A program made the position numbers and the translations under genes. The notes below the pieces were generated by a model that was not told where the DNA came from, searched no databases, and worked only from the letters and a program-made list of their open reading frames with translations. Positions 1-64,000 of a stretch of DNA of 64,000 bases are shown here, one piece after another (positions within the stretch are counted from its first letter, which is position 1; every line of letters begins with the position of its first letter). The stretch is from SAR86 cluster bacterium AG-422-E19. Its GTDB lineage: Bacteria; Pseudomonadota; Gammaproteobacteria; Magnimaribacterales; AG-339-G14. The DNA lies in NCBI GenBank assembly GCA_003213595.1, contig QCMR01000002.1, positions 128,015-192,014 on the forward strand, in the 5' to 3' direction.

Positions 1-144
<144 letters not shown>

Positions 145-174
145 TTACCTCGTATTAAAAAAATATTTAATTGT

Positions 175-468
175 TTACTTGGAAACCGTTCCAAGAAGAT
201 CGCTTTCACTGAGAATTAGTAATTCTTCACCATCGACTTTTATAGTGTTGCTTCCTGCGTATTGGCCAAAAACTACTGTGTCTCCGACACTTACTGGAAT
301 TTCAACTTTTTCTCCTGAATCAAGAACTCTTCCTGGTCCAATAGCTAACACTTCACCTTGGGAAGGCTTTTCAGCTGCAGAACCAGGCAAAACAATACCT
401 CCTGCAGTGGTTTCTTCCTCTTCACTCCTTCTTACGAGAAGTTTGTCTCCTAATGGATTAAATTTCAT
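175..468 (-). CDS. groES: Co-chaperonin GroES (Cpn10)
   Basis: 97 aa. [14 protein letters not shown]...[26 protein letters not shown] matches the Cpn10 mobile loop and fold. Directly upstream of groEL. Confidence 0.97.
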
Positions 469-510
469 ATTAGCACTCCTTAAAAATAACTAAACAAATG
501 TGAGATGCGC

Positions 511-539
511 ATTCTATTAAACGAACGCTCAATTCACAA
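511..539 (-). promoter_or_regulatory. Putative sigma-70-type promoter for groES-groEL
   Basis: Read on the minus strand: -35 TTGTGA (539..534), 17-nt spacer, -10 TAGAAT (516..511), about 43 nt upstream of the groES ATG. Pattern match only. I could not find a convincing sigma-32 consensus. Confidence 0.3.
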
Positions 540-558
540 CACTTATTTATTTATGTTC

Positions 559-906
559 TTAAGGTCTTTTTTTCAAGAAAAAAATAAAAAAAATTGCAAA
601 AGTTACACCTAAAATGTCTGAAAAAAAGTCAAAAATACTTCCGGTTCTATAATTTAGAAAAGTTTGAACAATTTCAGTAAACAAAGCATACAAAATACAG
701 AAAATTAGCGCGTAATTCCTTTTTAATTTTCCGACTATTAAAAAGAAAGTCATTAAGAAAAAAATAGAAAAATGAGCAATTTTATCTAAGTGAGGAAAAA
801 TTTCTCGACCATCATCTTTGAAAGGGGCAAAAAATAAATACAGAGAAATTAAAAATAGAATATAAAAACTATTTAACCATCTATTGAAATATAGGCTTCT
901 ATTCAA
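559..906 (-). CDS. Small VanZ-like integral membrane protein
   Basis: 115 aa with about 4 hydrophobic helices. The layout DKIAHFSIFF ... FTEIVQ ... RTGSIFD is typical of the VanZ family. Confidence 0.55.
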   Translation of the reverse strand: MNRSLYFNRWLNSFYILFLISLYLFFAPFKDDGREIFPHLDKIAHFSIFFLMTFFLIVGKLKRNYALIFCILYALFTEIVQTFLNYRTGSIFDFFSDILGVTFAIFFIFFLKKRP

Positions 907-2179
907 AACCCAGTTCTTGTCTTCTTTTATGGACCATTATCGAGAAAATAATTGCCGGAATTCCAAGTAAAGCGCAAATTATGAAAAACTCATGAAACCC
1001 CATATTATCGACAATTATTCCTGAACCTCCCGAAATAATCCTTGGAGGCACAGAAACCAATGCCACTAAAAAAGCAAACTGTGTTGCGGTAAAACTTTTC
1101 GAAACAATGGTACCGAGAATAGTAACACCCATCACATTCACAAACCCCTGAGTAAAATTATCTAAAGTGATCGTCACTATCAGGAAATTCACATCATGAC
1201 CAATCATGTTCAGATATATAAAAGGAAGATTTGTTAAAGGAGTAAGAATGGCTCCTGCAACCAAGTTTTTTGAAAGGCCAAAACGATAAACTGAAGCTCC
1301 AGCAAATAGACCGCCCAAGATAGTCATGATAAGTCCATAAAAATTAGTTATCTCAGCAACTTCAATTTTTGTAAATCCTGTTTCTCTGTAGAACGGCATA
1401 GCCATTGGGCCTAAAAACATATCGCTCAGTCGATAAGTAAATATCAAAAGAAGTAACAGCAATAGATGGTTCTTATATCTTAAATAAAGATCTTTTAAAG
1501 GAGCTAAAAAAGAATCTTCAAGCCATCCAAAAGGTTCCTTAAAAAAGTCTTTTGGCGGTCTGATCTCTCTGGTTGGCTCTTTTATGAGTATTAGGAAAAT
1601 AAAAGACAAAAAGATTACAATTATGCCAATCATTTGATAAGCAAAATTCCATCCAAAAAATTCAGCTAAGTAAAAAGTTGCTACTCCAGAAAGCAAAATA
1701 GCTCCGATTCTCCAACCAATAACAAAAACTGCTGATGCCTCACCTAACTCTCTTTTTTCAACAAGTTCTATTCTTAATGCGTCAGCACATATGTCTTGCG
1801 TAGCAGAAAAAAACCCAATTGCAAGAATCAAATATACAAAGATATTTAAACTTTCTTTAGGCTCAACAAAACTTATGGATAATATGATTAGACCGGTTAC
1901 AAACTGAGATAAAAACAACCACGATTTTCTTTGTCCTAACCTATGAAGTCTTGGTATTTTTAAACGATCTACTAAAGGAGCCCAAAATACTTTTAAGGAA
2001 TAAATTAAAAAAACCAAAGAAAGTAGTCCAATAGTAGATTTTTCAATGCCCTCTTCTGATAACCAGTAGTTCAAGGGATCCATTAGGACCCCATAGGGGA
2101 CCCCGGAAATGAAACCCAAACACAAAATTACTAAAATTTGAGGACTTAAATAATTCCTTAAAGAATCTATAAAAGTCAT
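899..2179 (-). CDS. ampG: AmpG-family MFS muropeptide permease
   Basis: 426-aa polytopic MFS protein with an AmpG/PAT-like N-terminus (LGFISGVPYG...). ampD lies two genes away. Confidence 0.75.
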   Translation of the reverse strand: MTFIDSLRNYLSPQILVILCLGFISGVPYGVLMDPLNYWLSEEGIEKSTIGLLSLVFLIYSLKVFWAPLVDRLKIPRLHRLGQRKSWLFLSQFVTGLIILSISFVEPKESLNIFVYLILAIGFFSATQDICADALRIELVEKRELGEASAVFVIGWRIGAILLSGVATFYLAEFFGWNFAYQMIGIIVIFLSFIFLILIKEPTREIRPPKDFFKEPFGWLEDSFLAPLKDLYLRYKNHLLLLLLLIFTYRLSDMFLGPMAMPFYRETGFTKIEVAEITNFYGLIMTILGGLFAGASVYRFGLSKNLVAGAILTPLTNLPFIYLNMIGHDVNFLIVTITLDNFTQGFVNVMGVTILGTIVSKSFTATQFAFLVALVSVPPRIISGGSGIIVDNMGFHEFFIICALLGIPAIIFSIMVHKRRQELGFE

Positions 2180-2182
2180 TTT

Positions 2183-2665
2183 TTAGTCTCTAAAATTTTG
2201 AAATTGCAGAGGTATATCGAAATTTTGTTCTTTTATTAGTGTGATCGCAGCTTGAAGATCATCTCTTTTCTTTCCAGAAACTCTTACTGAGTCTCCTTGA
2301 ATTGAGCTCTGTACTTTCATTTTTTTTGATTTTATAAGTGCATTAATTTCTTTTCCTATTTCACTTGAAATACCTTGAACAAGCTCAATATTTACTGAAG
2401 CTGAATTGTTGGCTTCGTGAGTCTCGCCTATTTTTAAACTTTTTAAGTCAATTTTACGTTTACTTAAATTTTCTTTGAGAATTGGGATAATTTGGTCCAA
2501 TTGAAAGGACTCATTAGCAGAAACTTTAATTTCGTCCTCTTGCAAAGCCACATTGGCGTTTGCATCTTTAAGGTCGTATCTATTAGTGATAACTCTATTA
2601 GTTTGGTCTATTGCATTTGATAACTCATGGTTATCAATTTTGGATTCAATATCAAAAGACGGCAT
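2183..2665 (-). CDS. yajQ: YajQ-family nucleotide-binding protein (UPF0234)
   Basis: 160 aa, colinear with E. coli YajQ: MPSFDI... at the start and ...IQGDSVRVSGKKRDDLQAAI...LQFQNFRD at the end. Confidence 0.9.
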   Translation of the reverse strand: MPSFDIESKIDNHELSNAIDQTNRVITNRYDLKDANANVALQEDEIKVSANESFQLDQIIPILKENLSKRKIDLKSLKIGETHEANNSASVNIELVQGISSEIGKEINALIKSKKMKVQSSIQGDSVRVSGKKRDDLQAAITLIKEQNFDIPLQFQNFRD

Positions 2666-2674
2666 AAAGCTATT

Positions 2675-3205
2675 TTATCTTATCTTCGACCAATCAAAAA
2701 AGGGTCCTGGGTCAGTCTTTCTGTCTGGTGCTATTTCAGAATGGCCTACGATGTTTTCTTTTTTTATCTCCGGAAAAGAACTGCAAAGAATTTCAATAAG
2801 CTTATTTAGAGAATCATATTGATTATCTTCAAAGGGAGCATTGTCACTGCCAATGAGTTCAATGCCTAATGAAAAATCATTACAATTTTCTTGGTTTTTA
2901 AATGAAGATGGGCCGGCATGCCATGCCCTGTCATAAACCGAAACGAATTGATAAATTTTTCCTGTTCGATCAATTACAAAGTGACTAGATACTTTTAGGC
3001 CTTTTATCTCATGAAAAAACTCATGGGACTCGAAATCAAGTTCGTTTTTGAAGAATTTTTTGACATTTTCAGGTGCAAAGTTTTCTGGTGGCAAGCTAAT
3101 GTTGTGAATAACGATGAGCTTTATCTCAGAATTTTTTGGTCTTTGATCAAAGTTTGGAGATATATGTTTTTCCGCGTTTGTAAGCCAACCTTCTTTATTT
3201 ATCAT
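2675..3205 (-). CDS. ampD: 1,6-anhydro-N-acetylmuramyl-L-alanine amidase AmpD
   Basis: Amidase_2 motifs are present: VIHNISLPP, RAWHAG, CNDFSLGIELIG, GHSEIAPDRKTDPGPFFDW. Confidence 0.9.
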   Translation of the reverse strand: MINKEGWLTNAEKHISPNFDQRPKNSEIKLIVIHNISLPPENFAPENVKKFFKNELDFESHEFFHEIKGLKVSSHFVIDRTGKIYQFVSVYDRAWHAGPSSFKNQENCNDFSLGIELIGSDNAPFEDNQYDSLNKLIEILCSSFPEIKKENIVGHSEIAPDRKTDPGPFFDWSKIR

Positions 3206-4436
3206 TTCCCATCTTTTCAGCCAGTATTTCGCCAGTAGCTGCGCCTAAAGTCCAGCCTAAGTGACCATGTCCCGTATTGTAAAATATACCCTTAACTTTA
3301 CTCTCAAATATTAAAGGCATCATGTCAGGTGTCATAGGTCTCAAACCAGCCCAGGGCGTATAGTTTTCCGTGCTTACAGAAGGAAAATATTCTCTTACCC
3401 AGTTAAGCAAAGGACGAATTCTATCTTGTCTGATATCTTTATTTTTTCCTGCCAATTCTGCAGTTCCTGCAACCCTAAGTCTATTACCAAGCCTGCTGGA
3501 AACAATTTTTACCGGATCATCCAATAAAGAAACCTGAGGAGCAGCTTGTTGAGAAATCATGTCGTCAAGATAGATGGTCACACTATAACCTTTGACAGGA
3601 TAAACCCTCATGCCATCACCTAATATATCTGCAAACTTTTGAGTTTCAACGCCAGCACAAACTGCAACTTGATCGAAAACATATCCTTTTGAATTAGCTT
3701 GATCTGTCGCAGAAAGAATTACTTTATCTTTGTCCTTGTAGATTGTTTCTATTTCGGTGTTGAAAAAAGTTTCCACACCATATTTTTCTTCCAAGGTTTT
3801 GATCATATTAGTACAAAATTTATGGATATCACCACTTGCATCGGATTTTGTATAAATTCCCCCGACTATTTTCTTTTCGTTACTTGCGGACTTGAATGCA
3901 GGTTCCAAGTCTTCAATTTCATCCAAAGATAAAGCCTCCCATTCCATACCTTCCTGATCTAGCCAAGAAGCTTTGTCTGCTGCAGAATTAAATTCTTTTT
4001 CGTCATTGTAAAAATGAAGAATACCTTTCTTTAAAAGATCAAACTTAATACCTTCAGAGTCTGCTATATCAAAGTATATTTCTCTGGCTCTTTTGGCTAA
4101 CTCAATAGTTTGTTGAGTATTAGATTTATGTTTGCCATTAAATGTAGCTAAAAGAAAACCAATCATCCACTTGTATTTTTGAATGCTGGGCGAGGGATTA
4201 AAAAGAAGCGGAGCATCTTTCTTGAACATCCACTTAATTCCGTTAAGTATGTTTTTTGTAGTATTCCAAGTTTCGGAATTACTGGCACTTAATTGACCTC
4301 CATTAGCATAACTAGTTGCCATTGCAGGGTATCTTCTGGAATCAATTAAAGTAACTTTGTGACCTTTTTTAGCAAGTGCGTATGCTGTTGTTATGCCAGC
4401 GATACCAGCTCCGATAATTGCTATGTCACTTTTCAT
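3195..4436 (-). CDS. dadA: FAD-dependent D-amino acid dehydrogenase (DadA-like)
   Basis: N-terminal FAD fold IAIIGAGIAGITTAYALAKKGHKVTLID. Colinear with E. coli DadA (...GIKWMFKKDAPL...). Its stop overlaps the ampD start by 11 nt. Confidence 0.8.
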   Translation of the reverse strand: MKSDIAIIGAGIAGITTAYALAKKGHKVTLIDSRRYPAMATSYANGGQLSASNSETWNTTKNILNGIKWMFKKDAPLLFNPSPSIQKYKWMIGFLLATFNGKHKSNTQQTIELAKRAREIYFDIADSEGIKFDLLKKGILHFYNDEKEFNSAADKASWLDQEGMEWEALSLDEIEDLEPAFKSASNEKKIVGGIYTKSDASGDIHKFCTNMIKTLEEKYGVETFFNTEIETIYKDKDKVILSATDQANSKGYVFDQVAVCAGVETQKFADILGDGMRVYPVKGYSVTIYLDDMISQQAAPQVSLLDDPVKIVSSRLGNRLRVAGTAELAGKNKDIRQDRIRPLLNWVREYFPSVSTENYTPWAGLRPMTPDMMPLIFESKVKGIFYNTGHGHLGWTLGAATGEILAEKMGNDK

Positions 4437-5401
4437 CTAAGCTCTTTTGGAAGTTTGAAGGATATATTTTCTTTAAGGCCTTGGATTTCTTCAACTATAG
4501 AAAATCCAAAACCTTTACAGTAAGAAATTATTTCTTTGACAAGTTCTTCAGGAGCTGAAGCTCCTGATGTGATTCCTAATTTACTGATGTTTTTCAAAGA
4601 GTCCTCAGAAAGTTGCGAAACATGGTCTACCAAGCATGATTCCGTTCCCATAAGCTCTGCTAGTTCCTTCAATCGATTTGAATTTGAGCTATTTTCGGAA
4701 CCAACAACAATTATAAAGTCTGTTTCTAAAGCAAGCTGCTTTACAGCATCTTGTCTATTTTGTGTTGCATAACAAATATCATCTGCATTTGGTGATTTTA
4801 TTTCAGGAAATCTTTTCTTAAGTATTTCAATGATTTGCTGCGTGTCATCTACCGAGAGAGTTGTCTGAGTAACTAAAGCCAAATTAGACGGCTGACAAAT
4901 ATTTATGTTTTGAGCATCCTTTTCATCTTCAACGAGATATATTTTTCCTGAACTTTCATTTGGAAACCTGCCAAGAGTTCCCTCAACTTCAGGATGATTT
5001 CTATGTCCGATCATTATGACGTCTCTTCCTTGCTGAGCATATTTAATGACTTCCATATGTACTTTAGTAACAAGTGGGCAAGTAGCGTCAAAAAAGTTTA
5101 AATTATATTTTTTTGCTTGAGATTCTACTTTTTCAGATACCCCATGAGCTGAAAATATTGTGACAGATCCTTCTGGAACCTCATCAAGATTATCAACAAA
5201 TCTAGCTCCACGAATTTTTAGGTCTTGCACAACTTTTCGATTGTGAACAACTTCATGCCTAACATAAACAGGAGGCCCAAACTTATCCAAAGCAATGTTT
5301 ACGATATCTATTGCCCTATCTACCCCGGCGCAAAAGCCTCTAGGATTAGCTAGCTTAATGGTCTTACACTGCATCAGATTTATGCATAAAAAAGGAATCA
5401 A
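4433..5401 (-). CDS. ispH: 4-hydroxy-3-methylbut-2-enyl diphosphate reductase IspH
   Basis: [13 protein letters not shown] plus the other conserved Cys and His residues of LytB. The true start is probably Met10 (ATG at 5374). The lspA-ispH order is as in other gammaproteobacteria, but fkpB is absent between them. Confidence 0.95.
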
Positions 5402-5879
5402 ACAATAAAAAAATTATACCTAATGTCACAAAGCAGTCAGCTAAATTAAATACAAAAGGATTAAATGTTATATCAATAAAATCTACAACATAGCCTCTAG
5501 AGATTCGATCTAAAAGATTTCCCAAGCCACCAGCAAGAATGAGGCTCCAAAAAACCCTTTCTTTGAAAAGGATTTCTTTGAATACAAGATTGGTAAAAAT
5601 TGCTAAAAAAAGATAAAAACATATTAAAGAAACTAACAAAATAAATATTAATCCTAAGTTAAGAGAAGCATCATTAAATAAATTAAAAGCGCCGCCAAAA
5701 TTTTTTATAAAAGTGAAGTTTAAAAACGGAATTATGTTTGTAGACTCATAAAGATTAAAGTTTGCTTCAATAAAGTATTTTGAGAATTGATCAAAAAAGA
5801 CCAAAGAAATAATTAATGCAGTCAGAAAGAATAATTTTTGTGTTTTAAAAAAACTTTCTTTTTTCACCCTCGCCCTCAA
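5364..5879 (-). CDS. lspA: Lipoprotein signal peptidase II
   Basis: 171 aa with 4 TM helices. Motifs [15 protein letters not shown] and FNLAD. Immediately downstream of ileS. Confidence 0.9.
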
Positions 5880-8619
5880 CGTTTTCTATACACCTTGGGC
5901 ATAAACTTGAATCTAAAATCTTTTTGAGATTACCCGTATGATGCCAGCAACGATCACATTTTTCTTTATCGGAGGATTTTACTTCAATTGAAATGGAAGA
6001 TTGACCATCGTCATCGGCAACCTCCAAGGAAGCATCTGAAACAATTAAAAGAAATTTCAACTCATCAATACAAGGACTTAATCTTAAAAAGGTCTCAGAG
6101 TTACAGAAGATTTTTACTTCAGCGTCTAAGGAAGAACCAATAATTCCGTCATTTCTTTTTTCCTCCAAAAGTTTATTTGCTTCAATTTTTATTTCATTTA
6201 ACACTTTCCAAGAATCTTCATCTAAAGTTAGGGATATATCTTCTTGAGCTGATGAAAAACTTTCTAGGAAAATAGACTTTTTGTCTTTATAGAACTCTCT
6301 GAAAGCCTCTTCTGCAGTGAAACTTAAAATTGGTGCAATCCATAACAATAATTTATCCAAAAGGCTTTTTATTGTTGCTTGCGCTGAAATTCTGGCAAAA
6401 CCAGATTTTTTTGAGGTATAGAGTCTGTCTTTGAGAATATCTAAATAAAAACTACCCAATTCGTTGGTACAAAAATTTAGAATTTTTTGATAAACCAAAT
6501 GAAACTCATAATTTGAATAATCTTCAATAATTTCATTTTGGAGTTTTTCAGCCTCTTTAAGAATCCATATATCTATTTCCACTCTTGAATCTAAACTGAC
6601 TTCTTTCTGATGATCAAAATCATATAAATTTGATAACAAAAATCTAATCGTATTTCTGATTCTTCTGTAAGAATCCGCGGTTCTATCAAGGATTTCATCT
6701 GAAAAATAAATTTCATTTCTAAAATCTGATGAAGCTACCCATGCCCTCAGAATATCAGCTCCTTTCTTGTTCCAGACTGATTGAGGTGAGACAGTATTAC
6801 CCAGAGATTTGGATTGTTTTTTTCCTTCGCCATCAACTACAAATCCGTGTGTGAGAACTGATCTATACGGAGCCTCGTTATTAATAGCCATGCCAGTCAA
6901 TAAAGAAGACTGAAACCACCCCCTGTGTTGATCTGAACCTTCTAAATATAGATCAGCAGGATAAGATAAATTTTCTCTTTGTTCTAAAACACAATGATGA
7001 GTTACGCCAGAGTCAAACCAGACGTCCAGGATGTCAGAAGATTTTTCATATAATTCATAGTCATCAATTAACGAACTTGGTTCCATATCATACCAAGCTT
7101 GGATGCCTATTTTTTCTACCTCTTGTGCAACTTTTTCTATAATTTCAAGAGTCTTAGGATGAAGTTCTCCAGTTTCTTTATTTGTGAACAAAGGAAGCGG
7201 TACCCCCCAAGAGCGTTGTCTTGATATACACCAATCTGGTCTTTCTTGCATCATTCCTTCAATTCTTGATTTTCCCCACTCTGGAAGCCAATTGATCTCA
7301 TTTATTTTTTCTTCAGAGTTTTGCAAGAGGAAGTTCTTTTCCATGGAAATAAACCATTGAGGTGTTGCTCTAAAAAAAACAGGAATTTTATGACGCCAAC
7401 AATTTGGAAAACTATGTCTATAAGTACTTTTACTGAGCAATAAAGATTTTTCAGCCAATAATTCAATAATTTTATTATTTGCCTCCTCTAAATTTAGTCC
7501 ACCAACAAATTCTTGGCTTTTGATAAATTCACCCTTTTCATCAACCGGACTCCGAAAATCTAAGTCTTTACCTAAGCAAGCATGATAATCATCCATACCG
7601 TGAGCAGGAGCTGTATGAACGAGTCCTGTTCCCATTTCATCGGTTACATGCGTTCCAGAAATAAATAAAGATCGTCTCTTTAAAAAAGGATGATTTGCTT
7701 CGATTTCGTTTAATGCACTTCCAGGTAACTTACCCAAAACATTGTGTGAACAAACATCAACTCTCTCTAAAGTTCTTTCCTTTAAAGTTGAAGCAACTAA
7801 TACAGCTATTTGATTATTTTCATGTTCAAATTCTATTAATTCATATTGAAACTCAGGATTGAAAGAGATTGCTTGGTTGCTTGGAATTGTCCAAGGAGTA
7901 GTAGTCCATGATGCAGCAAAAGTTGGAGAATTAATTTCTAATGAAAGTAAATTTTCAAGAACTTCCTTTTGTATTGGAAAGAGGAAATCTATCGCTTTAG
8001 ATTCTTTGTCATAATATTCAACTTCAGCTTCAGCAAGTGCGGACTTGCATTCTGAACACCAGTAGACAGGTTTTTCTCCTCTTACTAAATGATTGGCTTC
8101 AATTATTTTGCCAAGCGCTCTGATGGTATTCGCCTCATAATCAAAAGACATGGTTTTGTAAGGATTTTTCCAGTCCGCTTGAATCCCAAGCCTTTTAAAA
8201 TCATTCCTTTGAATGGCAATTTGTTGGTTAGCGTATTCTCTACACTCTTCTCTAAATTTATCAGCGGGAACTTCAACATTTACCTTTCCAATCTTTTTTT
8301 CAACATTCAATTCGATTGGAAGCCCATGACAATCCCAGCCTGGAATGTATGGAGAGTTGAACCCTTGAAGTTGTTTAAATTTAATAATGATATCTTTCAA
8401 TACCTTATTATTTGTAGTTCCAAGGTGAATCGGACCATTTGCATAAGGTGGTCCGTCGTGTAATAAAAAATTTGGTCCATTTTTATTTTTACTTTGCAGC
8501 AAGTCATAAAGCTTAATTTCTTCCCAATACTTAATCATCTCTGGCTCTTTCTGAGCCAAATTGGCTTTCATGGAAAATCCTGTTTTAGGCAGATTTAAAG
8601 TATCTTTAATTTTTTTCAT
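5845..8619 (-). CDS. ileS: Isoleucyl-tRNA synthetase
   Basis: 924 aa. Class I signatures [11 protein letters not shown] (HIGH) and KQSKS (KMSKS). CP1 editing region present. C-terminal CDRCWH...CPRC zinc finger. Confidence 0.98.
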
Positions 8620-9562
8620 CTAGTAATTGTTCTTTTGCAGTATTTACGTCTTTTGCAATTTGTTTTTTTAGATCATCAAGACTATCGAACTTTTTTTCAT
8701 CTCTTATTTTTTTAACGAATTCTACTTTTATACGCTTCCCATATATTTCTTTTTTAAAATCAAAAATATTTACTTCTAGTACTGGAGACGTACCTCCAAC
8801 CGTAGGTCTGATTCCAATATTGGCAATACCCTCAAATTCTGACACATCTATTGAAATCTTTACAGAGAACACTCCTTTTATAGGCAAATTATTTTTCGGA
8901 AGCCATATATTTGCGGTTGGGAATCCTATTGATCTCCCCAATCTGTTTCCATGAACAACTTTTCCCTCAAAGGAGTAAGGTCTGCCCAATAATTTCTTTG
9001 TTGTCGAAAAATCACTTAAAGATAGTGTTTCTCTAATCCAAGTACTGCTAACGCGACGGTTATCGATTGAAAAAGTAGGTAATTTTGACAATGAAATACC
9101 CTGACTCTTACTCCAATCTTTAAGCATCAAAAAATCTCCTTTTCTATCCTGTCCAAATCTAAAGTCATCTCCTATCATTAAATTGCTAATATTTAATGGT
9201 CCTAAAACTTTTTCAATAAATATTTCTGGACTCATTGTTTGAAGAGACTTATTGAATTTTAAGAAAAAGGCAAAATCTATATTTTCATTTTCTAAATTTT
9301 TAAACTTGTCACGCCAAGGGGAGATTCTTGCTGGCTGCTCCATGATGTTTTTATCCATAGAAAAGAATTCCTTTGCATGAGGTTCAGTAAATATCACCAT
9401 TGTTTTAGCACTTGAATTTTGAGAAATATTTTTCATTTCCTGAATAATTTTTTTATGGCCTTTATGGAGGCCATCAAAGTTCCCAATAGTAACTACGAGT
9501 TGTTCTTCGCTAAATCTCTCATTGAATAGCGATAAGTTTTTTAATCCTCTTATCAAATACAT
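8606..9562 (-). CDS. ribF: Bifunctional riboflavin kinase / FMN adenylyltransferase
   Basis: N-terminal GNFDGLHKGH nucleotidyltransferase motif and a C-terminal riboflavin kinase domain (GFPTANI...). ribF-ileS synteny. Confidence 0.95.
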   Translation of the reverse strand: MYLIRGLKNLSLFNERFSEEQLVVTIGNFDGLHKGHKKIIQEMKNISQNSSAKTMVIFTEPHAKEFFSMDKNIMEQPARISPWRDKFKNLENENIDFAFFLKFNKSLQTMSPEIFIEKVLGPLNISNLMIGDDFRFGQDRKGDFLMLKDWSKSQGISLSKLPTFSIDNRRVSSTWIRETLSLSDFSTTKKLLGRPYSFEGKVVHGNRLGRSIGFPTANIWLPKNNLPIKGVFSVKISIDVSEFEGIANIGIRPTVGGTSPVLEVNIFDFKKEIYGKRIKVEFVKKIRDEKKFDSLDDLKKQIAKDVNTAKEQLLDEKN

Positions 9563-11119
9563 TTAATTTTTAAAAAAACTCATCCTTAAGCCGAGTACAA
9601 ACATTAAACCAAAATATATAAATGCTCCAAAGAAAATGATGGAGAGTAAATTAAAAATTTGAACTAACAAACTCCAGTCGGAAAAGTTAGGAAATAATGT
9701 TTGAAAGCCAAGAAGTCCAATAAATAAACCTATAGAACTGATAATAATTTTCATAAGAAAAATCACTGAATCTCCTTCCAGGGTTAATATGGATCGTTTT
9801 ATAAGTATAAAACTCAAAATAAAAAAGCTAACTATCGCAGCTATAACACTTCCAATTGCTAAACCAATATGACCATAACCAAACTTAAAAGCAAAAAGCC
9901 AATTAAAAAATACATTTAGGATCAAGGATACTAGAGCAACATACATTGGAGTTTTGGGATCTTGTCTTGCAAAAAAACCTACATTCAGAATTTTTATAGC
10001 CATAAATGCAATCAACCCAAAACAAAATGCTTTTAGACTATAACTTGTCATAAGAGCATCTGAAGTTGAAAACTCACCTCGCAAGAATAAAATGCTAATG
10101 ATTTCCGAGCTTAAAAAGTAAAGCCCTACTGATGACGGGATACCTACAATAAATATAAATTTTAAAGCCCAATTAAATTTTTCATTGAATTCCAAATCAT
10201 TTTTTAGAGCAGCAGCATTTGATAAAGCGGGCAAAATAACTGTAGCTGCAGCAATAGCAAAAATTCCTAAAGGTAATTGAATTAGTCTATCTGAAAGATA
10301 TAGCCAAGTTGGACTTCCAGTTTTTAGTAGGGATGCAAAAATTGTATCTATAAGGATATTAATTTGAATTATTCCACCACTTAAAATTCCTGGAAGCATC
10401 AATATTGAAATTTTTTTTAATCCAGGATGATTAAAATCCAATTTTAATTTTGGAAGCAGCTTGAGTTTGAGAATAGGAATTATATTTATAAAAAATTGAA
10501 TGAGTCCTGCGGCAAAAACTCCCCAAGCAATAGCCAAAACCGGAAGTTGAAAGTAATCTGTAAAGAATATTGCTCCAATAATAATGCTTAAATTAAAAGC
10601 AATAGGAGAAGCAGCTGGGATGGAAAAAAAGCTAAAAGAATTCAATATGGCCCCAAAAAAAGCAACCAAAGATACAAAAAATAGGTAAGGAAAAGTAATT
10701 CTTAAGACTTCTATCGCAAGAATTTTTTTCGCCGGATCAAAATAAAACCCTGGAGCAAAAATAAAAACCACGATTGGAGCAAAAATCATGAACAAAATAC
10801 AAAGGAATAAAACCAATGACGAAATTGCAGTAAAAGTTAAATCTATTAGCTTCTTTAGCTCTTCCTTTGATTGATTATTCTTATATTCCGTAAAGACAGG
10901 AATGAAAGCTTGGCTAAAAGCACCTTCAGCAACTAGCCTTCTGAATAAGTTGGGTATTTTTAGCATCACCACAAATACATCGTGAGCAACTCCAGCTCCT
11001 AAAATGTATGTGGTTGCTATGTCTCTTAAAACTCCAAAAATTCTCGAAATAAAAGTCCAAAATGAAACAACTAGAGTCTTTAGAGAAGTTTTAGTCTTTT
11101 GACTTTGTGAGGAATCCAA
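9563..11119 (-). CDS. murJ: Lipid II flippase MurJ (MviN)
   Basis: 518 aa with about 14 TM helices and an MviN-type N-terminus (SRIFGVLRD...EGAFSQAFIPVF). Confidence 0.9.
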   Translation of the reverse strand: MDSSQSQKTKTSLKTLVVSFWTFISRIFGVLRDIATTYILGAGVAHDVFVVMLKIPNLFRRLVAEGAFSQAFIPVFTEYKNNQSKEELKKLIDLTFTAISSLVLFLCILFMIFAPIVVFIFAPGFYFDPAKKILAIEVLRITFPYLFFVSLVAFFGAILNSFSFFSIPAASPIAFNLSIIIGAIFFTDYFQLPVLAIAWGVFAAGLIQFFINIIPILKLKLLPKLKLDFNHPGLKKISILMLPGILSGGIIQINILIDTIFASLLKTGSPTWLYLSDRLIQLPLGIFAIAAATVILPALSNAAALKNDLEFNEKFNWALKFIFIVGIPSSVGLYFLSSEIISILFLRGEFSTSDALMTSYSLKAFCFGLIAFMAIKILNVGFFARQDPKTPMYVALVSLILNVFFNWLFAFKFGYGHIGLAIGSVIAAIVSFFILSFILIKRSILTLEGDSVIFLMKIIISSIGLFIGLLGFQTLFPNFSDWSLLVQIFNLLSIIFFGAFIYFGLMFVLGLRMSFFKN

Positions 11120-11121
11120 CT

Positions 11122-11505
11122 TTATTTATCAGATTTTTTAAACTGCATTGCAACAGAATTCATACAATACCTTTTTCCTGTAGGCATCGGCCCATCAGGA
11201 AACAAATGTCCTAAATGAGCATTGCACTTTTGGCAATGCACTTCTGTTCGAATCATCCCATGACTTTTATCAATTTCTTCACCAACAGAATTTTCATTAA
11301 GAACATCCCAAAAGCTTGGCCATCCAGTTCCGGAATCATATTTTGTATCTGAGGAAAAAAGCTCGTTGCCACAACAAACACAAATAAAAATACCTTCCTC
11401 TTTTGTATCCAAAAATTCGCCAGAAAAAGGTGCTTCAGTTCCATGCTCTTGAGTGACTATGTAAGATGCTTTAGAAATTTTACCTTTGAGATCTTCTTTA
11501 TTCAT
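11122..11505 (-). CDS. msrB: Peptide-methionine (R)-S-oxide reductase MsrB
   Basis: Two CxxC zinc pairs (CVCC, CQKC), GTGWPSF, and the catalytic RYCMNS. Confidence 0.95.
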   Translation of the reverse strand: MNKEDLKGKISKASYIVTQEHGTEAPFSGEFLDTKEEGIFICVCCGNELFSSDTKYDSGTGWPSFWDVLNENSVGEEIDKSHGMIRTEVHCQKCNAHLGHLFPDGPMPTGKRYCMNSVAMQFKKSDK

Positions 11506-11506
11506 T

Positions 11507-12418
11507 CTAGATAATTACTTTTTTAAAAACGTTGAAGTAACCATTTTCAATTTCTAAATCTTTGTAGAAATCTTTTTCTTTCAGCATTTCGTGAGCTTTA
11601 GGAAGGTTATACCATGGACAAAACATAAATAGATGATGCTCGATATGATAATTAACATTCAGAGGCGCAATGAAATATCTTACAAAATTTGAAGATAAGG
11701 TTGTTCTGGTATGAGTAAAGTCGTCTTGTCCAGATGTACAAGCATGCTCTGAGATGCTTCTTAGCCTGTAAAACAAACTGAAAATTGTTAATTTTGGTAT
11801 CCACCACAAAAGCAAATATAGCCATGGCACATTAAAAAAAGTTAATGTCGAAAAGATTATTAGCTGACAAATTAAGAAACCATAAAGTGAAGAAACAAAA
11901 TGCTTAAGATGTCCAAAAAAAGTATTTTCATTAACGCCCCATGCTGAATACAAGTATCCAAAATAACGCCTCAAACCAGATATACCAGTTAAATCTCTTA
12001 ATACTTTTCGAGAAAAGCTTTTTTTTGATACTGGAAAAGGATCGGTCAGGCTTTTATCAGGATCTAAATCAGTTTCCGTATGTTTGTGGTGTATTAAGTG
12101 ATATTTTCTATAACTTACCGTTTCTGTCATCATTGGATAGGCGCAAAGCCACTGAGAAATAAAGTCGTTAATCTTTTTATTCTTTGAAATCAAATTATGA
12201 GCACCATCGTGCATCATTACTACCAGGGCAAACTGCCTGGTTCCGATAATAAGAGCTGCAACCAGAAAGGTTAAGATACTTGGTGAAAAAGAAAAAATAA
12301 AAAAACCAAGAGCAATTTGAGCCCAAATACTAAAAATAGCTAAATAATTCCTCCAATCCTTAGAATCTCTCAAAATGGCTATTTCTTCTTCAGAAAGAAG
12401 AGTATTTGGGTTAATCAT
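11507..12418 (-). CDS. Membrane fatty-acid desaturase family protein
   Basis: Three histidine boxes (HDGAHN, HLIHHKH, HIEHH) separated by hydrophobic helices. Substrate not inferable. Confidence 0.8.
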   Translation of the reverse strand: MINPNTLLSEEEIAILRDSKDWRNYLAIFSIWAQIALGFFIFSFSPSILTFLVAALIIGTRQFALVVMMHDGAHNLISKNKKINDFISQWLCAYPMMTETVSYRKYHLIHHKHTETDLDPDKSLTDPFPVSKKSFSRKVLRDLTGISGLRRYFGYLYSAWGVNENTFFGHLKHFVSSLYGFLICQLIIFSTLTFFNVPWLYLLLWWIPKLTIFSLFYRLRSISEHACTSGQDDFTHTRTTLSSNFVRYFIAPLNVNYHIEHHLFMFCPWYNLPKAHEMLKEKDFYKDLEIENGYFNVFKKVII

Positions 12419-12450
12419 CAGTTTATTATACTAGACAATTCATGCCTTTC

Positions 12451-13557
12451 TTAAAGTCTGAATCCAAAAAGCTCTAATTTTGTTTTGGCTGCACTGCCCA
12501 AATCACCAACTATTTTATGATTATTGAAACCTAGCCTTTTGAGTGAAGTTCTTAATTCCTGAAAATCCCTTGGATCTTGTTTTGTTTTAAAAAAACGTTT
12601 AAAGGTGAAATCATCTCTTTTAACATCATAAATTTTTAGAAAGATTGAGGGTGGAATTCCAAAGACATCCATTTCCTCCTCTATGGAATTATCTATTTTA
12701 AAATCTATAAATCTATTAGGTTCGATTGCCTCTAGATTTTCATTAAAGAAATTATTAAATTCACTTAAAGCTTTTTCATTGAATTTATTTTCTGCGCTAA
12801 TTGTTTTTCCAGCAATATGGGGAGTCGCGATATAAGGCTTTTTAAACTTTGTTAAGTTAAGATTGCGTTCATTAGGCCATACATCAAAAATAAAATTATC
12901 TGATTTTTTTGATAAGTAGTACTCATCACTTAAAACTTCGCCCCTTGAAGAATTAATTAAAAATTGATCATCTTTCATTTCATTCAGAAAATTTATACCT
13001 AAAAGATTATGAGATGGAAATTTTCCAGTTTTTGAATAAGAACAGTTTAAGGAAATTACTTCTGAGGATAAAACTTCATCAAGGCTAGAGGATACTTTGG
13101 GTAAATATGGATCATAAATACAACAAGGAAAATTAATTTCATCCAAAATATTTTTGAATCTTTTACCAATATTGCCAAATCCGATAATGCCAAACTTTGT
13201 CTCATAGGGCTTAATTTTATTGCCAATAATCAAGACAGATAAAACACTCAATAAATATTCAATGACAGCTAATGCATTTCCGCCCTTGCCTGTAGAAAGA
13301 TGAATATTTGAGTTTTTAAAGTAATCTTGATCTATGTGATCTTCTCCTGAAGTTAAAGAAGCGACAAATTTTACATTTGTGTTATCTAACAATTCTTCGT
13401 TGATTTTCGTCGTAGATCTTAAAAAGACAGCATCGGAATCTTTGATAGCTTGATTTGAGATTTCGTGTGAGTCAAGACTTCGAACATTGAATTTAGAATT
13501 ACTTTCAAATGTCTTGGTTAACTCTTGCAAGTCTTTATTAATAACAATATTCATCAA
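12451..13557 (-). CDS. pdxB: Erythronate-4-phosphate dehydrogenase (PdxB-like D-2-hydroxyacid dehydrogenase)
   Basis: 368 aa. NAD fold GIIGFGNIGKR, catalytic region NSSRGEV...TPHIAG, and a C-terminal extension as in PdxB. Confidence 0.75.
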   Translation of the reverse strand: MMNIVINKDLQELTKTFESNSKFNVRSLDSHEISNQAIKDSDAVFLRSTTKINEELLDNTNVKFVASLTSGEDHIDQDYFKNSNIHLSTGKGGNALAVIEYLLSVLSVLIIGNKIKPYETKFGIIGFGNIGKRFKNILDEINFPCCIYDPYLPKVSSSLDEVLSSEVISLNCSYSKTGKFPSHNLLGINFLNEMKDDQFLINSSRGEVLSDEYYLSKKSDNFIFDVWPNERNLNLTKFKKPYIATPHIAGKTISAENKFNEKALSEFNNFFNENLEAIEPNRFIDFKIDNSIEEEMDVFGIPPSIFLKIYDVKRDDFTFKRFFKTKQDPRDFQELRTSLKRLGFNNHKIVGDLGSAAKTKLELFGFRL

Positions 13558-14180
13558 TTGTTTTTGTTGGGCAGCAACTTACTTTTTATCCAGCCAAAAA
13601 AAGAATTGTTTTTAAGACTGATTTGATCGATTTTGAGATATAAATCATCCAATTCTTTAGGGGAAGAAAACATATCTGCTCTGGATATCATTTTTTCATT
13701 CTCATCTAATTCTTTTACTACTTTTGCAGGATTGCCGGCAACTACAACATTTGGAGGAACATCTTTAACCACTACCGATCCAGCGCCAACAATGCTATTT
13801 TTTCCAATTCTCACCCCTTTGCTAACAATTGCACTATCTCCTATCCAAACGTTGTCTTCTAGAACTACTTCTAAAGACTTTCCAACAGGCAAAGCTCTAT
13901 CATAAATTCCATGCCAATCAGAGTCGGAAATGTATGCCCCATTGGCAAACATACATGAATCTCCAATTTTTATTGAAGTAGCTGCAGAAATTCTTACTCC
14001 TGGACTAAACAAACAAAAGTTGCCTGCTTCTATTTTTCCATCGTGTTTGTCTGCATTCCATGTAGTAATGTGAACATGAGCATCTGGGGATGTTATAAAA
14101 GTTGCGAAATCTCCAACGGATATGTTTTTACCAGATACGTGAAGATATTTAACACCCAAAATAAGAGGACTGGTTCCCAA
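13554..14180 (-). CDS. Hexapeptide-repeat (left-handed beta-helix) acyl/acetyltransferase
   Basis: Repeats IGDSCMF, IGDSAIV, IGKNSIVGAGSVV, then NVVVAGNPAKV. TTG start at 14180. No in-frame ATG before the upstream stop. Confidence 0.75.
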   Translation of the reverse strand: MGTSPLILGVKYLHVSGKNISVGDFATFITSPDAHVHITTWNADKHDGKIEAGNFCLFSPGVRISAATSIKIGDSCMFANGAYISDSDWHGIYDRALPVGKSLEVVLEDNVWIGDSAIVSKGVRIGKNSIVGAGSVVVKDVPPNVVVAGNPAKVVKELDENEKMISRADMFSSPKELDDLYLKIDQISLKNNSFFGWIKSKLLPNKNN

Positions 14181-14322
14181 ATGATCAAATTGAGGAGTGA
14201 TAATTTTTTTTATGTATTGTTGATCAAACCACCAATGAATTCTTTTAAGCCAAAAAGGTCTATTGTCTTTTCTAATTTTTAATCTCCAGATATTTTTACA
14301 TCATGTATGATACAGCGATTCT

Positions 14323-15732
14323 ATGAAAGAAACCCTCAACACTTCTACAGAAGATAGCGTCATAAAAAATTCAATGGCTTCAGAAGAAGCCAAAGAGTAT
14401 TTTAAACTAGCTACTCCAATGCTTTTGACTCAATTAGCAGCTCACGCTACTGGAATAATTTCTGCTTTAATGACTGGTAATTACAATACTGTTGATCAGG
14501 CTGCTGTCGCAATAGGTAATATGCTTTTTTGGCCTGCTTATTTTGGGATCGCAGGAGTATTGTTTATCGTTACTTCTTTTGTTGCTCAATCTTATGGGGC
14601 AAAGCAAATCTCACAAATTGGACCTCTTGTAAAGCAATCTTATTGGCTGACAATTCCTTTGATTCTTCTATTTATCATTTATACGTTAAATGCTGATTCA
14701 CTTCTTAATATCTTAGGTACTCCTGAAGAAGTAAAGACCATTACAAAAGATTATCTATTTGGGTTGATGATTGGTGCTCCAGCAATGTTTTTATTTCAAC
14801 CTTTGAGATCTATGTGTGAGGGTATGAAAAAACCTCTCCCCATTACTTACATAAATGTTGTGATGGTCTTAATAAACGCTCTAGTGAATTATGTTTTGAT
14901 TTTTGGTAAGTTTGGCTTCCCTGAATTGGGCGGTAAAGGTTGTGGAATAGCATTTTTAATTTCTTCATGGTCATCTCTTTTGATTATTCTTGGGTATATT
15001 TATTTTTCAAAATTTTTTAAAGATATTAGGTTTTTTGAAAGTTTTGAAGCTCCTAATCCGAAACAAATTTCTGAAATCATAAAACTTGGGATTCCTATTG
15101 GTGGCACCTTATTCATAGAAATAGCTGTTTTTAGTGGGGCGGGTTTAATTTTAAGTAGGCTTGGTGAAAATGTTATTTCTGCTCATGCAATTGCGATGCA
15201 AGTTACAACTTTAACTTTTATGTTGCCCCTTTCGATAGGCTTAGCAGCCAACGTTAGAGTTGGAAATTTAGTAGGGTCAAACTCATTAGACAGAGCAAGA
15301 TATTCTTCGTTTTTTGCAATGTTTTTTGCTTTATTCTTAGCAATTATAAATACCTTCATTCTTATAGAGTTTGGTAATTACCTTGCTAGCTTCTTCAATC
15401 CAGATACTGAAATTGTGAACCTAGCAGCTACTTTATTAATAATTGCTGCTATATTTCAAATTGCAGATGGTCTTAACTTCTCCGGCGTAGGTGCTTTGAG
15501 AGGTTTTAAGGATACCCAGATTTTATTCTTTTTTATGTTTATTGCTTATTGGATTATTGGAATGCCAATTGGATATACCTTGTCAATGACTGATTTCTTT
15601 TCTGATCCTATTGGGGCTCCAGGTATGTGGATCGGTTTGACCGTAGGCCTTTTTGTTTCGGCAGCTTTTGTTATTGCAAGAGTTAATTATACTACTGGAA
15701 GAGGTAGAAATAGATTTGTCTTAAATTCTTGA
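14323..15732 (+). CDS. MATE-family multidrug/sodium efflux transporter
   Basis: 469 aa with 12 predicted TM helices and an internal two-fold repeat typical of NorM/DinF-type MATE proteins. Confidence 0.85.
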   Translation: MKETLNTSTEDSVIKNSMASEEAKEYFKLATPMLLTQLAAHATGIISALMTGNYNTVDQAAVAIGNMLFWPAYFGIAGVLFIVTSFVAQSYGAKQISQIGPLVKQSYWLTIPLILLFIIYTLNADSLLNILGTPEEVKTITKDYLFGLMIGAPAMFLFQPLRSMCEGMKKPLPITYINVVMVLINALVNYVLIFGKFGFPELGGKGCGIAFLISSWSSLLIILGYIYFSKFFKDIRFFESFEAPNPKQISEIIKLGIPIGGTLFIEIAVFSGAGLILSRLGENVISAHAIAMQVTTLTFMLPLSIGLAANVRVGNLVGSNSLDRARYSSFFAMFFALFLAIINTFILIEFGNYLASFFNPDTEIVNLAATLLIIAAIFQIADGLNFSGVGALRGFKDTQILFFFMFIAYWIIGMPIGYTLSMTDFFSDPIGAPGMWIGLTVGLFVSAAFVIARVNYTTGRGRNRFVLNS

Positions 15733-15954
15733 ATGATTGAAATAGATGCCAAAGGTCTTAAATGTCCTGAGCCAATAATGCTTCTTCATCAATCTATTCA
15801 TGAAGCTAAAAAAGGTGATGAAGTGACTCTCATAGCTACAGATCCTACTGCAATTAAAGATGTCAAAAAGTTCTGCGAATATCTTAATCATTCGTTGATA
15901 TCTTTTTCTGAAGATGACGGAATCATTACATTCAAAGTAAAAAAGGGAGAGTAA
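15733..15954 (+). CDS. TusA/SirA-family sulfurtransferase-like protein
   Basis: 73 aa. GLKCPEPIM carries the Cys-Pro-x-Pro signature of the TusA fold. Its start abuts the stop of the MATE gene. Confidence 0.8.
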   Translation: MIEIDAKGLKCPEPIMLLHQSIHEAKKGDEVTLIATDPTAIKDVKKFCEYLNHSLISFSEDDGIITFKVKKGE

Positions 15955-15959
15955 GGAAT

Positions 15960-16997
15960 ATGGAAAAAATTAATAAGAGATGGGTCTTAGCAAAAAGACC
16001 TGAAGGCATGCCAGAAGATGAATGTTGGAAATTAGAAGAGGCTTCTATAAATGATCTTGATGAGAATCAAATCTTAATTAAAGTGATGTATCTCTCTATT
16101 GATCCATACATGCGAGGTAGAATGAACGATATGAAATCTTATACCGAGCCTGTTGCAATAGGAGAGGTAATGACAGGTGAAAGTGTTGGGCAAGTAATTC
16201 AATCCAGATCAGAGAAATTCCAAATTGGAGATTACGTTGCAGCCCACTTGGGTTGGCAATCTTTCATCAGATGTAGTGATGATAATCCTGCATTAATGAG
16301 AATTTATCCTGACTTGGCCCCAATACAATCTTTTTTAGGACCAGCAGGTATGCCAGGTAGGACTGCTTATTTTGGGCTTAAGGAAGTAGGAAAGGTAAAG
16401 GAAAGTGATACCGTGGTTGTGTCTGCAGCCTCTGGAGCTGTGGGCTCTGTCGTTGGTCAAATGGCTAAACTTATTGGTTGTAAAACTATAGGTATCGCAG
16501 GCGGAAAGAAAAAATGTGATTTTGTTAAGGATGTGATGGGATTGGATTATGCCGTTGACTATAAATCAAAAACATTTAGAGATGACTTATCTAAGGCTTG
16601 TTCAGATGGGATAGATATCTATTTTGAAAATGTTGGTGGAGAAGTTTCAAAAGCAGTTGCCGAGCTTCTCAATCCTGGAGCGAGAGTTCCAATTTGTGGC
16701 TTTATCTCAGCCTATAATTCCTTTAATTCGAACATCACAGAAAGCAATGAGTTACCTGAAACTCCCTTTGATATCTTTGGGAATTTAGATCCAGCACCTG
16801 AGCATAGATTTTTTGTGGTTACAGAATTTAATGAAAATTGGGAAGAGGCAACTGGAGAGTTAGCTGAATGGATGCGTCAAGGTAAAATAAAATACAAAGA
16901 AACCGTCTTAAAAGGTATTGAGAATGCTCCACAGGGGTTACGAGATGTATTAAGCGGCAAGAATTTTGGAAAACAACTTATAAAAGTGAGTGACTAA
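15960..16997 (+). CDS. NADP-dependent medium-chain alkenal/enone oxidoreductase (YncB/CurA/PTGR1-like)
   Basis: 345 aa. WVLAKRPEG N-terminus and nucleotide motif AASGAVGSVVGQMAK. Confidence 0.85.
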   Translation: MEKINKRWVLAKRPEGMPEDECWKLEEASINDLDENQILIKVMYLSIDPYMRGRMNDMKSYTEPVAIGEVMTGESVGQVIQSRSEKFQIGDYVAAHLGWQSFIRCSDDNPALMRIYPDLAPIQSFLGPAGMPGRTAYFGLKEVGKVKESDTVVVSAASGAVGSVVGQMAKLIGCKTIGIAGGKKKCDFVKDVMGLDYAVDYKSKTFRDDLSKACSDGIDIYFENVGGEVSKAVAELLNPGARVPICGFISAYNSFNSNITESNELPETPFDIFGNLDPAPEHRFFVVTEFNENWEEATGELAEWMRQGKIKYKETVLKGIENAPQGLRDVLSGKNFGKQLIKVSD

Positions 16998-18618
16998 AAA
17001 GTTTTCTTCAGAAACTAACCTCCCTTGGTGGAAAAAAGGAGTTATTTACCAGATTTATCCACGTTCTTTCAATGACACTTCTGGAAATGGTATTGGTGAT
17101 CTTAAAGGAATAACCAAAAAAATTTCTTACTTATCTTCACTAGGTATTGATGCTATATGGCTTTCTCCAATTTTTACCTCTCCTATGAGAGATATGGGTT
17201 ACGATGTTTCCAATTACACTGACATTGATCCCTTATTTGGAAATATTCTTGATTTTGAAAAACTCATAGAAAAAGCCAAAAAAAATAAAATTAAAATAAT
17301 AATTGATCAAGTTTTATCACATAGTTCTGATGCTCATCCTTTCTTTAAGATCAGTAAATCAAATAAAAATAATTCAAAATCAGATTGGTACGTCTGGGCC
17401 GATCCTAAGCCTGATGGCTCTCCTCCAAATAATTGGCTTTCTGTTTTTGGAGGCTCTGCATGGGAATGGGATACCAGCAGAGAGCAATATTACTTACATA
17501 ATTTTTTAAAGTCGCAACCGGACTTTAACTTTCATAATAAAGATGTTCAGAAATGGTTACTTTCAACTGTTAAGTTTTGGTTAGAAAAAGGTGTTGATGG
17601 CTTTAGGCTTGATACTGCAAATTATTATTTTCATGATAAAAAATTAAGAAATAATCCTGCTATCAAATCAAGCGCTTCTGGAAAAAATCCTTATTATTTC
17701 CAAAATTTAAAATATTCAATTAATCAAAAGGATAATTTTGCATTCCTAAAAAAGCTAAGAAAGCTTACAGATGAATATAAAGAAACGACGATGATTGGAG
17801 AAATTTCAAATGTTGAATTACAAGCTAAATACACTGCAAATAATGACAAACTTCATATGGCTTACAGTTTTGATCTTCTCAGAGATGAATTTTCTCCAAA
17901 ACACATAAGGAACACTGTTTCTAAATTTTTTAAAGAAACTAAAGATGGATGGCCGACATGGAGCTTTTCCAATCACGATGTAGTGAGGCATTTGTCTAGG
18001 TGGAATCAAACAAAAAAAAATAGACAAAAGTTTGCAAAATTAGCCTGTGTATTACTTATGTCGTTGAAAGGAACACCATGTATTTACCAAGGCGAAGAGC
18101 TTGGTCAAACTCAAACCAAAATTGAATTTGATGAAATTAAAGATCCTCCTGGAATAAAATTCTGGCCTATGGATTTTGGTAGAGATGGATGTAGAACTCC
18201 CATGATTTGGGATGAAAGCAAAAAATTTGCTGGTTTTTCAAATGCAAAGCCATGGCTTCCAATTAAAAAAGAACAAATTATGAACTCTGTTAAAAAGCAA
18301 TTAAGAAATAAAAATTCAACCTATTATTTTTATAAGACATTTATTTCTTTAAGAAAAAAAATATCCTTCTTTTCCGAAGAGATTTATTTTGAAAATAATA
18401 ATGAAGTTCTGATTTTTTATAGGGGAAATGAGAAAGAAATTTGTTGTGTGTTTAATTTATCGGAAAGAGAAATTAAGATAGATAATACTTATGGAAAAAT
18501 CATACCTTTTCTTCCATCTCAGCAGGTCAGGCAAGAATCAAAAAAATTAAATCTATCTTCTTATGGATTTTGTTTCTTGTCGAAAACAGATTTTAAGATT
18601 TCGAATGAAAAATCTTAA
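16990..18618 (+). CDS. GH13 alpha-glucosidase / oligo-1,6-glucosidase family
   Basis: GTG start. [31 protein letters not shown] and FSNHD match GH13 conserved regions I-IV. Confidence 0.9.
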
Positions 18619-19487
18619 AGAGACATTTCTTCTAAAATAGATTTTCCTATTTCAGATGGGCTTTTAACAGTCCTTACACCAGCACTTTCTAGGGCATTAA
18701 ATTTTTCTTCTGCCGTTCCTTTACCACCAGAAATTATTGCACCTGCATGCCCCATTCTTTTTCCAGGAGGTGCACTCACTCCTGCAATATAGCCTACAAC
18801 AGGCTTAGAGACGTTGTCTTTAATATATTCTGCAGCCTCTTCCTCAGCTGAACCCCCGATTTCTCCAACCATAACAATTCCCTCTGTTTGAGGATCCTCT
18901 TCAAAAAGCTTTAAAACATCGATAAAGCTTGTACCAGGAAGCGGGTCTCCGCCTATACCCACACAAGTAGACTGTCCGAGACCTGCCTTGGTAGTCTGAT
19001 CAACTGCTTCGTAAGTAAGAGTTCCTGACCTTGAGACAATTCCTACCTTACCAGGGCTATGGATGAAACCCGGCATAATTCCTAATTTGCATTCACCTGG
19101 AGTAATTATTCCTGGACAATTTGGACCAATAATTCTTATACCTTCCTTATCTGCTAATTCTTTAACTTCTAACATATCCAAGGTTGGAATACCTTCGGTT
19201 ATACAGATTATCAATTCAATACCGCTTTCTATTGCCTCAATTATTGAAGGTTTACAAAATTTGGCGGGGACAAAGATTATACTAGCACTTGCCTCGGTAG
19301 CTTGTTTTGCTTCTTTTACGGAATTGAAGACTGGGAGATCCAAATGAGTTTGCCCGCCCTTCCCAGGAGTGACGCCACCTAAAATATTGGTTCCGTACTC
19401 TATCGCTTGGCTACAATGCAATGTGCCTTGTGCTCCAGTAAACCCCTGACAAATCACTTTGGTTTTTTTGTTAATTAAAATACTCAT
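18615..19487 (-). CDS. sucD: Succinyl-CoA synthetase alpha subunit
   Basis: 290 aa. [11 protein letters not shown], and the phosphohistidine loop [11 protein letters not shown]. Confidence 0.98.
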
Positions 19488-20641
19488 CCTGAGTTTTTTA
19501 CTGCTAATTCAGCTGCATCTGAAAGATCATCTGCAGAAATGATATTAAGATCGCTTTCAGATAGAATTTTTTTTGCCTCTTCTGAATTATTCCCTTTAAG
19601 TCTCACAATAACAGGTATATCAACTCCAACTTCTGAAACAGCTGAAACTATCCCAGAGGCAACGACATCACACCTTACAATTCCACCAAAAATATTTATC
19701 AAGACCGACTTAACTTTTTCATCAGAAAGAATGATCTTAAAAGCCTCGGCTACTCTTTCTTTATCTACAGTGCCCCCAACATCCAAAAAATTCGCTGGAA
19801 ATCCGCCAGAAAGCTTAATGATATCCATTGTTGCCATTGCAAGACCAGCTCCATTAACCATACATCCTATATTTCCATCCAAAGCCACATAGTTAAGATC
19901 CCATTTTGCTGCTTCGATTTCCTTTTGATTTTCTTGCGAAGCGTCTCGCAGTTTTAAAAGATCTTCTTGTCTAAACAATGCATTTTCATCAATATTTATT
20001 TTTGCATCCAAACATTTTAGAGAATCATTTTGATCTATAACCAAAGGATTGATTTCAATCAAAGAAAGATCTTTTTCAAAAAATAAAGTTACCAATCCAG
20101 AAACTATTTTTTTAAATTCTACGGTTTGGTTGGAAGACAACTCTAGACCGTTAACCAAAGGAAGAACGTCAAAGTCTTCTTTCTTATTTTTGCTGACATT
20201 AATCTTAAAAATTTTCTCAGGACTTTTCTCGGCGACTTTTTCAATATCCATACCGCCTTCTGGTGAGGCCATCACCACCAAAGATTGAGAGCTCCTGTCT
20301 ATCACAGCACCAAGATAAAGTTCTTTTTGGATCGAGGTACTTTCTGCAATCATTATTGCTGAAACTGGCTTTCCTTCATCTCCAGTCTGGTGATTGACAA
20401 ATTTCTTTCCGAGCCAATCTTTAGCAAATTCTATAATCTCATCAATGTCGTTTGTTATTTTAACTCCGCCTACTTTCCCCCTTCCGCCAGCATGAACTTG
20501 GACTTTTGCAACAAATTCTTCGCCGTCTAATTCATTAATAAGATTAGAAATTTCTTCTGCTGAAAAGGCTACTACAGAGTTAGCTGTTGGTAAGTCGAAA
20601 TTTTCTAGGAGTTGTTTTGACTGATATTCGTGTAAATTCAA
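19484..20641 (-). CDS. sucC: Succinyl-CoA synthetase beta subunit
   Basis: 385 aa with a TTG start. [13 protein letters not shown]-terminus, ATP-grasp domain. Overlaps sucD by 4 nt. Confidence 0.98.
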
Positions 20642-20651
20642 AGTGTTAGTA

Positions 20652-21392
20652 TTATAAAGCCCTTTTTACTAACATTTTTTTAATTTCACCAATTGCTTTT
20701 GTAGGGTTTAAGCCTTTAGGACAGACTGAAACGCAGTTCATGATTCCATGGCATCTGAAAACACTAAAAGCGTCTTCTAATTGCTCTAATCTTTCTTCTG
20801 TAGCAGTATCTCTGCTGTCAGCAATAAATCTGTACGCTTGTAGAAGAGCTGCTGGTCCCAAAAATTTATCAGGATTCCACCAAAAGGATGGGCAGGCAGT
20901 AGAGCAGCAACCGCACATTATGCACTCGTAAAGGCCATCTAACTTTTCTCTTTCCTCGATTGTTTGAGGAATGGCTTCTCTGGTATCGACTTTTTTATCA
21001 GTAATCAGATATGGTTTTACTTTTTTATACTGATCAACAAATTGTTTCATATCAACAATTAAATCTTTAATAACAGGAAGTCCTGGCAGAGGTCTAATAG
21101 AAAGCTTATTAGATTTAGCTACATCAGATAAAGGCGTAATGCACCCAAGACCATTTTTACCATTTATGTTTAAACCATCAGATCCGCAAACTCCTTCACG
21201 ACAAGATCTTCTGAAAGAAATTGATGGATCCTGTTCCTTTGCAAGCATCAAAACGTCTAAAACCATTAAATCTTTTTCTGTAGGTATGTCTATATCAAAG
21301 TCCTGCATGTATGGCTTTTCTTGCTTCAGAGGATCATACCTGTAGATACTCAATCGAAGTGTTTTGATCTCACTTGCTGCAATCGCATTCAT
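20652..21392 (-). CDS. sdhB: Succinate dehydrogenase iron-sulfur subunit
   Basis: Cys clusters for the 2Fe-2S (CREGVCGSDG), 4Fe-4S (CIMCGCCSTACP) and 3Fe-4S (CHGIMNCVSVCP) centres. Confidence 0.98.
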   Translation of the reverse strand: MNAIAASEIKTLRLSIYRYDPLKQEKPYMQDFDIDIPTEKDLMVLDVLMLAKEQDPSISFRRSCREGVCGSDGLNINGKNGLGCITPLSDVAKSNKLSIRPLPGLPVIKDLIVDMKQFVDQYKKVKPYLITDKKVDTREAIPQTIEEREKLDGLYECIMCGCCSTACPSFWWNPDKFLGPAALLQAYRFIADSRDTATEERLEQLEDAFSVFRCHGIMNCVSVCPKGLNPTKAIGEIKKMLVKRAL

Positions 21393-23197
21393 TAATAAGT
21401 CCTGACAATTGGTTGGAAAGCCTGAACTTGTTTAGGCCTAAAGTTGACATCTCTTTTAGATACTTGCTTAGTATCGGAAAAATAAATTGAGTGTTTAAGC
21501 CAATTTTCATCATCTCTATCTGGGAAATCTTCTCTGGAGTGAGCTCCTCTACTTTCTTTCCTTTCGTTTGCACTAATTGCAGTAGCTTCAGCAACTTCGA
21601 TTAGATTGAGGAGTTCCAAAGCTTCAACTCTGGCTGTATTAAACTGTGAAGATTTATCAGCAAGATGAATGTTTTGAGATTTATCTCTTAGATCAGAGAC
21701 TTCTTTAATGCCATTTTCCATCAATTCTTCAGTTCTAAATACTCCAAAATTCATTTGCATTGTTTTTTGTAAGTCTTTCTTAACTTCAACAAAGTTTTCA
21801 CCAGATTGACTTACATTTACTCTGTTGAGATTTCTAAGAGCATAGTCGATATCATCAGATGAAGGATCATCCATTTTTATGCCTGCCTTGAAACTTTCTT
21901 CTATGTGTAATCCAGCAGATCTTCCAAAAACAATAAGGTCTAGAAGAGAATTTCCTCCTAATCGATTACCGCCATGAACGGAGACACAAGCTGCTTCTCC
22001 TGCAGCATAGAGACCATCTATGATTTTATCTGTACCGTCAGGATTTTGAGAAATGACCTGACCATGAACATTGGTTGGAATGCCTCCCATTGCATAATGA
22101 CAAGTGGGAACAACCGGAATAGGATGTTCGGCAGGATCAACATGAGCAAACCTTTTTGATAATTCTGTTACTCCAGGCAGTCTTTTGTGAACGATTTCTG
22201 GCCCTAAATGATCAAGTTTTAAATAAACATGATCAGCATCTGGACCACAGCCTCTACCTTCTAAAATTTCAGTAAACATGGATCTTGCAACAACATCTCT
22301 GCTAGCTAGGTCTTTATAGTTAGGTGCATATCTTTCCATGAATCGTTCGCCGTCTTTGTTAACCAAGTAACCACCTTCTCCTCTACAACCTTCAGTTACT
22401 AAAGTTCCATGACCATGAATACCTGTTGGATGAAACTGCCACATCTCCATATCTTGCACAGGGAAACCCGCTCTCAATGCCATTCCAGTACCATCACCGG
22501 TGTTGATGAGAGCGTTTGAAGTTGTTTGATATATCCTTCCAGCTCCTCCAGTAGCTAAAACAGTAGCTTTTGATTTTAAAAAGTATGGTTCGCCGGATTC
22601 AATTTCAAAGGCAATAACTCCAACAACCTGATCATTTTGATTTTTTACAAGATCAACTGCGAACCACTCTGAAAGAAAGTTGGTTCCCGCTTTAACGTTT
22701 GCTTGGAAAAGTGTATGCAAAAGAGCATGTCCTGTTCTATCGGCAGCAGCACAAGTTCTTTCTGCTTGTCCCCCTTTTCCGTAATCTTTTGACTGACCTC
22801 CAAATGCTCTTTGATAAATTTTGCCTTCTTCAGTTCGAGAAAATGGTAATCCCATATTTTCCAATTCAAATATTGCTTCAGGACCTTCTTTGCACATGTA
22901 TTCTATGGAATCCTGATCTCCAATAAAATCTGAGCCTTTAACAGTGTCATACATGTGCCATCTCCAATCGTCATCTGGGTCTGCACTTTGAATTGAGCAA
23001 GTGATACCACCTTGAGCAGAAACAGTATGCGAACGAGTAGGAAAAACTTTAGAAACAACAGCCGTATTCATTCCTGATTTAGCAAGCTGAAGAGATGCCA
23101 TCATTCCAGAACCACCACCACCAACGATAATTCCGTCAAATTCCTTTACCGGTAAAGTTGATGCATCTAAAAAGGTACCTTTTCCATTCATTGCCAT
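21392..23197 (-). CDS. sdhA: Succinate dehydrogenase flavoprotein subunit
   Basis: 601 aa. [12 protein letters not shown] fold, the covalent-FAD histidine context SHTVSAQGG, and the HPTG motif. Confidence 0.98.
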
Positions 23198-23202
23198 AAT
23201 TA

Positions 23203-23565
23203 CTAACCTAAAATATAAAAACTACAAATAATTAAACCAAGAGCTTGGAGCCAACTAAAACCTATGACTGCAGGTCTAAGAATTTTAGCGGAGGCACCAA
23301 TTTGCGCCTGAGTAAGATAATCAGTCGCTACGTTCCAAATTCCTTGCACTGAATGATAAGCAATTGAAATGGCGACGATTACCGTAAAAATTTCTACAAG
23401 GAGAATATCAAAAAAGCCAGATAGTTGTTCGTATTTAAAGTCTCTATTGACTAACCAATAGAAGGTTATAACTGAAAAATATACTGCTTGAATTGTCGCT
23501 GTGATTCTTACTAAGACATAATCAAAGATTCCTGTTTTTTTTAATCTGTATAGCTTCGTTACCAT
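23203..23565 (-). CDS. sdhD: Succinate dehydrogenase membrane anchor subunit SdhD
   Basis: 120 aa with 3 TM helices. Called mainly from its position between sdhC and sdhA. Confidence 0.85.
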
Positions 23566-23927
23566 GCCAAATAAAGAAAAGAGAAGAAAAATAATCCAGT
23601 TGAAAGAAAAGTAGCAAGAGCTGACATCCTGCCGGCTTTAAGAGTTTCCCAGTATCCAAAGTCCATTACTAAATGTCTTAAGCCAGAAATAAAATGATAA
23701 AAAATTGCCGTAATGAAAAAAGTAAATAAGCTTTTAAAGAGAATATTTTCAAATAATAAAATGATGATTTCGTAATTTGCTTCAGAACTCAAAGAAAAAA
23801 CTAATAACCCCATCATTGGAAGGGATAAAACGAAAATAGCAACTGCAGATAGTCTATGCAGAATAGAGGAAACCCCTGGCAAAGGTAAAGCAATCTTGAA
23901 TAGATTTAGGTATCTAGGCGAATTCAT
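23559..23927 (-). CDS. sdhC: Succinate dehydrogenase cytochrome b556 subunit SdhC
   Basis: 122 aa with 3 TM helices. HRLSAV and GLRHL histidine contexts. First gene of the sdh cluster. Confidence 0.85.
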   Translation of the reverse strand: MNSPRYLNLFKIALPLPGVSSILHRLSAVAIFVLSLPMMGLLVFSLSSEANYEIIILLFENILFKSLFTFFITAIFYHFISGLRHLVMDFGYWETLKAGRMSALATFLSTGLFFFSFLYLAW

Positions 23928-23965
23928 CTCAACAAAAAAACATTATATTGCAAAATTTATTTTAA

Positions 23966-25402
23966 TTAGCGCCTTGCTATCCTTTTTCTCTTAGCTAATT
24001 GCTTTTTCGTTAGTTTGTTTTTCTTATCCCCAAAAGGATTGGTATTATTTTTAAAAACCAATTTAATTGGAATTCCCTCATAGTTCATTTTTTTTCTTAA
24101 AAAATTTTCCAAGTACTTTTGATATTGTTTTGTTAACTTATCTAAGTTGTTACCCTGAATCCTGATAATTGTAGGTTGAGATGAAAGTAAATTTGCGTAT
24201 TTAATTTTTGGCCTAAACCTGCCAGACATCTGAGGGGGATTTAACATTGATGCTTCTTCAACTAGGTCATTCAACTTTGAGGTATCGATTTTCTTAAAGC
24301 TTTTTTTTATGAGCTTTATAAGCTCTTTGAATGCCTTTGCAGTACCTTTATTTTGTTTTGCTGAAATATAATGAATAGAGATACCGGATATGAAAGCTAA
24401 TTTTTTATTAATGGATCTAGTTAAATTTGATTTTTCGTATTGAGAGAGTACATCTGATTTGTTGATGCCTAAAATCATAGGTTTTCCAGAGGAAACAATC
24501 AATGAAATAAGATGTAAATCTTGATCAGTAATGTTTTCTTTTCCATCAATTAAATAAAGTACTCCAGAAGAAGATCTCATGCTCGAAATAGCTTTAGAAA
24601 CTGAGAAACTTTCTATTACTTGATCTATTTTTGATTTTTTTCTCAAGCCCGCTGTGTCAAAAAGTTCTATCTTGTCATTTTTAAAAACAATTGATTTAGA
24701 AATAGCATCTCTTGTTGTACCTGCCTTGTCTGAAACAATAGAACGATTTTCTTTAATTAAAGAATTAAAAAAAGTTGATTTTCCAGCATTGGGTTTTCCT
24801 AGGATACTCACCTTTATATTTTGACTATCAATTTCGTCTTCAAGATTAGAACTTGTTTCAATTTGAATTTGATTCAAGATTTCCTCTTTAAGATCTTTTA
24901 TACCTAAACCGTTTTTTGCAGATACTTTGATAAAGCTTTTTACTCCAAGTTGATAAAAGTCATTGACATTCTTTTCTGAAGATTTAAGTTCAGATTTATT
25001 TAGGGCAAGAATATATTTTTTTCCAGATTTTCTGAGAATTTCATGAATCTTATAATCATCTTGGCTTAAACCATAGTGAGCATCTACTAAAAAAATAAAC
25101 CCGTCAGCTTCCTCAATCGCCTTATATATTTCCTTCAGAATAAGAAGATTTATTTCTTCTCTTTCTTCTGAAATCCCCCCTGTATCAATTATTGAGAAAT
25201 TTTTAGATTTAAATGAAAAGTTTCCATAAAGCCTATCTCTGGTCAATCCAGAAAAATCAGCAATTATGGCCTTATCTTCCCCAATTATTTTATTAAAAAG
25301 CGAAGATTTACCAACGTTAGGTCTGCCTATTATTGCTACTATGGGTCCCATGTTGGGGACAATATCATTGCAAAGTGAAGAGTGAAAGTTTTCCTTTTGC
25401 AT
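23966..25402 (-). CDS. der: Ribosome-associated GTPase Der (EngA)
   Basis: Tandem GTPase domains (GRPNVGKSS and GKPNAGKST, each followed by DTGG/DTAG) plus a KH-like C-terminus. The likely true start is Met18 (ATG at 25351), which removes the overlap with bamB. Confidence 0.95.
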   Translation of the reverse strand: MQKENFHSSLCNDIVPNMGPIVAIIGRPNVGKSSLFNKIIGEDKAIIADFSGLTRDRLYGNFSFKSKNFSIIDTGGISEEREEINLLILKEIYKAIEEADGFIFLVDAHYGLSQDDYKIHEILRKSGKKYILALNKSELKSSEKNVNDFYQLGVKSFIKVSAKNGLGIKDLKEEILNQIQIETSSNLEDEIDSQNIKVSILGKPNAGKSTFFNSLIKENRSIVSDKAGTTRDAISKSIVFKNDKIELFDTAGLRKKSKIDQVIESFSVSKAISSMRSSSGVLYLIDGKENITDQDLHLISLIVSSGKPMILGINKSDVLSQYEKSNLTRSINKKLAFISGISIHYISAKQNKGTAKAFKELIKLIKKSFKKIDTSKLNDLVEEASMLNPPQMSGRFRPKIKYANLLSSQPTIIRIQGNNLDKLTKQYQKYLENFLRKKMNYEGIPIKLVFKNNTNPFGDKKNKLTKKQLAKRKRIARR

Positions 25403-26495
25403 CTAATGATAAGACATTATCTTCAAAAGAAGACAATGAAATAATTTTAGACCTAGAGACTCTTTTTCTGGCAACTTGCTCACCATCGCTAGTATTTAAT
25501 GCATGGAGATATCCTTGAAAATCACCAAAAACAATCAAGGATTTAATTTTGCTGGGAGAAGTTAAATCTCGTAAGTAAAAATCTTTGTTGAACCATTCTA
25601 AATTTCCAGAATTTTGAGAATATGCTATTGCATTATCATTTTCATCAACAAGAAATATTTTTCCCCTAGAATACAAAAGATCATTAACAGTTGATGTCTT
25701 CTCCCTCCAAAAAGTTCTTCCTGATCTAGTATCAATTGCGGCTATGTCTCCTTGATATGTTGCAACAAATACAACGTTATTTGAGAATACGAAATTTCCA
25801 TCAATATCAACCAATCTTGCAATTTCGGATGTTTCCTTGGAAATAGTTACTGGAATCTCCCATTGAACAATTCCAGATCTAGGTTCAATTTTTGCTAAAT
25901 TTCCGTTGGCGAATCCAGCATACAAAAATCTTTCATGGAAAGAAGGTTCAGAAGTGCCTCTAATCGTCAAATTAGGTATTACACTTCTATAATCCCACCT
26001 AAATTCGCCACTTTCTAAGTCTAAAGCTGTTACCCTCCCATCAATAGTTTGTACTGCTACTATGTCGCCATTGGTTGATGGAGGTGCTAAAACCTCACCA
26101 GAAGAGCTATATTTCCATAAGGTGTTTCCAGTTGCTTTAGACAAGCAATATATATCTCCGTTAGAAGAACTGAGAAGAAGTTTTCCAAACGCCAAGTTAA
26201 TGCCTGTTGAAATATCTGAATCCAATTTAATAGTCCAATTTTTTTTTCCGTTATATGAGTAAGATTTGATTTCTCCTTTGGAGTCAAAAACAAAAATATT
26301 TTTCTCATCAAAAGATATTTTTATTTTGCCTAGGGGAGGATTCTTAAAAACATTTGCAGACCATTGCTTTTTAAAAAGAAAACTTTCGTTAATTTCTTTT
26401 TTTAATTCATTTGGCTTTTCTTCTTCTTTTGCTCCTGTCTCACAAGCGACCAAAAGTAAAAACAAAAATATATATGTTAAAGATTTAAAATTCAT
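25365..26495 (-). CDS. bamB: Outer-membrane assembly lipoprotein BamB
   Basis: Lipobox LLLVAC and PQQ-like beta-propeller repeats. Conserved position between yfgM and der. Confidence 0.85.
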   Translation of the reverse strand: MNFKSLTYIFLFLLLVACETGAKEEEKPNELKKEINESFLFKKQWSANVFKNPPLGKIKISFDEKNIFVFDSKGEIKSYSYNGKKNWTIKLDSDISTGINLAFGKLLLSSSNGDIYCLSKATGNTLWKYSSSGEVLAPPSTNGDIVAVQTIDGRVTALDLESGEFRWDYRSVIPNLTIRGTSEPSFHERFLYAGFANGNLAKIEPRSGIVQWEIPVTISKETSEIARLVDIDGNFVFSNNVVFVATYQGDIAAIDTRSGRTFWREKTSTVNDLLYSRGKIFLVDENDNAIAYSQNSGNLEWFNKDFYLRDLTSPSKIKSLIVFGDFQGYLHALNTSDGEQVARKRVSRSKIISLSSFEDNVLSLDAKGKLSLFTLQ

Positions 26496-27118
26496 TATTC
26501 AGCTAAGGTAGAGATTTTTAAGTTAATAAGGTTTTTCTGAGTTTCATTTTCAGATCTTGCAAGGGCATCAACATATTTTTTCTTAGCATCTTTGAACTTA
26601 TTCTCTATTGCAAAGATGTCTCCTTGAAGGATGAGTTTGTTTGTTTGATAAATCGTAAAAGTATTATTAAGGATATTTTTAGCTCTTTCTAAATCCTCTA
26701 AATCAATAAAGATATTTACCATTCTTAAATCAATTATTTCTTTTAGGAAATTAAAATTATTGCTTCTTGAGCTTAAGATTTCTCTAGCATTCAAAAGTTC
26801 AGTTAAAGCTTTTTGAAGATCATTACCTTCTACTGACTCAACGGCATTGATAGACTTAAGCATTGCAAGATAAATTGAAGCTTCATCTATTTGAGAAATT
26901 TCATCTATAACAATTTTATACTCTTCTTCATTGAAGTCTGAAACTGAATAAGAATTATAGAAACTGAGAAATAAATCTCCCGCATCTTGATCTTTTTTTT
27001 GAGCCTGGAAATAATAATAAAGATAAGCACCGTAAGCCAATCCTATGATGAGGAGAAATGAAATTACCTTAATGTAATTTTTAAGAATCCAAGCATAAAT
27101 TTTATTTAGAAAATTCAT
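26495..27118 (-). CDS. yfgM: YfgM-like membrane-anchored TPR-like protein
   Basis: 207 aa with one N-terminal TM helix followed by a helical repeat region. Called mainly from the conserved hisS-yfgM-bamB position. Confidence 0.6.
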   Translation of the reverse strand: MNFLNKIYAWILKNYIKVISFLLIIGLAYGAYLYYYFQAQKKDQDAGDLFLSFYNSYSVSDFNEEEYKIVIDEISQIDEASIYLAMLKSINAVESVEGNDLQKALTELLNAREILSSRSNNFNFLKEIIDLRMVNIFIDLEDLERAKNILNNTFTIYQTNKLILQGDIFAIENKFKDAKKKYVDALARSENETQKNLINLKISTLAE

Positions 27119-27123
27119 TTAAT

Positions 27124-28374
27124 TTATTTCAGATTTTTTAACAAAGAATCAAAATTATCGATTTTCATTTCTTGATTCATTGAAAGTTTTTTTAAGGTAT
27201 AAGAATTGTTTTTAATCTCTTCGCGACCAATTATAACCATGAAATCAGTATTTTTTTTGTTTGCTTTTTTTAAGAGAGTTTTTAAATTTTTTTCTTTCCC
27301 AGAAAATTGTATTGATAGGTTTTTTAATTTCTTTCTTAGAGACGAAGCTAGCTTCATTCCGTTTAGAAAAAAAGAGTCTTCAAGAGATACTATTAACAAT
27401 GATTTTGTATTTTTTATAATTGAATCTTCAATTAACAAGCATAGTCTTTCAAGACCTATTGATAGGCCAATTGCATTGGTTTCTCTTCCGCCAATGATTT
27501 TAGATAAAGAATCATATCTTCCTCCTCCACAAATGGTATCTTGAGATCCAATTGAATTTGATTTCCATTCAAACACTAAATCGTTGTAATAATCCAATCC
27601 TCTAACCAAAAGAGGATTTTCTTTGTATTGAATTTCTAAATCCTCTAGATAGTTTTTTATTGAGGAAAATTTATCTTGTGATTCCTTTGAAATTGATTGA
27701 CCTATCTTTGGAGCGTCTTTAATGAGATTTTCTAAATCTTGATTTTTTGAATCTAAAATTCTCAAAGGATTTTTTTCTAATCTTTTTAAGCTATCTTCAT
27801 CTAAGTCTTTTTTATATTTTGAAAAATAATCTTTTAGTTTTTGGGAGTATTCTTGCTGATCCTTTTGTGAACCAATAGAATTAACCTCTAAAGTCATTTC
27901 TTTTTTTACTGAGAGTTCTTCAAAAAGGAAATTTGATATCTCAAGCATTTCTAAATCAATGGCACAATCATTGAAACCATAAGCCTCCAAACTAAGTTGT
28001 TGGAATTGGCGAGATCGACCTTTTTGAGGACGTTCGTATCGAAACATTGGGCCTTTATATGACAATTTTTGTTGACCAGCATCAAGCAACCCCGTTTCTA
28101 TAGCCATGCGCATGCAACCAGCTGTACCTTCTGGTCTAAGTGTCATCGATTTCCCACTTTTGCTTTCAAAAGTAAACATTTCTTTGTTCACTATGTCCGA
28201 TTGATCGCCAACGGATCTTTTAAATAAATCTGTGCTTTCTATGATTGGAAATCTCACCTCTTGATAGCCATAACTTTTAGAAATTTCATCAAAGGTGTTT
28301 TCCACAAAATTAATTTTAGTTGTTTCAATAGGATCTGTATCTTGCATTCCTCGCAACTTTGAAATCTTTTTCAT
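27124..28374 (-). CDS. hisS: Histidyl-tRNA synthetase
   Basis: 416 aa. Class II motifs (LRPEGT, FRYERPQKGRSRQF, GGGRYD) and a C-terminal anticodon-binding domain. Confidence 0.96.
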   Translation of the reverse strand: MKKISKLRGMQDTDPIETTKINFVENTFDEISKSYGYQEVRFPIIESTDLFKRSVGDQSDIVNKEMFTFESKSGKSMTLRPEGTAGCMRMAIETGLLDAGQQKLSYKGPMFRYERPQKGRSRQFQQLSLEAYGFNDCAIDLEMLEISNFLFEELSVKKEMTLEVNSIGSQKDQQEYSQKLKDYFSKYKKDLDEDSLKRLEKNPLRILDSKNQDLENLIKDAPKIGQSISKESQDKFSSIKNYLEDLEIQYKENPLLVRGLDYYNDLVFEWKSNSIGSQDTICGGGRYDSLSKIIGGRETNAIGLSIGLERLCLLIEDSIIKNTKSLLIVSLEDSFFLNGMKLASSLRKKLKNLSIQFSGKEKNLKTLLKKANKKNTDFMVIIGREEIKNNSYTLKKLSMNQEMKIDNFDSLLKNLK

Positions 28375-28379
28375 GATTG

Positions 28380-29492
28380 TTAGACCTCTTTAATGGAAAG
28401 CTTACTTTTGGATTGTTTAACTTTTTTTGCTTTCTTCCTAATTAATTTCTCAAGAGAGTCGACAAGGTCTTTGTTTGAAAGTTTATGATCTGCCTTTCCA
28501 TCTACATATACAAGATTATTTGGCGAAGCTCCAGTTAAACCAACGTCCGCTGCTTTAGATTCTCCAGGTCCATTTACATAACAACCAATAACCGCGACAT
28601 CTATATTCTCTGTTACATCTTCGAGTCTAGATTCAAGTTCGTTCATGGTTTTAATGACATCAAAATTTTGTCTTGCACAACTTGGACAGGCGATGAAATT
28701 GATACCCTTCTTTCTTAATTTTAGTGACCGTAAAATATCAAAACCAACTTTGATTTCTTCGCATGGGTCTGAAGCTAAAGATACTCTTAAAGTATCGCCT
28801 ATGCCTTCTGAAAGAAGTTGTCCAATTGCTATGGATGATTTGATAGTTCCACTTCTTTGGCCTCCAGCTTCTGTCAGACCTAAATGAAGGGGTTGGTCAA
28901 TCAAAGAGCTTATTTTCCTGTAACTTTCTGTCATCATAAAGATATCAGAGGCTTTGATACTAAGTTTAAAATTTTCAAAATTTTGTTTCTTTAAAATATT
29001 TACATGATTCATAGCCGATTCAACTAATGCATCAGAATTTGGCTCTCCATATTTTTTTTGCAATTTTTTTTCAAGAGACCCTGCATTTACTCCAATCCTT
29101 ATCGGAATATTATGATGAGATGCACAAGCAATAACTTCTTTTACTTTTTTTTCATTACCAATATTTCCAGGATTTATTCTCAAACAATCTGCGCCTTGTT
29201 CTGCTACCTGAATAGCAATCTTGTAATCAAAATGAATATCGGCAATCAATGGAACATTCGCTTTTTCTTTTATTTTTCCAAAGGCTTTTACCGAATCTTC
29301 GTCTGGAACAGAAACTCTTATTAAATCTGCTCCAACTTTTTCTAACTCTTTGATTTGTTCTAAAGTTTTTTTTGCATCAGTTGTTAAAGTATTAGTCATA
29401 CTTTGAACTGTTATATCTGAGTCTCCTCCAACAGGAACGTTTCCAACGTGAATCAGTCTGCTTTTCCTTCGTTTAATCTCTAATTGACTCAA
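28380..29492 (-). CDS. ispG: 4-hydroxy-3-methylbut-2-enyl diphosphate synthase IspG
   Basis: 370 aa. TIM-barrel N-domain ([15 protein letters not shown]) and Cys ligands in ACPSCAR...GCYVNGPGE. Confidence 0.96.
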
Positions 29493-30318
29493 CTTTATTT
29501 GCCTCGTTTACCCAAAAATGAGCATAGTTGCTTGCTCCTTTGATTGCTCTAGAAAAACTGATTTTTTGATCATCAATATATAGAGTTGTTGAAGGAGCAT
29601 AGCCTATTTTAAACCTCAATGGAGATATTCCTGAAAGCTCATAACTTCCAGTTTGCATCAATTCATATAGAAGCCTTTCATTCTTATCAAAAACTACCAC
29701 CCAACTTTCTCCTTCAATAACAATTTCAATCTTTCTCATTAAATCTTTTGGACTCAAATCACCTAGGATTTCCTCATTTGAAAATAAGTCATTGCTGATT
29801 GGATTCTCATTCAATAATACTTCCTTAGAAGAGCTCATCATTAAATCTTGATTTTCAATTTCCAAAGATTCTGATTCGCTCTCCATCTCTTGATTGTCTA
29901 ATAAATAAATTTCCTCATCATCTGTAATATCAAACATTAAGAACAATAAAATGGTGGAAATAAATAAAATACCTCCATACTTAAAGTAAGAGTTACTGAC
30001 GCTTGGAAAATTTAAATTATTTAAGAGGTTCCGAAAATTAAACTTAGTATCTATAGAAGGTTCATCTTCAGATATTATTTCCGGAGGAGATATAAATTCT
30101 TCGTAATCCTTTAACGCCTCACTTGGATCAATTCCTAAAAATTTAAAAAGGCGCTCTATTTGAGATTTAGCAAAAATTTCAGCTGGAAGATTCTTAAAAT
30201 CAGCTTTCTCAATTGCTTCAATAAATTTTGTGGGAATTTTTGTTTTATCTGATATTTCTTTTATAGAAAATTCAGATTCAAGAATTTTAGTCTTTAGCTG
30301 TACGTTCCAGCTTTCCAT
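29473..30318 (-). CDS. rodZ: Cytoskeleton protein RodZ-like (HTH, TM helix, periplasmic domain)
   Basis: N-terminal HTH-like segment, a single TM helix ([15 protein letters not shown]), an acidic linker, and a C-terminal beta-rich domain. Conserved position upstream of ispG. Confidence 0.65.
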
Positions 30319-30327
30319 AATCTTAAA

Positions 30328-30735
30328 CTAAAACAAAGCAGACATTATTTCAATTTCTCTGTCTGCAGATTCTGGAGAGTCTGAACCATGTACTGCATTT
30401 TTAGAAATTGACTCAGCAAATTTCTTTCTGATGGTACCTTCTTCAGCTTCTTCTGGGTTTGTTGCACCCATTAAACTTCTGTAACTTGTTATACAAGAAT
30501 CACCTTCAAGAATTTGGACAACTGCTGGTCCTGAGGTTATAAAATCCACAAGTTCATTGAAAAAAGGTTTTTCTGAATGCTCTGCATAAAATTGTTTGGC
30601 AATTTCAGGAGAAATATTAGTTTTTTTGCTTTTTAAAATAGACAATCCTTTTGACTCAATCATTTCATTTATTTGATCGACAAAATTATTTTCTACCGCA
30701 TCTGGTTTTATTATGCACAAGGTTTTTTCTGACAT
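30328..30735 (-). CDS. ndk: Nucleoside diphosphate kinase
   Basis: 135 aa. TLCIIKPDAV and the active-site NAVHGSDS. Confidence 0.96.
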   Translation of the reverse strand: MSEKTLCIIKPDAVENNFVDQINEMIESKGLSILKSKKTNISPEIAKQFYAEHSEKPFFNELVDFITSGPAVVQILEGDSCITSYRSLMGATNPEEAEEGTIRKKFAESISKNAVHGSDSPESADREIEIMSALF

Positions 30736-30929
30736 TAATCCTTCTCCTCTATCCAGATAGCCTGAATAGCTTCTAAAATTCTCTCATTACAGTTCTCTTT
30801 CTTTCCTGAGAACCCTTCGAGAGACGTAACCATATTCATAAGATCTAAAAAAAGCAACTTTTCAGGCTCTTCATTTGGATATTTTTCACAGAGACTATCT
30901 ACGATGTCATAGGTATCAGACCAATCCAT
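30735..30929 (-). CDS. iscX: Fe-S assembly protein IscX (YfhJ)
   Basis: 64-aa acidic protein, colinear with E. coli IscX (W.D...YP......NE.ILEAI..W.EE). Last gene of the isc cluster. Confidence 0.8.
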   Translation of the reverse strand: MDWSDTYDIVDSLCEKYPNEEPEKLLFLDLMNMVTSLEGFSGKKENCNERILEAIQAIWIEEKD

Positions 30930-30934
30930 TGTAT

Positions 30935-31663
30935 TTAGTTGTTAGATAGTTCTTTTACAAGCTCGTTGTCGAAATTAAAACTTTCACCACAACCACATTC
31001 AGCAGAAACATTTGGATTCAAAAAAACAAGTTCTTGATTTAAATTTTTTTTAACAAAATCGAGTTTAGTGCCTTTAAGGAATACAAAACTCTTATCGTGA
31101 ATAAATAAATTTACTCCATTTACTAAGCCAGCGAGATCGTTTTTGTCTTTTTCATCAATCAAATCAAGCTGATACGCAAAGCCTGAACAGCCTGAGTCTT
31201 TCAAAGATATTCGAATTCCTAGAGAATTATTAGCATTTATCATTTCAGTTAAATGGCTAGCCGCAGTATTGGAAATATCAAAATCTTTTGAAGAAATTTC
31301 TTTATTTGAGTCATTGGAGGGTTTGGGGTGATTTTCTGAAACCATATTTATTGTGTATTTAGGAATTTGTATTTCCAAATCTGTATCTTCAACTATTGTT
31401 TGACAACTTAATCTAGATTTTGGTTCCAAACCCCAAGCTTTATCTAATAAATCTTCCTCATCATCTGAAGAATCATTTAAGGAATTAAAACCTTCTGTAA
31501 AGATAACATGACAAGTAGTACAGGCGCATGATAGCTCACAGGCGTGTTCTAGGTCTATATCCTGATTGAGAAGGTTTTCACAGACAGAAACTCCTGACTC
31601 TGCTTCAAATTCTGCTCCTTGAGGACATATTTCAGCATGCGGCAATACTTTGATTTTCGGCAT
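30935..31663 (-). CDS. Fusion protein: full-length ISC [2Fe-2S] ferredoxin (Fdx, aa 1-~112) joined to an IscA-type A-type carrier (aa ~130-242)
   Basis: The N-terminal half aligns end to end with E. coli Fdx (MPKI..LPH...CP.GA..EA..G...EHACE.SCACTTCH...EGF.SL...S..E.D.LDKAWGLEP.SRLSCQ...D.DL...IP.YTIN). A Ser/Asn/Lys-rich linker follows. The C-terminal half aligns with IscA (SGCSGFAY...LDFVK...F.NPNV..ECGCGESF). Confidence 0.88.
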   Translation of the reverse strand: MPKIKVLPHAEICPQGAEFEAESGVSVCENLLNQDIDLEHACELSCACTTCHVIFTEGFNSLNDSSDDEEDLLDKAWGLEPKSRLSCQTIVEDTDLEIQIPKYTINMVSENHPKPSNDSNKEISSKDFDISNTAASHLTEMINANNSLGIRISLKDSGCSGFAYQLDLIDEKDKNDLAGLVNGVNLFIHDKSFVFLKGTKLDFVKKNLNQELVFLNPNVSAECGCGESFNFDNELVKELSNN

Positions 31664-32085
31664 TAGTCATTATTTCTTCTGCTTTTGAAGTCATCAATCG
31701 CCCTATGGATAGCTTCTTCAGCAAGAACGCTACAGTGAATTTTTATTGCTGGTAATTCAAGAATATCGACGATTTCTTGATTTGAGATATTTTGAGCTTC
31801 TTCTAAAGTTTTTCCTTTGAGCATATCAATAAGCTCTCCGCTAGAAGCAATTGCTGAACCACAACCATAGGTCTTAAACTTTGCATCTACAATTTTATTA
31901 GTGCCATCTATGTTTTCACATTTAATTTGAAGCTTCATGACGTCTCCACAAGCAGGGGCGCCAACTATGCCTGTACCAACTCTATGAAAGTCTTTGTCTC
32001 CAGGCTTCCATCTTCCTACGCTTGCTTCTTTAGGATTTTTTAATGTTTGTTCAAATTTATCTACTACTTTCTGTGAATAAGCCAT
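31663..32085 (-). CDS. iscU: Fe-S cluster scaffold IscU
   Basis: MAYSQKV...GAPACGDVMKLQIK...FKTYGCGSAIASS...IHCSVLAE. The chaperone-docking motif reads LPAIK (31741..31755) where E. coli has LPPVK. Confidence 0.96.
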   Translation of the reverse strand: MAYSQKVVDKFEQTLKNPKEASVGRWKPGDKDFHRVGTGIVGAPACGDVMKLQIKCENIDGTNKIVDAKFKTYGCGSAIASSGELIDMLKGKTLEEAQNISNQEIVDILELPAIKIHCSVLAEEAIHRAIDDFKSRRNND

Positions 32086-32112
32086 TAGTTCCTCGCAGTT
32101 AAAATTTTCAAT

Positions 32113-33348
32113 TTATGCCCACTCTATTTTATCTAAATCTACGCCATCTTGATACATTTCCCAGAGTGGAGAGATTTCTCTAAGTTTGTCAACAGAGTCT
32201 TTTACAAGCTCTACAGTCTCTTTAACCTCTTGTTCCTTTGTGAACCTTCCAAAAGAGAATCGTATCGAGCTATGAGCAAGTTCATCTTTTCTTCCTAATG
32301 CCCTTAAAACATAAGAAGGTTCAAGGCTAGCAGAGGTACAAGCAGAGCCAGATGAAACTGCAATATTTTTCAATGCCATTATTAAAGACTCGCCTTCAAC
32401 AAAGTTGAATGACATGTTAAAGATTCCTGGAAATGTGTTATCAATTGCTCCGTTTATATAAACTTCTTCCATATCTTTTAATCCGTTCCACAAAATGTCT
32501 CTGTATTTATAAAGATTTTTAAAATCTTCTGACATCTTTTCTTTGGCAAGCTTAAAGGCTTCACCCATCCCAACGATCTGATGTGTTGGAAGAGTACCTG
32601 CCCTTATACCTCTTTCTTGGCCCCCGCCATGAAATAAAGGTTGAAGACGCACTCTAGGCTTTCTTCTAATATACAACGCTCCAATCCCTTTAGGACCATA
32701 AATTTTATGAGCAGAAAATGACATTAAATCGACTTCTAAATTCTCAATATCAATTGGAATTTTCCCTGCGCTTTGTGCTGCATCAACGTGAAAGATACTT
32801 CCATTTTGTTTTACAATTCTTCCGATAGCCTCAATATCGTTTATAACGCCTATTTCATTATTGATATGCATCAAAGAAACTAAAACAGTATCCTCTCTGA
32901 GGGCTGCTTTGACAGACTCAGGCGTAATAATTCCATCACTGTTTGGCTCTAGATAAGTTACTTCGTAAGATTCGCTTTCAAGTTGTCTGCATACATCTAA
33001 AACAGCTTTGTGTTCAATTTTGGAAGTGATTATGTGTTTACCTTTATCGGAGTAAAAGTATGCTGCACCTTTGATAGCTAGGTTGTCTGATTCAGTAGCT
33101 CCAGAGGTCCAAATAATTTCTCTGGAATCACAATTTAATAAGTTAGCAACATTTACTCGAGCTTCCTCAACTAATTCTTCAGCCTTCCAGCCAAAAACAT
33201 GAGATCTTGATCCAGAATTACCAAATGCTCCATCGACTGATAAACATTCTTTCATTTTATCTACCACCAATGAATCAACTGGAGTAGTAGAAGCGTAATC
33301 AAAATAGTAAGTATTCATTTCATCTAAAATTCGCGTGAATAATATCAC
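32113..33348 (-). CDS. iscS: Cysteine desulfurase IscS
   Basis: The PLP lysine context [12 protein letters not shown] and the active-site loop SSGSACTS. The likely true start is Met11 (ATG at 33318, [13 protein letters not shown]). Confidence 0.96.
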
Positions 33349-33361
33349 GAAAACAATAATC

Positions 33362-33427
33362 TAAAAAGGTACATTTAATTGAAAGCAAACATTTCATAAA
33401 CTTATTACAAAGTATTGTACCTTTTTA
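33362..33427. repeat. Perfect 12-bp inverted repeat TAAAAAGGTACA / TGTACCTTTTTA in the iscS / korC-like divergent intergenic region
   Basis: Arms at 33362..33373 and 33416..33427, with a 42-bp spacer. A third copy of the AAGGTACA core lies at 33474..33481. The right arm overlaps the predicted -35 of the plus-strand promoter. Confidence 0.5.
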
Positions 33428-33443
33428 TTAAAAATACTATAAT
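33415..33443 (+). promoter_or_regulatory. Putative sigma-70 promoter for the 2-oxoacid oxidoreductase cluster
   Basis: -35 TTGTAC (33415..33420), exact 17-nt spacer, consensus -10 TATAAT (33438..33443), about 45 nt upstream of the ATG at 33488. Pattern match only. Confidence 0.4.
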
Positions 33444-33487
33444 TTACTACTTATAGAGTTGTGAGATGAAAATAAGGTACACATTAA

Positions 33488-35518
33488 ATGTTAGATAAAA
33501 AATATTTGTTTAAAAGAAATAACGTATGGTGGGTAAAACTTGCTGTACCTTTATCTTTAAGAAGTGAATTAGGCTATGATTTAAGAAGAACTACTGGCGA
33601 AACAGACTTAGATAAAGCAATTCCTATCAGAGATAAAATCATTGAAGATTTTAAAACTGAATTTCAAATAAGGAAAGTTAATGCAGATGATAAAGGTATC
33701 GTGCTTCGAGGGACTGAGCACATGCAAAAAACTGATATTTCTGATCCACAATATTTTCATAAGGTAGTTGATTGCCAATATGCATGCCCTGCTCATACCA
33801 ATGTTCCCGAATATATTCGTCTAATTGCTCAGAAAAAATATGACGACGCATATATGCTTAACTGGGAATCTAACGTATTTCCAGGAATACTTGGAAGGAC
33901 CTGTGATAGGCCTTGTGAACCTGCATGTCGGAGAGGGAGAACTCACGACAAGCCAGTAGCTATCTGTAGATTAAAAAGAGTCACTTATGATTATAAGAAT
34001 GATATTGATCCTTATCTTCCTGAAATTCCAAAAGTTAAAAATGGTAAAAAAATTGGCCTGATTGGAGCAGGCCCTGCGTCTTTGACAGTGGCAAGAGACT
34101 TATTACCCTTAGGTTATGAAGTTACTATTTTTGAGAAAGATAATAAGCCTGGTGGATTAATGAGAACTAATATTCCTTCTTTTAGGCTTCCAGCGGAAGT
34201 TTTGGACGAAGAGGTTTATAGAATTATCAAAATGGGAGCTGAACTGAAAACCAATTCATATATCGATAGCCTAGAAAATGTTATTGATTCTTTTGATGCT
34301 GTATTTGTTGGCACTGGGGCACCAAAAGGTAAAGATCTTGAAATACCTGGTAGAAAAGAAGCAAGTGAAAATATTCATATTGGTATCGATTGGTTAACTA
34401 GTATTGCTTTTGAGCATACCAAATCAATAGGTAAGAAAGTTATTGTCATTGGCGGTGGAAATACAGCTATGGATTGCTGTAGGACAGCCATTAGGTTGGG
34501 AGCAGACGACGTTAAAGTGACTGTCAGAAGTCCAAAGTCAGACATGAAGGCATCTGATTGGGAGTTAGAAGAAGCAATTGACGAGGGAATTCCTATTCTA
34601 GATAACACTTCTCCAAAAGAATTTTTATTGGATGATGAGGGCAAACTTAAGGGTATGAAGTTTGAAAAAATGGAAGCTCAATATACCGATGGTAAAAGAA
34701 AGTTAATTCCTACGGGCGAAGAAATAATTATTGAATGCGATGACGTGCTTTTAGCAATTGGTCAAGATAATGCCTTTCCATGGATAGAAAAAAATATCGG
34801 AATTGAATTTAATGAATGGGACTGCCCTATTGTTGATAAAACCACAATGCAGTCTTCTCACCCAAAAGTCTTTTTCGGTGGTGATGCTGCCTGGGGTCCT
34901 GAAAACATCATATGGGCTGTAGCGCATGGTCATCAAGCTGCAATTTCCATTGATAATTTTTGTAGTGAGGTTGACTTATTTGATAGGCCTCCACCGCTTA
35001 CAAATTTAGTAAGTCAAAAAATGGGAATTCATGAATGGTCTTATGACAATGGCATTTCTCAAGAAGCTCGTTTAGAAGTTCCTCATGCAGATTTAAAACA
35101 AGCTCTAAGTGATCTTAAAATGGAAGTTGAGCTTGGCTTTGATGAGAAACTCGCGCTCGATGAAGCGCAAAGATGTCTTAATTGCGATATGCAGACAGTT
35201 TTTCAAGAAAAGCTTTGTATAGAGTGTGATGCTTGTGTTGATATTTGTCCGACAGACTGTATTACATTCACTACAAATGATACTGAAGAAAAGGTCAGAG
35301 AAAAACTTAGAGTGCCTGCTTTGAATTTGGATCAAGATCTTTATGTCTCAGAAAAACTAGCTACTGGAAGAATAATGGTTAAAGATGAAGATATGTGCGT
35401 TCATTGTGGACTGTGTGCAGAAAGGTGTCCAACTGGAGCTTGGGACATTCAAAAAAATAATTATATTGAAGCGCATAACTTGAACAAAGATAGAGTTAAA
35501 GCCAAGGAAGTGGCTTAG
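33488..35518 (+). CDS. GltD-like NAD(P)H flavoprotein fused to a C-terminal 2x[4Fe-4S] ferredoxin domain (putative electron-transfer subunit of the adjacent KorAB)
   Basis: N-terminal Fe-S region CPAHTNVP...CDRPCEPACRRG. Two dinucleotide folds (IGLIGAGPASL, VIVIGGGNTAMDCCRTA). C-terminal CLNC...CIECDACVDICP and CVHCGLCAERCP. The first 78 aa are atypical. An internal ATG at 33722 has a GAGG Shine-Dalgarno 8 nt upstream and may be the real start. Confidence 0.8.
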   Translation: MLDKKYLFKRNNVWWVKLAVPLSLRSELGYDLRRTTGETDLDKAIPIRDKIIEDFKTEFQIRKVNADDKGIVLRGTEHMQKTDISDPQYFHKVVDCQYACPAHTNVPEYIRLIAQKKYDDAYMLNWESNVFPGILGRTCDRPCEPACRRGRTHDKPVAICRLKRVTYDYKNDIDPYLPEIPKVKNGKKIGLIGAGPASLTVARDLLPLGYEVTIFEKDNKPGGLMRTNIPSFRLPAEVLDEEVYRIIKMGAELKTNSYIDSLENVIDSFDAVFVGTGAPKGKDLEIPGRKEASENIHIGIDWLTSIAFEHTKSIGKKVIVIGGGNTAMDCCRTAIRLGADDVKVTVRSPKSDMKASDWELEEAIDEGIPILDNTSPKEFLLDDEGKLKGMKFEKMEAQYTDGKRKLIPTGEEIIIECDDVLLAIGQDNAFPWIEKNIGIEFNEWDCPIVDKTTMQSSHPKVFFGGDAAWGPENIIWAVAHGHQAAISIDNFCSEVDLFDRPPPLTNLVSQKMGIHEWSYDNGISQEARLEVPHADLKQALSDLKMEVELGFDEKLALDEAQRCLNCDMQTVFQEKLCIECDACVDICPTDCITFTTNDTEEKVREKLRVPALNLDQDLYVSEKLATGRIMVKDEDMCVHCGLCAERCPTGAWDIQKNNYIEAHNLNKDRVKAKEVA

Positions 35519-37350
35519 TGGAAAATCCTGTAAAAGTAGATCCGATTAATTCTCTTAATGACTTTGTCATTAAATTTGCAAATGTAAATGGAACAGGTTC
35601 TGCAAGTGCTAACCAAATGTTTGCTAAATCTATCTTTAGGATGGGAATACCTATTAGTCCAAAAAATATTTTTCCTTCAAATATCCAAGGTTTGCCTACT
35701 TGGTTTGAAGTCAGAGTAAATAATAAGGGATACTTAGGAAGTAGAGGCGGTGTAGATATTGCTGTTGCTATGAATCCCCAAACTTATTCTCAAGACGTTG
35801 AGGAAATTTTAGAGGGTGGTTACCTTTTATATGATTCTACTTGGAAAAGAAATTTCAATAGGGACGATATCACTATTATCGAAATACCTTTAACGCAACT
35901 TTGTGTAGATTCTTTTACTAACGCCAAACAAAGGGCATTATTTAAAAATATTGCCTATGTAGGAGCATTATCACCTCTTTTGGAAATTGAATATGAAGTT
36001 CTTGAGAAATTAATTTCAGAACAGTTTGTAAACAAGCCTGCGCTTATCGAACCAAATATAAAAGCTTTAAACATAGGAAGAGATTACGTTTTAAAGAATT
36101 TACCTTATCCACTGGGAATTAACGTTAAAAGAGAAGATAAGCTTAAAGATAAAATACTTGTTTCTGGAAATGATGCATGTGGATTAGGAGCGGTCTATGG
36201 AGGAGCTACATTTTGCTCTTGGTATCCAATAACACCATCTACCTCTGTTGCTGAAGGCTTTGAAAAATACGCCTCAAAATATAGGGTTGATCCTCAGACG
36301 GGTAAAAATAACTATATAAGTGTTCAAGCAGAAGATGAATTAGCTGCAGTTGGAATGGCGATAGGTGCAAATTGGAATGGCGCTAGAGGCTTCACTGCAA
36401 CAAGCGGCCCGGGCATCTCCTTAATGAGTGAATTTTTAGGTTTAGCTTATTTTGCTGAAGTACCTCTGGTTATTTTCAACATTCAAAGAGGTGGACCTTC
36501 AACTGGAATGCCAACCAGAACTCAACAATCCGATATCCTTACATGTGCTTATGCTTCACATGGTGACACTAAACATGTACTTTTATTTCCAGAAGATCCT
36601 CAGGAGTGTTTTGAGTTTTCTGCAGAAGCTTTTAATTTAGCAGAAAGATTACAAACTCCTGTATTTGTAATTAGTGATTTAGATATTGGAATGAATGATT
36701 GGGTTACAGATAAATTTGATTGGGATGATGAACAGAAATATGACAGAGGAAAAGTTCTTAAGGCTGAAGATTTAGACAAGATGGATAATTTTGGAAGATA
36801 TTTAGATGTTGATGACGATGGTATTTGCTATAGAACCTATCCTGGAACCCACCCTGAAAAGGGAGCATTCTTTACAAGAGGAACATCTCATGATGAATAT
36901 GCTAGGTACACTGAAAATGGAGATATCAACGAGCAAACTTTAACGAGATTGGTTAAAAAGTTTAGGACTGCGTCTGAATTAGTTCCTGATCCAATTATTA
37001 ATCTTTCCGAAAAACAAGGAAGTTCTGGGGTAATTTTCTATGGAAGTACATCTGCAGCAATGTATGAGGCTAAAGATATTCTCAATGAAAATAACATTGA
37101 GGTAGATCTCATGAGAATTAGATCTTTCCCTTTTAATTTAGATGTATGGGAATTTATTGAAAACCATGACCTTATCTATGTGATTGAACAAAACAGAGAT
37201 AGTCAAATGAGAACCTTGATAATGGCTGAAGGAGGAATTTCAGCAGAAAAACTTAGATCACTAGTGTGGTTCAATGGGGATCCAATTCAGGCTAAATTTA
37301 TTGCTAAGAAAATATATGAAAGAGAATCACAACAGGCATTAATCTCATGA
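35518..37350 (+). CDS. korA: 2-oxoacid:ferredoxin (acceptor) oxidoreductase alpha subunit (KorA-type, fused gamma+alpha domains)
   Basis: 610 aa with a GTG start overlapping the upstream stop by 1 nt (TAGTG). KFANVNGTGSASAN N-terminal domain, then the pyrimidine-binding domain SWYPITPST...ATSGPGISLM. Confidence 0.88.
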   Translation: MENPVKVDPINSLNDFVIKFANVNGTGSASANQMFAKSIFRMGIPISPKNIFPSNIQGLPTWFEVRVNNKGYLGSRGGVDIAVAMNPQTYSQDVEEILEGGYLLYDSTWKRNFNRDDITIIEIPLTQLCVDSFTNAKQRALFKNIAYVGALSPLLEIEYEVLEKLISEQFVNKPALIEPNIKALNIGRDYVLKNLPYPLGINVKREDKLKDKILVSGNDACGLGAVYGGATFCSWYPITPSTSVAEGFEKYASKYRVDPQTGKNNYISVQAEDELAAVGMAIGANWNGARGFTATSGPGISLMSEFLGLAYFAEVPLVIFNIQRGGPSTGMPTRTQQSDILTCAYASHGDTKHVLLFPEDPQECFEFSAEAFNLAERLQTPVFVISDLDIGMNDWVTDKFDWDDEQKYDRGKVLKAEDLDKMDNFGRYLDVDDDGICYRTYPGTHPEKGAFFTRGTSHDEYARYTENGDINEQTLTRLVKKFRTASELVPDPIINLSEKQGSSGVIFYGSTSAAMYEAKDILNENNIEVDLMRIRSFPFNLDVWEFIENHDLIYVIEQNRDSQMRTLIMAEGGISAEKLRSLVWFNGDPIQAKFIAKKIYERESQQALIS

Positions 37351-38399
37351 GTTACTTTAAACCAATAAATAAACACCCCAATTTAGAAAAAAATAAGTTA
37401 GGTCTCACTAGAAGAGATTATGAAGGTGGCGTTTCTACGCTATGTGCTGGATGTGGCCATGATTCAATAAGCGCTTGCATCATTGAAGCCTGTTTTAGGT
37501 TAAATATAGAAGCATACAAAGTAGCTAAATTGTCTGGAATTGGATGTTCTTCAAAAGCTCCTGCATACTTTTTAAACGCCTCTCATGGATTTAATTCTGT
37601 TCATGGAAGGATGCCTTCTATAGCAACAGGAGCAAATTGCGCTAATGAGGATTTACTATATTTAGGCGTATCAGGAGATGGAGATAGTGCTTCAATTGGT
37701 ATAGGTCAATTTATTCATGCAATAAGGAGGCAAGTGAACATGGTATATTTCGTTGAAAATAATGGAACATATGGTTTAACGAAAGGACAATTTTCCGCAA
37801 CAAATGACCTTGAATCTAAAAATAAATATGGAGAAGATAATTTATTCCCGCCAATTGATCTTACTTCAATGGCAATTCAGATGGGAGCATCATATGTAGC
37901 TAGAAGCTTTTCAGGAGATAGGGATCAGTTAGTTCCTTTAATTATGGGGGCAATTCAACACAAAGGTTTTGCGCTCTTGGATATTATTAGTCCTTGTGTG
38001 ACCTTTAATAATCATGATTCTTCAACTAAAAGTTACGATTACATTCGAAATCACAATGAAGCTATGGGCAAAACAGATTTTGTTCCCCTAGGAGAGGAAA
38101 TTAAGACTAATTATGATGACGGTTCGAGTGTAGAAGTAAAGCTTCATGATGGTTCAAGACTTTCATTAGAAAAAACAGATCATAATTTTGATCCCACGGA
38201 TGCTGGGAAATCTTTGGAGTTAATTAGGGAAAAAAATAAAGAAGGAAAAATTATCACCGGATTGCTTTATGTAGACAATAAATGCAAGCCTTTAACTGAA
38301 ATAATGGACTTGCCTGATAAACCACTTAACACTTTAGAACAGGATGAACTTTGTCCTGGCAGCGAGATATTGGAAGAAATTAATAAAGGTTTAAGTTAA
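37347..38399 (+). CDS. korB: 2-oxoacid:ferredoxin oxidoreductase beta subunit (KorB-type, TPP-binding)
   Basis: 350 aa. CAGCGHD cluster ligands and the TPP motif GDGDSASIG...(x)...VENNGTYGLTKGQ. ATGA overlap with korA. Confidence 0.9.
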   Translation: MSYFKPINKHPNLEKNKLGLTRRDYEGGVSTLCAGCGHDSISACIIEACFRLNIEAYKVAKLSGIGCSSKAPAYFLNASHGFNSVHGRMPSIATGANCANEDLLYLGVSGDGDSASIGIGQFIHAIRRQVNMVYFVENNGTYGLTKGQFSATNDLESKNKYGEDNLFPPIDLTSMAIQMGASYVARSFSGDRDQLVPLIMGAIQHKGFALLDIISPCVTFNNHDSSTKSYDYIRNHNEAMGKTDFVPLGEEIKTNYDDGSSVEVKLHDGSRLSLEKTDHNFDPTDAGKSLELIREKNKEGKIITGLLYVDNKCKPLTEIMDLPDKPLNTLEQDELCPGSEILEEINKGLS

Positions 38400-39104
38400 A
38401 TTTACACCAAGTCTGTGTGCAATTTCTTGGTAAGATTCAACCACGTCTCCAAGACCCAGTCTAAATCTATCTTTATCTAATTTCTTTTTAGTTTCCTTGT
38501 CCCATACTCTACAACCATCAGGAGTAAATTCATCTCCAAGATATATTTTTCCTGAGTTTTTTCCAAACTCTAATTTGAAGTCAACAAGGATTAAATCCGC
38601 TTTAAGAAATAAATCTACTAAATGATCGTTAATTTCTAATGTGAGATTTTTTAAAGCATCTATATCATCTGCTTCTGCCCAGCCAAAAGATATTATGTGA
38701 TTATCATTTATCATTGGATCGCCTAAGTCGTCATCTTTATAAAAGAATTCGAAAATTGGATTTTCAAATTTCATCCCCTCCTCAAGACCAAGGCGCTTGC
38801 AAATACTTCCTGCGGCATAATTCCTCACGACACATTCAATTGGAAACATATCTAAAGATAAAACCAAACTCTCGCGGTCATTTAGTTCTTCTAGAAGATG
38901 ACAAGCTACGCCTTTGGAGTCTAAATGATTCATAATAAAGTTATTGAATCTGTTATTGACTGTACCCTTTCCGGCTAGTTGTTCTATTTTTTTTCCATCA
39001 AATGCAGAGGTGTCGTCAGTAAAATCCATTACAAGCTTAGATTCATCTGCTGTCTTATAAAGCTCTTTAGCTTTTCCTTTTGTTAGTAATTCTTTCTTTT
39101 CCAT
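38391..39104 (-). CDS. purC: Phosphoribosylaminoimidazole-succinocarboxamide (SAICAR) synthase
   Basis: 237 aa. GKAKELY, SAFDG and DEFTPDGCRVWD motifs. Its 3' end overlaps the korB 3' end by 9 nt (convergent genes). Confidence 0.95.
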   Translation of the reverse strand: MEKKELLTKGKAKELYKTADESKLVMDFTDDTSAFDGKKIEQLAGKGTVNNRFNNFIMNHLDSKGVACHLLEELNDRESLVLSLDMFPIECVVRNYAAGSICKRLGLEEGMKFENPIFEFFYKDDDLGDPMINDNHIISFGWAEADDIDALKNLTLEINDHLVDLFLKADLILVDFKLEFGKNSGKIYLGDEFTPDGCRVWDKETKKKLDKDRFRLGLGDVVESYQEIAHRLGVNLT

Positions 39105-39111
39105 TTCAAAT

Positions 39112-40083
39112 TTATGACAATGATTGGTTAATTTGAGAAATAATCTCTTCTGATAGGTCCAGGTTTTCTTTGTCCAAACTGGTAGAAATTAGACACTCTT
39201 TAGAGCTCAGTTCTTTTACAATGATCTCTACATTTGTAATATCTGCCCTACGGTCAAGCAGAGATCTCTTTAAAGAATATTCTAAATAAAATTTACCTTG
39301 ATTTCTATCTTCATCAATTATTTTGTAACCGGCAAACAGTAAAGATCTTCTTAGAGCAGCCCAAGCTCGAGGAAAATTTATTTTTAATTTTATTTTTGAC
39401 AAACCGGTTATGTCGTCTATGATTACTTCCGTTTTATTAGTTGCATTCAAATTTAAAGCAACTAACGAAGTCCCTGTAGATGGGCCAGAAGATGACAAAT
39501 ACTCGTAGAATTCGTCAGTCAATTCATCTAACTTACTCTCCTCTGATGGAATAATTTGCCACGAATTATTTATTTTTTTTAATTGAGAAACAAAAATTTC
39601 AGAACTTGATTGTTGCAATCCTCTTTCAATTTTGAAGACAAATTTTGAATCTACATTTTCATGTTTAAAAATTTTTGAATTTATGGTTCCTGAGTTAGCG
39701 TCAAAAGAATCTATGCCCAAATCATTATTATTTTCCAAAAACCCTATTGTCATCGGCCAGGCGGCACTAGGTTCTTGCCCTAAGTAAACCCATCTAATTT
39801 CGCCGAGCTTGTGAAGTCTAATTTCATTTGGAGAGGCAGCGGAAAAGAGTTGTTTCGGTCTTGGTGTTGTTATTCTTTCTTGACTATCAAAGACTTCAAC
39901 TTCTCCAATAATAGGATACTTGTCGATAACAAAGGAAGAGTCCTTTAAAACATCATTATTGAGCAAAATATTTTCTGTCTTTGAAGGATCAACAAAGCTT
40001 TTCTTGTCCAGAATATTTTCTGATTTTTCAATTGCGCATGAAAATGTCAAAAAAGAAAGCAACAAACTAATTAATATTCTCAT
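39112..40083 (-). CDS. bamC: Outer-membrane assembly lipoprotein BamC (NlpB)-like
   Basis: Signal peptide with lipobox (LTFSC). Conserved dapA-bamC-purC position as in E. coli. The sequence itself is poorly diagnostic. Confidence 0.6.
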   Translation of the reverse strand: MRILISLLLSFLTFSCAIEKSENILDKKSFVDPSKTENILLNNDVLKDSSFVIDKYPIIGEVEVFDSQERITTPRPKQLFSAASPNEIRLHKLGEIRWVYLGQEPSAAWPMTIGFLENNNDLGIDSFDANSGTINSKIFKHENVDSKFVFKIERGLQQSSSEIFVSQLKKINNSWQIIPSEESKLDELTDEFYEYLSSSGPSTGTSLVALNLNATNKTEVIIDDITGLSKIKLKINFPRAWAALRRSLLFAGYKIIDEDRNQGKFYLEYSLKRSLLDRRADITNVEIIVKELSSKECLISTSLDKENLDLSEEIISQINQSLS

Positions 40084-40091
40084 TAAATAAA

Positions 40092-40982
40092 CTAAATCAA
40101 ATTAAGCTTTTTGAGAGAGTTCTCTAAAGGCTTTTTAAAGGAATCATTAAGTTCTATCAAAGGCAATCTAATTCCCATATTAATTAATCCCATTTTGTAA
40201 AGAGCCCATTTTACAGGAATTGGGTTAGATTCGCAGAATAAGTTCTTATTAAGAACCTCTAAACTATCATCAAGTTCTTTAGCTTTAGAATAATTAGTAT
40301 CAACGGCTTTACATATTTCCGAAACAATATCAGGAACAACGTTTGAGGTAACTGAAATGGTTCCATGACCTCCATTTTTCAAGAATTCTAACGAAGAAAA
40401 ATCATCTCCTGAATATAATAAAAAATTGTTGTTTTCAATTTCCTCTTTACATAGTTTTAAAACCTCTGAATGATTTTTCATATCTCCAGTAGCATCTTTT
40501 ATACCGATGATATTTTTATGTGATGAAAGCCTAAGAACAGTTTCAGGCTCAATAAAGCTAGCAGTTCTCGAAGGGACGTTATAAAGAATTTGGGGTATAT
40601 CTACTTCATCTGCAATTTTCATATGATGATAATAGATACCATCTTGAGGAGGTTTGTTGTAGTAGGGAGAGACCAATAAAGCTGCATCAGCACCAGCACT
40701 TTTTGCTTCTTTGGTCAGATGAAGTGCCTCTTCAGTTGAATTCGCTCCAGTACCTGCAATGATATGAACTCTACCTTTATTAATTTTTACAAAAAATTCA
40801 ATCAGCTTGATATGATCTTTAAAATCTATTGTTGCAGACTCTCCTGTTGTTCCAACTGCAACCAATCCAGAAATTCCTGAATCTATTTGATAGTTAATAA
40901 GCTTTTCAAGGGAATCATAATCTAGATCTCCTTTCTCATTCATTGGAGTAACTAAAGCTGTTATTGATCCTTTGATTAACAT
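40092..40982 (-). CDS. dapA: 4-hydroxy-tetrahydrodipicolinate synthase
   Basis: 296 aa. VAVGTTGESATI and the YNVPSRT motif, class I aldolase fold. Confidence 0.96.
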   Translation of the reverse strand: MLIKGSITALVTPMNEKGDLDYDSLEKLINYQIDSGISGLVAVGTTGESATIDFKDHIKLIEFFVKINKGRVHIIAGTGANSTEEALHLTKEAKSAGADAALLVSPYYNKPPQDGIYYHHMKIADEVDIPQILYNVPSRTASFIEPETVLRLSSHKNIIGIKDATGDMKNHSEVLKLCKEEIENNNFLLYSGDDFSSLEFLKNGGHGTISVTSNVVPDIVSEICKAVDTNYSKAKELDDSLEVLNKNLFCESNPIPVKWALYKMGLINMGIRLPLIELNDSFKKPLENSLKKLNLI

Positions 40983-41047
40983 TGGAGTATTTATGAAATC
41001 TTAATAAATGGTATTATTTCATACCTTAACAAATCTTAATTAAAAAT

Positions 41048-41500
41048 ATGAAAATAGGAACAAAAATAAAGAATTTTAAGGCTGAAATGTCCGGAAAAAA
41101 TGATTTCAATTTGGCTGATTATAAGGGTCAAAAAATCGTAATATATTTTTACCCCAGAGATAACACGCCAGGGTGTACTTCTGAAGGCGAAGATTTTAGG
41201 GATAATTTCAAGTTATTTAAAAAAAAGAATACAAAAATTTTTGGAGTTTCCAAAGACTCCTTAAAATCTCATGAAAGCTTTAAAAATAAGTTCAATTTTC
41301 CTTTTGAATTAATTTCTGATCCTGATGAAAAAGTTTGTAAAATTTTTGATGTCATCAAAGAAAAGAGTATGTACGGTAAAAAATATATGGGCATTGAAAG
41401 AAGTACATTTTTGATAGATTCAGATGGAAAGCTTTTAAAAGAATGGAGAAAAGTAAAAGTAAAAGGACATGCTGAAGATGTCCTATCAAGTATAGACTAA
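41048..41500 (+). CDS. bcp: Thiol peroxidase Bcp (peroxiredoxin Q family)
   Basis: 150 aa. The peroxidatic Cys context YFYPRDNTPGCTSEG. Confidence 0.9.
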   Translation: MKIGTKIKNFKAEMSGKNDFNLADYKGQKIVIYFYPRDNTPGCTSEGEDFRDNFKLFKKKNTKIFGVSKDSLKSHESFKNKFNFPFELISDPDEKVCKIFDVIKEKSMYGKKYMGIERSTFLIDSDGKLLKEWRKVKVKGHAEDVLSSID

Positions 41501-42549
41501 TTTACTAAATCTTTTTTTGTGGGCCATGCAACCAAAATTGCTCTTAGAAAAGTTGCAATAGGAATTGCTAAAAGTAGCCCCCAAAACCCCCAAATACCCC
41601 CAAAAATCAGTACAGCGGTGATGATTAAGACCGGATGTAACTTGACTTCTCTTCCTAATAACAAAGGCATGAGAACATTGCCATCTAAAGCTTGAATAAC
41701 TAAATAACTGATTAAAAAAATATAAAAATTTGAATCTAATCCCCACTGAAAAAGGCCAATTAAGATAACTGGAATAGTTACTAATATTGCCCCAACGTAA
41801 GGTATCAAAACAGATAGCCCTACTAAGATAGCCAGAATAATTGAATAATTTACATCTTGTAAAGAAAACACAACTCCTGTGACTAGAGAGACAATTATCA
41901 TTTCTAGGCCTTTGCCTCTTAAGTATCCATATAATTGGATATTCACATCCTTCCAGATTTTAGACAACAAATCCCTTTTTTTTGGAAGCAAAACCTTCAC
42001 GTAGCTCAAAAATACATCCCTATCCTTCAGAAGAAAAAAAACTAAAAAAGGAACAATGATTAAATAAAGTAACGCATTCATTACGGCCGCAAAACCTGAA
42101 TTTAGCTGCAGCAAAGCATTTTGAAATAAACTAGGTATGTATGAAAACGCATTAATTACAATCTCCTCCAGTTGATTTGATTGGATTGTATAATTTGCTA
42201 ATTGGTTTGAAATAAAAATGTTTACTGAATCGTAGATTTGCGGAATGTCGGATACCAAAAGCAAAATCTGTCTGGATAAAAAAGGTAAAAATATAAATAT
42301 TGATAAATAAAATAAACTAAAAACGATGAGTGTTACTGTTAAAGCCAATAATCTACTATTGCCCTTTTCTTCTAAAAAACTCATTAATCCATTTAAAATA
42401 TAAGCAATTAAAATACTTACCAGTACGGGGGCAATTATGCCTCCAATGAAATAAAGAATAACTATTCCAATTGATAGGATAAATAAAGCAGCATAATGCT
42501 CATCGTCATAAAAATACCTATCAAAAAAACTTTTTAAAAAATTTAACAT
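41497..42549 (-). CDS. AI-2E / PerM-family membrane transporter
   Basis: 350 aa with about 8 TM helices and the conserved C-terminal region LLAIPIATFLRA typical of UPF0118/AI-2E proteins. Confidence 0.8.
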   Translation of the reverse strand: MLNFLKSFFDRYFYDDEHYAALFILSIGIVILYFIGGIIAPVLVSILIAYILNGLMSFLEEKGNSRLLALTVTLIVFSLFYLSIFIFLPFLSRQILLLVSDIPQIYDSVNIFISNQLANYTIQSNQLEEIVINAFSYIPSLFQNALLQLNSGFAAVMNALLYLIIVPFLVFFLLKDRDVFLSYVKVLLPKKRDLLSKIWKDVNIQLYGYLRGKGLEMIIVSLVTGVVFSLQDVNYSIILAILVGLSVLIPYVGAILVTIPVILIGLFQWGLDSNFYIFLISYLVIQALDGNVLMPLLLGREVKLHPVLIITAVLIFGGIWGFWGLLLAIPIATFLRAILVAWPTKKDLVN

Positions 42550-42585
42550 TTGTTTCCTTTACTTTTAATCAATTATACTTTCTAA

Positions 42586-44028
42586 ATGATAAATAAATTA
42601 TATTTATTACTTATTACATTGTTACTTTCTTCATATTTTTATTCAATTGTTGAAGAAGATCCTCTCCCTACTCTAGGTGATTACTCATCTGCTTCAATAT
42701 CTTTATCAGGAGAATATCAATTGGGAAGGCTGTGGCTTGCAATGTATAGAGGATCTACAAAAGAACATTCAGATCCATTAATGAGGACCTATTTGGAAGA
42801 TTTAATATATCGTCTTTCTGAAACAAGCGAAGTAAGGGATAGGAGATTTGAATTTATCATACTGGAAGATAAATCTATTAATGCTTTTGCAGCTCCTGGA
42901 GGAATAATTGGTATAAATCTAGGTATGTTTCTAAACACCAAACGAGAAGGTGAGCTTGCATCAGTGATGTGTCATGAGTTGGCTCATTTAAGTCAAAGGC
43001 ACTATGCAAGGTCTCAAAATAGAAGTTCTCCTTTGGCAAATGCGCTAATGATTTTAGGAAGCATTGCAGTTGCAGCTGCATCTAGGAATCCAGAAGCAAT
43101 AATGATTGCTCCAGCAGCAATGCAACAGATGTCAATTAACTATACGAGAAGTAATGAAAAAGAAGCAGACAGAATAGGTTTTAATAATTTGGTAAAAGCG
43201 GGATTTGATCCAAACGATATGACAATGATGTTTCAAAGAATGCAAGATAAATATCAGAGAGAAGACTCTGAACAATTCTCTTATCTTATGACCCATCCTT
43301 TACCTAGTGAAAGATTAACAGATATGAGAATTAGAGCTGATAATATATCGAAGCCATCTGAAGGATCATTTAGAGATAATCTTGATTTTTATTTTATGCA
43401 AAAAAGATCTGAAATATGGGCAGAGAAAGATACAAAAGAACTGATAAAAAAATACAAAAAGGATTTAGAATCTGATCAAAGAAATGTTTCTCTTTCAAGC
43501 AAATATGGCTTGGCTTTAGCATTGAAAAAAGAAAAAAATTATGAAGAAAGCTTTAAAATTTTAAGAGAACTCATTAAAGAAAGCCCAAATAACCTTGTAT
43601 TAGAATCTAGCCTCATGGAGATTCATTTATCGGCAAAAAACTACTATGAAGCTATTTCACTTGGAAAAAATATTTTAGAAATTCATAATAACAATTATGC
43701 TGCATCCATTCTACTAGCTGATGCCTATATTGAAAATAATCAATCGGATGTAGCTGAAAAAATTCTTAAAGAGTTAGCAAAAAATAGAGAAACGGATCCT
43801 AATGTATGGTTCAGGCTTGCTGAGGCACAGGGTTTATCAGGCAATATTCTTGAATTGCATAGATCAAGGGCTGAATATTTCATCCTAACAGGTAAGCATG
43901 ATGCAGCAGTTTTCCAACTAAAAGAAGCATTGTCTTTATCACAAAATCTTTTTGAAGTAAGAGAGAGTATAATTAGACGCTTAGAAGAGATTTTTGCTGC
44001 AAAAAAAGCTTTGACAGAATTATCTTAA
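42586..44028 (+). CDS. bepA: Periplasmic M48 metalloprotease with TPR domain (BepA/YfgC-like)
   Basis: Signal peptide, zinc motif HELAHLSQRH with a downstream E(KEADR), and a C-terminal TPR-like helical repeat region. Confidence 0.8.
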   Translation: MINKLYLLLITLLLSSYFYSIVEEDPLPTLGDYSSASISLSGEYQLGRLWLAMYRGSTKEHSDPLMRTYLEDLIYRLSETSEVRDRRFEFIILEDKSINAFAAPGGIIGINLGMFLNTKREGELASVMCHELAHLSQRHYARSQNRSSPLANALMILGSIAVAAASRNPEAIMIAPAAMQQMSINYTRSNEKEADRIGFNNLVKAGFDPNDMTMMFQRMQDKYQREDSEQFSYLMTHPLPSERLTDMRIRADNISKPSEGSFRDNLDFYFMQKRSEIWAEKDTKELIKKYKKDLESDQRNVSLSSKYGLALALKKEKNYEESFKILRELIKESPNNLVLESSLMEIHLSAKNYYEAISLGKNILEIHNNNYAASILLADAYIENNQSDVAEKILKELAKNRETDPNVWFRLAEAQGLSGNILELHRSRAEYFILTGKHDAAVFQLKEALSLSQNLFEVRESIIRRLEEIFAAKKALTELS

Positions 44029-44378
44029 CCTGGAAATAGATCAGTAAAATTTTTTCCAGCTAAAAGATGTATGTGGAGATGAAAAACTGTTTGCCCAGCT
44101 TTTTCACCATTGTTTATGACTATATTGAATGCATCTTGTACACCCAATTGTTCAGCAACTTTTTTAACTACCATCATTAAGTGCCCTAATAAAACTTCAT
44201 CGGCTTTTTTAGCTTCTGAAAGCTTTGGAATTGATTTTTTTGGAATTATCAGAATATGAATTGGGGCCTTTGGAGCAATATCTTCAATTGCAATACATTT
44301 ATCGTCCTCGTAAACAATATTCGAAGGAAGCTCTCTATCAATAATTTTTTCAAAAATTGTTTTAGTCATCTTAAGCAA
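44025..44378 (-). CDS. hinT: HIT-family purine nucleoside phosphoramidase (HinT-like)
   Basis: 117 aa. Histidine triad HLHIHLL. N-terminal CIFCKI-like region reduced to TIFEKII. Confidence 0.9.
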   Translation of the reverse strand: MLKMTKTIFEKIIDRELPSNIVYEDDKCIAIEDIAPKAPIHILIIPKKSIPKLSEAKKADEVLLGHLMMVVKKVAEQLGVQDAFNIVINNGEKAGQTVFHLHIHLLAGKNFTDLFPG

Positions 44379-44727
44379 ACATCTTATATCCGATAAAAGT
44401 TGAGAGTAAACAGAAAGATGTAATTATTAGAGCTATAAGATATGCCATAAAAATTCCACTTGTGGTTGAAAATAATAATACTTCTTTAGTAAAGGCTGAA
44501 AAAGTTGTGAAAGAACCTAAAAAACCAATAATTAATAATGGGCTGAAGAGCTCTTTATTTGAAAGGTTTATAGCTAAAAAAATTCCAATAAAGAAACAGC
44601 CTATTAAGTTTACGGTAAACGTTCCTAAAGGGAACCCTAAGAAAACTAATTTTGAAAGAAGTGAGCTTAAAAGGAATCTTGAAATTGCCCCAAAAAAAGC
44701 TCCAACTCCAATTAAAAGATAAATCAT
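44371..44727 (-). CDS. crcB: Fluoride ion channel CrcB (Fluc)
   Basis: 118 aa with 4 TM helices. G.GA..R N-terminus and the GFLGSFTTFS(A)F signature. Confidence 0.88.
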   Translation of the reverse strand: MIYLLIGVGAFFGAISRFLLSSLLSKLVFLGFPLGTFTVNLIGCFFIGIFLAINLSNKELFSPLLIIGFLGSFTTFSAFTKEVLLFSTTSGIFMAYLIALIITSFCLLSTFIGYKMFA

Positions 44728-44733
44728 AACTCT

Positions 44734-44809
44734 TGGTGGGTCGTATAGGATTCGAACCTATGACCAATTGATTAAAAGCCAACTGCTCTACCAACTGAGC
44801 TAACGACCC
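44734..44809 (-). tRNA. tRNA-Lys (anticodon UUU), CCA encoded
   Basis: Minus strand reads GGGTCGTTAGCTCAGTTGGTAGAGCAGTTGGCTTTTAATCAATTGGTCATAGGTTCGAATCCTATACGACCCACCA. It folds as a 7/4/5/5 cloverleaf with anticodon loop CTTTTAA, and is near-identical to E. coli tRNA-Lys as I recall it. Confidence 0.96.
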
Positions 44810-44829
44810 AAAAAGAATGGATTATACCC

Positions 44830-45531
44830 TCATTGAGAATTTAATTTAATTAAATCTTGTTCTGCAAGTAAAGCAGCTCCAGAGTTTGGATAATTACTTA
44901 TAACTTCTTGTAAGAGTGTCTCAGCTGATTCCAATTCTTCTAAATTAACTTTGGCAAGAGCAAGTTTGTACAGGCCGTCTGCTGATCTAGGATGATCATC
45001 AAACTTTGCTACGAAGGCATTCAAAACTTCAGAGGAATCTTCAAACATTTCTTGGACTAAATATATTTCACCAAGCCAAAAATAAGCATCGCCTGTATAG
45101 GTTCCGTTTGGATAAGATAGAATCAAGAGTCTCAAGTTTTCTGCTGCTTCTGAATATCTAGAATTATCAAGCAGCTTCATAGAATTTGACCAAAGGCCAA
45201 ATTCTCCTGTGTCGATATCTTCTTCTACAAGACCCGACAAAGGATTTATAGACTGTTCTGAAGATTCTTCGGCTTGTGTTTCTTCAAATAATAACTTTGT
45301 CTCTAAAAGATGAATTCTTTTATCTAGATCAACGTATCTAATTTGGTTTGCTTCTTCCAACCTGGAAATGGTTAAGTTATTTGTTTCTATTGAGGCCGTA
45401 AGAGATTCTATTTCTTTTTTTAAAAGATTTATTTTTTCAAGAAGAAGTTCTATGGATTCATTATTTTGCAAAACTGCAAAACTAGAAAAACCCAAAAAAA
45501 CAAAAAAGAGAAAGCTTTTTAGAATTTTCAA
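44830..45531 (-). CDS. cpoB: Tol-Pal system protein CpoB (YbgF)
   Basis: Signal peptide, N-terminal coiled coil, C-terminal TPR repeats. Immediately downstream of pal. Confidence 0.8.
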   Translation of the reverse strand: MKILKSFLFFVFLGFSSFAVLQNNESIELLLEKINLLKKEIESLTASIETNNLTISRLEEANQIRYVDLDKRIHLLETKLLFEETQAEESSEQSINPLSGLVEEDIDTGEFGLWSNSMKLLDNSRYSEAAENLRLLILSYPNGTYTGDAYFWLGEIYLVQEMFEDSSEVLNAFVAKFDDHPRSADGLYKLALAKVNLEELESAETLLQEVISNYPNSGAALLAEQDLIKLNSQ

Positions 45532-45532
45532 T

Positions 45533-46036
45533 CTAGTAAAGAGAGATTTCTACCCTTCTATTTTCAGCCCAAGCTTTTTCGTTAGATGCGCTTTTAAGGG
45601 GTTTTTCTTCACCAAAACTAACTACCCTAATTTTTTTACCAGACACTCCTTTTACTACAAGAAAGTCTCTCACCTCAAGCGCTCTTCTTTCCCCAAGTGC
45701 TAAGTTATATTCTCTAGTTCCTCTTTCGTCACAATGGCCTTCTAATCGAACTATTTTTGCCTTTTTGATCTCAGGTAAATACTGCTCAAGTAAGTTTTTG
45801 TCTTCCGCATCCAAAGCAGATTTATCAAAGTCAAAATAAACTTTGTCATCTAGATTGGTTTCAAGCTTATCTCCTTGAAGATACTCTTCTCCAGCTACAG
45901 AGGCATATTGCATTCGCTCAACTGAATCAGACACATTCGCTGCACAAGAATAAACTTGGCAAAGCATAGCTAAAATAAAAATTCCAATTGGTTCCATAAA
46001 TAGTCTCCTCATAAAAAGCTCCTTAGAGGGCTGCAA
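45533..46036 (-). CDS. pal: Peptidoglycan-associated lipoprotein Pal
   Basis: Lipobox-like (VYSC) N-terminus and an OmpA-like domain, LEGHCDERGTREYNLALGERRA. Confidence 0.92.
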   Translation of the reverse strand: MQPSKELFMRRLFMEPIGIFILAMLCQVYSCAANVSDSVERMQYASVAGEEYLQGDKLETNLDDKVYFDFDKSALDAEDKNLLEQYLPEIKKAKIVRLEGHCDERGTREYNLALGERRALEVRDFLVVKGVSGKKIRVVSFGEEKPLKSASNEKAWAENRRVEISLY

Positions 46037-46081
46037 TTATAATACTTTTCTCTTAGACAAGAAATTTTATATTAAGTTTGT

Positions 46082-47365
46082 TTAATTTAATAATGGTGAC
46101 CAAGCTGGTTCCCTTACAGATCCATTTTTAACTGGTAATGAGAATCTAGCTTTTCCATCTAAGGTAATACCTCCTAAATAACCATTTGATCCATCTTTTG
46201 TTGCATAGATGATGATATTTCCATTTGGAGAAATAGTTGGTGATTCATCTAATGAAGTTGAAGTTAAAGTCTCAATGTATCTACTAGAGAGTTTTTTTAT
46301 TGCAATTTGAAAATTTCCATTATTTCCATGAACAAAGAATATAGATTTTCCGTCGGGAAAATATCTTCCTCTAGCATTGTAATTTCCATCTCTAGTAAGT
46401 CTTTTTTTTCTTTTAGATTTTGTACTGATTTCGTAAAGCTGCGGAGAACCAGATCTATCAGACGTAAAAATAATTTTTTTTGAATCTGGGGACCAGGAAG
46501 GCTCAGTATCAATACCATAATGATTTGTAAGCCTTACCAATCTTTTGTTTCTGATGGAATATAAGAAAATGTCTGGATTCCCTGAAAAAGAAACAACCAA
46601 AGCTAGGCTTTTTCCGTCTGGAGACCATACTGGAGCACTATTTGTCATTCCTAGAGCCTGAATAGAATCTCGTTCTCCAGATTGTAAGTCCTGAATAAAA
46701 ATTTCAGCCAAACCATTTTCAAATGATACGTAAGCAATTTTTTTTCTATCAGGAGACCAATCAGGAGACATTATTGGCGCTTTAGAGGTAAAAAGAATTT
46801 GTTCATTTTTGCCATCGATATCTGAAATGCACATTTGATAAGTATCGGCGTCTGAATTAATAACATATGCCAGTTTCGTATCAAATATTCCTCTCAAACC
46901 TGTGATTTGTTCATAGATTCTATTACTGATAATTTTTGAGATATCCTCGATATTATCTTCACTGCCAACGATTTCGCCTTCTAAAATCTTAATTCTTCTA
47001 TTTATATTGAATAAAGAATACGAAATATTAAGATTTCCTAAAGCGTTAACAGAATTTACTTTTCCAATTACAGAATAATCCACTCCGAGCACTTTCCAAT
47101 CCCTATAATAAAAATCATTTTCCGAGGATGGATAAGAAAGCATTTCATTCACAGCTAGATTTTCAAATTCGCCAAATAAAAGCATATTCTTTTCAATATT
47201 TTTAGATATCTGACTGCCATAATTTTCTTCAATACCGCTCTCATTGCCAAAGGGAACAAACGCAACTTTTGATAAATTATCACTGCCCTTTAAGATCTCT
47301 ATTTCTAAAATAGAAAAAATAGTGTTTGAAACTAAAATAAATAATATAGACAAAAACCTAATCAC
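46082..47365 (-). CDS. tolB: Tol-Pal system beta-propeller protein TolB
   Basis: 427 aa. Repeated WSPDG/SPDxKKI blades and an N-terminal TolB domain. Confidence 0.96.
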   Translation of the reverse strand: MIRFLSILFILVSNTIFSILEIEILKGSDNLSKVAFVPFGNESGIEENYGSQISKNIEKNMLLFGEFENLAVNEMLSYPSSENDFYYRDWKVLGVDYSVIGKVNSVNALGNLNISYSLFNINRRIKILEGEIVGSEDNIEDISKIISNRIYEQITGLRGIFDTKLAYVINSDADTYQMCISDIDGKNEQILFTSKAPIMSPDWSPDRKKIAYVSFENGLAEIFIQDLQSGERDSIQALGMTNSAPVWSPDGKSLALVVSFSGNPDIFLYSIRNKRLVRLTNHYGIDTEPSWSPDSKKIIFTSDRSGSPQLYEISTKSKRKKRLTRDGNYNARGRYFPDGKSIFFVHGNNGNFQIAIKKLSSRYIETLTSTSLDESPTISPNGNIIIYATKDGSNGYLGGITLDGKARFSLPVKNGSVREPAWSPLLN

Positions 47366-47988
47366 TCTATCTCACCAGATGATTTAAAAACTAAATTAAA
47401 ATTTCTAAAATTTTTTTCAAAAAGTTTTCTCTCAAGGGATAAAACTTCTTCAAAAAAAGTCATTTTATTCATAGCAGTCAAAATTGATTCATTGAAAGAA
47501 GTATTTGAACTTGGCTCTATTAAGCTAAAATTTAATATCTCACCAGAAGGGGCAAGGTTAATTAAAACCTTTGCAATCAATGATTCGCTTAAAGAATTTG
47601 GCTTTATCCAAATTGAGGAAATTCTTTGTTGGATAATTGCCGAAACTCTTAAGATATCTTCCCTCTCCTTCGAAAGTTTAATTTTAGTAATTTCATTTTT
47701 TATATCTAATTTATTTATTTTGAATTTTGAAATAATTGAAGTTTCATCAGCGTTTGTTTTTTCATTAATAGCAGAGGTTTTTTTTGCTTCTTTTTTAATT
47801 AAGGTATTTGCCGCAGGAGGATCGAATAATATGTCATTTTGTTGAATTAATTCATAAAAATTTACTTTGATTGATTGTGTCTCATCAATATTGAGTTTTG
47901 GGAAAGAAAACATAGAAAAAATCAAAGATAAAAATAAAAGAATCAAAAAAAAAGTATTTAAACTTGTTAAAACCTTATTCATTCTCAA
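47362..47988 (-). CDS. tolA: TolA-like protein (short form)
   Basis: 208 aa with one N-terminal TM helix, a Lys/Glu-rich linker and a small C-terminal domain. Called mainly from its position between tolR and tolB. Confidence 0.6.
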   Translation of the reverse strand: MRMNKVLTSLNTFFLILLFLSLIFSMFSFPKLNIDETQSIKVNFYELIQQNDILFDPPAANTLIKKEAKKTSAINEKTNADETSIISKFKINKLDIKNEITKIKLSKEREDILRVSAIIQQRISSIWIKPNSLSESLIAKVLINLAPSGEILNFSLIEPSSNTSFNESILTAMNKMTFFEEVLSLERKLFEKNFRNFNLVFKSSGEIE

Positions 47989-48406
47989 TGGGTTCAGTTA
48001 TGAGATTGATTGAATCTGTTTTAAATTTTTTGATCAAAGACATTGTTCTTACAACGTTGTCATAAAGCGTTTCCTTATCTGCTCTCAGAAATATCTCAAC
48101 TTTTGGATTATTTTTTAAAATTTTTTCAAACTGTTCAGCAAATGACTGAAAACTTTTGTAAATTTCATTTTTTTCACCTAAATCAAAAGAGTAAAAACCC
48201 TCTTTGCTGATTGAAATAGTTAGATTTTCTTCTTTGGATTTATTTAGAGCTTGTGCTTCGGTTTTTGGCAAATCTAGATCAATTCCTTGAATCATAAATG
48301 GTGTTGCAACCATAAAGATAACCAGCAAAACTAATGAGATATCCACATATGGAATAACGTTAATTTCTGTTAAAAGTTTTCTATTTTTTAGTCGTCTTTT
48401 GGACAT
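47975..48406 (-). CDS. tolR: Tol-Pal system protein TolR (ExbD family)
   Basis: 143 aa. INVIPYVDISLVLLVIFM TM segment with the conserved Asp. Confidence 0.88.
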   Translation of the reverse strand: MSKRRLKNRKLLTEINVIPYVDISLVLLVIFMVATPFMIQGIDLDLPKTEAQALNKSKEENLTISISKEGFYSFDLGEKNEIYKSFQSFAEQFEKILKNNPKVEIFLRADKETLYDNVVRTMSLIKKFKTDSINLITEPIENE

Positions 48407-49052
48407 TGAGTTCTTGGTAAGTTATTAAAAGTTCAGATGTAAAGTTTTCGTAACTTTTAATAATAATATCAATTGTCTTAACACTCCAATTATAAGAAAT
48501 AAGAGCAGGAATAGCTGCAAAGAGACCCAAGGCAGTAGCTACCAGAGCTTCAGATATTCCTGGAGCAACAGCATTTATTGATACTTGAGAAAGTTGTGCC
48601 AAACCGCTAAAAGCATTCATAACTCCCCAGACAGTTCCAAATAGGCCTATAAATGGGCTTACAGACGCTACAGTAGACAGGAGAGATAAACCTTCTTCCA
48701 ATCGTTCTTCTTGCCTGTTTATTATTATTTCCGTTGACTTATTGATGCGGTCTTCAGCTTTTTCAAACTTTTCTGCCTTTAAAAATTCTTCATGAGAAAT
48801 AACAAAAATTTGAGATAGCCCAAAATTATCTTCTTTACGATTGAGTTCATTAAAAATTTTTTCAATATTTTTAGAATCCCAGAAATCGGTTTCAAATTCA
48901 TAAATATCCTTTCTTGCTCTGCTTAAGGTGAGCCATTTATCAAAAATAAACCACCAGGAAGTTCCAGCTAAAATAAACAAAATAATCATCACCAGTTGAA
49001 CAACTAAACTTGCTCCTAAAAATAAATCTATAAAACTTAATTCAGCTTGCAT
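48381..49052 (-). CDS. tolQ: Tol-Pal system protein TolQ (MotA/ExbB family)
   Basis: 223 aa with 3 TM helices and the conserved PFIGLFGTVWG...ALVATALGL region. Confidence 0.92.
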   Translation of the reverse strand: MQAELSFIDLFLGASLVVQLVMIILFILAGTSWWFIFDKWLTLSRARKDIYEFETDFWDSKNIEKIFNELNRKEDNFGLSQIFVISHEEFLKAEKFEKAEDRINKSTEIIINRQEERLEEGLSLLSTVASVSPFIGLFGTVWGVMNAFSGLAQLSQVSINAVAPGISEALVATALGLFAAIPALISYNWSVKTIDIIIKSYENFTSELLITYQELNVQKTTKK

Positions 49053-49449
49053 TTTTTTTATCCAACATCCTTTTTCTTAGATCCTCTGGGAGAGCAGTGG
49101 GTTTTTTGGTTTTAAGATCAACACAGCCGCATAATACATTAGCTTCACACATTATTTCTGAATTTATAACAACTCTTTGTTTAAAACTAAAACTAGCTTT
49201 CTTTAATTCCGAAAGAGAAGATTCTATTTTTATTAATTGATCTAACAGGACAGGTTTTTTGTAATGAATGTCTAATTTATTGACTATGAAAATAGTATTT
49301 TTGGCTAATAGTTCCTTTTGCAGGTAACCACACTTTCTTAGAAATTCAGTTCTAGCCCTTTCAAAATATTTAAGATAATTAGCGTAAAAAACTACACCTT
49401 GTGCATCTGTATCTTCATAGTAAATTCTTAGCTCTAAGGTATCTGACAT
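49042..49449 (-). CDS. ybgC: Tol-Pal-associated acyl-CoA thioesterase YbgC (4HBT fold)
   Basis: 135 aa. IYYEDTDAQGVVFYANYLKYFERART hot-dog motif. Upstream of tolQ. Confidence 0.88.
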   Translation of the reverse strand: MSDTLELRIYYEDTDAQGVVFYANYLKYFERARTEFLRKCGYLQKELLAKNTIFIVNKLDIHYKKPVLLDQLIKIESSLSELKKASFSFKQRVVINSEIMCEANVLCGCVDLKTKKPTALPEDLRKRMLDKKNAS

Positions 49450-49856
49450 TAAAGATGGCTTTTTATATCTTCTTCAAAGAGAGATTTAAGTAAAACTATG
49501 AAGCTCTCTAAAGAAAAATCACACGTATTATTAAAATTTTTAGGAAGATTATCGTTCACAGTATGGAGTGGAACTCTCACCTTGATAGGTCTGTGATTGA
49601 ATTTATAGATCAAAGCTGGATTACTGCCTTCTGGAGTTGCAGCAATCACTTGATCCCACCAGCCTTCAAGAGGTTCTGCGCCTTGCCCATATCGTTTGCA
49701 TTCTATGTACCAATTACCAAGGATAAGATCCGGAAGATGTTTTTCTCGAGTTTGTTCTAATATTCTTTTTAAAGGTTTTTTTAATTCCAGAGAATCGTTC
49801 AAAGCATTTGCAATTTCTCTTTCAAATGATGCTCCCTTATTTCTAGAATTCGTCAT
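49449..49856 (-). CDS. Uncharacterised PD-(D/E)XK nuclease-fold protein, Hjc / T7 endonuclease I-like (candidate junction resolvase)
   Basis: 135 aa. N-terminal NKGASFEREIANAL, then HLPDLILGNWYIECKR (PD...E.K). The spacing and order are like archaeal Hjc (KG..AERE ... VDLVAG ... IEVK) and T7 endo I (TPDFLLPNG..VETK) as I recall them. TAATG overlaps join it to both yebC and ybgC. The family assignment comes from motifs only. Confidence 0.5.
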   Translation of the reverse strand: MTNSRNKGASFEREIANALNDSLELKKPLKRILEQTREKHLPDLILGNWYIECKRYGQGAEPLEGWWDQVIAATPEGSNPALIYKFNHRPIKVRVPLHTVNDNLPKNFNNTCDFSLESFIVLLKSLFEEDIKSHL

Positions 49857-50590
49857 TAAGCAAAGCTCCCTTCAGAAAATTCAGCATTGGAATGAACATT
49901 TTGCACATCATCCAGATCTTCAAGACTTTCCAAAAGATTGATGACTTTTTCAGAAGCCTCATCATCAAGCTCAACGCTATTTGATGCTTTCATAATCAAC
50001 TCGTATTGGTTGATTTTGATTTCATTCTCTTCTAGAACATTTTTAAGATTATGAAATTCTTCGGCTTCAACAGAGATGATGAGATTATCTTCGTCACCCT
50101 GTTCTACTTCATCTGCACCATTGGATACAGAAACATCAAATATTTTTTCCTCATCAGTATTTTCAACGACTATCTGGCCAACTTTGGTAAATAAATATGC
50201 TACAGATCCATCAGTACCTAAACTTCCTCCGTATTTGGAAAAAGCATGTCTAACTTCAGCAACTGTTCTGTTTTTATTGTCAGTCAAAGTTTCAACTATA
50301 ATGGCAACCCCATTAGGGCCATAGCCTTCATAAATTGTTTCTTCTAAATTTTCTGCTTCCTGATCTCCAGAACCTCTTGCTATTGCTCTTTCAATTGTAT
50401 CTTTTGGCATATTGGCCCCAAGGGCTTTATCTAGAGCTAGTCTTAATCTTGGATTATCTCCAGGTTCAGGTCCTCCTAATTTTGCAGCAACGGTAAGCTC
50501 TCTTATAAGTTTCGAGAAAACTTTTTGTCTTTTTTCATCTTGACGACCTTTGCGATGTTTTATGTTGGCCCACTTAGAATGTCCCGCCAC
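49856..50590 (-). CDS. yebC: YebC/PmpR-family transcriptional regulator/translation factor
   Basis: 244 aa with a GTG start. (M)AGHSKWANIKHRKG...NPRLR signature. Confidence 0.96.
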   Translation of the reverse strand: MAGHSKWANIKHRKGRQDEKRQKVFSKLIRELTVAAKLGGPEPGDNPRLRLALDKALGANMPKDTIERAIARGSGDQEAENLEETIYEGYGPNGVAIIVETLTDNKNRTVAEVRHAFSKYGGSLGTDGSVAYLFTKVGQIVVENTDEEKIFDVSVSNGADEVEQGDEDNLIISVEAEEFHNLKNVLEENEIKINQYELIMKASNSVELDDEASEKVINLLESLEDLDDVQNVHSNAEFSEGSFA

Positions 50591-52353
50591 TATTTATCCT
50601 CTTCAAGAACTTTTATGGAAAGCATATCTAATTGATCTTGATCAATTAAACTTGGAGCATCAGAAAGCAAGCAAGTTGCTGATTGGGTCTTTGGAAAAGC
50701 AATTACATCTCTGATAGATTCTTGTTTACAAACCAACATGATCAAACGATCTAATCCAAAAGCAATTCCGCCATGAGGAGGACATCCATAGGACAAAGCT
50801 TCTAAAAAGAAACCAAATTTTTCATCCGCTTCTTTTTTATCTATTCCTAAAATTGATAATACTTCCAATTGTTCATCTAAATTGTTAATTCTCAAAGAAC
50901 CGCCTCCAATTTCACTGCCATTCAAAATAAGGTCATATGCTTTTGCAACAGCATTTACTGGATCTTTCTTTAGTTCTTTGAGCCCTCCTTTAGTAGCAGT
51001 AAAAGGATGGTGTGATGGAGATAAGTTCCCTTGAATATCCTCTTCAAATAAAGGAAAGTCTGTTATCCATCCGAATTTAAAAGCCTCTTTATCAATTAAG
51101 TTAAGATCTTCACCTAATTTTTCTCTCAATGAGCCCATTGAATCATTCACAACATTTCTGTGATCGGCACCAAAAAAAACAGTGTCTCCAGAACTTAGTT
51201 CAAGCCTTTCAACTAAACTAGAAATCTCTTCTTTAGAAAGGAACTTAAGAATTGGAGACTGAAGCCCATTATCTAGATCACTAGAATCATTGACTTTTAT
51301 ATAAGCTAGTCCTTTTGCTCCAAAATTACCGACAAATTTAGTGTACTCATCTATTTTATTTCTGCTTATTTCTTGTTCAATTTTAAGCGCAACAATTCTT
51401 GCTTTTTCATTCTTGGCAGGATCGGCAAAAACCTTAAATGAAGAGTTTTCAAAAATATCTTTTACATCAACAAGCTTTAAAGGGTTTCTTAAGTCAGGTT
51501 TATCTGAGCCGTAATCCTTTATTGCTTCTTGATATTTAATTCTTTGGAAATCATCAAACTCAATATTTAAAGTTTCAAAAAAAATTCTTTTAATAAGGCT
51601 TTCAGAGATCTTAAGAATTTCTTCTTCTGAAATAAAAGACAATTCGATATCCAATTGAGTAAATTCTGGCTGCCTATCTTTTCGTGTATCCTCATCCCGA
51701 AAGCATCTGACAATTTGAAAATATTTTTCAAAACCTCCAATCATCAACATTTGTTTGAAAAGCTGTGGTGACTGAGTCAGGGCATAAAACTTTTGATTGT
51801 AAAGTCTGCTTGGGACAAGAAAATCTCTAGCTCCTTCCGGAGTAGCCCTAGCCATCATTGGAGTTTCAATTTCAATAAACTCATCTTCAATGAGATGACT
51901 TCTGACGATGTGATTTACTTGCGATCTGATTTTCAGATTTGATTGCATTTCCGGTCTTCGCAAATCCAAGTAACGGTATTTGAGTCTAACCTCTTCACCG
52001 ACTTTTGCATGTTCATCTAACTGAAAAGGCAAAGGTTTACTCTTGGAAAGAATATCAATTTCTTTTGAAACAAGTTCCAGTTCTCCAGACGCCAATGACT
52101 CATTAATTGTGCCTTTAGGCCTTTTTCTAAGAATTCCTGTAACTTCAAGAACATAAGACATTCTTATCGATTCCGACTTTTTGAATAACTCTTTATCGTC
52201 TGGCTCAACAACAACTTGCATTAATCCTGATGCGTCTCTGATATCTAAAAATATGACACCTCCATGATCCCTGACCTTTTCAACCCATCCAGAAATAAGA
52301 AAGGATAAATCGATTTCTTTATTAGAAATATTTTTTATTTGAGTACGTTCCAT
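50590..52353 (-). CDS. aspS: Aspartyl-tRNA synthetase (bacterial type with GAD insertion)
   Basis: 587 aa. OB-fold N-terminus and class II motifs (CFRDEDTRKDRQPEFTQLD, GGIAFGLDRL). Confidence 0.98.
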   Translation of the reverse strand: MERTQIKNISNKEIDLSFLISGWVEKVRDHGGVIFLDIRDASGLMQVVVEPDDKELFKKSESIRMSYVLEVTGILRKRPKGTINESLASGELELVSKEIDILSKSKPLPFQLDEHAKVGEEVRLKYRYLDLRRPEMQSNLKIRSQVNHIVRSHLIEDEFIEIETPMMARATPEGARDFLVPSRLYNQKFYALTQSPQLFKQMLMIGGFEKYFQIVRCFRDEDTRKDRQPEFTQLDIELSFISEEEILKISESLIKRIFFETLNIEFDDFQRIKYQEAIKDYGSDKPDLRNPLKLVDVKDIFENSSFKVFADPAKNEKARIVALKIEQEISRNKIDEYTKFVGNFGAKGLAYIKVNDSSDLDNGLQSPILKFLSKEEISSLVERLELSSGDTVFFGADHRNVVNDSMGSLREKLGEDLNLIDKEAFKFGWITDFPLFEEDIQGNLSPSHHPFTATKGGLKELKKDPVNAVAKAYDLILNGSEIGGGSLRINNLDEQLEVLSILGIDKKEADEKFGFFLEALSYGCPPHGGIAFGLDRLIMLVCKQESIRDVIAFPKTQSATCLLSDAPSLIDQDQLDMLSIKVLEEDK

Positions 52354-52368
52354 ATTTCGAAAGATTGT

Positions 52369-52650
52369 TTAATCTTTTTTAGCAGGTTTTGAGTTTTCTG
52401 TTTTTTTTGGTTCCTTAGAAAGTTTTTTACTTTTTATATCTGATTGTACAAGATTTTTTTTATTGCCTGTCTTAAAGTCTGTTTCGTACCAACCTGATCC
52501 TTCTAAACGAAAGGATGTGGCTGAGATAATTTTTTTAGCCTTTGCTTTTGGCGAGCAATCACAAAATACAGTTTTTGTAGAATCTGCTACAGAAACAATT
52601 CTTTCAAATATTTTGTCGCATTTACTGCATTGGTACTCATAAATAGGCAT
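52369..52650 (-). CDS. FmdB/CxxC_CxxC_SSSS-family zinc-ribbon protein
   Basis: MPIYEYQCSKCDKIFE...CDCS, followed by a Lys-rich tail. Confidence 0.75.
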   Translation of the reverse strand: MPIYEYQCSKCDKIFERIVSVADSTKTVFCDCSPKAKAKKIISATSFRLEGSGWYETDFKTGNKKNLVQSDIKSKKLSKEPKKTENSKPAKKD

Positions 52651-52720
52651 TATTCCTCACTGTAAGCATCTTTTTTTAGTATTATTAATTTTTAAAGCCG
52701 AATATTAATTTATATTTTAA

Positions 52721-53998
52721 ATGAAAGCTTCCTCATTTCACTATAAAACTCAAAAAGAAGCCCCAAAAGACGCAGAACTCATAAGCCATAAACTTATGAT
52801 CAGAACAAATATGATAAAACCGTTGGCTTCTGGTATTTATTCGTGGATGCCCCTGGGATTAAAGATTCTTAATAAAGTCGAATCTATCATTAGAAGAAAT
52901 ATGAATGAATATGGTTGTTTAGAAGTTTTAATGCCGATGGTTCAACCAAAAACACTGTGGGACGAAACAAAACGGTCTGAGCAAATGGGTCCAGAACTTT
53001 TGGGTTTTTTGGATCGTAATGAAAGGGAATTTTATCTCGGACCTACTCATGAAGAAGTCATTACCGATATATGTCGTCATGAACTGCAAAGTCATAAAGA
53101 TCTGCCTAAAACTTTTTATCAAATACAAACGAAATTCAGAGATGAAATTAGACCTAGATTCGGAGTCATGCGAGGCAGAGAGTTTTTAATGAAAGATGCC
53201 TATTCATTTGATCTTGATGAAGAAGGGATGAGCAAAAGCTATCAAGCTATGAAAGAGTGTTACCAAAAGATATTTGACGAGATTGGCTTTGATTATAAGA
53301 TTGTAAAAGCTGATTCAGGAGCAATTGGTGGGAATATGTCTGAAGAATTTCATGTCTTAGCTGATTCTGGTGAAGATACATTGGTATTTAATGATAAAGA
53401 TTTTTCATCAAATATTGAATTATTGGAAGATTCCTTGAAAAAGGAAATTGAGAAAAAAATTGAAAATAATGATCTATCTGATATTGATAGTGAGCATGGC
53501 AAACTTTCAATTAAAAAAGGAATTGAGGTAGGCCATATATTTGAACTAGGTAATAAATACAGCAAATCTATGGGTTTAAGTGTCCAACATGATAATAGTC
53601 AAAAGATTTTAGAAATGGGCTGTTATGGAATTGGAGTTTCTAGAATTGTTGCAGCTGCTATAGAGCAAAATCATGATAATGAAGGTATTGTTTTTCCAAA
53701 AAATATTTCTGCTTTTGATTGTTCTTTAATTTCAATCAATGAAAAGAAATCAGAGATAGTTAAAAACAAAGCTAAGGAAATATACTCATATTTAATGAGT
53801 AACAATGTAGATGTCTTCTATGATGATAGAGATGCATCTCCAGGTAATAAATTTTCTGATTCCAATTTAATGGGGAATCCTTATCAGATAGTTATTAGCG
53901 AAAAGAACGTTGAAAAAGGCTTAATCGAAATAATTAATAGAAAAGATCAGACAAAATCTGAAATAACTGAAAAAGACTTATTGGGTCTCTTTGATTGA
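52721..53998 (+). CDS. proS: Prolyl-tRNA synthetase, bacterial-type core lacking the INS editing domain
   Basis: 425 aa. Motif 2 [25 protein letters not shown] and motif 3 [17 protein letters not shown]. Only about 28 aa (53423..53506) lie between ...SNIELLE and ...[14 protein letters not shown], where E. coli ProRS carries about 180 aa of INS. Confidence 0.9.
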
Positions 53999-55003
53999 GT
54001 CTGTAATCTGTTTTTCTATTTTCTTAGCTATATTTGGGTTGTCTTTTAGCCACTGACTAGCATTAATTTTACCTTGGCCAATTTTTTCACCATCGTAAGC
54101 GTACCAAGCACCTGCCTTCTCAACGATTTTTCTCTCAACTCCAATATCGAGAATTTCTCCAGCACGGTTAATCCCTTTGTTGTAAAGAATTTGAAATTCA
54201 GCTTGTCTGAATGGAGGTGAAACTTTATTTTTAACAACCTTAACTCTAGTTTCATTTCCTGCGACTTCGTCGCCGTCTTTAACTGTACCAATTCTTCTAA
54301 TATCCAATCTCACAGAAGAATAAAACTTTAAAGCATTACCACCAGAGGTAGTCTCAGGACTGCCAAACATTACACCGATTTTCATTCGAATTTGATTAAT
54401 AAATATAACAAGAGTATTTGATTTTTTTATACTGCCGGTTATTTTTCTTAGTGCCTGTGACATAAGTCTAGCTTGAAGGCCAACATGATGATCCCCCATT
54501 TCGCCCTCAATTTCGGCTCGGGGTACTAATGCGGCTACAGAATCAATAACTAAAACATCTATTCCACCAGATTTAACCATTATGTCGGCAACTTCCAGGG
54601 CTTGTTCGCCTGTATCAGGCTGAGAAAGGAGCAAGTCATCTATTTTTACTCCAATTTTTTCTGCATAGATTGGATCTAAAGCATGCTCTGCATCTATAAA
54701 TGCCGCGGTTCCTCCTTGTTTCTGGCACTCGGCTATAACTTGCAAAGTCAAAGTTGTTTTTCCTGAAGATTCGGGACCAAAAATCTCAACTACTCTGCCC
54801 TTAGGCAAGCCCATTATGCCAAGTGCCAAATCCAATCCTAATGAGCCTGTAGAAATACTTGGAATACTCTGAACCTCCCTTTCTCCCATCCTCATGATGG
54901 TTCCAGGACCAAATTGGGTCTCAATCTGAGAGATGGCTGTTTCTAGGGATTTTCCTTTTTCTGGTAACGCTGTATCGTCTTTTTTTGTTTTTCTTGTAGG
55001 CAT
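53978..55003 (-). CDS. recA: Recombinase RecA
   Basis: 341 aa. Walker [10 protein letters not shown], and the L1/L2 loop regions (..[28 protein letters not shown]). Confidence 0.98.
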
Positions 55004-55047
55004 AATAAAACTGTATATTTATACAGTATTTAACAATATATTAAAAA

Positions 55048-55539
55048 TTATTGCAAACATTTTAATAATTCTTTTAAAGCAAAAGCTACACTCTGTTTTC
55101 TGACTTCGTCACGATTTCCTTCAAAAAGTTTGGTGAAGCAAGTTATTTCACTTTTATTGCCAATTCCAAAACATACCGTTCCAACCGGCTTGTCATGTGT
55201 TCCTCCAGTAGGTCCTGCTATACCGCTTATTGAAATTGAAAAATCTGAGCCACTATTTTTTATAGCTCCTTCTGCCATTTCCTTCACAACATTTTCACTT
55301 ACAGCTCCCTCCTCTAAAAGAGTATCTTTGCTAACGCCAAGAGTTTTAAGCTTTGCCTTATTAGAGTATGTGATAAACCCAAAACCATACCATCTTGAAC
55401 TACCTGGTATGCCTGTAAATTCCTTACCAATCCAGCCTCCTGTACAAGATTCTGCTGTAGAAACACTTTTCTTTGTCTCTGTTAATACCTGACCTATCTT
55501 TATAGCTAAATCTTGTAGTTCGTCATTGGAAATCATCAA
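55048..55539 (-). CDS. pncC: Nicotinamide-nucleotide amidohydrolase PncC (stand-alone CinA C-terminal domain)
   Basis: 163 aa. TAESCTGGW motif. No N-terminal MoCF domain. Upstream of recA, as cinA is in many bacteria. Confidence 0.85.
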   Translation of the reverse strand: MMISNDELQDLAIKIGQVLTETKKSVSTAESCTGGWIGKEFTGIPGSSRWYGFGFITYSNKAKLKTLGVSKDTLLEEGAVSENVVKEMAEGAIKNSGSDFSISISGIAGPTGGTHDKPVGTVCFGIGNKSEITCFTKLFEGNRDEVRKQSVAFALKELLKCLQ

Positions 55540-55558
55540 TTTAAATTATAATTGATTA

Positions 55559-55885
55559 ATGACTTTTATTGTTGGCCAAGGATGCATCAATTGTAAGCAC
55601 ACCGATTGTGTCGAAGTATGTCCTGTAGATTGTTTCTATGAAGGAGAAAATACTTTAGTCATCAATCCAGACGAATGTATAGATTGCGGTTTGTGTGAGC
55701 CTGAGTGCCCCATTGAAGCCATTTATGCAGAAGACGAAGTTCCAGCTGATCAAATAGAATTTATTGAAATAAATGAAAAATATTCAAAGATTTGGCCGAA
55801 CATTACTGAGGCAAAAGATCCCATGCCAGATCACGAGGAGTGGAAGGAAAAAACAAATAAAATTAATGTATTAATCCTTGAATAA
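55559..55885 (+). CDS. fdxA: 7Fe ferredoxin (Azotobacter FdI type, [3Fe-4S][4Fe-4S])
   Basis: 108 aa. [21 protein letters not shown]...[14 protein letters not shown], near colinear with FdI-type ferredoxins. Confidence 0.92.
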
Positions 55886-55887
55886 AG

Positions 55888-56544
55888 CTATTCAGAAACC
55901 TTTCCCTCAAGCATAGGAACAAATAACACAGAATCTAAAATTGTTTCATGAAATTCGTCTTTTAATTTTTTTTCTAAGAGTAATAAATGTTGTTTCTTCC
56001 CATCGCCGACGGGGCAAATGAGCTTGCCATGCACCTCAAGTTGAGTTTTTAATTTTTTTGGAATTTGTGAAATTGCTGCTGTACAAATGATGGCATCAAA
56101 TTTTTTTGGGGTTGGCCAGCCTAAAGTACCGTCAGACCAACGTAATTGGTAATTGTCTATACCAACTTTCTTTAAATTGTTGTCTGCCCTAAGTGATAGG
56201 GCTTCGATTCTTTCTAAAGAAAATACTTTTCTGCAAAATCTAGCAAGTATTGCTGTTTGATACCCACAGCCAGTGCCGATCTCTAAAACTGCTCCTAAAG
56301 GTTTTTGGTCTAAGATATTTCCTTGAATCAAAAGTTCTGTCATTTTTGCTACAACAAAAGGTTGTGAAATGGTTTGTTGATGACCAATTGGTAAGGACAT
56401 GTCTTGGTAAGCTCTAGAAGTAAATGTTGCATCGACAAATTCATGTCGCGGTATTTGGTACACGGCTTCTAGCACTCTCGGATCTTTAATGCCCTTTTGA
56501 GATAGCTCTCTGGTTAATTCTTTTCTGGCAAATTCAAAATTCAA
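55888..56544 (-). CDS. pcm: Protein-L-isoaspartate O-methyltransferase
   Basis: 218 aa. QTISQPFVVA and the SAM motif VLEIGTGCGYQTA. Confidence 0.93.
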   Translation of the reverse strand: MNFEFARKELTRELSQKGIKDPRVLEAVYQIPRHEFVDATFTSRAYQDMSLPIGHQQTISQPFVVAKMTELLIQGNILDQKPLGAVLEIGTGCGYQTAILARFCRKVFSLERIEALSLRADNNLKKVGIDNYQLRWSDGTLGWPTPKKFDAIICTAAISQIPKKLKTQLEVHGKLICPVGDGKKQHLLLLEKKLKDEFHETILDSVLFVPMLEGKVSE

Positions 56545-56549
56545 TTGAT

Positions 56550-57230
56550 CTATAAATTTTTTGCCCAGTCTTCAACTACCTGTTGTTGAGAGTTGGAATG
56601 CATGTCTACCTTAATTGGGGAAATTGAAATGAATCCATCTTCCAAATTCTTTCGATCGGATACATCAAAATTCTTCTCACCTTCTTCCTCATTGAGGAAA
56701 GTTTTAGTGATTTTAATTTCAGGATCGGGAAATTCATTATGATCCGGTACATTGATGTTTAAAATTTGAAAGTCTTCCATTTCCAAGTTGTCTAGATTAT
56801 CCAAGACTTTGGCAACAAACTTTGCAGCGAAAGAAAAATCATCAATTTCAAAAGATGCTACAGACACTGCAATTGAAGGATACTTCAAATTCCTTCCATC
56901 TAAAGCAGCTCCAACGGTACCGGATAAAATGGCATCGGAGCCTAAATTTGGACCTGGGTTTATTCCAGAAACGACTATTTCTGGTTCGAAAGGACACAGC
57001 ATGTTTCTAGCCACTTTTACACAATCAACGGGAGTACCGTTTAGACTGAATATATTATCTGCATATTTTTTGTGTCTTAAGGGAGTCAAAAAAGTTATTG
57101 CGCTACTAAATCCACTACGATTTTGATCTGGACCTATAAGAAACACTTCATGTTTGTCATGCAATTCTTTAAAAAGAGCTTTGATACCAGGATGGTCAAA
57201 TCCGTCATCATTGGTGAGTATTATTTTCAT
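56550..57230 (-). CDS. surE: 5'/3'-nucleotidase SurE
   Basis: MKIILTNDDGFDHPGI N-terminal metal site and the GINPGPNLG motif. surE-pcm synteny. Confidence 0.92.
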   Translation of the reverse strand: MKIILTNDDGFDHPGIKALFKELHDKHEVFLIGPDQNRSGFSSAITFLTPLRHKKYADNIFSLNGTPVDCVKVARNMLCPFEPEIVVSGINPGPNLGSDAILSGTVGAALDGRNLKYPSIAVSVASFEIDDFSFAAKFVAKVLDNLDNLEMEDFQILNINVPDHNEFPDPEIKITKTFLNEEEGEKNFDVSDRKNLEDGFISISPIKVDMHSNSQQQVVEDWAKNL

Positions 57231-57235
57231 ATTAA

Positions 57236-57718
57236 TTAATTCTTCGTAACGAGAGCAATCGCTTGAGTACTGATGCCCTCTCGAGCGCCTTCATAACCTA
57301 AACCGTCTGTTGTAGTTGCTTTGCAAGAAATATCATTTGGATTCATTTTTAATTCTTTTGCTAAATTCTCTTCAATTTTTTTTTTGAATTTCTCAAGTCT
57401 AGGCTCTTCTCCAACATAAGTAAGGTCAATATTTACAATTTGATATCCTGCCTCTAAAAGCAATGTGGCAACTTTTTTCAAGAGATGAATACTAGAGATG
57501 CCCCTGTTTTCCTCATTGGAGGGTGCCAATTTGCCGATGTCACCCATCTTACAAGCACCTAAAAGGGCATCGATGATTGCATGACTGATGATATCCCCAT
57601 CGGAATGAGCAACGACCTCATACTCAGAGTCGATTGCGATACCGCCTAAGATGAAATCTTTAGAACCTTTGATGATTTTATGAGCGTCAAATCCTTGCCC
57701 AATTCTCAGATTACTCAC
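57236..57718 (-). CDS. ispF: 2-C-methyl-D-erythritol 2,4-cyclodiphosphate synthase
   Basis: 160 aa. RIGQGFDAH and HSDGD zinc ligands. Confidence 0.96.
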   Translation of the reverse strand: MSNLRIGQGFDAHKIIKGSKDFILGGIAIDSEYEVVAHSDGDIISHAIIDALLGACKMGDIGKLAPSNEENRGISSIHLLKKVATLLLEAGYQIVNIDLTYVGEEPRLEKFKKKIEENLAKELKMNPNDISCKATTTDGLGYEGAREGISTQAIALVTKN

Positions 57719-58428
57719 TAAATTCTGCCAGCAAGCTTTAAATATTGTTCTACTGTTTCCAAATCCTCTTTTTTAGTCACCTTAATATTTGTTTTATTAC
57801 AGGGGTAAATGGATATGTCTTTTTTAAAATAATGCAGCATAGCGCTTACTTCATCAGTGAATACTTTTTCATCATCATTTGCTTTGGTTAAAGCGGACAA
57901 TAGGTCTTCCAAACAAAAAACTTGAGGTGTTGCTGACAACCAAACGTTATTTCGATCTAAGGATTTTTGTACTTTTTCATTTTTTACCAAGTTAACGCTT
58001 TCTGTTGGCTGGTAAGAAAGATAGCACCCTTCCCCATCTTCTTTGATTTCATCCTGAGCTTTGCTCATTAGACCCAAAAGATCTTTAAGGTCCAAGCAAG
58101 GTCTTGCAGCATCATGCACGGCAACTAATATTGATTTATCTTCATCCTCTTTAATCTCTTTCAGCCCATTCAAAACAGATAGCATCCTAGTAGAAGCACC
58201 AATGCAAGTCTTAACTTTGTTGTGTTGCGAAATAGATAAAGCTTCCCAAGCTTCGGTATCTTCTGCGACAACAACATAAATAGTTTTGCAATTTTCATCT
58301 TTCAAAAAAGGATCTATGGCAAATTCAATAATGGTTTTTTTTCCTACTATATTGAATTGTTTAGCAAGTTTGAGTTGGGCTCTTGCACCAACCCCAGCAG
58401 CAGGAATTAAAGCGACGTATTCACTCAT
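57718..58428 (-). CDS. ispD: 2-C-methyl-D-erythritol 4-phosphate cytidylyltransferase
   Basis: 236 aa. ALIPAAGVGAR P-loop-like motif. ftsB-ispD-ispF order. Confidence 0.92.
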   Translation of the reverse strand: MSEYVALIPAAGVGARAQLKLAKQFNIVGKKTIIEFAIDPFLKDENCKTIYVVVAEDTEAWEALSISQHNKVKTCIGASTRMLSVLNGLKEIKEDEDKSILVAVHDAARPCLDLKDLLGLMSKAQDEIKEDGEGCYLSYQPTESVNLVKNEKVQKSLDRNNVWLSATPQVFCLEDLLSALTKANDDEKVFTDEVSAMLHYFKKDISIYPCNKTNIKVTKKEDLETVEQYLKLAGRI

Positions 58429-58723
58429 TTGGTACTAGTTCAATGAGAACTTCCCCTTTTTTGATCAAATTTAATTTACTTCGGGCATAACCTTCCAAAG
58501 CTTCAGGATCATTTGTGAAACTATCTAGTTCCATTCTGGCAATTTTATTGTCTTCCTTCAATTTAACGATTTTATTTTCTAAAATAATTTTTTCTTGTGT
58601 CATTTTGTCTAACCGACCAATGCTATTTTCCCCGTAGAAGATTCCTATAATATAAAATAAAATCAAAAAAATAAGTATCACTAATACACTGGGAAACAAA
58701 TAATTTTTAATTTTGTCTATCAA
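58421..58723 (-). CDS. ftsB: Cell division protein FtsB
   Basis: 100 aa with an N-terminal TM helix, a coiled coil, and ...ARSKLNLIKKGE at the C-terminal end. eno-ftsB synteny. Confidence 0.82.
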   Translation of the reverse strand: MIDKIKNYLFPSVLVILIFLILFYIIGIFYGENSIGRLDKMTQEKIILENKIVKLKEDNKIARMELDSFTNDPEALEGYARSKLNLIKKGEVLIELVPNE

Positions 58724-60006
58724 TTAATTAACTCCTGCCTGCCGAGAAATTCTAAACCTTCCATAGCATCAATCATTAACAATCTATTATATTTTGAAGT
58801 TCTATCTGACCTTGATGGTGCACCAGTTTTTATTTGCCCAGCTCCAGTACCAACAGCTAAATCGGCAATAAAATTATCTTCTGTTTCACCAGAACGATGG
58901 GAAATTACGCACTTATAGTTGTGTCGATAAGCCAAACATATAGTTTCAAAAGTCTCAGAAATTGTTCCAATTTGGTTAATTTTTACCAAGACTGAGTTGG
59001 CAATATTTCTGTCAATGCCCTCTTTAAGAATATCTTTATTGGTTACAAATAAATCATCGCCAACCAATTGAGTCTTCTTACCTAGTTTTTTAGTGAGACT
59101 CTCCCATCCAACCCAATCGTTTTCATCGAGTCCGTCTTCAACTGAAGTAATAGGATATTTATCAGCTAAATTGGAAAGATACTCAATTAATTCATCTGAC
59201 GATAACTTTTCCTTATTTGAAAAAACATACTTCTTATTTTTTAACAATTCTGTTGCGGCGCAATCCAGTGCAAAGGTTACATCTTTATCAACTTCATATC
59301 CTGCTTCTTGGATGGAGCTGGATATTAAATCAAGCGCTTCTTCAGCTGAATCAATTCCAGGAGCAAATCCACCTTCATCCCCAACTGCAGTGGAAAAGCC
59401 TTTTTTATTCAATGTTTTTTTTAAAAAATTAAATACTTCCACGCCGCAAATGAGACCTTCTTTAAAGGAAGAGAACCCAACTGGCTGAATCATAAACTCC
59501 TGAAAGTCTAACTGATTATTAGCATGTGCTCCCCCGTTTAGAATGTTCATCATAGGAAGAGGCATCTTCATTTTTACTTCTGAAAAAAAATTTTCCCTAA
59601 AGTAATCATGAATATATTCGTATAAAGGCTTTTTTTCTGCACTTGCTGATAACTTGCAGTGAGCCAATGATAGAGAAAGGATAATATTTGCACCAAAATT
59701 TTTTTTATTTTTCGTCCCGTCCAGTTCTATTAGTTTTGAATCGAATTCAACTTGAGAACCTATTTTCATACCAACAAGTTCTGGAAATAAATTCTCTTCT
59801 GCATTTTTAATAACCTGCGCAACTCCTTTACCATTAAAATTATTACCGCCATCTCTTTTTTCTATGGCTTCTCTGGAACCGGTAGAAGCGCCAGATGGTA
59901 CGAAACCAATTTCTTTAAAATCATCATCTGTCTCTATCAAAGCCGCAATTGTTGGAGTTCCTCTGGAATCAAGGATTTCAAAAGCTTTAATTGCTTTGAT
60001 TTTCAT
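58720..60006 (-). CDS. eno: Enolase
   Basis: 428 aa. ILDSRGTPT, SGASTGS.EA and SHRSGETED signatures. Confidence 0.98.
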   Translation of the reverse strand: MKIKAIKAFEILDSRGTPTIAALIETDDDFKEIGFVPSGASTGSREAIEKRDGGNNFNGKGVAQVIKNAEENLFPELVGMKIGSQVEFDSKLIELDGTKNKKNFGANIILSLSLAHCKLSASAEKKPLYEYIHDYFRENFFSEVKMKMPLPMMNILNGGAHANNQLDFQEFMIQPVGFSSFKEGLICGVEVFNFLKKTLNKKGFSTAVGDEGGFAPGIDSAEEALDLISSSIQEAGYEVDKDVTFALDCAATELLKNKKYVFSNKEKLSSDELIEYLSNLADKYPITSVEDGLDENDWVGWESLTKKLGKKTQLVGDDLFVTNKDILKEGIDRNIANSVLVKINQIGTISETFETICLAYRHNYKCVISHRSGETEDNFIADLAVGTGAGQIKTGAPSRSDRTSKYNRLLMIDAMEGLEFLGRQELIN

Positions 60007-60010
60007 TTTC

Positions 60011-60832
60011 CTAAAAACCTTTCACAGCCTGATCAACAGCATTGACTTTAGTTAAAAGAGCTTCAAATTGATCTAAAGGCGTCGCCGACGGACCATCACA
60101 AAGAGCTTCTTTAGGATCGGGATGGACTTCTATGAATAGGCCAGCTATGCCCAAAGATACTCCGGCTTTGGCTAAGTCTTCAGCTTGATCTCCTCTACCG
60201 CCTGCAGCAGTTTTTCCTTGACCGGGAAGTTGAAGAGAGTGAGTAACATCAAAAATAATTGGGCAATTAAAAGTTTTTAATTTAGACATGCCCAACATGT
60301 CTACGACTAAGTTGTCATAGCCAAAAGAAGTACCCCTTTCACAAAGCATGATTTGATCGTTGCCAAAATTGCTGCATTTTTCAATGATATTTTTCATTTG
60401 ATCAGGAGATAAAAATTGCCCTTTTTTTATGTTTAACGGCTTTCCAGACTGACAAGCTTCTTTGATTAGATCTGTTTGTCTGCATAAAAAAGCAGGTATT
60501 TGGATAATATCAACAACTTCTGATATTTGTTCGACTTGGCTTATTTCATGAATGTCGGTAATAAGTTGATAGTCGCTTTTTTTTAATTCTCTAAAGATTT
60601 CTAAGCCTTTTTCAAGACCCGGTCCTCGATATGAATCTACAGACGAGCGATTGGCTTTATCAAATGAAGCTTTAAAGATAAATGAATTCCCCTGAGCCTC
60701 AGTAATTTTTTTTAATCTTTCAGCAACCTCGAAAGTAAGCTGATCGTCTTCTAAAACATTTAAACCAGCAATGACGCAAAGTTTGTTGGAATTTGAAATC
60801 TCTATTTTTGCTATTTTTACTAAATCGCTCAT
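60011..60832 (-). CDS. kdsA: 3-deoxy-8-phosphooctulonate synthase
   Basis: 273 aa DAHP-synthase-I-family TIM barrel (FKASFDKANRSS, IQIPAFLCRQTDL, DVTHSLQ). Confidence 0.96.
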   Translation of the reverse strand: MSDLVKIAKIEISNSNKLCVIAGLNVLEDDQLTFEVAERLKKITEAQGNSFIFKASFDKANRSSVDSYRGPGLEKGLEIFRELKKSDYQLITDIHEISQVEQISEVVDIIQIPAFLCRQTDLIKEACQSGKPLNIKKGQFLSPDQMKNIIEKCSNFGNDQIMLCERGTSFGYDNLVVDMLGMSKLKTFNCPIIFDVTHSLQLPGQGKTAAGGRGDQAEDLAKAGVSLGIAGLFIEVHPDPKEALCDGPSATPLDQFEALLTKVNAVDQAVKGF

Positions 60833-60835
60833 TAT

Positions 60836-62470
60836 TTACTTAGAGTTTAACTTAGCAGCTTTAATAAATCCTTTGAAAAGCGGATGTGCATTTATTGGAT
60901 CGGATGTGAATTCAGGATGAAATTGACAACCAATGAACCATTTGTGGTTCTTTATTTCAATTGCTTCGACCAAGGTTTCGTCTTCAGATTTTCCAACTAC
61001 AGTCATACCATTTTTATTAAATGCTGACTCGTAATTGCCATTAAATTCATATCTATGTCTGTGGCGTTCAAAAATTTTGAGTTTTTTGTAAAGCTTCGCC
61101 ATCTTGCTATTTTTCTTTAAATGGCATACCTGACTTCCTAAACGCATAGTACCCCCCTTGTCAGAGTCTTCCGACCTGTACTGAATAAGTCCATCTTCAT
61201 CAAGCCATTCTGTAATCAATCCTATTACTGGATGCTGAGTGTTCTTCTTAAACTCAGTACTGTCAGCATCCAATTTCAATACATTTCTTGCGAATTCTAT
61301 GACCGCAACTTGCATCCCTAAGCATATCCCAAAATAAGGGATGTTATTTTCTCTAGCAAACTTTGCTACGTTAAGCATTCCTTTGACGCCTCTATTTCCG
61401 AATCCTCCTGGAATTAAAATGCCATCAGCTTCTAAATTTTCTACTCCCTTATTGAATCTTTCAGAATCTATATGCTCAATTTTTACGTTTGTCTTATTGT
61501 GGATGCCCGCATGAATTAAAGCTTCATTTACTGATTTATATGAATCTACCAATTCAGTATATTTACCTACCATCGCGATTTTAGTCTCTCCTTTTTGCTC
61601 TGATTCAAGTTTAGTAACCCTTTTCCAGTCATTAAGTTTTGGCTTAGAACACTTTAATTTTAGTTTTTCTACTATTTGCTGATCTAAGCCTTGTTTATTC
61701 ATCATTACAGGGATTGCGTATATTGATGGCACATCAGGTAATGTAAAAACACAATCTTCATTTACGTTGGTAAACAAAGCAATTTTTCTACAATCTGCTT
61801 TTGAAAGATTTTGTTCAGATCGACAAATTAAAATATCTGCTTGCAGACCATGAGATAACAGACTTTTCACTGAATGTTGAGTTGGTTTTGTTTTAGTTTC
61901 TCCTGATGATGCTAAATAAGGAACGAAAGTTAAGTGTGTAAATAGTGTCCTTTCAGATCCCAATTCAAGTTTCATTTGCCTAATTGCTTCTAAAAAAGGT
62001 TGTGACTCAATATCGCCAACGGTTCCACCAATTTCTATAATTGCGATGTCATTATCGCCTGCGCCATAGGCAATTCTTTTTTTAATCTCATCGGTGATAT
62101 GAGGAATCACTTGTACGGTTGAACCTAAAAATTCTCCCTTTCTTTCTCTTTTAAGAACATCTTCATACACTTGACCTGCAGTAAAATTATTTTTATGCGA
62201 CATTTTAGAGTTCAAATATCTTTCATAATGCCCAAGATCGAGATCGGTTTCAGAACCATCTTCTGTAACAAAAACCTCGCCATGTTGAAAAGGACTCATT
62301 GTGCCAGGATCAAGGTTTATGTATGGATCTAGCTTCATCACTGTAACTTTTAACCCTCTACTCTCTAAAAGAGAGCCTAGTGAAGCTGAAAGAATACCTT
62401 TACCGATAGAAGAGACGACTCCACCAGTTACAAATAAGAATTTAGGATTTTTTGAAGCCATCTTTTTCAT
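60836..62470 (-). CDS. pyrG: CTP synthase
   Basis: [13 protein letters not shown] synthetase domain and a glutamine amidotransferase domain with GICLGMQ and the HRHRYE region. Confidence 0.98.
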
Positions 62471-62535
62471 ACAAGATGGTTCATTAGTATATCAGAATAG
62501 TCTAAAGCTATTTAGAAAACTTTATCAGGGATAAG

Positions 62536-63648
62536 TTAGATGGATATAAACTGACCTTCTTCTACTTCTTCCGATTGATCCAGCGGCCTTGAAAGAGAAG
62601 CCCAATCAATTTCTCCATCTGTTGGCCAGTCTTGGTAATCCAGAACACCTAGTTCATCATATAAAGGTTTGACTTTATCAGTTAATAAGCCAATTCTTGC
62701 TAAGTTAGGTACGACTCTTGTAAACAACAAGTGTTGGAAGTTGTTGGTAACATCGGACTTACTTTGAAAAGCAATGGCATCTTCCACATCCCATCCAAAA
62801 TGTTCATATACTTCTGAAGACATCAATCTACCTCTCATCACAACACAAGCCTCATAAGCAAACTGAGCTCTTTCCTCTCTTTCTTCATCAGAAAGGGTTT
62901 TTACAAACTCCTCTAAATAATTTACACCAAACGTCACGTGTCTTGCTTCATCCCTAATGATTAAGTAAAGCATATCTTTAAAAACAGGATCAAAAGTACC
63001 TTGTCTCGCAAGATTAAAAGCAGCAAGAGCAAGCCCTTCTATGATTATTTGCATTCCGATGAATTTGAGGTCCCATCTTGGGTCAGTCAAAATTTTATCA
63101 AGTAAAGACTTAAGACCTGTTCCTACAGGATACATAATTCCAACTCTAGATTGAATGTATTTATTGAATGCTTCAACATGTCTTGCTTCATCAAAGGTTT
63201 GAGAAGCAGCATAAAGCTTTGCATTGAAAGTTGGAGCACAAGATACGAGTTGCGATGCTACTAACAAAGCTCCTTGTTCGCCATGCAAAAATTGGCTTAA
63301 AGACCAAGCTCCTCTATGACTCATGAAAGTGAATTTATCTTCTGTGGAGAGCTTTTGATAAGGTTCGTAATCGTCCCAGAATATAGGAGGAGGTGTATCT
63401 CCTCTTTCAGGTAAAGGTCTGTCCCAATCAATGTCTTTTTCTGCATTCCAATTGAGATCTTTTCCAAGTTCGTAAAGTCTTTTGATTCTATTATCTTGAA
63501 CCGTATAGTCCCAATTGTAAGAACCTGTTAAGGGAGTACTAAAAATCTCAGCTATATCAGTGACTTCTTCCTTAGAAAGGTTGTATTCGTTTTCAACAGG
63601 AAACTCTTTTATGTTTCTTGGGGTTTCTTTTAAAACTTTAATTTTCAT
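62536..63648 (-). CDS. Ferritin-like diiron-carboxylate protein of unknown function (AurF-like oxygenase family suspected)
   Basis: 370 aa. A duplicated E...(29 aa)...ExxH ligand set: E124 / DEARH (E154, H157), then E204 / DEARH (E234, H237). N-terminal ...DIDWDRPLP segment. The family call rests on motif recall only. Confidence 0.5.
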   Translation of the reverse strand: MKIKVLKETPRNIKEFPVENEYNLSKEEVTDIAEIFSTPLTGSYNWDYTVQDNRIKRLYELGKDLNWNAEKDIDWDRPLPERGDTPPPIFWDDYEPYQKLSTEDKFTFMSHRGAWSLSQFLHGEQGALLVASQLVSCAPTFNAKLYAASQTFDEARHVEAFNKYIQSRVGIMYPVGTGLKSLLDKILTDPRWDLKFIGMQIIIEGLALAAFNLARQGTFDPVFKDMLYLIIRDEARHVTFGVNYLEEFVKTLSDEEREERAQFAYEACVVMRGRLMSSEVYEHFGWDVEDAIAFQSKSDVTNNFQHLLFTRVVPNLARIGLLTDKVKPLYDELGVLDYQDWPTDGEIDWASLSRPLDQSEEVEEGQFISI

Positions 63649-64000
63649 AACTTATATACCTTTTTTACGCGATTTGTTATTCCGGTCATTAACGTATAAG
63701 AACTATTATTAGCATATTTAGCCACTGTGTCTACTTCATGGCCTTTACCCCATAAAATAACTTCATCCTTATAACTAATTTTACTTATATTTGATAAATC
63801 AATTGCAACCATATCCATTGAGACTTTACCGATTACCGGTGCTAATTTTCCTTTAATCAATACTTTCCCGCAATTGCTCAAGTTTATTGGATACCCATCA
63901 CCGTACCCTACTGGCAAAATACCTATTTTAGTTCGCTTTTTGGCCTGCCAAGTCCCTTCGTAACCAACCTTTTCTCCTTTTTTAATTTCTTTTAAAGAAA
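63645..64000 (-). CDS. alr: Alanine racemase, C-terminal part (gene runs off the right edge)
   Basis: PVGYGDGYP and ...VSMDM...D motifs of the Alr C-terminal beta domain. The open frame continues to the window end upstream of the Met chosen in the ORF track. Confidence 0.85.
   Translation of the reverse strand, partial: SLKEIKKGEKVGYEGTWQAKKRTKIGILPVGYGDGYPINLSNCGKVLIKGKLAPVIGKVSMDMVAIDLSNISKISYKDEVILWGKGHEVDTVAKYANNSSYTLMTGITNRVKKVYKL

Follow-up and report, generated by a model that had tools for sequence, protein, structure and literature searches.

Deletion of sucA, sucB and lpd from the TCA operon of a SAR86 bacterium and a three-subunit oxidoreductase as the predicted substitute

How does a bacterium pass from 2-oxoglutarate to succinyl-CoA when the genes for the 2-oxoglutarate dehydrogenase complex (OGDH) are missing from its TCA operon? 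The question is raised by a 64,000-nucleotide stretch of DNA (the window) from SAR86 cluster bacterium AG-422-E19, in which sdhCDAB runs straight into sucCD. The order in the Pseudomonas-type operon is sdhCDAB-sucA-sucB-lpd-sucCD (sdhCDAB-sucABCD in Escherichia coli), whereas in the window only the first four and last two genes remain, in order and on one strand, and 10 nt stand where the middle three would be. From sequence, it is probable that this is the TCA operon of a streamlined marine gammaproteobacterium from which sucA, sucB and lpd have been deleted, and that a KorCAB-type oxidoreductase (OFOR) converts 2-oxoglutarate to succinyl-CoA.

The ORF list and the sequence give the minus-strand order sdhC-sdhD-sdhA-sdhB, a 10-nt gap and then sucC-sucD. 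The succinate dehydrogenase genes encode the cytochrome b556 subunit (sdhC, 23559..23927; TIGR02970, 87.6 bits, cut-off 52.3), the membrane anchor subunit (sdhD, 23203..23565; TIGR02968, 62.8 bits, cut-off 41.8), the flavoprotein subunit (sdhA, 21392..23197; TIGR01816 (sdhA_forward), 941.5 bits, cut-off 727) and the iron-sulfur subunit (sdhB, 20652..21392; NF004616, 357 bits, cut-off 228). With four subunits, the order C-D-A-B and each score above its NCBIfam curated cut-off, SdhCDAB is an E. coli-type succinate:quinone oxidoreductase. SucCD is an ADP-forming succinyl-CoA synthetase, its beta subunit (sucC, 19484..20641; NF001913, 530.2 bits, cut-off 370) and alpha subunit (sucD, 18615..19487; NF004230, 475.4 bits, cut-off 336) being encoded by adjacent genes that overlap by 4 nt and both exceeding the equivalog cut-offs. 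SucC residues 1-382 align to positions 1-383 of NF001913; since this alignment begins at residue 1, the TTG start (20641-20639) is correct. The same start, TTG-AAT-TTA-CA, is found in a genome of the same family (G003) and in one of the sister family (G001).

The spacer between sdhB and sucC reads TACTAACACT on the coding strand (20642..20651, minus strand) and lies directly after the sdhB stop codon TAA (20652-20654). An earlier reading of the sequence had placed the sdhB stop at 20652, the sucC start at 20641 and 10 nt between them, all of which the ORF list, the sequence and the NCBIfam alignment confirm. The junction is spanned by contigs from two independent RNA-library runs (X5 record 19, 20469-20772; X9 record 26, 20583-20741, with 1 mismatch in 159), and by profile coordinates, worked through by hand, the matches to SdhB and SucC lie 13 nt apart in all 11 same-genus genomes with both genes. 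An assembly artefact can thus be dismissed. The sdhCDAB and sucCD genes are probably co-transcribed.

The relatives show what once occupied the slot. An order sample of 150 genomes comprised the window's family (f1, 40 genomes), its sister family (f2, 40) and two further families (f3, 40; f4, 30). A genome of f3 (G118) and one of f4 (G012) carry bamB-der-sdhCDAB-sucA-sucB-lpd-sucCD, in the Pseudomonas-type order and between the same flanks; the gene der (engA; 23966..25402, minus strand; TIGR03594, 471.9 bits) is the upstream synteny anchor, common to the window and relatives retaining sucAB-lpd, and also precedes sdhC at loci L034 and L035. The sdhB-sucC interval holding sucA, sucB and lpd measures 5,441 nt in G118. 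Because f3 and f4 relatives carry these genes between the same flanks, the window is read as an in-place deletion of 5.4 kb, with the 10-nt junction as its scar; the excision of about 5-6 kb proposed earlier is thus borne out. Judged by this comparison, sucA, sucB and lpd are deleted in place from the operon. A comparison of the junction between related lineages had been proposed, and in f2 it reveals intermediates: G001 has sdhB-lpd-sucC with lpd intact (528 bits), and in G041 a 472-nt spacer contains what is left of an internally deleted lpd (residues 1-58 and 376-476). The series suggests a stepwise loss, sucAB first and then lpd, with one remnant still in decay.

The missing genes might simply lie elsewhere, or in the unassembled 9% of the genome, which would reduce the finding to a rearrangement or an assembly gap. 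The genome (G000) is 1.11 Mb in 18 contigs and 91.35% complete, and absence from one assembly alone is not proof. In a whole-genome profile search, SucA (E1o, TIGR00239, a profile that detects E. coli and six other named genomes as controls) and the E2 catalytic domain 2-oxoacid_dh (PF00198) gave no match in G000; SucB (TIGR01347) gave only two matches of 25-27 bits, to biotinyl/lipoyl domains, and Lpd (TIGR01350) was not found, the top score of 49 bits lying well below the cut-off (409). SucA, E2 and Lpd are likewise absent from all 40 f1 genomes, including one on a single contig (G003, 97% complete) and one on two contigs (G011, 96%). Moreover, the canonical slot is far from any contig gap, within a long contig, and has shrunk to 10 nt, a decaying lpd remnant occupies it in G041, and LipA (20 bits) and GcvH (no match) are also missing from G000, as expected if no lipoyl protein remains. 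Within the reach of these data, the idea that the genes lie elsewhere is thus refuted, and it has almost no probability; intact sucA-sucB-lpd, sought as the result that would overturn the original claim, was found neither in the whole genome nor in any of the 40 sampled family genomes.

The pyruvate dehydrogenase complex (PDH) and lipoate synthesis have also been lost, which the sequence-only reading had overlooked. For PDH E1 (aceE, E1_dh), G000 has transketolase/DXS-like matches below cut-off only. The window's lineage is without any 2-oxoacid dehydrogenase complex (OGDH or PDH), Lpd, lipoate synthase or GcvH.

The only 2-oxoacid-oxidising enzyme remaining in G000 is a single-copy KorCAB-type OFOR, whose genes (33488-38399) begin 12.8 kb from the sucC start, close to the 13 kb first estimated. 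They lie on the plus strand and encode a KorC-like, GltD-like Fe-S flavoprotein (33488..35518; Pfam domains; NF009410, 427 bits, below the cut-off of 516), a KorA-like alpha subunit, the sole one in the genome (35518..37350; TIGR03710, 581.8 bits, cut-off 482.75), and a KorB-like beta subunit that binds TPP and [4Fe-4S] (37347..38399; TIGR02177, 186 bits, below the cut-off of 262; PF02775, 82 bits). The best PDB matches are 6n2n_A for KorA (226.8 bits) and 6n2n_B for KorB (153.6 bits); we take 6n2n/6n2o to be the Magnetococcus marinus OGOR. Sulfolobus tokodaii StOFOR1/2 (5b48, 5b46) come second (KorA 208.5 bits, KorB 142.2 bits). KorA and KorB carry the features of a two-subunit OFOR: PF01558 (POR), PF01855 (POR_N), PF02775 and equivalents of the Thr and Arg that hold the substrate carboxylate. 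Thr256a and Arg344a (carboxylate), Lys49b and Leu123b of StOFOR1 are conserved, whereas the position of Asp468a is Thr in the window's KorA and Leu in the best PDB match. The StOFOR study reports that Lys49b is required for 2-oxoglutarate and that loss of Asp468a abolishes activity on it (PMC5020499). The superfamily model TIGR03710 is the only one whose cut-off is exceeded, every 2-oxoglutarate-specific NCBIfam model being far below its own. Unlike the KorCAB-type enzyme, 6n2n/6n2o and StOFOR1/2 lack a KorC partner and work with free ferredoxin.

The KorC-like subunit contains, in order, a weak DUF6538-like N-terminus, Fer4_20, a FAD/NAD(P)-binding GltD-like core (Pyr_redox_2) and a C-terminal 2x[4Fe-4S] ferredoxin domain (Fer4_7), an order that would fit an internal wire to NAD(P). 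A korC gene stands beside korA in 79 of 80 related loci from several phyla (the korC-korA-korB triad). With its GltD-like FAD/NAD(P)H region, its Fe-S clusters and its gene alongside korA and korB, the subunit has the attributes of the third subunit of an NADP-linked KGOR. To our knowledge, the only characterized three-subunit NADP-linked enzyme of this build is a 2-oxoglutarate enzyme. This is the 2-oxoglutarate:NADP+ oxidoreductase (KGOR) of Azoarcus evansii, which Ebenau-Jehle, Boll and Fuchs reportedly described in 2003. It serves anaerobic aromatic ring reduction beside normal metabolism. Compared by description rather than by sequence, it likewise has two OFOR subunits and a GltD/NfnB-like flavoprotein, which the window's domain order fits; by contrast, the predicted enzyme of the window would be the sole 2-oxoacid oxidizer of an aerobe and has the extra DUF6538-like N-terminus. 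A further source assigns a GltD-like subunit to the Azoarcus KGOR and places a "KGOR-alpha" in the GltD-like family (PMC10134865).

For this enzyme we infer substrate, electron acceptor and direction of flux as follows. The single three-subunit KorCAB would oxidatively decarboxylate 2-oxoglutarate to succinyl-CoA, KorA/KorB carrying TPP and one [4Fe-4S] cluster, and the KorC-like subunit would receive the electrons at its ferredoxin domain and Fe-S clusters, FAD relaying them to NAD(P)+. In the next steps SucCD would convert succinyl-CoA to succinate with formation of ATP, and SdhCDAB would oxidize that succinate. KorCAB may oxidize pyruvate to acetyl-CoA as well.

The distribution of the genes across the order bears on this proposal. 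SucA is found in 0/40 genomes of f1, 1/40 of f2 (a 16-bit non-hit), 38/40 of f3 and 25/30 of f4, and the OFOR alpha subunit in 28/40, 34/40, 4/40 and 0/30, respectively. The latter is the mirror image of the former; since the sampled genomes are related, the contrast represents a single evolutionary event or a few, not 150 independent ones. E2 (0/40, 6/40, 40/40 and 26/30), Lpd (0/40, 31/40, 37/40 and 24/30) and LipA (0/40, 35/40, 38/40 and 27/30) complete the picture. The OFOR genes are syntenic in f1 and f2, 15-19 kb from sucC. The suggestion that an OFOR stands in for OGDH is supported by this mirror image, its enzymatic part being a prediction. Two of the four f3 genomes with an OFOR also carry SucA, so the presence of an OFOR alone does not mean replacement. 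Nor is the OFOR indispensable: its alpha subunit is missing from 12 of the 40 f1 genomes, of which six have a completeness of 90% or more, and an f2 genome on one contig (G009, 95% complete) keeps SucC with only a truncated korA and no substitute cassette. SucC is retained in 55/55 high-quality genomes of the order, including G009 and others with a different cassette in place of the OFOR; the claim that retention of SucCD makes sense only with an OGDH or OFOR was therefore overstated.

The OFOR operon occupies a variable slot between iscS (32113..33348, minus strand; NF010611, 685.7 bits) and purC (38391..39104, minus strand; TIGR00081, 237.8 bits), and iscS also borders the slot at loci L026-L029, L037, L125 and L126. 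About a quarter of f1 genomes and a few of f2 have here a two-gene cassette, encoding an acetolactate-synthase (ALS)-like TPP enzyme and a CoA-acylating succinate-semialdehyde dehydrogenase resembling clostridial SucD, a protein without homologue in G000. The dehydrogenase matches 8CEI with 532 bits over residues 10-461 and has the residues expected of a SucD (EC 1.2.1.76): Lys66, Lys70, Cys242, Ser243, His364 and Thr395 are identical (CkSucD numbering) and Thr365 is Ser. Cys242 and His364 are catalytic in CkSucD, and Lys70, Ser243 and Thr395 form the succinyl pocket (PMC10249356). The TPP enzyme scores 852 bits with NF006187 (PRK08322), above the cut-off of a model named "acetolactate synthase large subunit" that two control genomes also pass; its best PDB match, 13bb, is an ALS, and homologue and atlas names are ALS only. 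The cyanobacterial bypass, as described, consists of a 2-oxoglutarate decarboxylase and a succinic semialdehyde dehydrogenase (sll1981 / SYNPCC7002_A2770; PMC10418658). There too a lineage that lacks OGDH combines an ALS-like TPP enzyme with a succinate-semialdehyde dehydrogenase; this likeness concerns the relatives' cassette, not the window, and rests on the ALS-type family of the decarboxylase (sll1981 / A2770), not on orthology. Unlike in cyanobacteria, the dehydrogenase is CoA-acylating (8CEI-like), so the putative product is succinyl-CoA and not succinate. The route would run from 2-oxoglutarate through succinate semialdehyde to succinyl-CoA, with the SucCD ATP step retained. We propose tentatively, at somewhat less than even chances, that the cassette is a third, iron-free and lipoate-free closure of the cycle, that SAR86 switches iron-costly and iron-free modules by recombination at one locus, and, as part of the same reading, that f1 is a free-living aerobic lineage without any lipoate-dependent enzyme. 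Exchange at the iscS-purC locus possibly follows iron supply in the surface ocean.

Could the cycle instead be open at 2-oxoglutarate, the OFOR mainly replacing PDH, with a glyoxylate shunt and SucCD running in reverse to make biosynthetic succinyl-CoA? We consider this unlikely. PDH E1/E2 are missing, so that another enzyme must oxidize pyruvate if sugars are used, and some relatives do without the OFOR; a 559-aa isocitrate-lyase-like ORF in G000 could allow a bypass of the step from 2-oxoglutarate to succinyl-CoA, and methylmalonyl-CoA mutase was not found in that genome. In favour of this reading, too, two-subunit Sulfolobus OFORs take both pyruvate and 2-oxoglutarate (PMC5020499), and the main text of Ramfelt et al. 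(2024) also proposes a double role for the SAR86 enzyme. Against an open cycle, the cassette found in the OFOR slot of relatives encodes a SucD-type enzyme in which the succinyl-carboxylate residues are kept, an indication that the slot serves the 2-oxoglutarate/succinyl-CoA step. The best solved relative of KorA/KorB, 6n2n, is presumably a 2-oxoglutarate enzyme of Magnetococcus, and the only characterized three-subunit NADP-linked enzyme of the same build known to us acts on 2-oxoglutarate. A reductive OFOR, acting as a 2-oxoglutarate synthase that fixes CO2 onto SucCD-made succinyl-CoA, is very improbable. In principle an OFOR can run in either direction, and its closest solved relative presumably comes from a reverse-TCA organism; the GltD-like NAD(P)-linked subunit, however, would supply electrons at about -320 mV, a potential too high for carboxylation unless a low-potential ferredoxin takes part, and gene content and the SAR86 literature indicate an aerobic heterotroph. 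Oxidative conversion of 2-oxoglutarate by KorCAB is thus the reading that we prefer.

The core of the gene-content result, loss of OGDH and PDH and their replacement by an OFOR in SAR86, is already known from a 2024 preprint. According to its main text, one 2-oxoacid oxidoreductase replaces both complexes in the SAR86 families RedeBAC7D11 and Magnimaribacteraceae, and the order (Magnimaribacterales) has four families with genomes of 1.0-1.7 Mb and 31-40% GC (Ramfelt et al., 2024; bioRxiv 10.1101/2024.03.17.584874). The families f1-f4 and the 34-35% GC of the window fit the same pattern, and f1 is most likely the RedeBAC7D11-type family. The main text has no occurrence of lpd, lipoate, glycine cleavage, acetolactate synthase or aldehyde dehydrogenase and does not give operon geometry, although Extended Data Table 3 may hold per-genome detail; in that text the enzyme is read as a ferredoxin reducer, whereas an NAD(P)-linked reading is put forward here. 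What is new is the deletion series, the lipoate-free f1, the NAD(P)-linked reading and the alternation between an Fe-S enzyme and a metal-free pair of TPP enzyme and aldehyde dehydrogenase. The window is mainly a clean positional illustration of a published loss, to which these modest points are added; they can be tested, and a cultured SAR86 strain from the sister family (HIMB1674) makes enzymology feasible. Few bacterial groups are as abundant in the surface ocean as SAR86, and its mode of TCA cycle bears on models of carbon and iron use there.

In the window, sdhC (23927-23559), sdhD (23565-23203), sdhA (23197-21392), sdhB (21392-20652), sucC (20641-19484) and sucD (19487-18615) follow one another on the minus strand, and all six genes score above the curated NCBIfam cut-offs. 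The sdhB stop codon TAA (20654-20652) is separated from the TTG start codon of sucC by 10 nt in the sequence, confirming the direct passage from sdhCDAB into sucCD that the sequence-only reading had described. The TTG start is correct, because the SucC match begins at residue 1 of both the protein and the model; the start TTG-AAT-TTA-CA is common to the window, to G003 (a genome of the window's family, f1) and to G001 (a genome of family f2). By hand calculation from match coordinates, the SdhB match and the SucC match lie 13 nt apart in 11/11 same-genus genomes containing both genes. The junction is not peculiar to the window's assembly, and RNA-library contigs from two runs, belonging to two studies, were found to span it (X5, record 19; X9, record 26). 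Such contigs are blind to the transcript, its ends and its level, and parts left uncovered are meaningless; the bridging of the junction was the sole use made of them. The bridging contigs are compatible with co-transcription of sdhB and sucC but are not proof of it, because contigs cannot reveal a single transcript and the libraries may contain DNA. At the other end of the operon, a GH13 alpha-glucosidase-like gene (16990-18618, plus strand) runs towards sucD; its best match is NF051899 'BglA' at 727 bits, under the model's cut-off of 900. The stop regions of this gene and sucD overlap by 4 nt, leaving no space for a terminator between them. A 207-aa ORF lies between hisS and bamB (26495-27118, minus strand); no NCBIfam model matches it at E <= 1e-5, it is kept in same-genus relatives at 57-74% identity, and it is presumably, from its position, a YfgM-like gene.

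The whole genome to which the window belongs (1,109,701 bases in 18 contigs, 91.35% complete, 35% GC) was searched by profiles. No match was found there for SucA, the E2 catalytic domain (PF00198) or the glycine-cleavage H protein GcvH. The SucB model gave two matches only, of 25-27 bits and to biotinyl/lipoyl-type domains; the top Lpd match reached 49 bits against a cut-off of 409, lipoate synthase (LipA) reached 20 bits, and aceE and E1_dh gave sub-threshold transketolase/DXS-like matches only. The genome is without the 2-oxoglutarate dehydrogenase complex (OGDH; SucA, SucB and Lpd), and also without the pyruvate dehydrogenase complex (PDH). None of the lipoate-dependent proteins looked for in it (E2s and GcvH) was found, nor were LipA and Lpd. 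Methylmalonyl-CoA mutase, an alternative source of succinyl-CoA, was likewise not found in this genome. The sequence-only reading had allowed that the OGDH genes might simply lie elsewhere; this was rejected, since the searches of this genome for SucA, E2, Lpd and PDH E1 gave nothing above cut-off and SucA, E2 and Lpd were found in 0/40 genomes of f1.

The relatives were an even sample of 150 genomes from four families of the same order (f1 to f4), with the window's own genome left out of the counts. SucA was found in 0/40 genomes of f1, 1/40 of f2 (a 16-bit non-hit), 38/40 of f3 and 25/30 of f4; the E2 catalytic domain in 0/40, 6/40, 40/40 (mostly two copies) and 26/30; Lpd in 0/40, 31/40, 37/40 and 24/30; and LipA in 0/40, 35/40, 38/40 and 27/30. 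SucC is present in 37/40, 37/40, 37/40 and 25/30, and SdhB in 37/40, 37/40, 38/40 and 24/30, with each found in 55/55 of the genomes with a completeness of 90% or more. SucA, E2, Lpd and LipA are all missing from G003, a single contig that is 97% complete. Family f1 seems to do without lipoate-dependent enzymes altogether; the search covered LipA, Lpd, E2 and GcvH (the last in the window's genome). The sampled genomes are kin, and the contrast between families therefore represents one or few events, not 150 independent observations. Replacement in progress was considered for G122 and G137, the two f3 genomes in which an oxidoreductase of the kind described below was found and SucA was not, and was rejected: SdhB and SucC matches are missing there too, which indicates that the whole sdh-suc locus is unassembled. 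Of the five f4 genomes in which SucA was not found, four likewise have the locus unassembled; in the remaining one, G104 (75% complete), SucC alone is present.

The full order sdhCDAB-sucA-sucB-lpd-sucCD is present in Pseudomonas. It was also observed in G118, a genome of f3 (comparison stretch L034), as bamB-der-sdhC..sdhB-sucA-sucB-lpd-sucC-sucD, with sucA encoding 934 aa, sucB 398 aa (TIGR01347, 563 bits) and lpd 472 aa (TIGR01350, 540 bits), and with 5,441 nt between the sdhB stop and the sucC start. The layout in G012, of f4 (L035), was found by tblastn to be the same. The window has bamB and der upstream as in G118, and 10 nt in place of the 5.4 kb, supporting the proposal of a clean excision of about 5-6 kb. 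Comparison of the junction among relatives, also called for in the sequence-only reading, thus revealed the full sucA-sucB-lpd set in f3 and f4 and intermediates with lpd or its remnant in f2. A lone intact lpd (476 aa, 528 bits) lies between sdhB and sucC in G001, and by coordinates lpd occupies this position in ten f2 genomes (G001, G021, G029, G033, G045, G069, G085, G101, G142 and G148); the genera concerned are largely the same as those retaining one E2 gene. In G041, also of f2, what remains of lpd in the 472-nt spacer has lost its interior and matches only residues 1-58 and 376-476 (L033 = G041:C12:22000-25000, 1463-1900); an intact copy is found on a different contig. Genus g10 of f2 has, by coordinates, a spacer of about 120 nt and lpd elsewhere. 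The direction is loss of sucA-sucB-lpd and not gain, because Pseudomonas has the same complete order and an lpd remnant in decay is present. On the assumption that f1 and f2 are sisters, their common ancestor had already lost sucAB, and lpd disappeared afterwards, on more than one occasion. Identities to the window (SucC about 58-62% and SdhB 69-73% in f2; SucC 47-57% and SdhB 62-70% in f3 and f4) suggest such a relationship, and the families equated here with f1 and f2 are stated to be sisters by Ramfelt et al. (bioRxiv 10.1101/2024.03.17.584874).

The window's genome holds one 2-oxoacid:acceptor oxidoreductase (OFOR), KorCAB, encoded by three genes. The KorC-like protein (33488-35518, 676 aa) contains Fer4_20 and a GltD-like core that binds FAD/NAD(P), ends in a ferredoxin domain with two clusters, and is followed by korA-like (35518-37350, 610 aa; TIGR03710, 582 bits, over the cut-off) and korB-like (37347-38399, 350 aa) genes. 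The triad is conserved in 79/80 related loci from Alphaproteobacteria, Bacteroidota, other Gammaproteobacteria and a myxobacterial MAG; the upstream DNA is missing from the 80th. The OFOR alpha gene was found in 28/40 genomes of f1, 34/40 of f2, 4/40 of f3 and 0/30 of f4, a distribution that mirrors that of SucA, and lies 15-19 kb from sucC in f1 and f2 alike. The best solved relatives are 6n2n, the Magnetococcus 2-oxoglutarate enzyme, and broad-specificity Sulfolobus OFORs. The StOFOR1 residues Thr256a, Arg344a, Lys49b and Leu123b are kept but Asp468a is replaced by Thr, and specificity is therefore unreadable from the sequence. Since PDH is also gone, the enzyme may act on both pyruvate and 2-oxoglutarate. 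The 2-oxoglutarate oxidoreductase of Azoarcus evansii is NADP-linked. The KorCAB build fits this enzyme, which has a GltD-like subunit (PMC10134865).

The first approximately 60 residues of the KorC-like protein (33488-33700) resemble, weakly, a DUF6538 domain (19 bits, under the Pfam threshold). This extension occurs in 17/80 related loci, which are SAR86-like, some MAGs labelled Marinoscillum/Cytophagales/Bacteroidota, and a few unclassified bins. It was also observed in four OFOR-less relatives (L026:7533-7709, minus strand; L027:10128-10304; L028:12424-12597; L029:6604-6807; 60-68% identical), in reversed orientation, directly upstream of iscS and on the iscS strand; in L026, the only locus for which the frame was read, it shares the frame of IscS and no stop intervenes. 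This small domain shifts between two neighbouring genes and stays conserved. In G009 (f2, one contig, 95% complete; L036 = G009:C1:1042000-1058000, 7497-9014), the last approximately 139 residues of korA directly follow der and precede an intact korB, with neither a korC-like gene nor the cassette described below, an arrangement suggestive of an OFOR operon in the course of being lost. In G091, korA is in two abutting pieces, possibly through a frameshift or sequencing error.

The OFOR is missing from 12/40 f1 genomes, six of them at least 90% complete (G023, G027, G031, G035, G039 and G047). In the four whose iscS-purC stretch was fetched (G023, G027, G031 and G039), two other genes stand in this slot in its place. 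The first, at 9459-11129 in L026, encodes a 556-aa TPP enzyme that scores over the cut-off for NF006187/PRK08322 'acetolactate synthase large subunit' (852 bits), has 13bb as its best PDB match (458 bits), and matches 'acetolactate synthase' clusters only in a protein atlas. Among the best 120 of 8000 candidates scored in a homologue search, names are 'acetolactate synthase large subunit' or absent, and the nearest named ones are from Sphingomonadales (66-68% identity). The second, at 7950-9338 in L026, encodes a 462-aa acylating aldehyde dehydrogenase whose best solved relative is by far the Clostridium kluyveri succinyl-CoA reductase SucD (8CEI, 532 bits; next AdhE, 316 bits). Of the SucD residues reported as catalytic or distal-carboxylate-binding (PMC10249356), Lys66, Lys70, Cys242, Ser243, His364 and Thr395 are identical and Thr365 is replaced by Ser. 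The SucD-like gene was not found in other Gammaproteobacteria among 300 genomes scored at E <= 1e-100, the sole match being an 866-aa AdhE (41% identity) in one genome, and no homologue of either cassette gene was found in the window's genome.

The TPP gene is present in 11/40 genomes of f1, 4/40 of f2, 0/40 of f3 and 0/30 of f4. In f1, 27/40 genomes have the OFOR only, 10/40 the cassette only, 1/40 both (G132, with a cassette gene partial at a contig end) and 2/40 neither (G123 and G138, both less than 80% complete); in f2 these counts are 33/40 (including G009, with its truncated korA only), 3/40, 1/40 (G049) and 3/40. G049 carries the cassette and korC-korA-korB on one contig (L124 = G049:C60:20000-39999, 7341-18707), the cassette being inserted within the isc operon between the homologues of o30328 and of Fdx-IscA. 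The TPP enzymes of genera g1 and g3 are 91% identical, against about 75% for their IscS and about 62% for their SucC relative to the window's, suggesting exchange of the cassette among lineages.

That a TPP enzyme adjoins a succinyl-specific acylating dehydrogenase at the OFOR's place in OGDH-less genomes suggests a route from 2-oxoglutarate through succinate semialdehyde to succinyl-CoA, with the TPP enzyme as a putative 2-oxoglutarate decarboxylase. This route would be akin to the cyanobacterial bypass (PMC10418658) but would conserve CoA. The literature searched yielded nothing on SAR86 with succinate semialdehyde, and only unrelated synthetic biology for the pairing of 2-oxoglutarate decarboxylase with succinyl-CoA reductase. 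The domains of KorCAB predict about five [4Fe-4S] clusters in each protomer, whereas the cassette needs no iron; one may speculate that the cassette is an iron-sparing alternative. Irrespective of the precise chemistry of the cassette, this swap provides independent, comparative evidence that the slot serves the 2-oxoglutarate/succinyl-CoA step. Together with the single OFOR and its distribution mirroring SucA's, it supports the suggestion that the OFOR would take over the OGDH step.

A 559-aa ORF of the window's genome (G000:C5:14956-16404) aligns with the isocitrate lyase model over three segments scoring 114, 44 and 38 bits, all of them under the family cut-off of 276. This divergent isocitrate-lyase-like ORF could provide a glyoxylate bypass, and a glyoxylate shunt is reported in all SAR86 families by Ramfelt et al. 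(bioRxiv 10.1101/2024.03.17.584874). The cycle could thereby go round the 2-oxoglutarate/succinyl-CoA step, and SucCD could also run backwards to provide succinyl-CoA for biosynthesis. The earlier argument that retention of SucCD 'only makes sense' with an enzyme supplying or consuming succinyl-CoA is therefore too strong.

The same preprint describes four SAR86 families that form two sister pairs, genome sizes of 1.05-1.66 Mb with 31-40% GC, and a closed isolate genome of 1.62 Mb in the larger-genome family. As all of these fit, we infer that f1 is RedeBAC7D11, f2 Magnimaribacteraceae, f3 Suzuki and f4 CHAB-I-7. The terms lipoate, lipoamide, dihydrolipo-, glycine cleavage, acetolactate and aldehyde dehydrogenase do not appear in its main text; the supplementary tables may contain more. 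The phenomenon is real, and the finding as given is not new, since the replacement of OGDH and PDH by one 2-oxoacid oxidoreductase in two SAR86 families has already been described at the level of gene content (Ramfelt et al.). New here are the series of in-place deletions at the sdhB-sucC junction, the apparent lipoate-free state of family f1, and the alternating occupant of the OFOR slot.

Follow-up and report, generated by a model that had tools for sequence, protein, structure and literature searches.

A probable three-subunit, NADP-linked 2-oxoglutarate oxidoreductase encoded in a SAR86 cluster bacterium

Three adjacent genes of SAR86 cluster bacterium AG-422-E19, ORF1, korA and korB, probably encode one three-subunit 2-oxoglutarate:NADP+ oxidoreductase (KGOR) complex, which would convert 2-oxoglutarate to succinyl-CoA in an oxidative TCA cycle, in a genome that has probably lost the lipoamide-dependent 2-oxoglutarate dehydrogenase (OGDH). 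The genes lie in a stretch of 64,000 nucleotides of contig QCMR01000002.1, called the window here, and the assignment draws on sequence comparisons.

Results

ORF1 (33488..35518, plus strand; 676 amino acids, 76.3 kDa) encodes the putative KGOR flavoprotein subunit, an Fe-S flavoprotein of the GltD/NfnB/DsrL type, with a 2x[4Fe-4S] ferredoxin domain at the C-terminus. It is followed on the same strand by korA (35518..37350; 610 amino acids, 68.3 kDa, GTG start), in which gamma-like and alpha domains are fused, and by korB (37347..38399; 350 amino acids, 38.3 kDa), which encodes a TPP-binding beta subunit with one [4Fe-4S] cluster. The domain matches and ORF lengths bear out the first-pass annotation, which had described a GltD-like flavoprotein::ferredoxin, a 610-residue KorA and a 350-residue KorB, and its claim that the genes are coupled through TAGTG and ATGA overlaps agrees with the ORFs and with the letters at both junctions. 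The ORF1/KorA junction (35513-35521) reads GCT-TAG-TGG, the TAG stop (35516-35518) and the GTG start (35518) having a G in common, with a Shine-Dalgarno-like AAGGAAG upstream of the GTG, and the KorA/KorB junction (37347-37350) reads TC-ATGA-G. A scan for CxxCxxCxxxCP motifs across all 64 kb detected no delta-ferredoxin gene beside korAB, as had been noticed before; the only other such motifs belong to SdhB and FdxA. Promoter and terminator scans returned sites no commoner than in shuffled sequence.

The order GltD::Fd, KorA, KorB is kept in 60-61 of the 63 informative genome loci, that is, those with enough downstream DNA (57 under strict criteria, a further 3 in which genes overlap or are frameshifted, and 1 that has an insertion), and because the same order recurs so often the arrangement is not due to chance. 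Intergenic gaps are usually -40 to +40 nt. The triplet occurs in at least six phyla, mostly in aerobes and including cultured Bradyrhizobium, and the taxa comprise Alpha-, Beta- and Gammaproteobacteria, Bacteroidota, Acidobacteriota, Gemmatimonadota and Actinomycetota. An aerobic host is therefore typical for this family, and the earlier impression that such an enzyme is unusual in an aerobe did not hold. 2-Oxoacid oxidoreductases (OFORs) that consist of two subunits and lack an internal ferredoxin domain are described as characteristic of aerobes and fairly tolerant of oxygen (PMC5020499).

The core of ORF1 begins with a GltD-type N-terminal Fe-S domain (33770..34000, plus strand; residues 95-171; Pfam Fer4_20, E 3.5e-18) with ligands C96, C100, C139, C143, E144, C147 and C160. 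The FAD- and NAD(P)H-binding dinucleotide domains follow (34055..34930, plus strand; residues 190-481; Pyr_redox_2, E 2.5e-25), with GxGxxG folds at GAGPAS (193-198) and GGGNTA (322-327). R347, located after the second beta-alpha-beta fold, is invariant in 75/75 sequences and aligns with the first arginine of the YRR motif in the solved NfnA chain 9n5u_A; this one conserved arginine, together with analogy, suggests that NADP+ rather than NAD+ would be the acceptor. An RCLNC motif (C563, C566) and the 2x[4Fe-4S] ferredoxin domain (C577/580/583/587 and C637/640/643/647) occupy 35162..35440 on the plus strand, with a dicluster Fer4_7 match in Pfam at residues 577-651, and the motifs CIECDACVDICP and CVHCGLCAERCP were found. 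Across 75 family members, each of the 17 Cys/Glu ligand positions shows no or almost no variation. Matches in PDB sequences to NfnB/NfnI-L, GltD and DPD (E 1e-85 to 1e-38), as well as NCBIfam matches, support the family assignment. The full-length AF2 model of ORF1 was too poor (pLDDT 50.4) for a fold search or docking.

Known GltD-like modules (NfnB/NfnI-L, glutamate synthase beta subunit, dihydropyrimidine dehydrogenase, DsrL) work with GltB, a DHODH-like domain, NfnA or DsrAB, whereas the partner of ORF1 would be a TPP-dependent 2-oxoacid oxidoreductase. ORF1 also differs from them in its RCLNC cysteine pair, which stands after the flavin domains and directly before the ferredoxin domain; DsrL likewise carries an added C-terminal ferredoxin domain. 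Public labels of ORF1 homologues ('FAD-dependent oxidoreductase', 'glutamate synthase small chain', 'formate dehydrogenase beta subunit') would fit a stand-alone NAD(P)H:ferredoxin or glutamate-synthase-type reductase, with the adjoining ferredoxin-dependent KorAB using soluble FdxA, the gene for which is present in the window (55559..55885, plus strand; a 7Fe-type ferredoxin; NF045490 FdxA_Protbact, 161 bits versus a cut-off of 135). FdxA is a possible alternative soluble electron acceptor. However, the near-universal colinearity with frequent stop/start overlaps across six phyla, the fusion of a ferredoxin domain exactly where KorAB has none, and the classing of KGOR-alpha in the flavoprotein family of ORF1 (PMC10134865), make a stand-alone ORF1 very improbable.

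KorA matches POR (25-188) and POR_N (224-391) in Pfam and scores above the cut-off of TIGR03710, 2-oxoacid:acceptor oxidoreductase alpha subunit (582 versus 483 bits). It contains YPITP at residues 236-240 (T239) and R324, and its closest solved relative is the Magnetococcus OGOR (6N2N_A, 227 bits); its catalytic residues, mapped onto StOFOR1, are invariant in 66 sequences. KorB matches TPP_enzyme_C and has a GDG...NN motif (G110-D111-G112 ... N138-N139), cluster cysteines C33, C36, C67 and C217, and K70 and L144 lining the substrate pocket. It stays below the TIGR02177 cut-off (186 versus 262 bits) because the alignment spans residues 32-224 only, the C-terminal third being divergent, although it has the TPP motif and all four cluster cysteines, each of them invariant. 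The exact KorB sequence occurs on 306 public contigs, one of them 1.256 Mb long, and is named '2-oxoglutarate ferredoxin oxidoreductase subunit beta'. An indolepyruvate (IOR) or branched-chain (VOR) identity of KorA/KorB, which the first-pass annotation had named as a refuting outcome, was rejected, as scores were far below the cut-offs (IOR_alpha, 54 bits versus 651; VorB, 133 versus 399).

As in the (alpha-beta)2 enzymes of Magnetococcus marinus (MmOGOR, PDB 6N2N/6N2O) and Sulfolobus tokodaii (StOFOR1/2, 5B46-5B48), gamma and alpha are fused in KorA, KorB has a single [4Fe-4S] cluster, domain V is missing, and YPITP, the catalytic arginine and the TPP motif are held in common. Whereas those enzymes reduce free ferredoxin, the window encodes an upstream, translationally coupled flavoprotein with its own ferredoxin domain, and the C-terminus of KorB is about 55 residues longer than theirs. 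KorB K70 corresponds to StOFOR1 K49b, whose change to Ile abolished 2-oxoglutarate activity (PMC5020499). YPITP, R324, K70-beta and L144-beta are all invariant across the family.

A KGOR with subunits of 63, 62 and 37 kDa was reportedly purified from Azoarcus (Aromatoleum) evansii by Ebenau-Jehle, Boll and Fuchs in 2003, is said to be highly specific for 2-oxoglutarate, and its purified subunits reportedly matched three adjacent Bradyrhizobium ORFs. The masses computed here, 67.1 kDa for the ORF1 core without its N-terminal extension (76.3 kDa with it), 68.3 kDa and 38.3 kDa, resemble these values. The A. evansii enzyme reportedly likewise consists of a GltD/NfnB/DsrL-family Fe-S flavoprotein, KorA and KorB, contains FAD, TPP and Fe-S cofactors and does not require free ferredoxin, as proposed for the window enzyme. 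Compared by description rather than by sequence, the window flavoprotein has an additional 78-residue N-terminal DUF6538-like domain. The hosts differ as well: A. evansii is a denitrifier supplying electrons for benzoyl-CoA reduction, whereas the window belongs to an aerobic, streamlined marine bacterium in which the enzyme would replace OGDH. Pyruvate:NADP+ oxidoreductase (PNO) of Euglena and Cryptosporidium is an OFOR wired directly to NADP+ via a flavoprotein module. It shares this wiring with the proposed window enzyme, but its module is a cytochrome-P450-reductase-type FMN/FAD domain fused to a single-chain PFOR and has no relationship to the GltD-like subunit. When a Rhodocyclales (Dechloromonas) homologue served as the query of a protein search, only Burkholderiales names came back, and no Azoarcus or Aromatoleum sequence was among them. 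A published phylogeny (PMC10134865) places A. evansii KGOR-alpha inside the GltD/NfnB/DsrL flavoprotein family, and colinear Bradyrhizobium homologues (L017, L028, L033, L036, L037) are 64/60/59 % identical to the three window proteins; both lend support to the resemblance to the A. evansii three-subunit 2-oxoglutarate:NADP+ oxidoreductase that the first-pass annotation had named.

Elsewhere in the window, sdhC-sdhD-sdhA-sdhB and then sucC-sucD occupy 18615..23927 on the minus strand (NCBIfam equivalog matches above cut-off for 6/6 genes), and NCBIfam detected no sucA/sucB between sdhCDAB and sucCD; sucAB are also missing from the rest of the window. From 2-oxoglutarate to NADP+ there is a drop of roughly 180 mV. 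According to the supplement of a 2024 SAR86 study (PMC11582366), two SAR86 families without sucA/sucB carry one 2-oxoacid oxidoreductase instead, and the presence of sucA/sucB and of the OFOR is complementary in both directions, so the occurrence of the enzyme in place of sucA/sucB is already reported and not new. It had been held earlier that neither substrate nor direction can be read from the sequence; this stands in part, as the window without sucAB, the complementary distribution and the drop of about 180 mV together indicate oxidative use of 2-oxoglutarate, which would be the main substrate.

MmOGOR, the solved OFOR nearest to KorAB, works in the reverse TCA cycle, and the solved proteins nearest to ORF1 are NfnB/NfnI-L subunits that bifurcate electrons. 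This could suggest that NADPH drives 2-oxoglutarate synthesis by reductive carboxylation of succinyl-CoA, or that electrons are bifurcated at the GltD-like flavin in the manner of NfnB. However, NADPH (about -320 mV) is too weak a reductant for a couple near -500 mV unless a second acceptor of high potential takes part, no NfnA/PyrK-like partner gene was found either in the window or among the 63 loci, and the context (sdh, sucCD, no sucAB) is heterotrophic; operation in reverse or by bifurcation is hence highly unlikely.

A broad-specificity 2-oxoacid:NADP+ oxidoreductase, which would use pyruvate as well as 2-oxoglutarate and replace both PDH and OGDH in the streamlined genome, is a less far-fetched reading, though still an unlikely one. 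The OFOR-carrying SAR86 families also lack PDH E1/E2, and the same enzyme has been proposed for both jobs (PMC11582366 supplement); S54-alpha, T329-alpha, K70-beta and L144-beta are identical to the pocket of broad-specificity StOFOR1, and on both these grounds some use of pyruvate is conceivable. The pocket residues are, however, invariant family-wide, Bradyrhizobium included, so there is no pocket remodelling peculiar to SAR86; the A. evansii family member is reportedly highly 2-oxoglutarate-specific; and SAR86 metabolism is centred on beta-oxidation (PMC11582366), which gives acetyl-CoA without PDH. Preference for 2-oxoglutarate is the reading followed below.

Residues 1-78 of ORF1 (33488..33721, plus strand) comprise a DUF6538-like domain (residues 6-59) and a variable linker and are found only in the clade of the window protein; the first reading had overlooked this extra domain. 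The window protein scores 19.1 bits in full and 22.9 bits as an isolated domain against DUF6538 (PF20172), below the Pfam gathering threshold of 27, whereas homologues P0009, P0081 and P0008 reach 36.8, 35.8 and 28.2 bits, and 15 residues are invariant in 30 homologues. The AF2 model of the domain (pLDDT 81.5) shows strand-strand-helix-strand and then a long helix, for which Foldseek gave weak matches to integrases and AP2-like HNH domains (E >= 0.02); there was no significant match in PDB sequences, PHROGs or PDB folds, and no mention of DUF6538 was found in the literature searched. This lineage-specific domain of predicted integrase/AP2-like fold looks new. The ancestral start (M79, ATG 33722 in the window, where it is kept and preceded by GAGGGA) is replaced by TTA in L087 and L090, which can therefore make the long form only, and two isoforms via an internal start were rejected as a general feature.

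The 8-mer AAGGTACA occurs 5 times in the 64 kb versus 1.46 expected (0/100 shuffles reached 5), and 4 of the 5 copies cluster at the 5' end of ORF1. Three are in the divergent iscS/ORF1 intergenic region (33349..33487), at 33366-33373 (plus), 33416-33423 (minus) and 33474-33481 (plus), and the fourth is within ORF1 at 33544-33551 (minus). In all five lineages with the N-terminal domain, AGGTACA is present in 2-5 copies between -300 and +100 of ORF1 (at most 0.16 expected), whereas it is missing from 71/72 loci of family members without the domain. This clustering at the operon 5' end looks new. IscR as the binder is weakened, because iscR was not found in the window nor in L087/L088, where the motif persists.

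Discussion

In the mechanism proposed here for the probable KGOR, the ORF1, KorA and KorB proteins would form a complex. TPP, CoA and 2-oxoglutarate would be bound by KorA/KorB, with the 1-carboxylate held by KorA T239 and R324 and KorB K70 near the distal carboxylate. Decarboxylation would form a hydroxyalkyl-TPP intermediate, from which two electrons would exit singly through the sole [4Fe-4S] cluster of KorB. In place of free ferredoxin, the flavoprotein's C-terminal 2x[4Fe-4S] domain would dock where the lack of domain V leaves a pocket and would accept them, and the electrons would most plausibly pass in this order to the two GltD-type [4Fe-4S] clusters, to FAD and, by hydride transfer, to NADP+.

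The enzyme type is already known, and the marine lineage adds what its modelled fold suggests to be a DNA-binding-like domain. The presence of this domain together with the AGGTACA clustering may point to autoregulation. More speculatively, the KGOR flavoprotein might have acquired an arm-binding domain of the integrase type (AP2-like, DUF6538) along with its repeated recognition sites and would bind AGGTACA at its own 5' end and at the divergent iscS promoter, a proposal that we consider doubtful; if true, the metabolic enzyme would sense redox state and regulate itself, much as PutA does, in lineages that have lost iscR at the locus. For a genome that has very few regulators, the domain and its associated motif offer a modest entry point to how genes are controlled.

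The usual lipoamide complex yields NADH, and for cells using an NADP-linked enzyme the modelling of redox balance, iron demand and oxygen sensitivity would be affected. There is also an annotation gap: in aerobic bacteria of at least six phyla, the flavoprotein subunit has thousands of homologues that are annotated as 'FAD-dependent oxidoreductase', 'glutamate synthase small chain' or 'formate dehydrogenase beta', and their near-universal position before korAB suggests that they are the third subunit of KGOR.

Organization of the operon and features of its three products

Three plus-strand ORFs were found at exactly the positions (33488-38399) where the first-pass annotation had placed a three-gene NAD(P)H-linked 2-oxoacid oxidoreductase. 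ORF1 (33488..35518, 676 aa), KorA (ORF2, 35518..37350, 610 aa, with a GTG start) and KorB (ORF3, 37347..38399, 350 aa) are joined by junctions that read TAGTG and ATGA, the overlaps on which coupling had been proposed. Domain matches agree with the description of ORF1 as a flavoprotein of the GltD/dihydropyrimidine dehydrogenase (DPD) domain II type, with two dinucleotide folds and a ferredoxin domain: residues 95-171 form a DPD-domain-II/GltD-type Fe-S domain (Fer4_20), the FAD fold carries GAGPAS and the NAD(P)H fold GGGNTA, and the C-terminal part is a dicluster ferredoxin domain. Among solved structures, those nearest to ORF1 in sequence are NfnB/NfnI-L, glutamate synthase beta and DPD (E values from 1e-85 to 1e-38). 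In ordinary GltD a cysteine pair comes before the CxxxCP motif, at the N-terminus. The EAQRCLNC cysteine pair of ORF1 (aa 559-567; window 35162-35188) lies after the flavin domains and directly ahead of the ferredoxin domain, and the pair in the solved NfnA chain 9n5u_A is placed in the same way.

KorA is a fused gamma+alpha subunit that scores 582 bits on TIGR03710, exceeding the cut-off. KorB is predicted to bind TPP and to have one [4Fe-4S] site; its C-terminal third is divergent, so that models for beta subunits align to residues 32-224 only and score under their cut-offs. No further ferredoxin-type gene was found near the operon, in line with the claim that a separate delta-ferredoxin subunit is lacking, and within the 64-kb window other CxxCxxCxxxCP motifs occur only in SdhB and FdxA (55559..55885). 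Downstream, korB converges with purC (SAICAR synthase, 38391..39104, minus strand), and the two genes overlap by 9 nt at their 3' ends (38391-38399). This overlap leaves no space for an intrinsic terminator at the korB 3' end, and none was found there.

Conservation of the gene triplet

When one genome per species was scanned with an alignment of ORF1 relatives as the query, 80 loci with ORF1 homologues (51-70 % identical) were obtained, of which 17 end at a contig edge, leaving 63 informative loci. In 57 of these 63, KorA and KorB are encoded directly downstream of the ORF1 homologue on the same strand. The rest comprise three colinear loci with overlaps or frameshifts, one locus in which korA and korB are separated by an insertion, and two exceptions. 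Gaps between the triplet genes range mainly from -40 to +40 nt, with a 4-nt overlap as the commonest value. The linkage of ORF1, KorA and KorB is not due to chance. The sampled family shows no variation in any Fe-S ligand of ORF1, in the cluster cysteines of KorB, in the YPITP motif or in the catalytic arginine.

Triplets occur in Alpha-, Beta- and Gammaproteobacteria, Bacteroidota, Acidobacteriota, Gemmatimonadota and Actinomycetota, in largely aerobic hosts such as Bradyrhizobium, Novosphingobium, Roseateles, Cyclobacterium, Zhongshania, Porticoccaceae and Halieaceae. An aerobic host had been called unusual for this enzyme, a view that does not hold for a family found mostly in aerobes. Aerobes are known to have two-subunit 2-oxoacid:ferredoxin oxidoreductases (OFORs) that lack an internal ferredoxin domain, and such enzymes tolerate oxygen comparatively well (PMC5020499). 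The exact KorB sequence is present in 306 public contigs, one of 1,255,908 bp, and the operon locus is syntenic in six strains; the GC content of the window is ~34 %.

Relation to the Azoarcus evansii enzyme, substrate and direction

The proposed likeness to the three-subunit 2-oxoglutarate:NADP+ oxidoreductase (KGOR) of Azoarcus evansii is supported by subunit masses and by colinear homologues in Bradyrhizobium. The purified A. evansii enzyme reportedly has subunits of ~63, 62 and 37 kDa, contains FAD, TPP and Fe-S, and is specific for 2-oxoglutarate and NADP+; in Bradyrhizobium japonicum, three neighboring ORFs are said to match the N-terminal sequences of its subunits. Calculated masses are 67.1 kDa for ORF1 without its extra N-terminus, 68.3 kDa for KorA and 38.3 kDa for KorB, and the three proteins of the window share 64, 60 and 59 % identity with their colinear counterparts in Bradyrhizobium. 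Because of these similar masses and the homologues, assignment of the locus to the KGOR family is supported, with the corresponding activity predicted from sequence.

Pocket residues of StOFOR1, a two-subunit OFOR from Sulfolobus tokodaii (PMC5020499), were transferred by HMMER alignments. This mapping places T239-alpha and R324-alpha at the 1-carboxylate, and S54-alpha, T329-alpha, T456-alpha, K70-beta and L144-beta around the side chain. A lysine matching K49b of StOFOR1, whose change to Ile abolished 2-oxoglutarate activity (PMC5020499), is invariant in the window's family, and the closest solved OFOR to KorA/KorB is the Magnetococcus 2-oxoglutarate enzyme. Membership among the indolepyruvate (IOR) or branched-chain (VOR) oxidoreductases, which the first-pass annotation had named as an outcome that would speak against its reading, is rejected because the IOR and VOR models score far beneath their cut-offs.

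Gene context points to 2-oxoglutarate as well. On the minus strand at 18615-23927, sucCD comes directly after sdhCDAB without an intervening sucA/sucB; this cluster thus lacks the sucA-sucB(-lpd) block that Gammaproteobacteria usually have. A 2024 study of SAR86 (PMC11582366 and supplement) reported that RedeBAC7D11 and Magnimaribacteraceae are without sucA/sucB and have a porA|G + porB oxidoreductase, and that the remaining two SAR86 families show the opposite pattern. The GC content and public contigs of the window's lineage, taken with its sucAB/OFOR pattern, fit SAR86 and probably the family RedeBAC7D11 as characterized there. That study also found PDH E1/E2 missing from the two families without sucA/sucB and proposed that one OFOR may serve pyruvate too (PMC11582366). 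The enzyme of the window may oxidize pyruvate in addition to 2-oxoglutarate; however, family members from every other taxon sampled share its pocket residues, and therefore no SAR86-specific adaptation is seen. With NADP+ as acceptor, 2-oxoglutarate oxidation is strongly downhill according to established redox potentials, which argues against a synthase role, barring a second electron acceptor; none is encoded near the operon.

A lineage-specific N-terminal domain in ORF1

Residues 1-78 of ORF1 (33488-33721, plus strand) form a lineage-specific DUF6538-like domain fused to the metabolic flavoprotein. Homologues outside the window's clade begin at the residue aligned with M79 (MKPTD...), ahead of which the window protein and relatives at least 68 % identical to it carry a conserved 60-aa domain and a variable linker. 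Fifteen domain residues are invariant in 30 sequences; three orthologues score above the Pfam DUF6538 threshold and the window protein below it. The ancestral start is present in the window as ATG 33722, preceded by GAGGGA at 33708-33713. In two related lineages it has become TTA, and therefore the long protein is the sole product there. A confident AF2 model of the domain (pLDDT 81.5) has a three-stranded sheet with a short helix, after which comes a long one. Foldseek found no match to this model in the PDB and only weak matches in a viral library (E of at least 0.02), including integrases and AP2-like domains of HNH endonucleases.

Repeats upstream of ORF1 and the neighboring isc genes

Four copies of the 8-mer AAGGTACA fall within 33366-33551, against a single copy in the remaining 63.8 kb of the window. 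Repeats of AAGGTACA/AGGTACA, in both orientations, cluster between iscS and ORF1 and in the first codons of ORF1. From -300 to +100 of ORF1, AGGTACA is present in 2-5 copies in all five domain-bearing lineages (the window and the related loci L087, L088, L089 and L090; expected at most 0.16), and of 72 loci that lack the N-terminal domain, 71 have no copy. One lineage, L090, has the palindrome AGGTACATGTACCT.

A gene for IscR (Rrf2) is located between iscS and ORF1 in L089 and L090. It is missing from this position in the window, L087 and L088, which nevertheless keep the motif, and no iscR homologue was detectable within the 64-kb window. For the iscR position, window 32113-33348 (minus strand) was compared with 2384-2974 of L089 and 2346-2801 of L090. 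In these two more distant relatives iscR, of the Rrf2 family and with cluster-binding cysteines, lies upstream of iscS. The putative binder of the repeats may be the N-terminal domain, an IscR encoded elsewhere or another factor; as all five lineages belong to one clade, the co-occurrence of domain and motif may also reflect mere shared ancestry.

A single 242-aa ORF at 30935-31663 (minus strand) combines an ISC [2Fe-2S] ferredoxin (TIGR02007, aa 2-111) with an IscA/SufA-type A-type carrier (aa 130-230), which are two separate genes in some related contigs; hscBA is absent between iscA and fdx.

The initial observation of this operon is thus confirmed and its interpretation supported. The enzyme type is already known and its role in SAR86 already in print; the flavoprotein subunit has been recognized neither in the SAR86 study nor in public annotation, and the extra domain with its motif cluster is a modest, testable novelty.

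Follow-up and report, generated by a model that had tools for sequence, protein, structure and literature searches.

A phage-type PD-(D/E)XK nuclease in the ruvCAB slot of SAR86 as its putative Holliday-junction resolvase

Hjc-type resolvases and phage debranching enzymes recognize DNA structure with little or no sequence preference; RuvC and RusA, by contrast, rely on a motor that delivers cognate sequences to the junction. Among the phage enzymes, T7 endonuclease I and T4 endonuclease VII (the latter with a different fold) are small, structure-specific and largely sequence-independent nucleases that resolve junctions without RuvAB. RusA, which is found in lambdoid phages and cryptic prophages, is a phage-derived resolvase that is able to replace RuvABC in a bacterium; its fold is unrelated to PD-(D/E)XK, it is sequence-selective and RecG-dependent, and in E. 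coli it is encoded by a silent prophage gene. The archaeal Hjc and Hje proteins (PDB 1gef, 1hh1, 1ob8, 2wcw and 2eo0) have ∼120–140 aa, a PD-(D/E)XK core and an N-terminal KGxxxERE helix that bears the first catalytic glutamate. RecU, the PD-(D/E)XK resolvase of the Firmicutes and Mollicutes, has displaced RuvC non-orthologously in a whole lineage, but RuvAB is retained in these bacteria, where recU lies apart from ruvAB (PMC3403352). Fewer than 2% of bacteria are without RuvAB (>98% have it), and the exceptions had been seen as mainly reduced parasites (PMC3403352). Resolvase displacement is already known with RecU and RusA. Literature searches on SAR86 and Holliday junctions, on PDDEXK_15/PF24608 and on bacterial Hjc-like proteins returned no earlier description, which agrees with an earlier note on this DNA whose author knew of no description of the arrangement.

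The window analysed here, i.e. the whole 64-kb stretch of SAR86 DNA, carries a minus-strand gene cluster in the order aspS-yebC-X-ybgC-tolQRAB-pal-ybgF-tRNA-Lys, where X is the gene under study. The features are as follows.

50590..52353, minus strand: aspS, aspartyl-tRNA synthetase (ORF; Pfam tRNA-synt_2 and GAD in syntenic loci)
49856..50590, minus strand: yebC (TACO1/YebC family), upstream of X and elsewhere the habitual upstream neighbour of ruvC (Pfam PF20772 and PF01709)
49449..49856, minus strand: gene X, PD-(D/E)XK nuclease, PF24608 (PDDEXK_15), Hjc-like predicted fold; putative Holliday-junction resolvase
49695..49823, minus strand: catalytic core codons of X, E...D...ExK tetrad
49823-49821, 49730-49728, 49703-49701 and 49697-49695, minus strand: codons of E12, D43, E52 and K54, respectively, read from the sequence
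49042..49449, minus strand: ybgC-type 4HBT acyl-CoA thioesterase, first gene of the tol-pal cluster (Pfam 4HBT_2 and 4HBT)
48381-49052, minus strand: tolQ (ORF; MotA_ExbB match)
47975-48406, minus strand: tolR (ORF; Pfam labels of syntenic loci)
47362-47988, minus strand: tolA-like gene (ORF; Pfam labels of syntenic loci)
46082-47365, minus strand: tolB (ORF; Pfam labels of syntenic loci)
45533-46036, minus strand: pal (ORF; Pfam labels of syntenic loci)
44830-45531, minus strand: ybgF/cpoB (ORF; Pfam labels of syntenic loci)
44734..44809, minus strand: tRNA-Lys (anticodon ttt), end of the cluster (ARAGORN)

Flanking genes were named by Pfam in the window or in syntenic loci. The labels are AspRS, YebC (TACO1), 4HBT thioesterase (YbgC), MotA_ExbB (TolQ) and ExbD (TolR), followed further on by TonB_2 (TolA-like), TolB, OmpA (Pal) and YfiO/TPR (YbgF). 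Together with the ARAGORN result, they bear out the flanking order that the earlier note had proposed. X is a single ORF of 408 nt with an ATG start that encodes 135 aa (ORF list and translation of the window). As claimed before, it is joined to both neighbours by 1-nt TAATG overlaps, which can be read directly in the letters of the window: the final base of the yebC TAA is the A (49856) of the X start codon, and the final base of the X TAA is the A (49449) of the ybgC start codon. A 1-nt overlap also joins aspS and yebC. Translation of 49449..49856 on the minus strand agrees with the motif stretches quoted in the earlier note and places NKGASFEREIANAL at residues 6–19 and HLPDLILGNWYIECKR at residues 40–55.

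In E. coli and many other bacteria, the slot occupied by X is that of ruvC-ruvA-ruvB. The order in E. coli is aspS-nudB-yebC-ruvC-yebB-ruvA-ruvB, and the corresponding genes of Pseudomonas are PA0963-PA0974. In a STRING analysis, the top genomic partners of RuvA, RuvB and RuvC are YebC, YbgC, TolB, TolQ and TolR (PMC3403352). The yebC-ruvC adjacency in E. coli and these partners support the earlier identification of the slot.

Free-living and globally abundant in the surface ocean, SAR86 can now be cultured (HIMB1674). Until now, the lack of RuvABC in this group had been recorded only as 'missing marker genes'; X is a candidate replacement in the same slot. Table S1 of Ramfelt et al. 2024 (PMC11582366) gives the markers RuvA_N, RuvA_C, RuvB_C and RuvC as missing from the closed HIMB1674 genome (chromosome CP151794.1), and 27 of the 28 markers missing from HIMB1674 are systematically lacking across 732 SAR86 genomes according to the marker-gene table of that paper (PMC11582366). 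The paper names no replacement for RuvABC, and Dupont et al. 2012 make no mention of ruv or repair genes. Our tblastn searches with RuvA, RuvB and RuvC found no match in the 64-kb window or in 80 SAR86 loci. HIMB1674 carries X at the same locus. An intact ruvCAB elsewhere would have counted against displacement; in this closed genome, the RuvA, RuvB and RuvC markers are absent (PMC11582366, Table S1).

We then compared the locus across SAR86. A relative of X is present in 147 species-level genomes; the profile scan of genome contigs relied on an alignment narrower than the 60-sequence family alignment used below. All 80 inspected species loci, i.e. those that were long enough, including closed HIMB1674, share one locus with the order YebC-X-YbgC-TolQ-TolR-TolB. 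AspS was found by tblastn at 77 of them, the other three being shorter loci that do not reach aspS. Gene junctions around X mostly lie between −4 and +6 nt, and the YebC-X-YbgC order also occurs in a deep relative with a 55%-identical X. The MAG nearest to the window, JAYQJB01, has an X of 98% identity. Absence of the Ruv markers from the lineage (PMC11582366, marker-gene table) and the presence of X in the ancestral ruvCAB slot at 80 of 80 loci together point to a displacement in situ.

X could in principle be a decaying or selfish phage remnant without host function, or no real gene, and its relatives outside SAR86 are indeed phage genes. However, the protein database holds 673 homologues, 52 residues are invariant among 81 SAR86 sequences, and dN/dS in SAR86 is ∼0.10 for X compared with medians of 0.14 for YebC, 0.25 for YbgC and 0.19 for TolQ; X is therefore a real gene, far beyond a chance ORF. 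X sequences from SAR86 group in a single clade (bootstrap 186/200), as is consistent with vertical inheritance, the GC content of X equals that of its flanks with no compositional anomaly, and no other phage genes lie nearby. Given the shared locus, the invariant residues, the dN/dS and the clade, we regard the remnant reading as effectively refuted. X is under strong purifying selection in SAR86. The native composition and single clade also uphold the earlier view of X as integral to its locus rather than a recent insertion.

Sequence searches place X in a phage-borne family. It matches Pfam PF24608 (PDDEXK_15, 'phage putative PDDEXK endonuclease') over residues 3–107 with 38.0 bits against a gathering cutoff of 27 (E = 2e-9), and all listed homologues carry PF24608. 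The Pfam Hjc model gave no match to X at E ≤ 1 in hmmscan, nor did hmmscan find a match to Pfam RecU or Pfam RusA; no match came from phmmer of X against the PDB or from NCBIfam either. The profile check suggested in the earlier note thus leads to PF24608, and, judged by sequence, X belongs to a phage-borne family that is distinct from Pfam Hjc. X also falls in phrog_244 (E = 1.9e-13), which is annotated as junction resolvase and also as 'RusA-like', and several SAR86 orthologues are named 'Holliday junction resolvase' in IMG. We reject 'RusA-like' as a statement about fold: since the X model is PD-(D/E)XK and Hjc-like, and Pfam RusA is not matched, the label is a misnomer in that sense. X further differs from RusA in being a fixed core gene. 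No biochemically characterized PF24608 member was found in the literature, and X gives this uncharacterized phage family its first (putative) cellular role.

Relatives outside SAR86 share 30–53% identity with X, and all those with an examined context lie in phage or prophage replication–recombination modules, beside genes for YqaJ exonuclease, Sak annealase, DUF3799 exonuclease, primase-helicases, integrases and terminases. They include proteins of the Roseobacter phages CRP-406, CRP-701 and CRP-811 ('putative PDDEXK endonuclease'), which carry PF24608 and the same conserved motifs at 30–53% identity. The X model reaches a TM of up to 0.84 to BFVD models of phage PDDEXK_15/phrog_244 proteins. 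In contrast to these module-borne phage proteins, SAR86 X forms a separate monophyletic chromosomal clade.

The predicted fold points to junction resolvases. The AF2 monomer model of X has a pLDDT of 90.9 and a pTM of 0.87, with helices at 4–23 and 66–72 and strands at 44–46, 49–56 and 79–86; it carries the PD-(D/E)XK motif on the alpha-beta-beta-beta-alpha-beta core that defines the superfamily. In a Foldseek search of the PDB, the top 15 matches are all Hjc/Hje (2wcw, 2eo0, 1ob8 and 1gef), with probabilities of 0.95–1.0 and TM values of 0.44–0.60. Sequence identity to Hjc is 15–23% at a TM of ∼0.5, so the likeness is at fold or superfamily level only. BFVD matches of the model include phage entries labelled 'Holliday junction resolvase', 'HJC-DNA complex' and RecU/PrfA (the PrfA label being one weak match). 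The best PDB match of the X family profile is Pyrococcus furiosus (Pfu) Hjc, which is marginal (E = 0.024), and hhalign pairs the family with Pfu Hjc at a probability of 91.4%. The Hjc likeness drawn in the earlier note is thereby supported by Foldseek, profile search and hhalign alike, and the structure and profile matches lead to Hjc/Hje rather than to a non-resolvase PD-(D/E)XK family. The likeness to T7 endonuclease I that it also drew did not hold: because this enzyme is absent from the top 50 Foldseek PDB matches, the likeness is unsupported beyond the common superfamily. A RecU likeness was rejected on the same ground, RecU being absent from the top 50 as well. One restriction enzyme (3ndh) is among the weak PDB matches of X.

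The active site can be followed residue by residue. E12, D43, E52 and K54 are invariant in all 81 SAR86 sequences, and E12, E52 and K54 are also invariant in the 60-sequence family alignment. The hhalign alignment pairs E12, R13, R31, E52 and K54 of X with E9, R10, R25, E46 and K48 of Pfu Hjc, with D43 of X two columns off Pfu D33. X resembles archaeal Hjc/Hje in size, in its core, in the N-terminal KGxxxERE helix with the first glutamate, and in the tetrad with nearly the same spacing; it differs in being bacterial or phage-borne. The spacing E12/D43/E52/K54 is like that of the catalytic centre of Sulfolobus Hjc, E12/D42/E55/K57 (PMC6555300). R31, Q35, W66, W67, Q69 and P80 are family-specific invariant residues. 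The invariant tetrad, PF24608 and the AF2 model confirm the earlier reading of a PD...(D/E)xK nuclease core with an upstream acidic helix, and the conservation of its catalytic residues, whose lack would have told against that reading, is complete among the 81 sequences.

A phage-borne PD-(D/E)XK protein could instead serve defence or exclusion in a restriction-like manner, with its place beside yebC incidental. The family is phage-borne, restriction enzymes classically have the PD-(D/E)XK fold, and 3ndh is a restriction enzyme. But the restriction-enzyme matches score far below Hjc, no PADLOC defence-system model matches X (0 families at E ≤ 1), and neither a methylase nor a partner gene accompanies it. 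Every examined SAR86 genome has a single copy of X, at a fixed core locus, and the gene is under strong purifying selection, unlike variable defence islands. A defence role appears highly unlikely to us.

We consider it probable, with appreciable room for doubt, that X is a domesticated phage nuclease in the ruvCAB slot and most likely the predicted junction-resolving enzyme of SAR86, RuvABC having been lost. In the proposed scenario, (i) the ancestor of SAR86 (Magnimaribacterales) would have taken X once from a phage replication–recombination module; (ii) X would have been fixed between yebC and ybgC, and RuvA, RuvB and RuvC lost from the genome; and (iii) X would have inherited the expression context of ruvC and become translationally coupled to yebC. 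X would probably act as a homodimer, as Hjc does; it would bind the four-way junctions that RecA produces and introduce paired nicks across their branch point. Because structure-recognizing enzymes have little or no sequence preference, X could act without RuvAB, in the mode of T7 endonuclease I and T4 endonuclease VII. In a streamlined genome, a single gene of 408 nt would thus take over from ∼2.1 kb of coding sequence. We infer that X dimerizes, that it cleaves junctions independently of their sequence and that it suffices without a branch-migration motor; it probably does the job of RuvABC in SAR86 alone. The central proposal of the earlier note, that an archaeal/phage-type junction resolvase or structure-specific nuclease has displaced RuvABC in a streamlined gammaproteobacterium, is supported by Ruv absence, synteny and fold, with junction cleavage as its predicted part.

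The tight joining of X to yebC, which is conserved across SAR86, might also suggest that X acts with YebC on RNA or ribosomes and not on DNA, as YebC/TACO1 proteins are linked to translation. However, the coupling is more simply inherited from ruvC, because yebC is linked to ruvC widely and ancestrally; moreover, all relatives of known context lie in phage DNA replication–recombination modules, and the fold of X matches DNA junction resolvases. We give an RNA role scarcely any credence.

A further alternative is that X is a structure-specific nuclease whose main substrate is not the Holliday junction (e.g. stalled or reversed forks, flaps or D-loops), and that SAR86 avoids or dissolves junctions otherwise, for example by a helicase–topoisomerase pair or by YqgF. 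The recombination toolkit is reduced: besides RuvABC, SAR86 is also without RadA, RecN, MutS and Rep, so recombination itself is perhaps reduced and X might have a narrower role. The X–Hjc similarity at fold level only is compatible with such a role, and YqgF/RuvX (PF03652) is kept in SAR86. YqgF is currently seen chiefly as a nuclease of rRNA processing, which counts against it as the junction alternative. The best structural and profile matches of X are, moreover, all bona fide junction resolvases, its phage relatives sit beside recombination exonucleases and annealases in a setting compatible with debranching, and X took the ruvC position with the coupling to yebC. We therefore consider a main substrate other than the junction unlikely.

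As the putative junction resolvase, X would explain the persistence of recombinational repair, because RecA and RecFOR are kept in SAR86. The proposed displacement resembles that by RecU in affecting a whole lineage, but SAR86 is without RuvA, RuvB and RuvC alike, and X sits in the ruvCAB slot itself. After RecU and RusA, X would add a third route for RuvC replacement, here with loss of the branch-migration motor too. It would also give a biological reason why standard gammaproteobacterial completeness markers mislead for SAR86. X in SAR86 is a directly testable system for whether a sequence-independent, structure-specific resolvase removes the need for RuvAB.

More tentatively, and with somewhat less than an even chance in our estimate, one sequence-independent, phage-derived Hjc-like resolvase may handle all recombination junctions in SAR86 with no dedicated branch-migration motor (no RuvAB, perhaps no RecG). 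If true, SAR86 would demonstrate in nature that a bacterium can live freely without the RuvABC resolvasome and that recruitment of a phage debranching enzyme can provide its only core resolvase. The ten largest ORFs of the window include no helicase and encode housekeeping enzymes only. The strand-exchange protein that makes the junctions is itself encoded in the window, where its gene is kept close to X.

53978..55003, minus strand: recA (ORF translation; RecA_N/RecA_C Pfam labels on the syntenic gene)

The X gene consists of 135 codons with an ATG start (window positions 49449..49856, minus strand); its product begins with MTNSRNKGASFEREIANAL and carries HLPDLILGNWYIECKR at residues 40–55. 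TAATG overlaps had been claimed at both of its ends, and both can be read directly from the window sequence: position 49856 is the first base of the X start codon and the last base of the yebC TAA stop, and position 49449 is the last base of the X TAA and the first base of the ybgC start codon. The neighbouring features are:

Directly upstream of X: yebC, YebC/TACO1 (Pfam PF20772 and PF01709)
Directly downstream of X: ybgC, YbgC-type 4HBT thioesterase (Pfam)
After ybgC: tolQ, MotA_ExbB (Pfam)
Further neighbours, from Pfam labels on syntenic loci: AspRS, ExbD/TolR, TonB_2/TolA-like, TolB, OmpA/Pal and TPR YbgF
44734..44809, minus strand: tRNA-Lys(ttt) (ARAGORN)
53978..55003: recA, in the window

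Because Pfam (with the syntenic loci) and ARAGORN identify these neighbours, the order proposed in the earlier note (aspS-yebC-X-ybgC-tolQ-tolR-tolA-tolB-pal-ybgF-tRNA-Lys) is correct. In addition, the aspS, yebC, X, ybgC, tolQ, tolR, tolA-like and tolB frames (46082–52353, minus strand) overlap in an unbroken chain, successively by 1, 1, 1, 11, 26, 14 and 4 nt. Judged by these overlaps in the sequence, translation seems to be coupled throughout the ∼6.3 kb from aspS to tolB, in a single unit that joins a tRNA synthetase to a candidate resolvase and to the Tol-Pal machinery of division. Immediately upstream of aspS (52369–52650, minus strand) lies a gene for a 93-aa Zn-ribbon protein with a lysine-rich tail (PF09723, Zn_ribbon_8, in syntenic loci), which keeps the same place in four SAR86 relatives (loci L001–L004).

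X is a real gene. The protein database holds 673 homologues (E ≤ 1e-3), of which almost all come from metagenomes of marine origin. When one genome per GTDB species was scanned, 147 genomes encoded an X relative, and the best 80 all belong to the SAR86 cluster, including the closed chromosome of isolate HIMB1674 (CP151794.1; X 63% identity). A near-identical match to the window is MAG contig JAYQJB010000002.1 (X 98%). AspS-YebC-X-YbgC-TolQ-TolR-TolB was recovered by tblastn in 80 of 80 loci, incomplete only at contig ends, and the yebC/X and X/ybgC gaps of the SAR86 loci are −4 to +6 nt almost without exception. The same arrangement surrounds a deeper relative (55% identity) and occurs in single-cell genomes with a 69%-identical X. 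The 81 SAR86 sequences compared (the window and the orthologues of 80 species genomes) share 52 invariant positions out of 135, and the median dN/dS of X (0.10; pairwise Nei-Gojobori) is lower than those of YebC (0.14), YbgC (0.25) and TolQ (0.19) at the same loci. The GC content of X (0.30–0.37) matches its flanks. One further locus (L073, PAWD01000035.1, 'MAG: Thaumarchaeota archaeon isolate SAT137') shows the gene order AspS-YebC-X-YbgC-Tol of SAR86, and its X is 63% identical; it is almost certainly a SAR86 contig mis-binned in a public MAG.

The E. coli K-12 order is aspS-nudB-yebC-ruvC-yebB-ruvA-ruvB, and the corresponding Pseudomonas genes are contiguous (PA0963-PA0974). STRING ranks YebC, YbgC, TolB, TolQ and TolR as the leading genomic partners of RuvA, RuvB and RuvC (PMC3403352). 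Together with the E. coli order, this supports the earlier proposal that ruvCAB is the usual occupant of the slot, and our results show that X occupies that slot and is translationally coupled to yebC, as ruvC is elsewhere. RuvA and RuvB are missing from <2% of bacteria, mostly reduced-genome parasites (PMC3403352). No match to E. coli RuvA, RuvB or RuvC was found by tblastn at E ≤ 1e-5 in the 80 loci or the 64-kb window. Genome-wide absence rests on the marker table of Ramfelt et al. 2024 (PMC11582366), who report that 27 of the 28 markers missing from HIMB1674 are systematically absent across 732 environmental SAR86 genomes. In the part of their Table S1 covered here, PF01330 (RuvA_N), PF07499 (RuvA_C), PF05491 (RuvB_C) and PF02075 (RuvC) are not in the HIMB1674 set and have a score of 0 in nearly all genome columns; the same part also records SAR86 as lacking RadA, RecN, MutS (domains I, II and IV) and Rep helicase markers and as keeping RecF, RecO, RecR and YqgF (PF03652). 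With recA in the window, these data show that SAR86 does without RuvA, RuvB and RuvC and retains RecA and RecFOR. Taken together, the missing RuvABC, RadA, RecN, MutS and Rep markers amount to a coordinated thinning of recombination and mismatch repair, which merits an analysis of its own. The RuvABC absence has thus already been published, only as missing marker genes (PMC11582366); neither 'Holliday' nor 'resolvase' occurs in the main text of that paper, and therefore no replacement is proposed there.

X belongs to Pfam PF24608 (PDDEXK_15, "phage putative PDDEXK endonuclease"; 38 bits against a cutoff of 27) and to phrog_244 of PHROGs ("RusA-like Holliday junction resolvase", E = 1.9e-13), and has no match in NCBIfam, PADLOC or a direct PDB sequence search. 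In an alignment of 60 family members spanning 26–87% identity, K7, G8, E12, R31, Q35, E52, K54 and P80 are invariant and R5, R13, L33, W66, W67 and Q69 nearly so; D43 is invariant within the 81 SAR86 sequences. The confident AlphaFold2 model built from this alignment (mean pLDDT 90.9, pTM 0.87) is a predicted PD-(D/E)XK core, with an N-terminal helix carrying E12, strands 44–46 and 49–56 with D43 and E52/K54, helix 66–72 and strand 79–86. Its top 15 Foldseek PDB matches are all archaeal Hjc or Hje (probability 0.95–1.0, TM-score 0.44–0.60), including A. fulgidus 2wcw/2wiw, S. tokodaii 2eo0, S. solfataricus 1ob8 and P. furiosus 1gef. P. furiosus Hjc is also the best PDB sequence match of the family profile (E = 0.024); hhalign aligns the family to Hjc residues 3–90 (probability 91.4%), pairing E12/R13/R31/E52/K54 with E9/R10/R25/E46/K48. 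The catalytic centre of Sulfolobus Hjc comprises E12, D42, E55 and K57 (PMC6555300), to which E12, D43, E52 and K54 of X compare; all four are invariant in SAR86, and E12, E52 and K54 family-wide. The data therefore show a conserved SAR86 core gene for a PD-(D/E)XK nuclease of predicted Hjc fold whose metal-binding tetrad is intact. In a comparison with predicted structures of viral proteins, uncharacterised phage proteins match best (TM up to 0.84), and the matches that carry a name are labelled phage "Holliday junction resolvase", "HJC-DNA complex" or RecU/PrfA.

By sequence, X lies outside the Pfam Hjc family; the closest solved fold is that of Hjc. RecU is ruled out by Pfam and the Foldseek top 50, and RusA by the Pfam search and the Hjc-like model. 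T7 endonuclease I is likewise missing from the top 50, and the likeness to it that the earlier reading proposed is not supported. The rest of that reading, a resolvase displacing RuvABC, is supported by fold, slot and marker absence. The 'RusA-like' label of phrog_244, also carried by Pseudomonas phage Baskent_P4_1, is misleading given the predicted fold and is spreading through phage genome annotations.

Every non-SAR86 relative with inspected context lies in a phage or prophage. A 48–51%-identical relative adjoins a DUF3799 PD-(D/E)XK exonuclease and a VapE primase; 40%-identical ones belong to marine temperate phages that encode an integrase, a YqaJ exonuclease, a Sak annealase, a primase-helicase and a terminase; and a 30%-identical one adjoins a DnaB-type helicase in a prophage. 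X matches Roseobacter, Vibrio and Pseudomonas phages in GenBank (tblastn), and an IMG/VR scan gave 141 viral relatives (maximum identity 53%). Sixteen non-redundant viral loci supplied 60 neighbouring proteins, in which primase-helicase domains (AAA_25, 7 proteins; Toprim_2, 4; Toprim_3, 4), DUF3799 exonuclease (5), VapE (2) and YqaJ (2) are the most frequent families; DNA methylases, small terminase, AAA_24 and DUF669 occur as well. A small PF24579 (PDDEXK_14) gene repeatedly follows PDDEXK_15 by one or two genes, ∼250 nt downstream (loci L010–L012 and L174–L176), in marine temperate phages that also have YqaJ exonuclease, Sak annealase and primase-helicase; the two are a recurring pair of uncharacterised PD-(D/E)XK genes. 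In a neighbour-joining tree of 75 sequences, SAR86 X proteins form a single clade (bootstrap 186/200) whose nearest outgroup is a viral contig. The simplest history is that X was acquired once from a phage, long ago, and has since been inherited vertically. A role in defence, an RNA-directed role and a mere phage remnant are each unlikely against the fixed synteny, residue invariance, low dN/dS, viral recombination neighbours, PADLOC null result and this tree.

Because cleavage by RuvC and RusA is restricted to preferred sequences, these enzymes need RuvAB or RecG to shift the junction. Hjc and the debranching enzymes of phages instead respond to DNA structure, with little or no sequence preference, so that with such an enzyme a motor could be dispensable. 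By analogy with the latter group, X may form an Hjc-like dimer and nick two strands across a junction's branch point, resolving junctions for the SAR86 lineage; its 408 nt could then stand for ∼2.1 kb of ruvC, ruvA and ruvB coding sequence in a streamlined genome. X is probably the junction-resolving enzyme that replaced RuvABC, and it could have made the motor dispensable. The main alternative, in which X cleaves branched DNA but acts chiefly on forks or flaps and not on Holliday junctions, is rather improbable.

The two closest evolutionary precedents are RusA, a prophage resolvase able to suppress ruv mutations in E. coli, and RecU. In Firmicutes RecU took the place of RuvC, but RuvAB was retained and recU is not linked to its genes (PMC3403352). 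In contrast to both, SAR86 has lost the entire resolvasome, motor included; the candidate replacement sits at the same locus; X is fixed as a core gene in a free-living and extremely abundant lineage; and the donor family, PF24608, has no characterised member that we could find. Hints of the function are already present in two database labels, that of phrog_244 and the "Holliday junction resolvase" given by IMG to some SAR86 orthologues. Our literature search found no paper that describes PF24608 or links the RuvABC absence in SAR86 with this resolvase-labelled family.

Elsewhere in the window, three co-directional genes (33488–38399, plus strand) resemble a module of the 2-oxoacid:ferredoxin oxidoreductase type; their products are a pyridine-nucleotide-disulphide oxidoreductase bearing Fe-S domains, a POR/POR_N protein and a TPP-binding subunit. 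In an aerobic heterotroph of the surface ocean, such a module is noteworthy.
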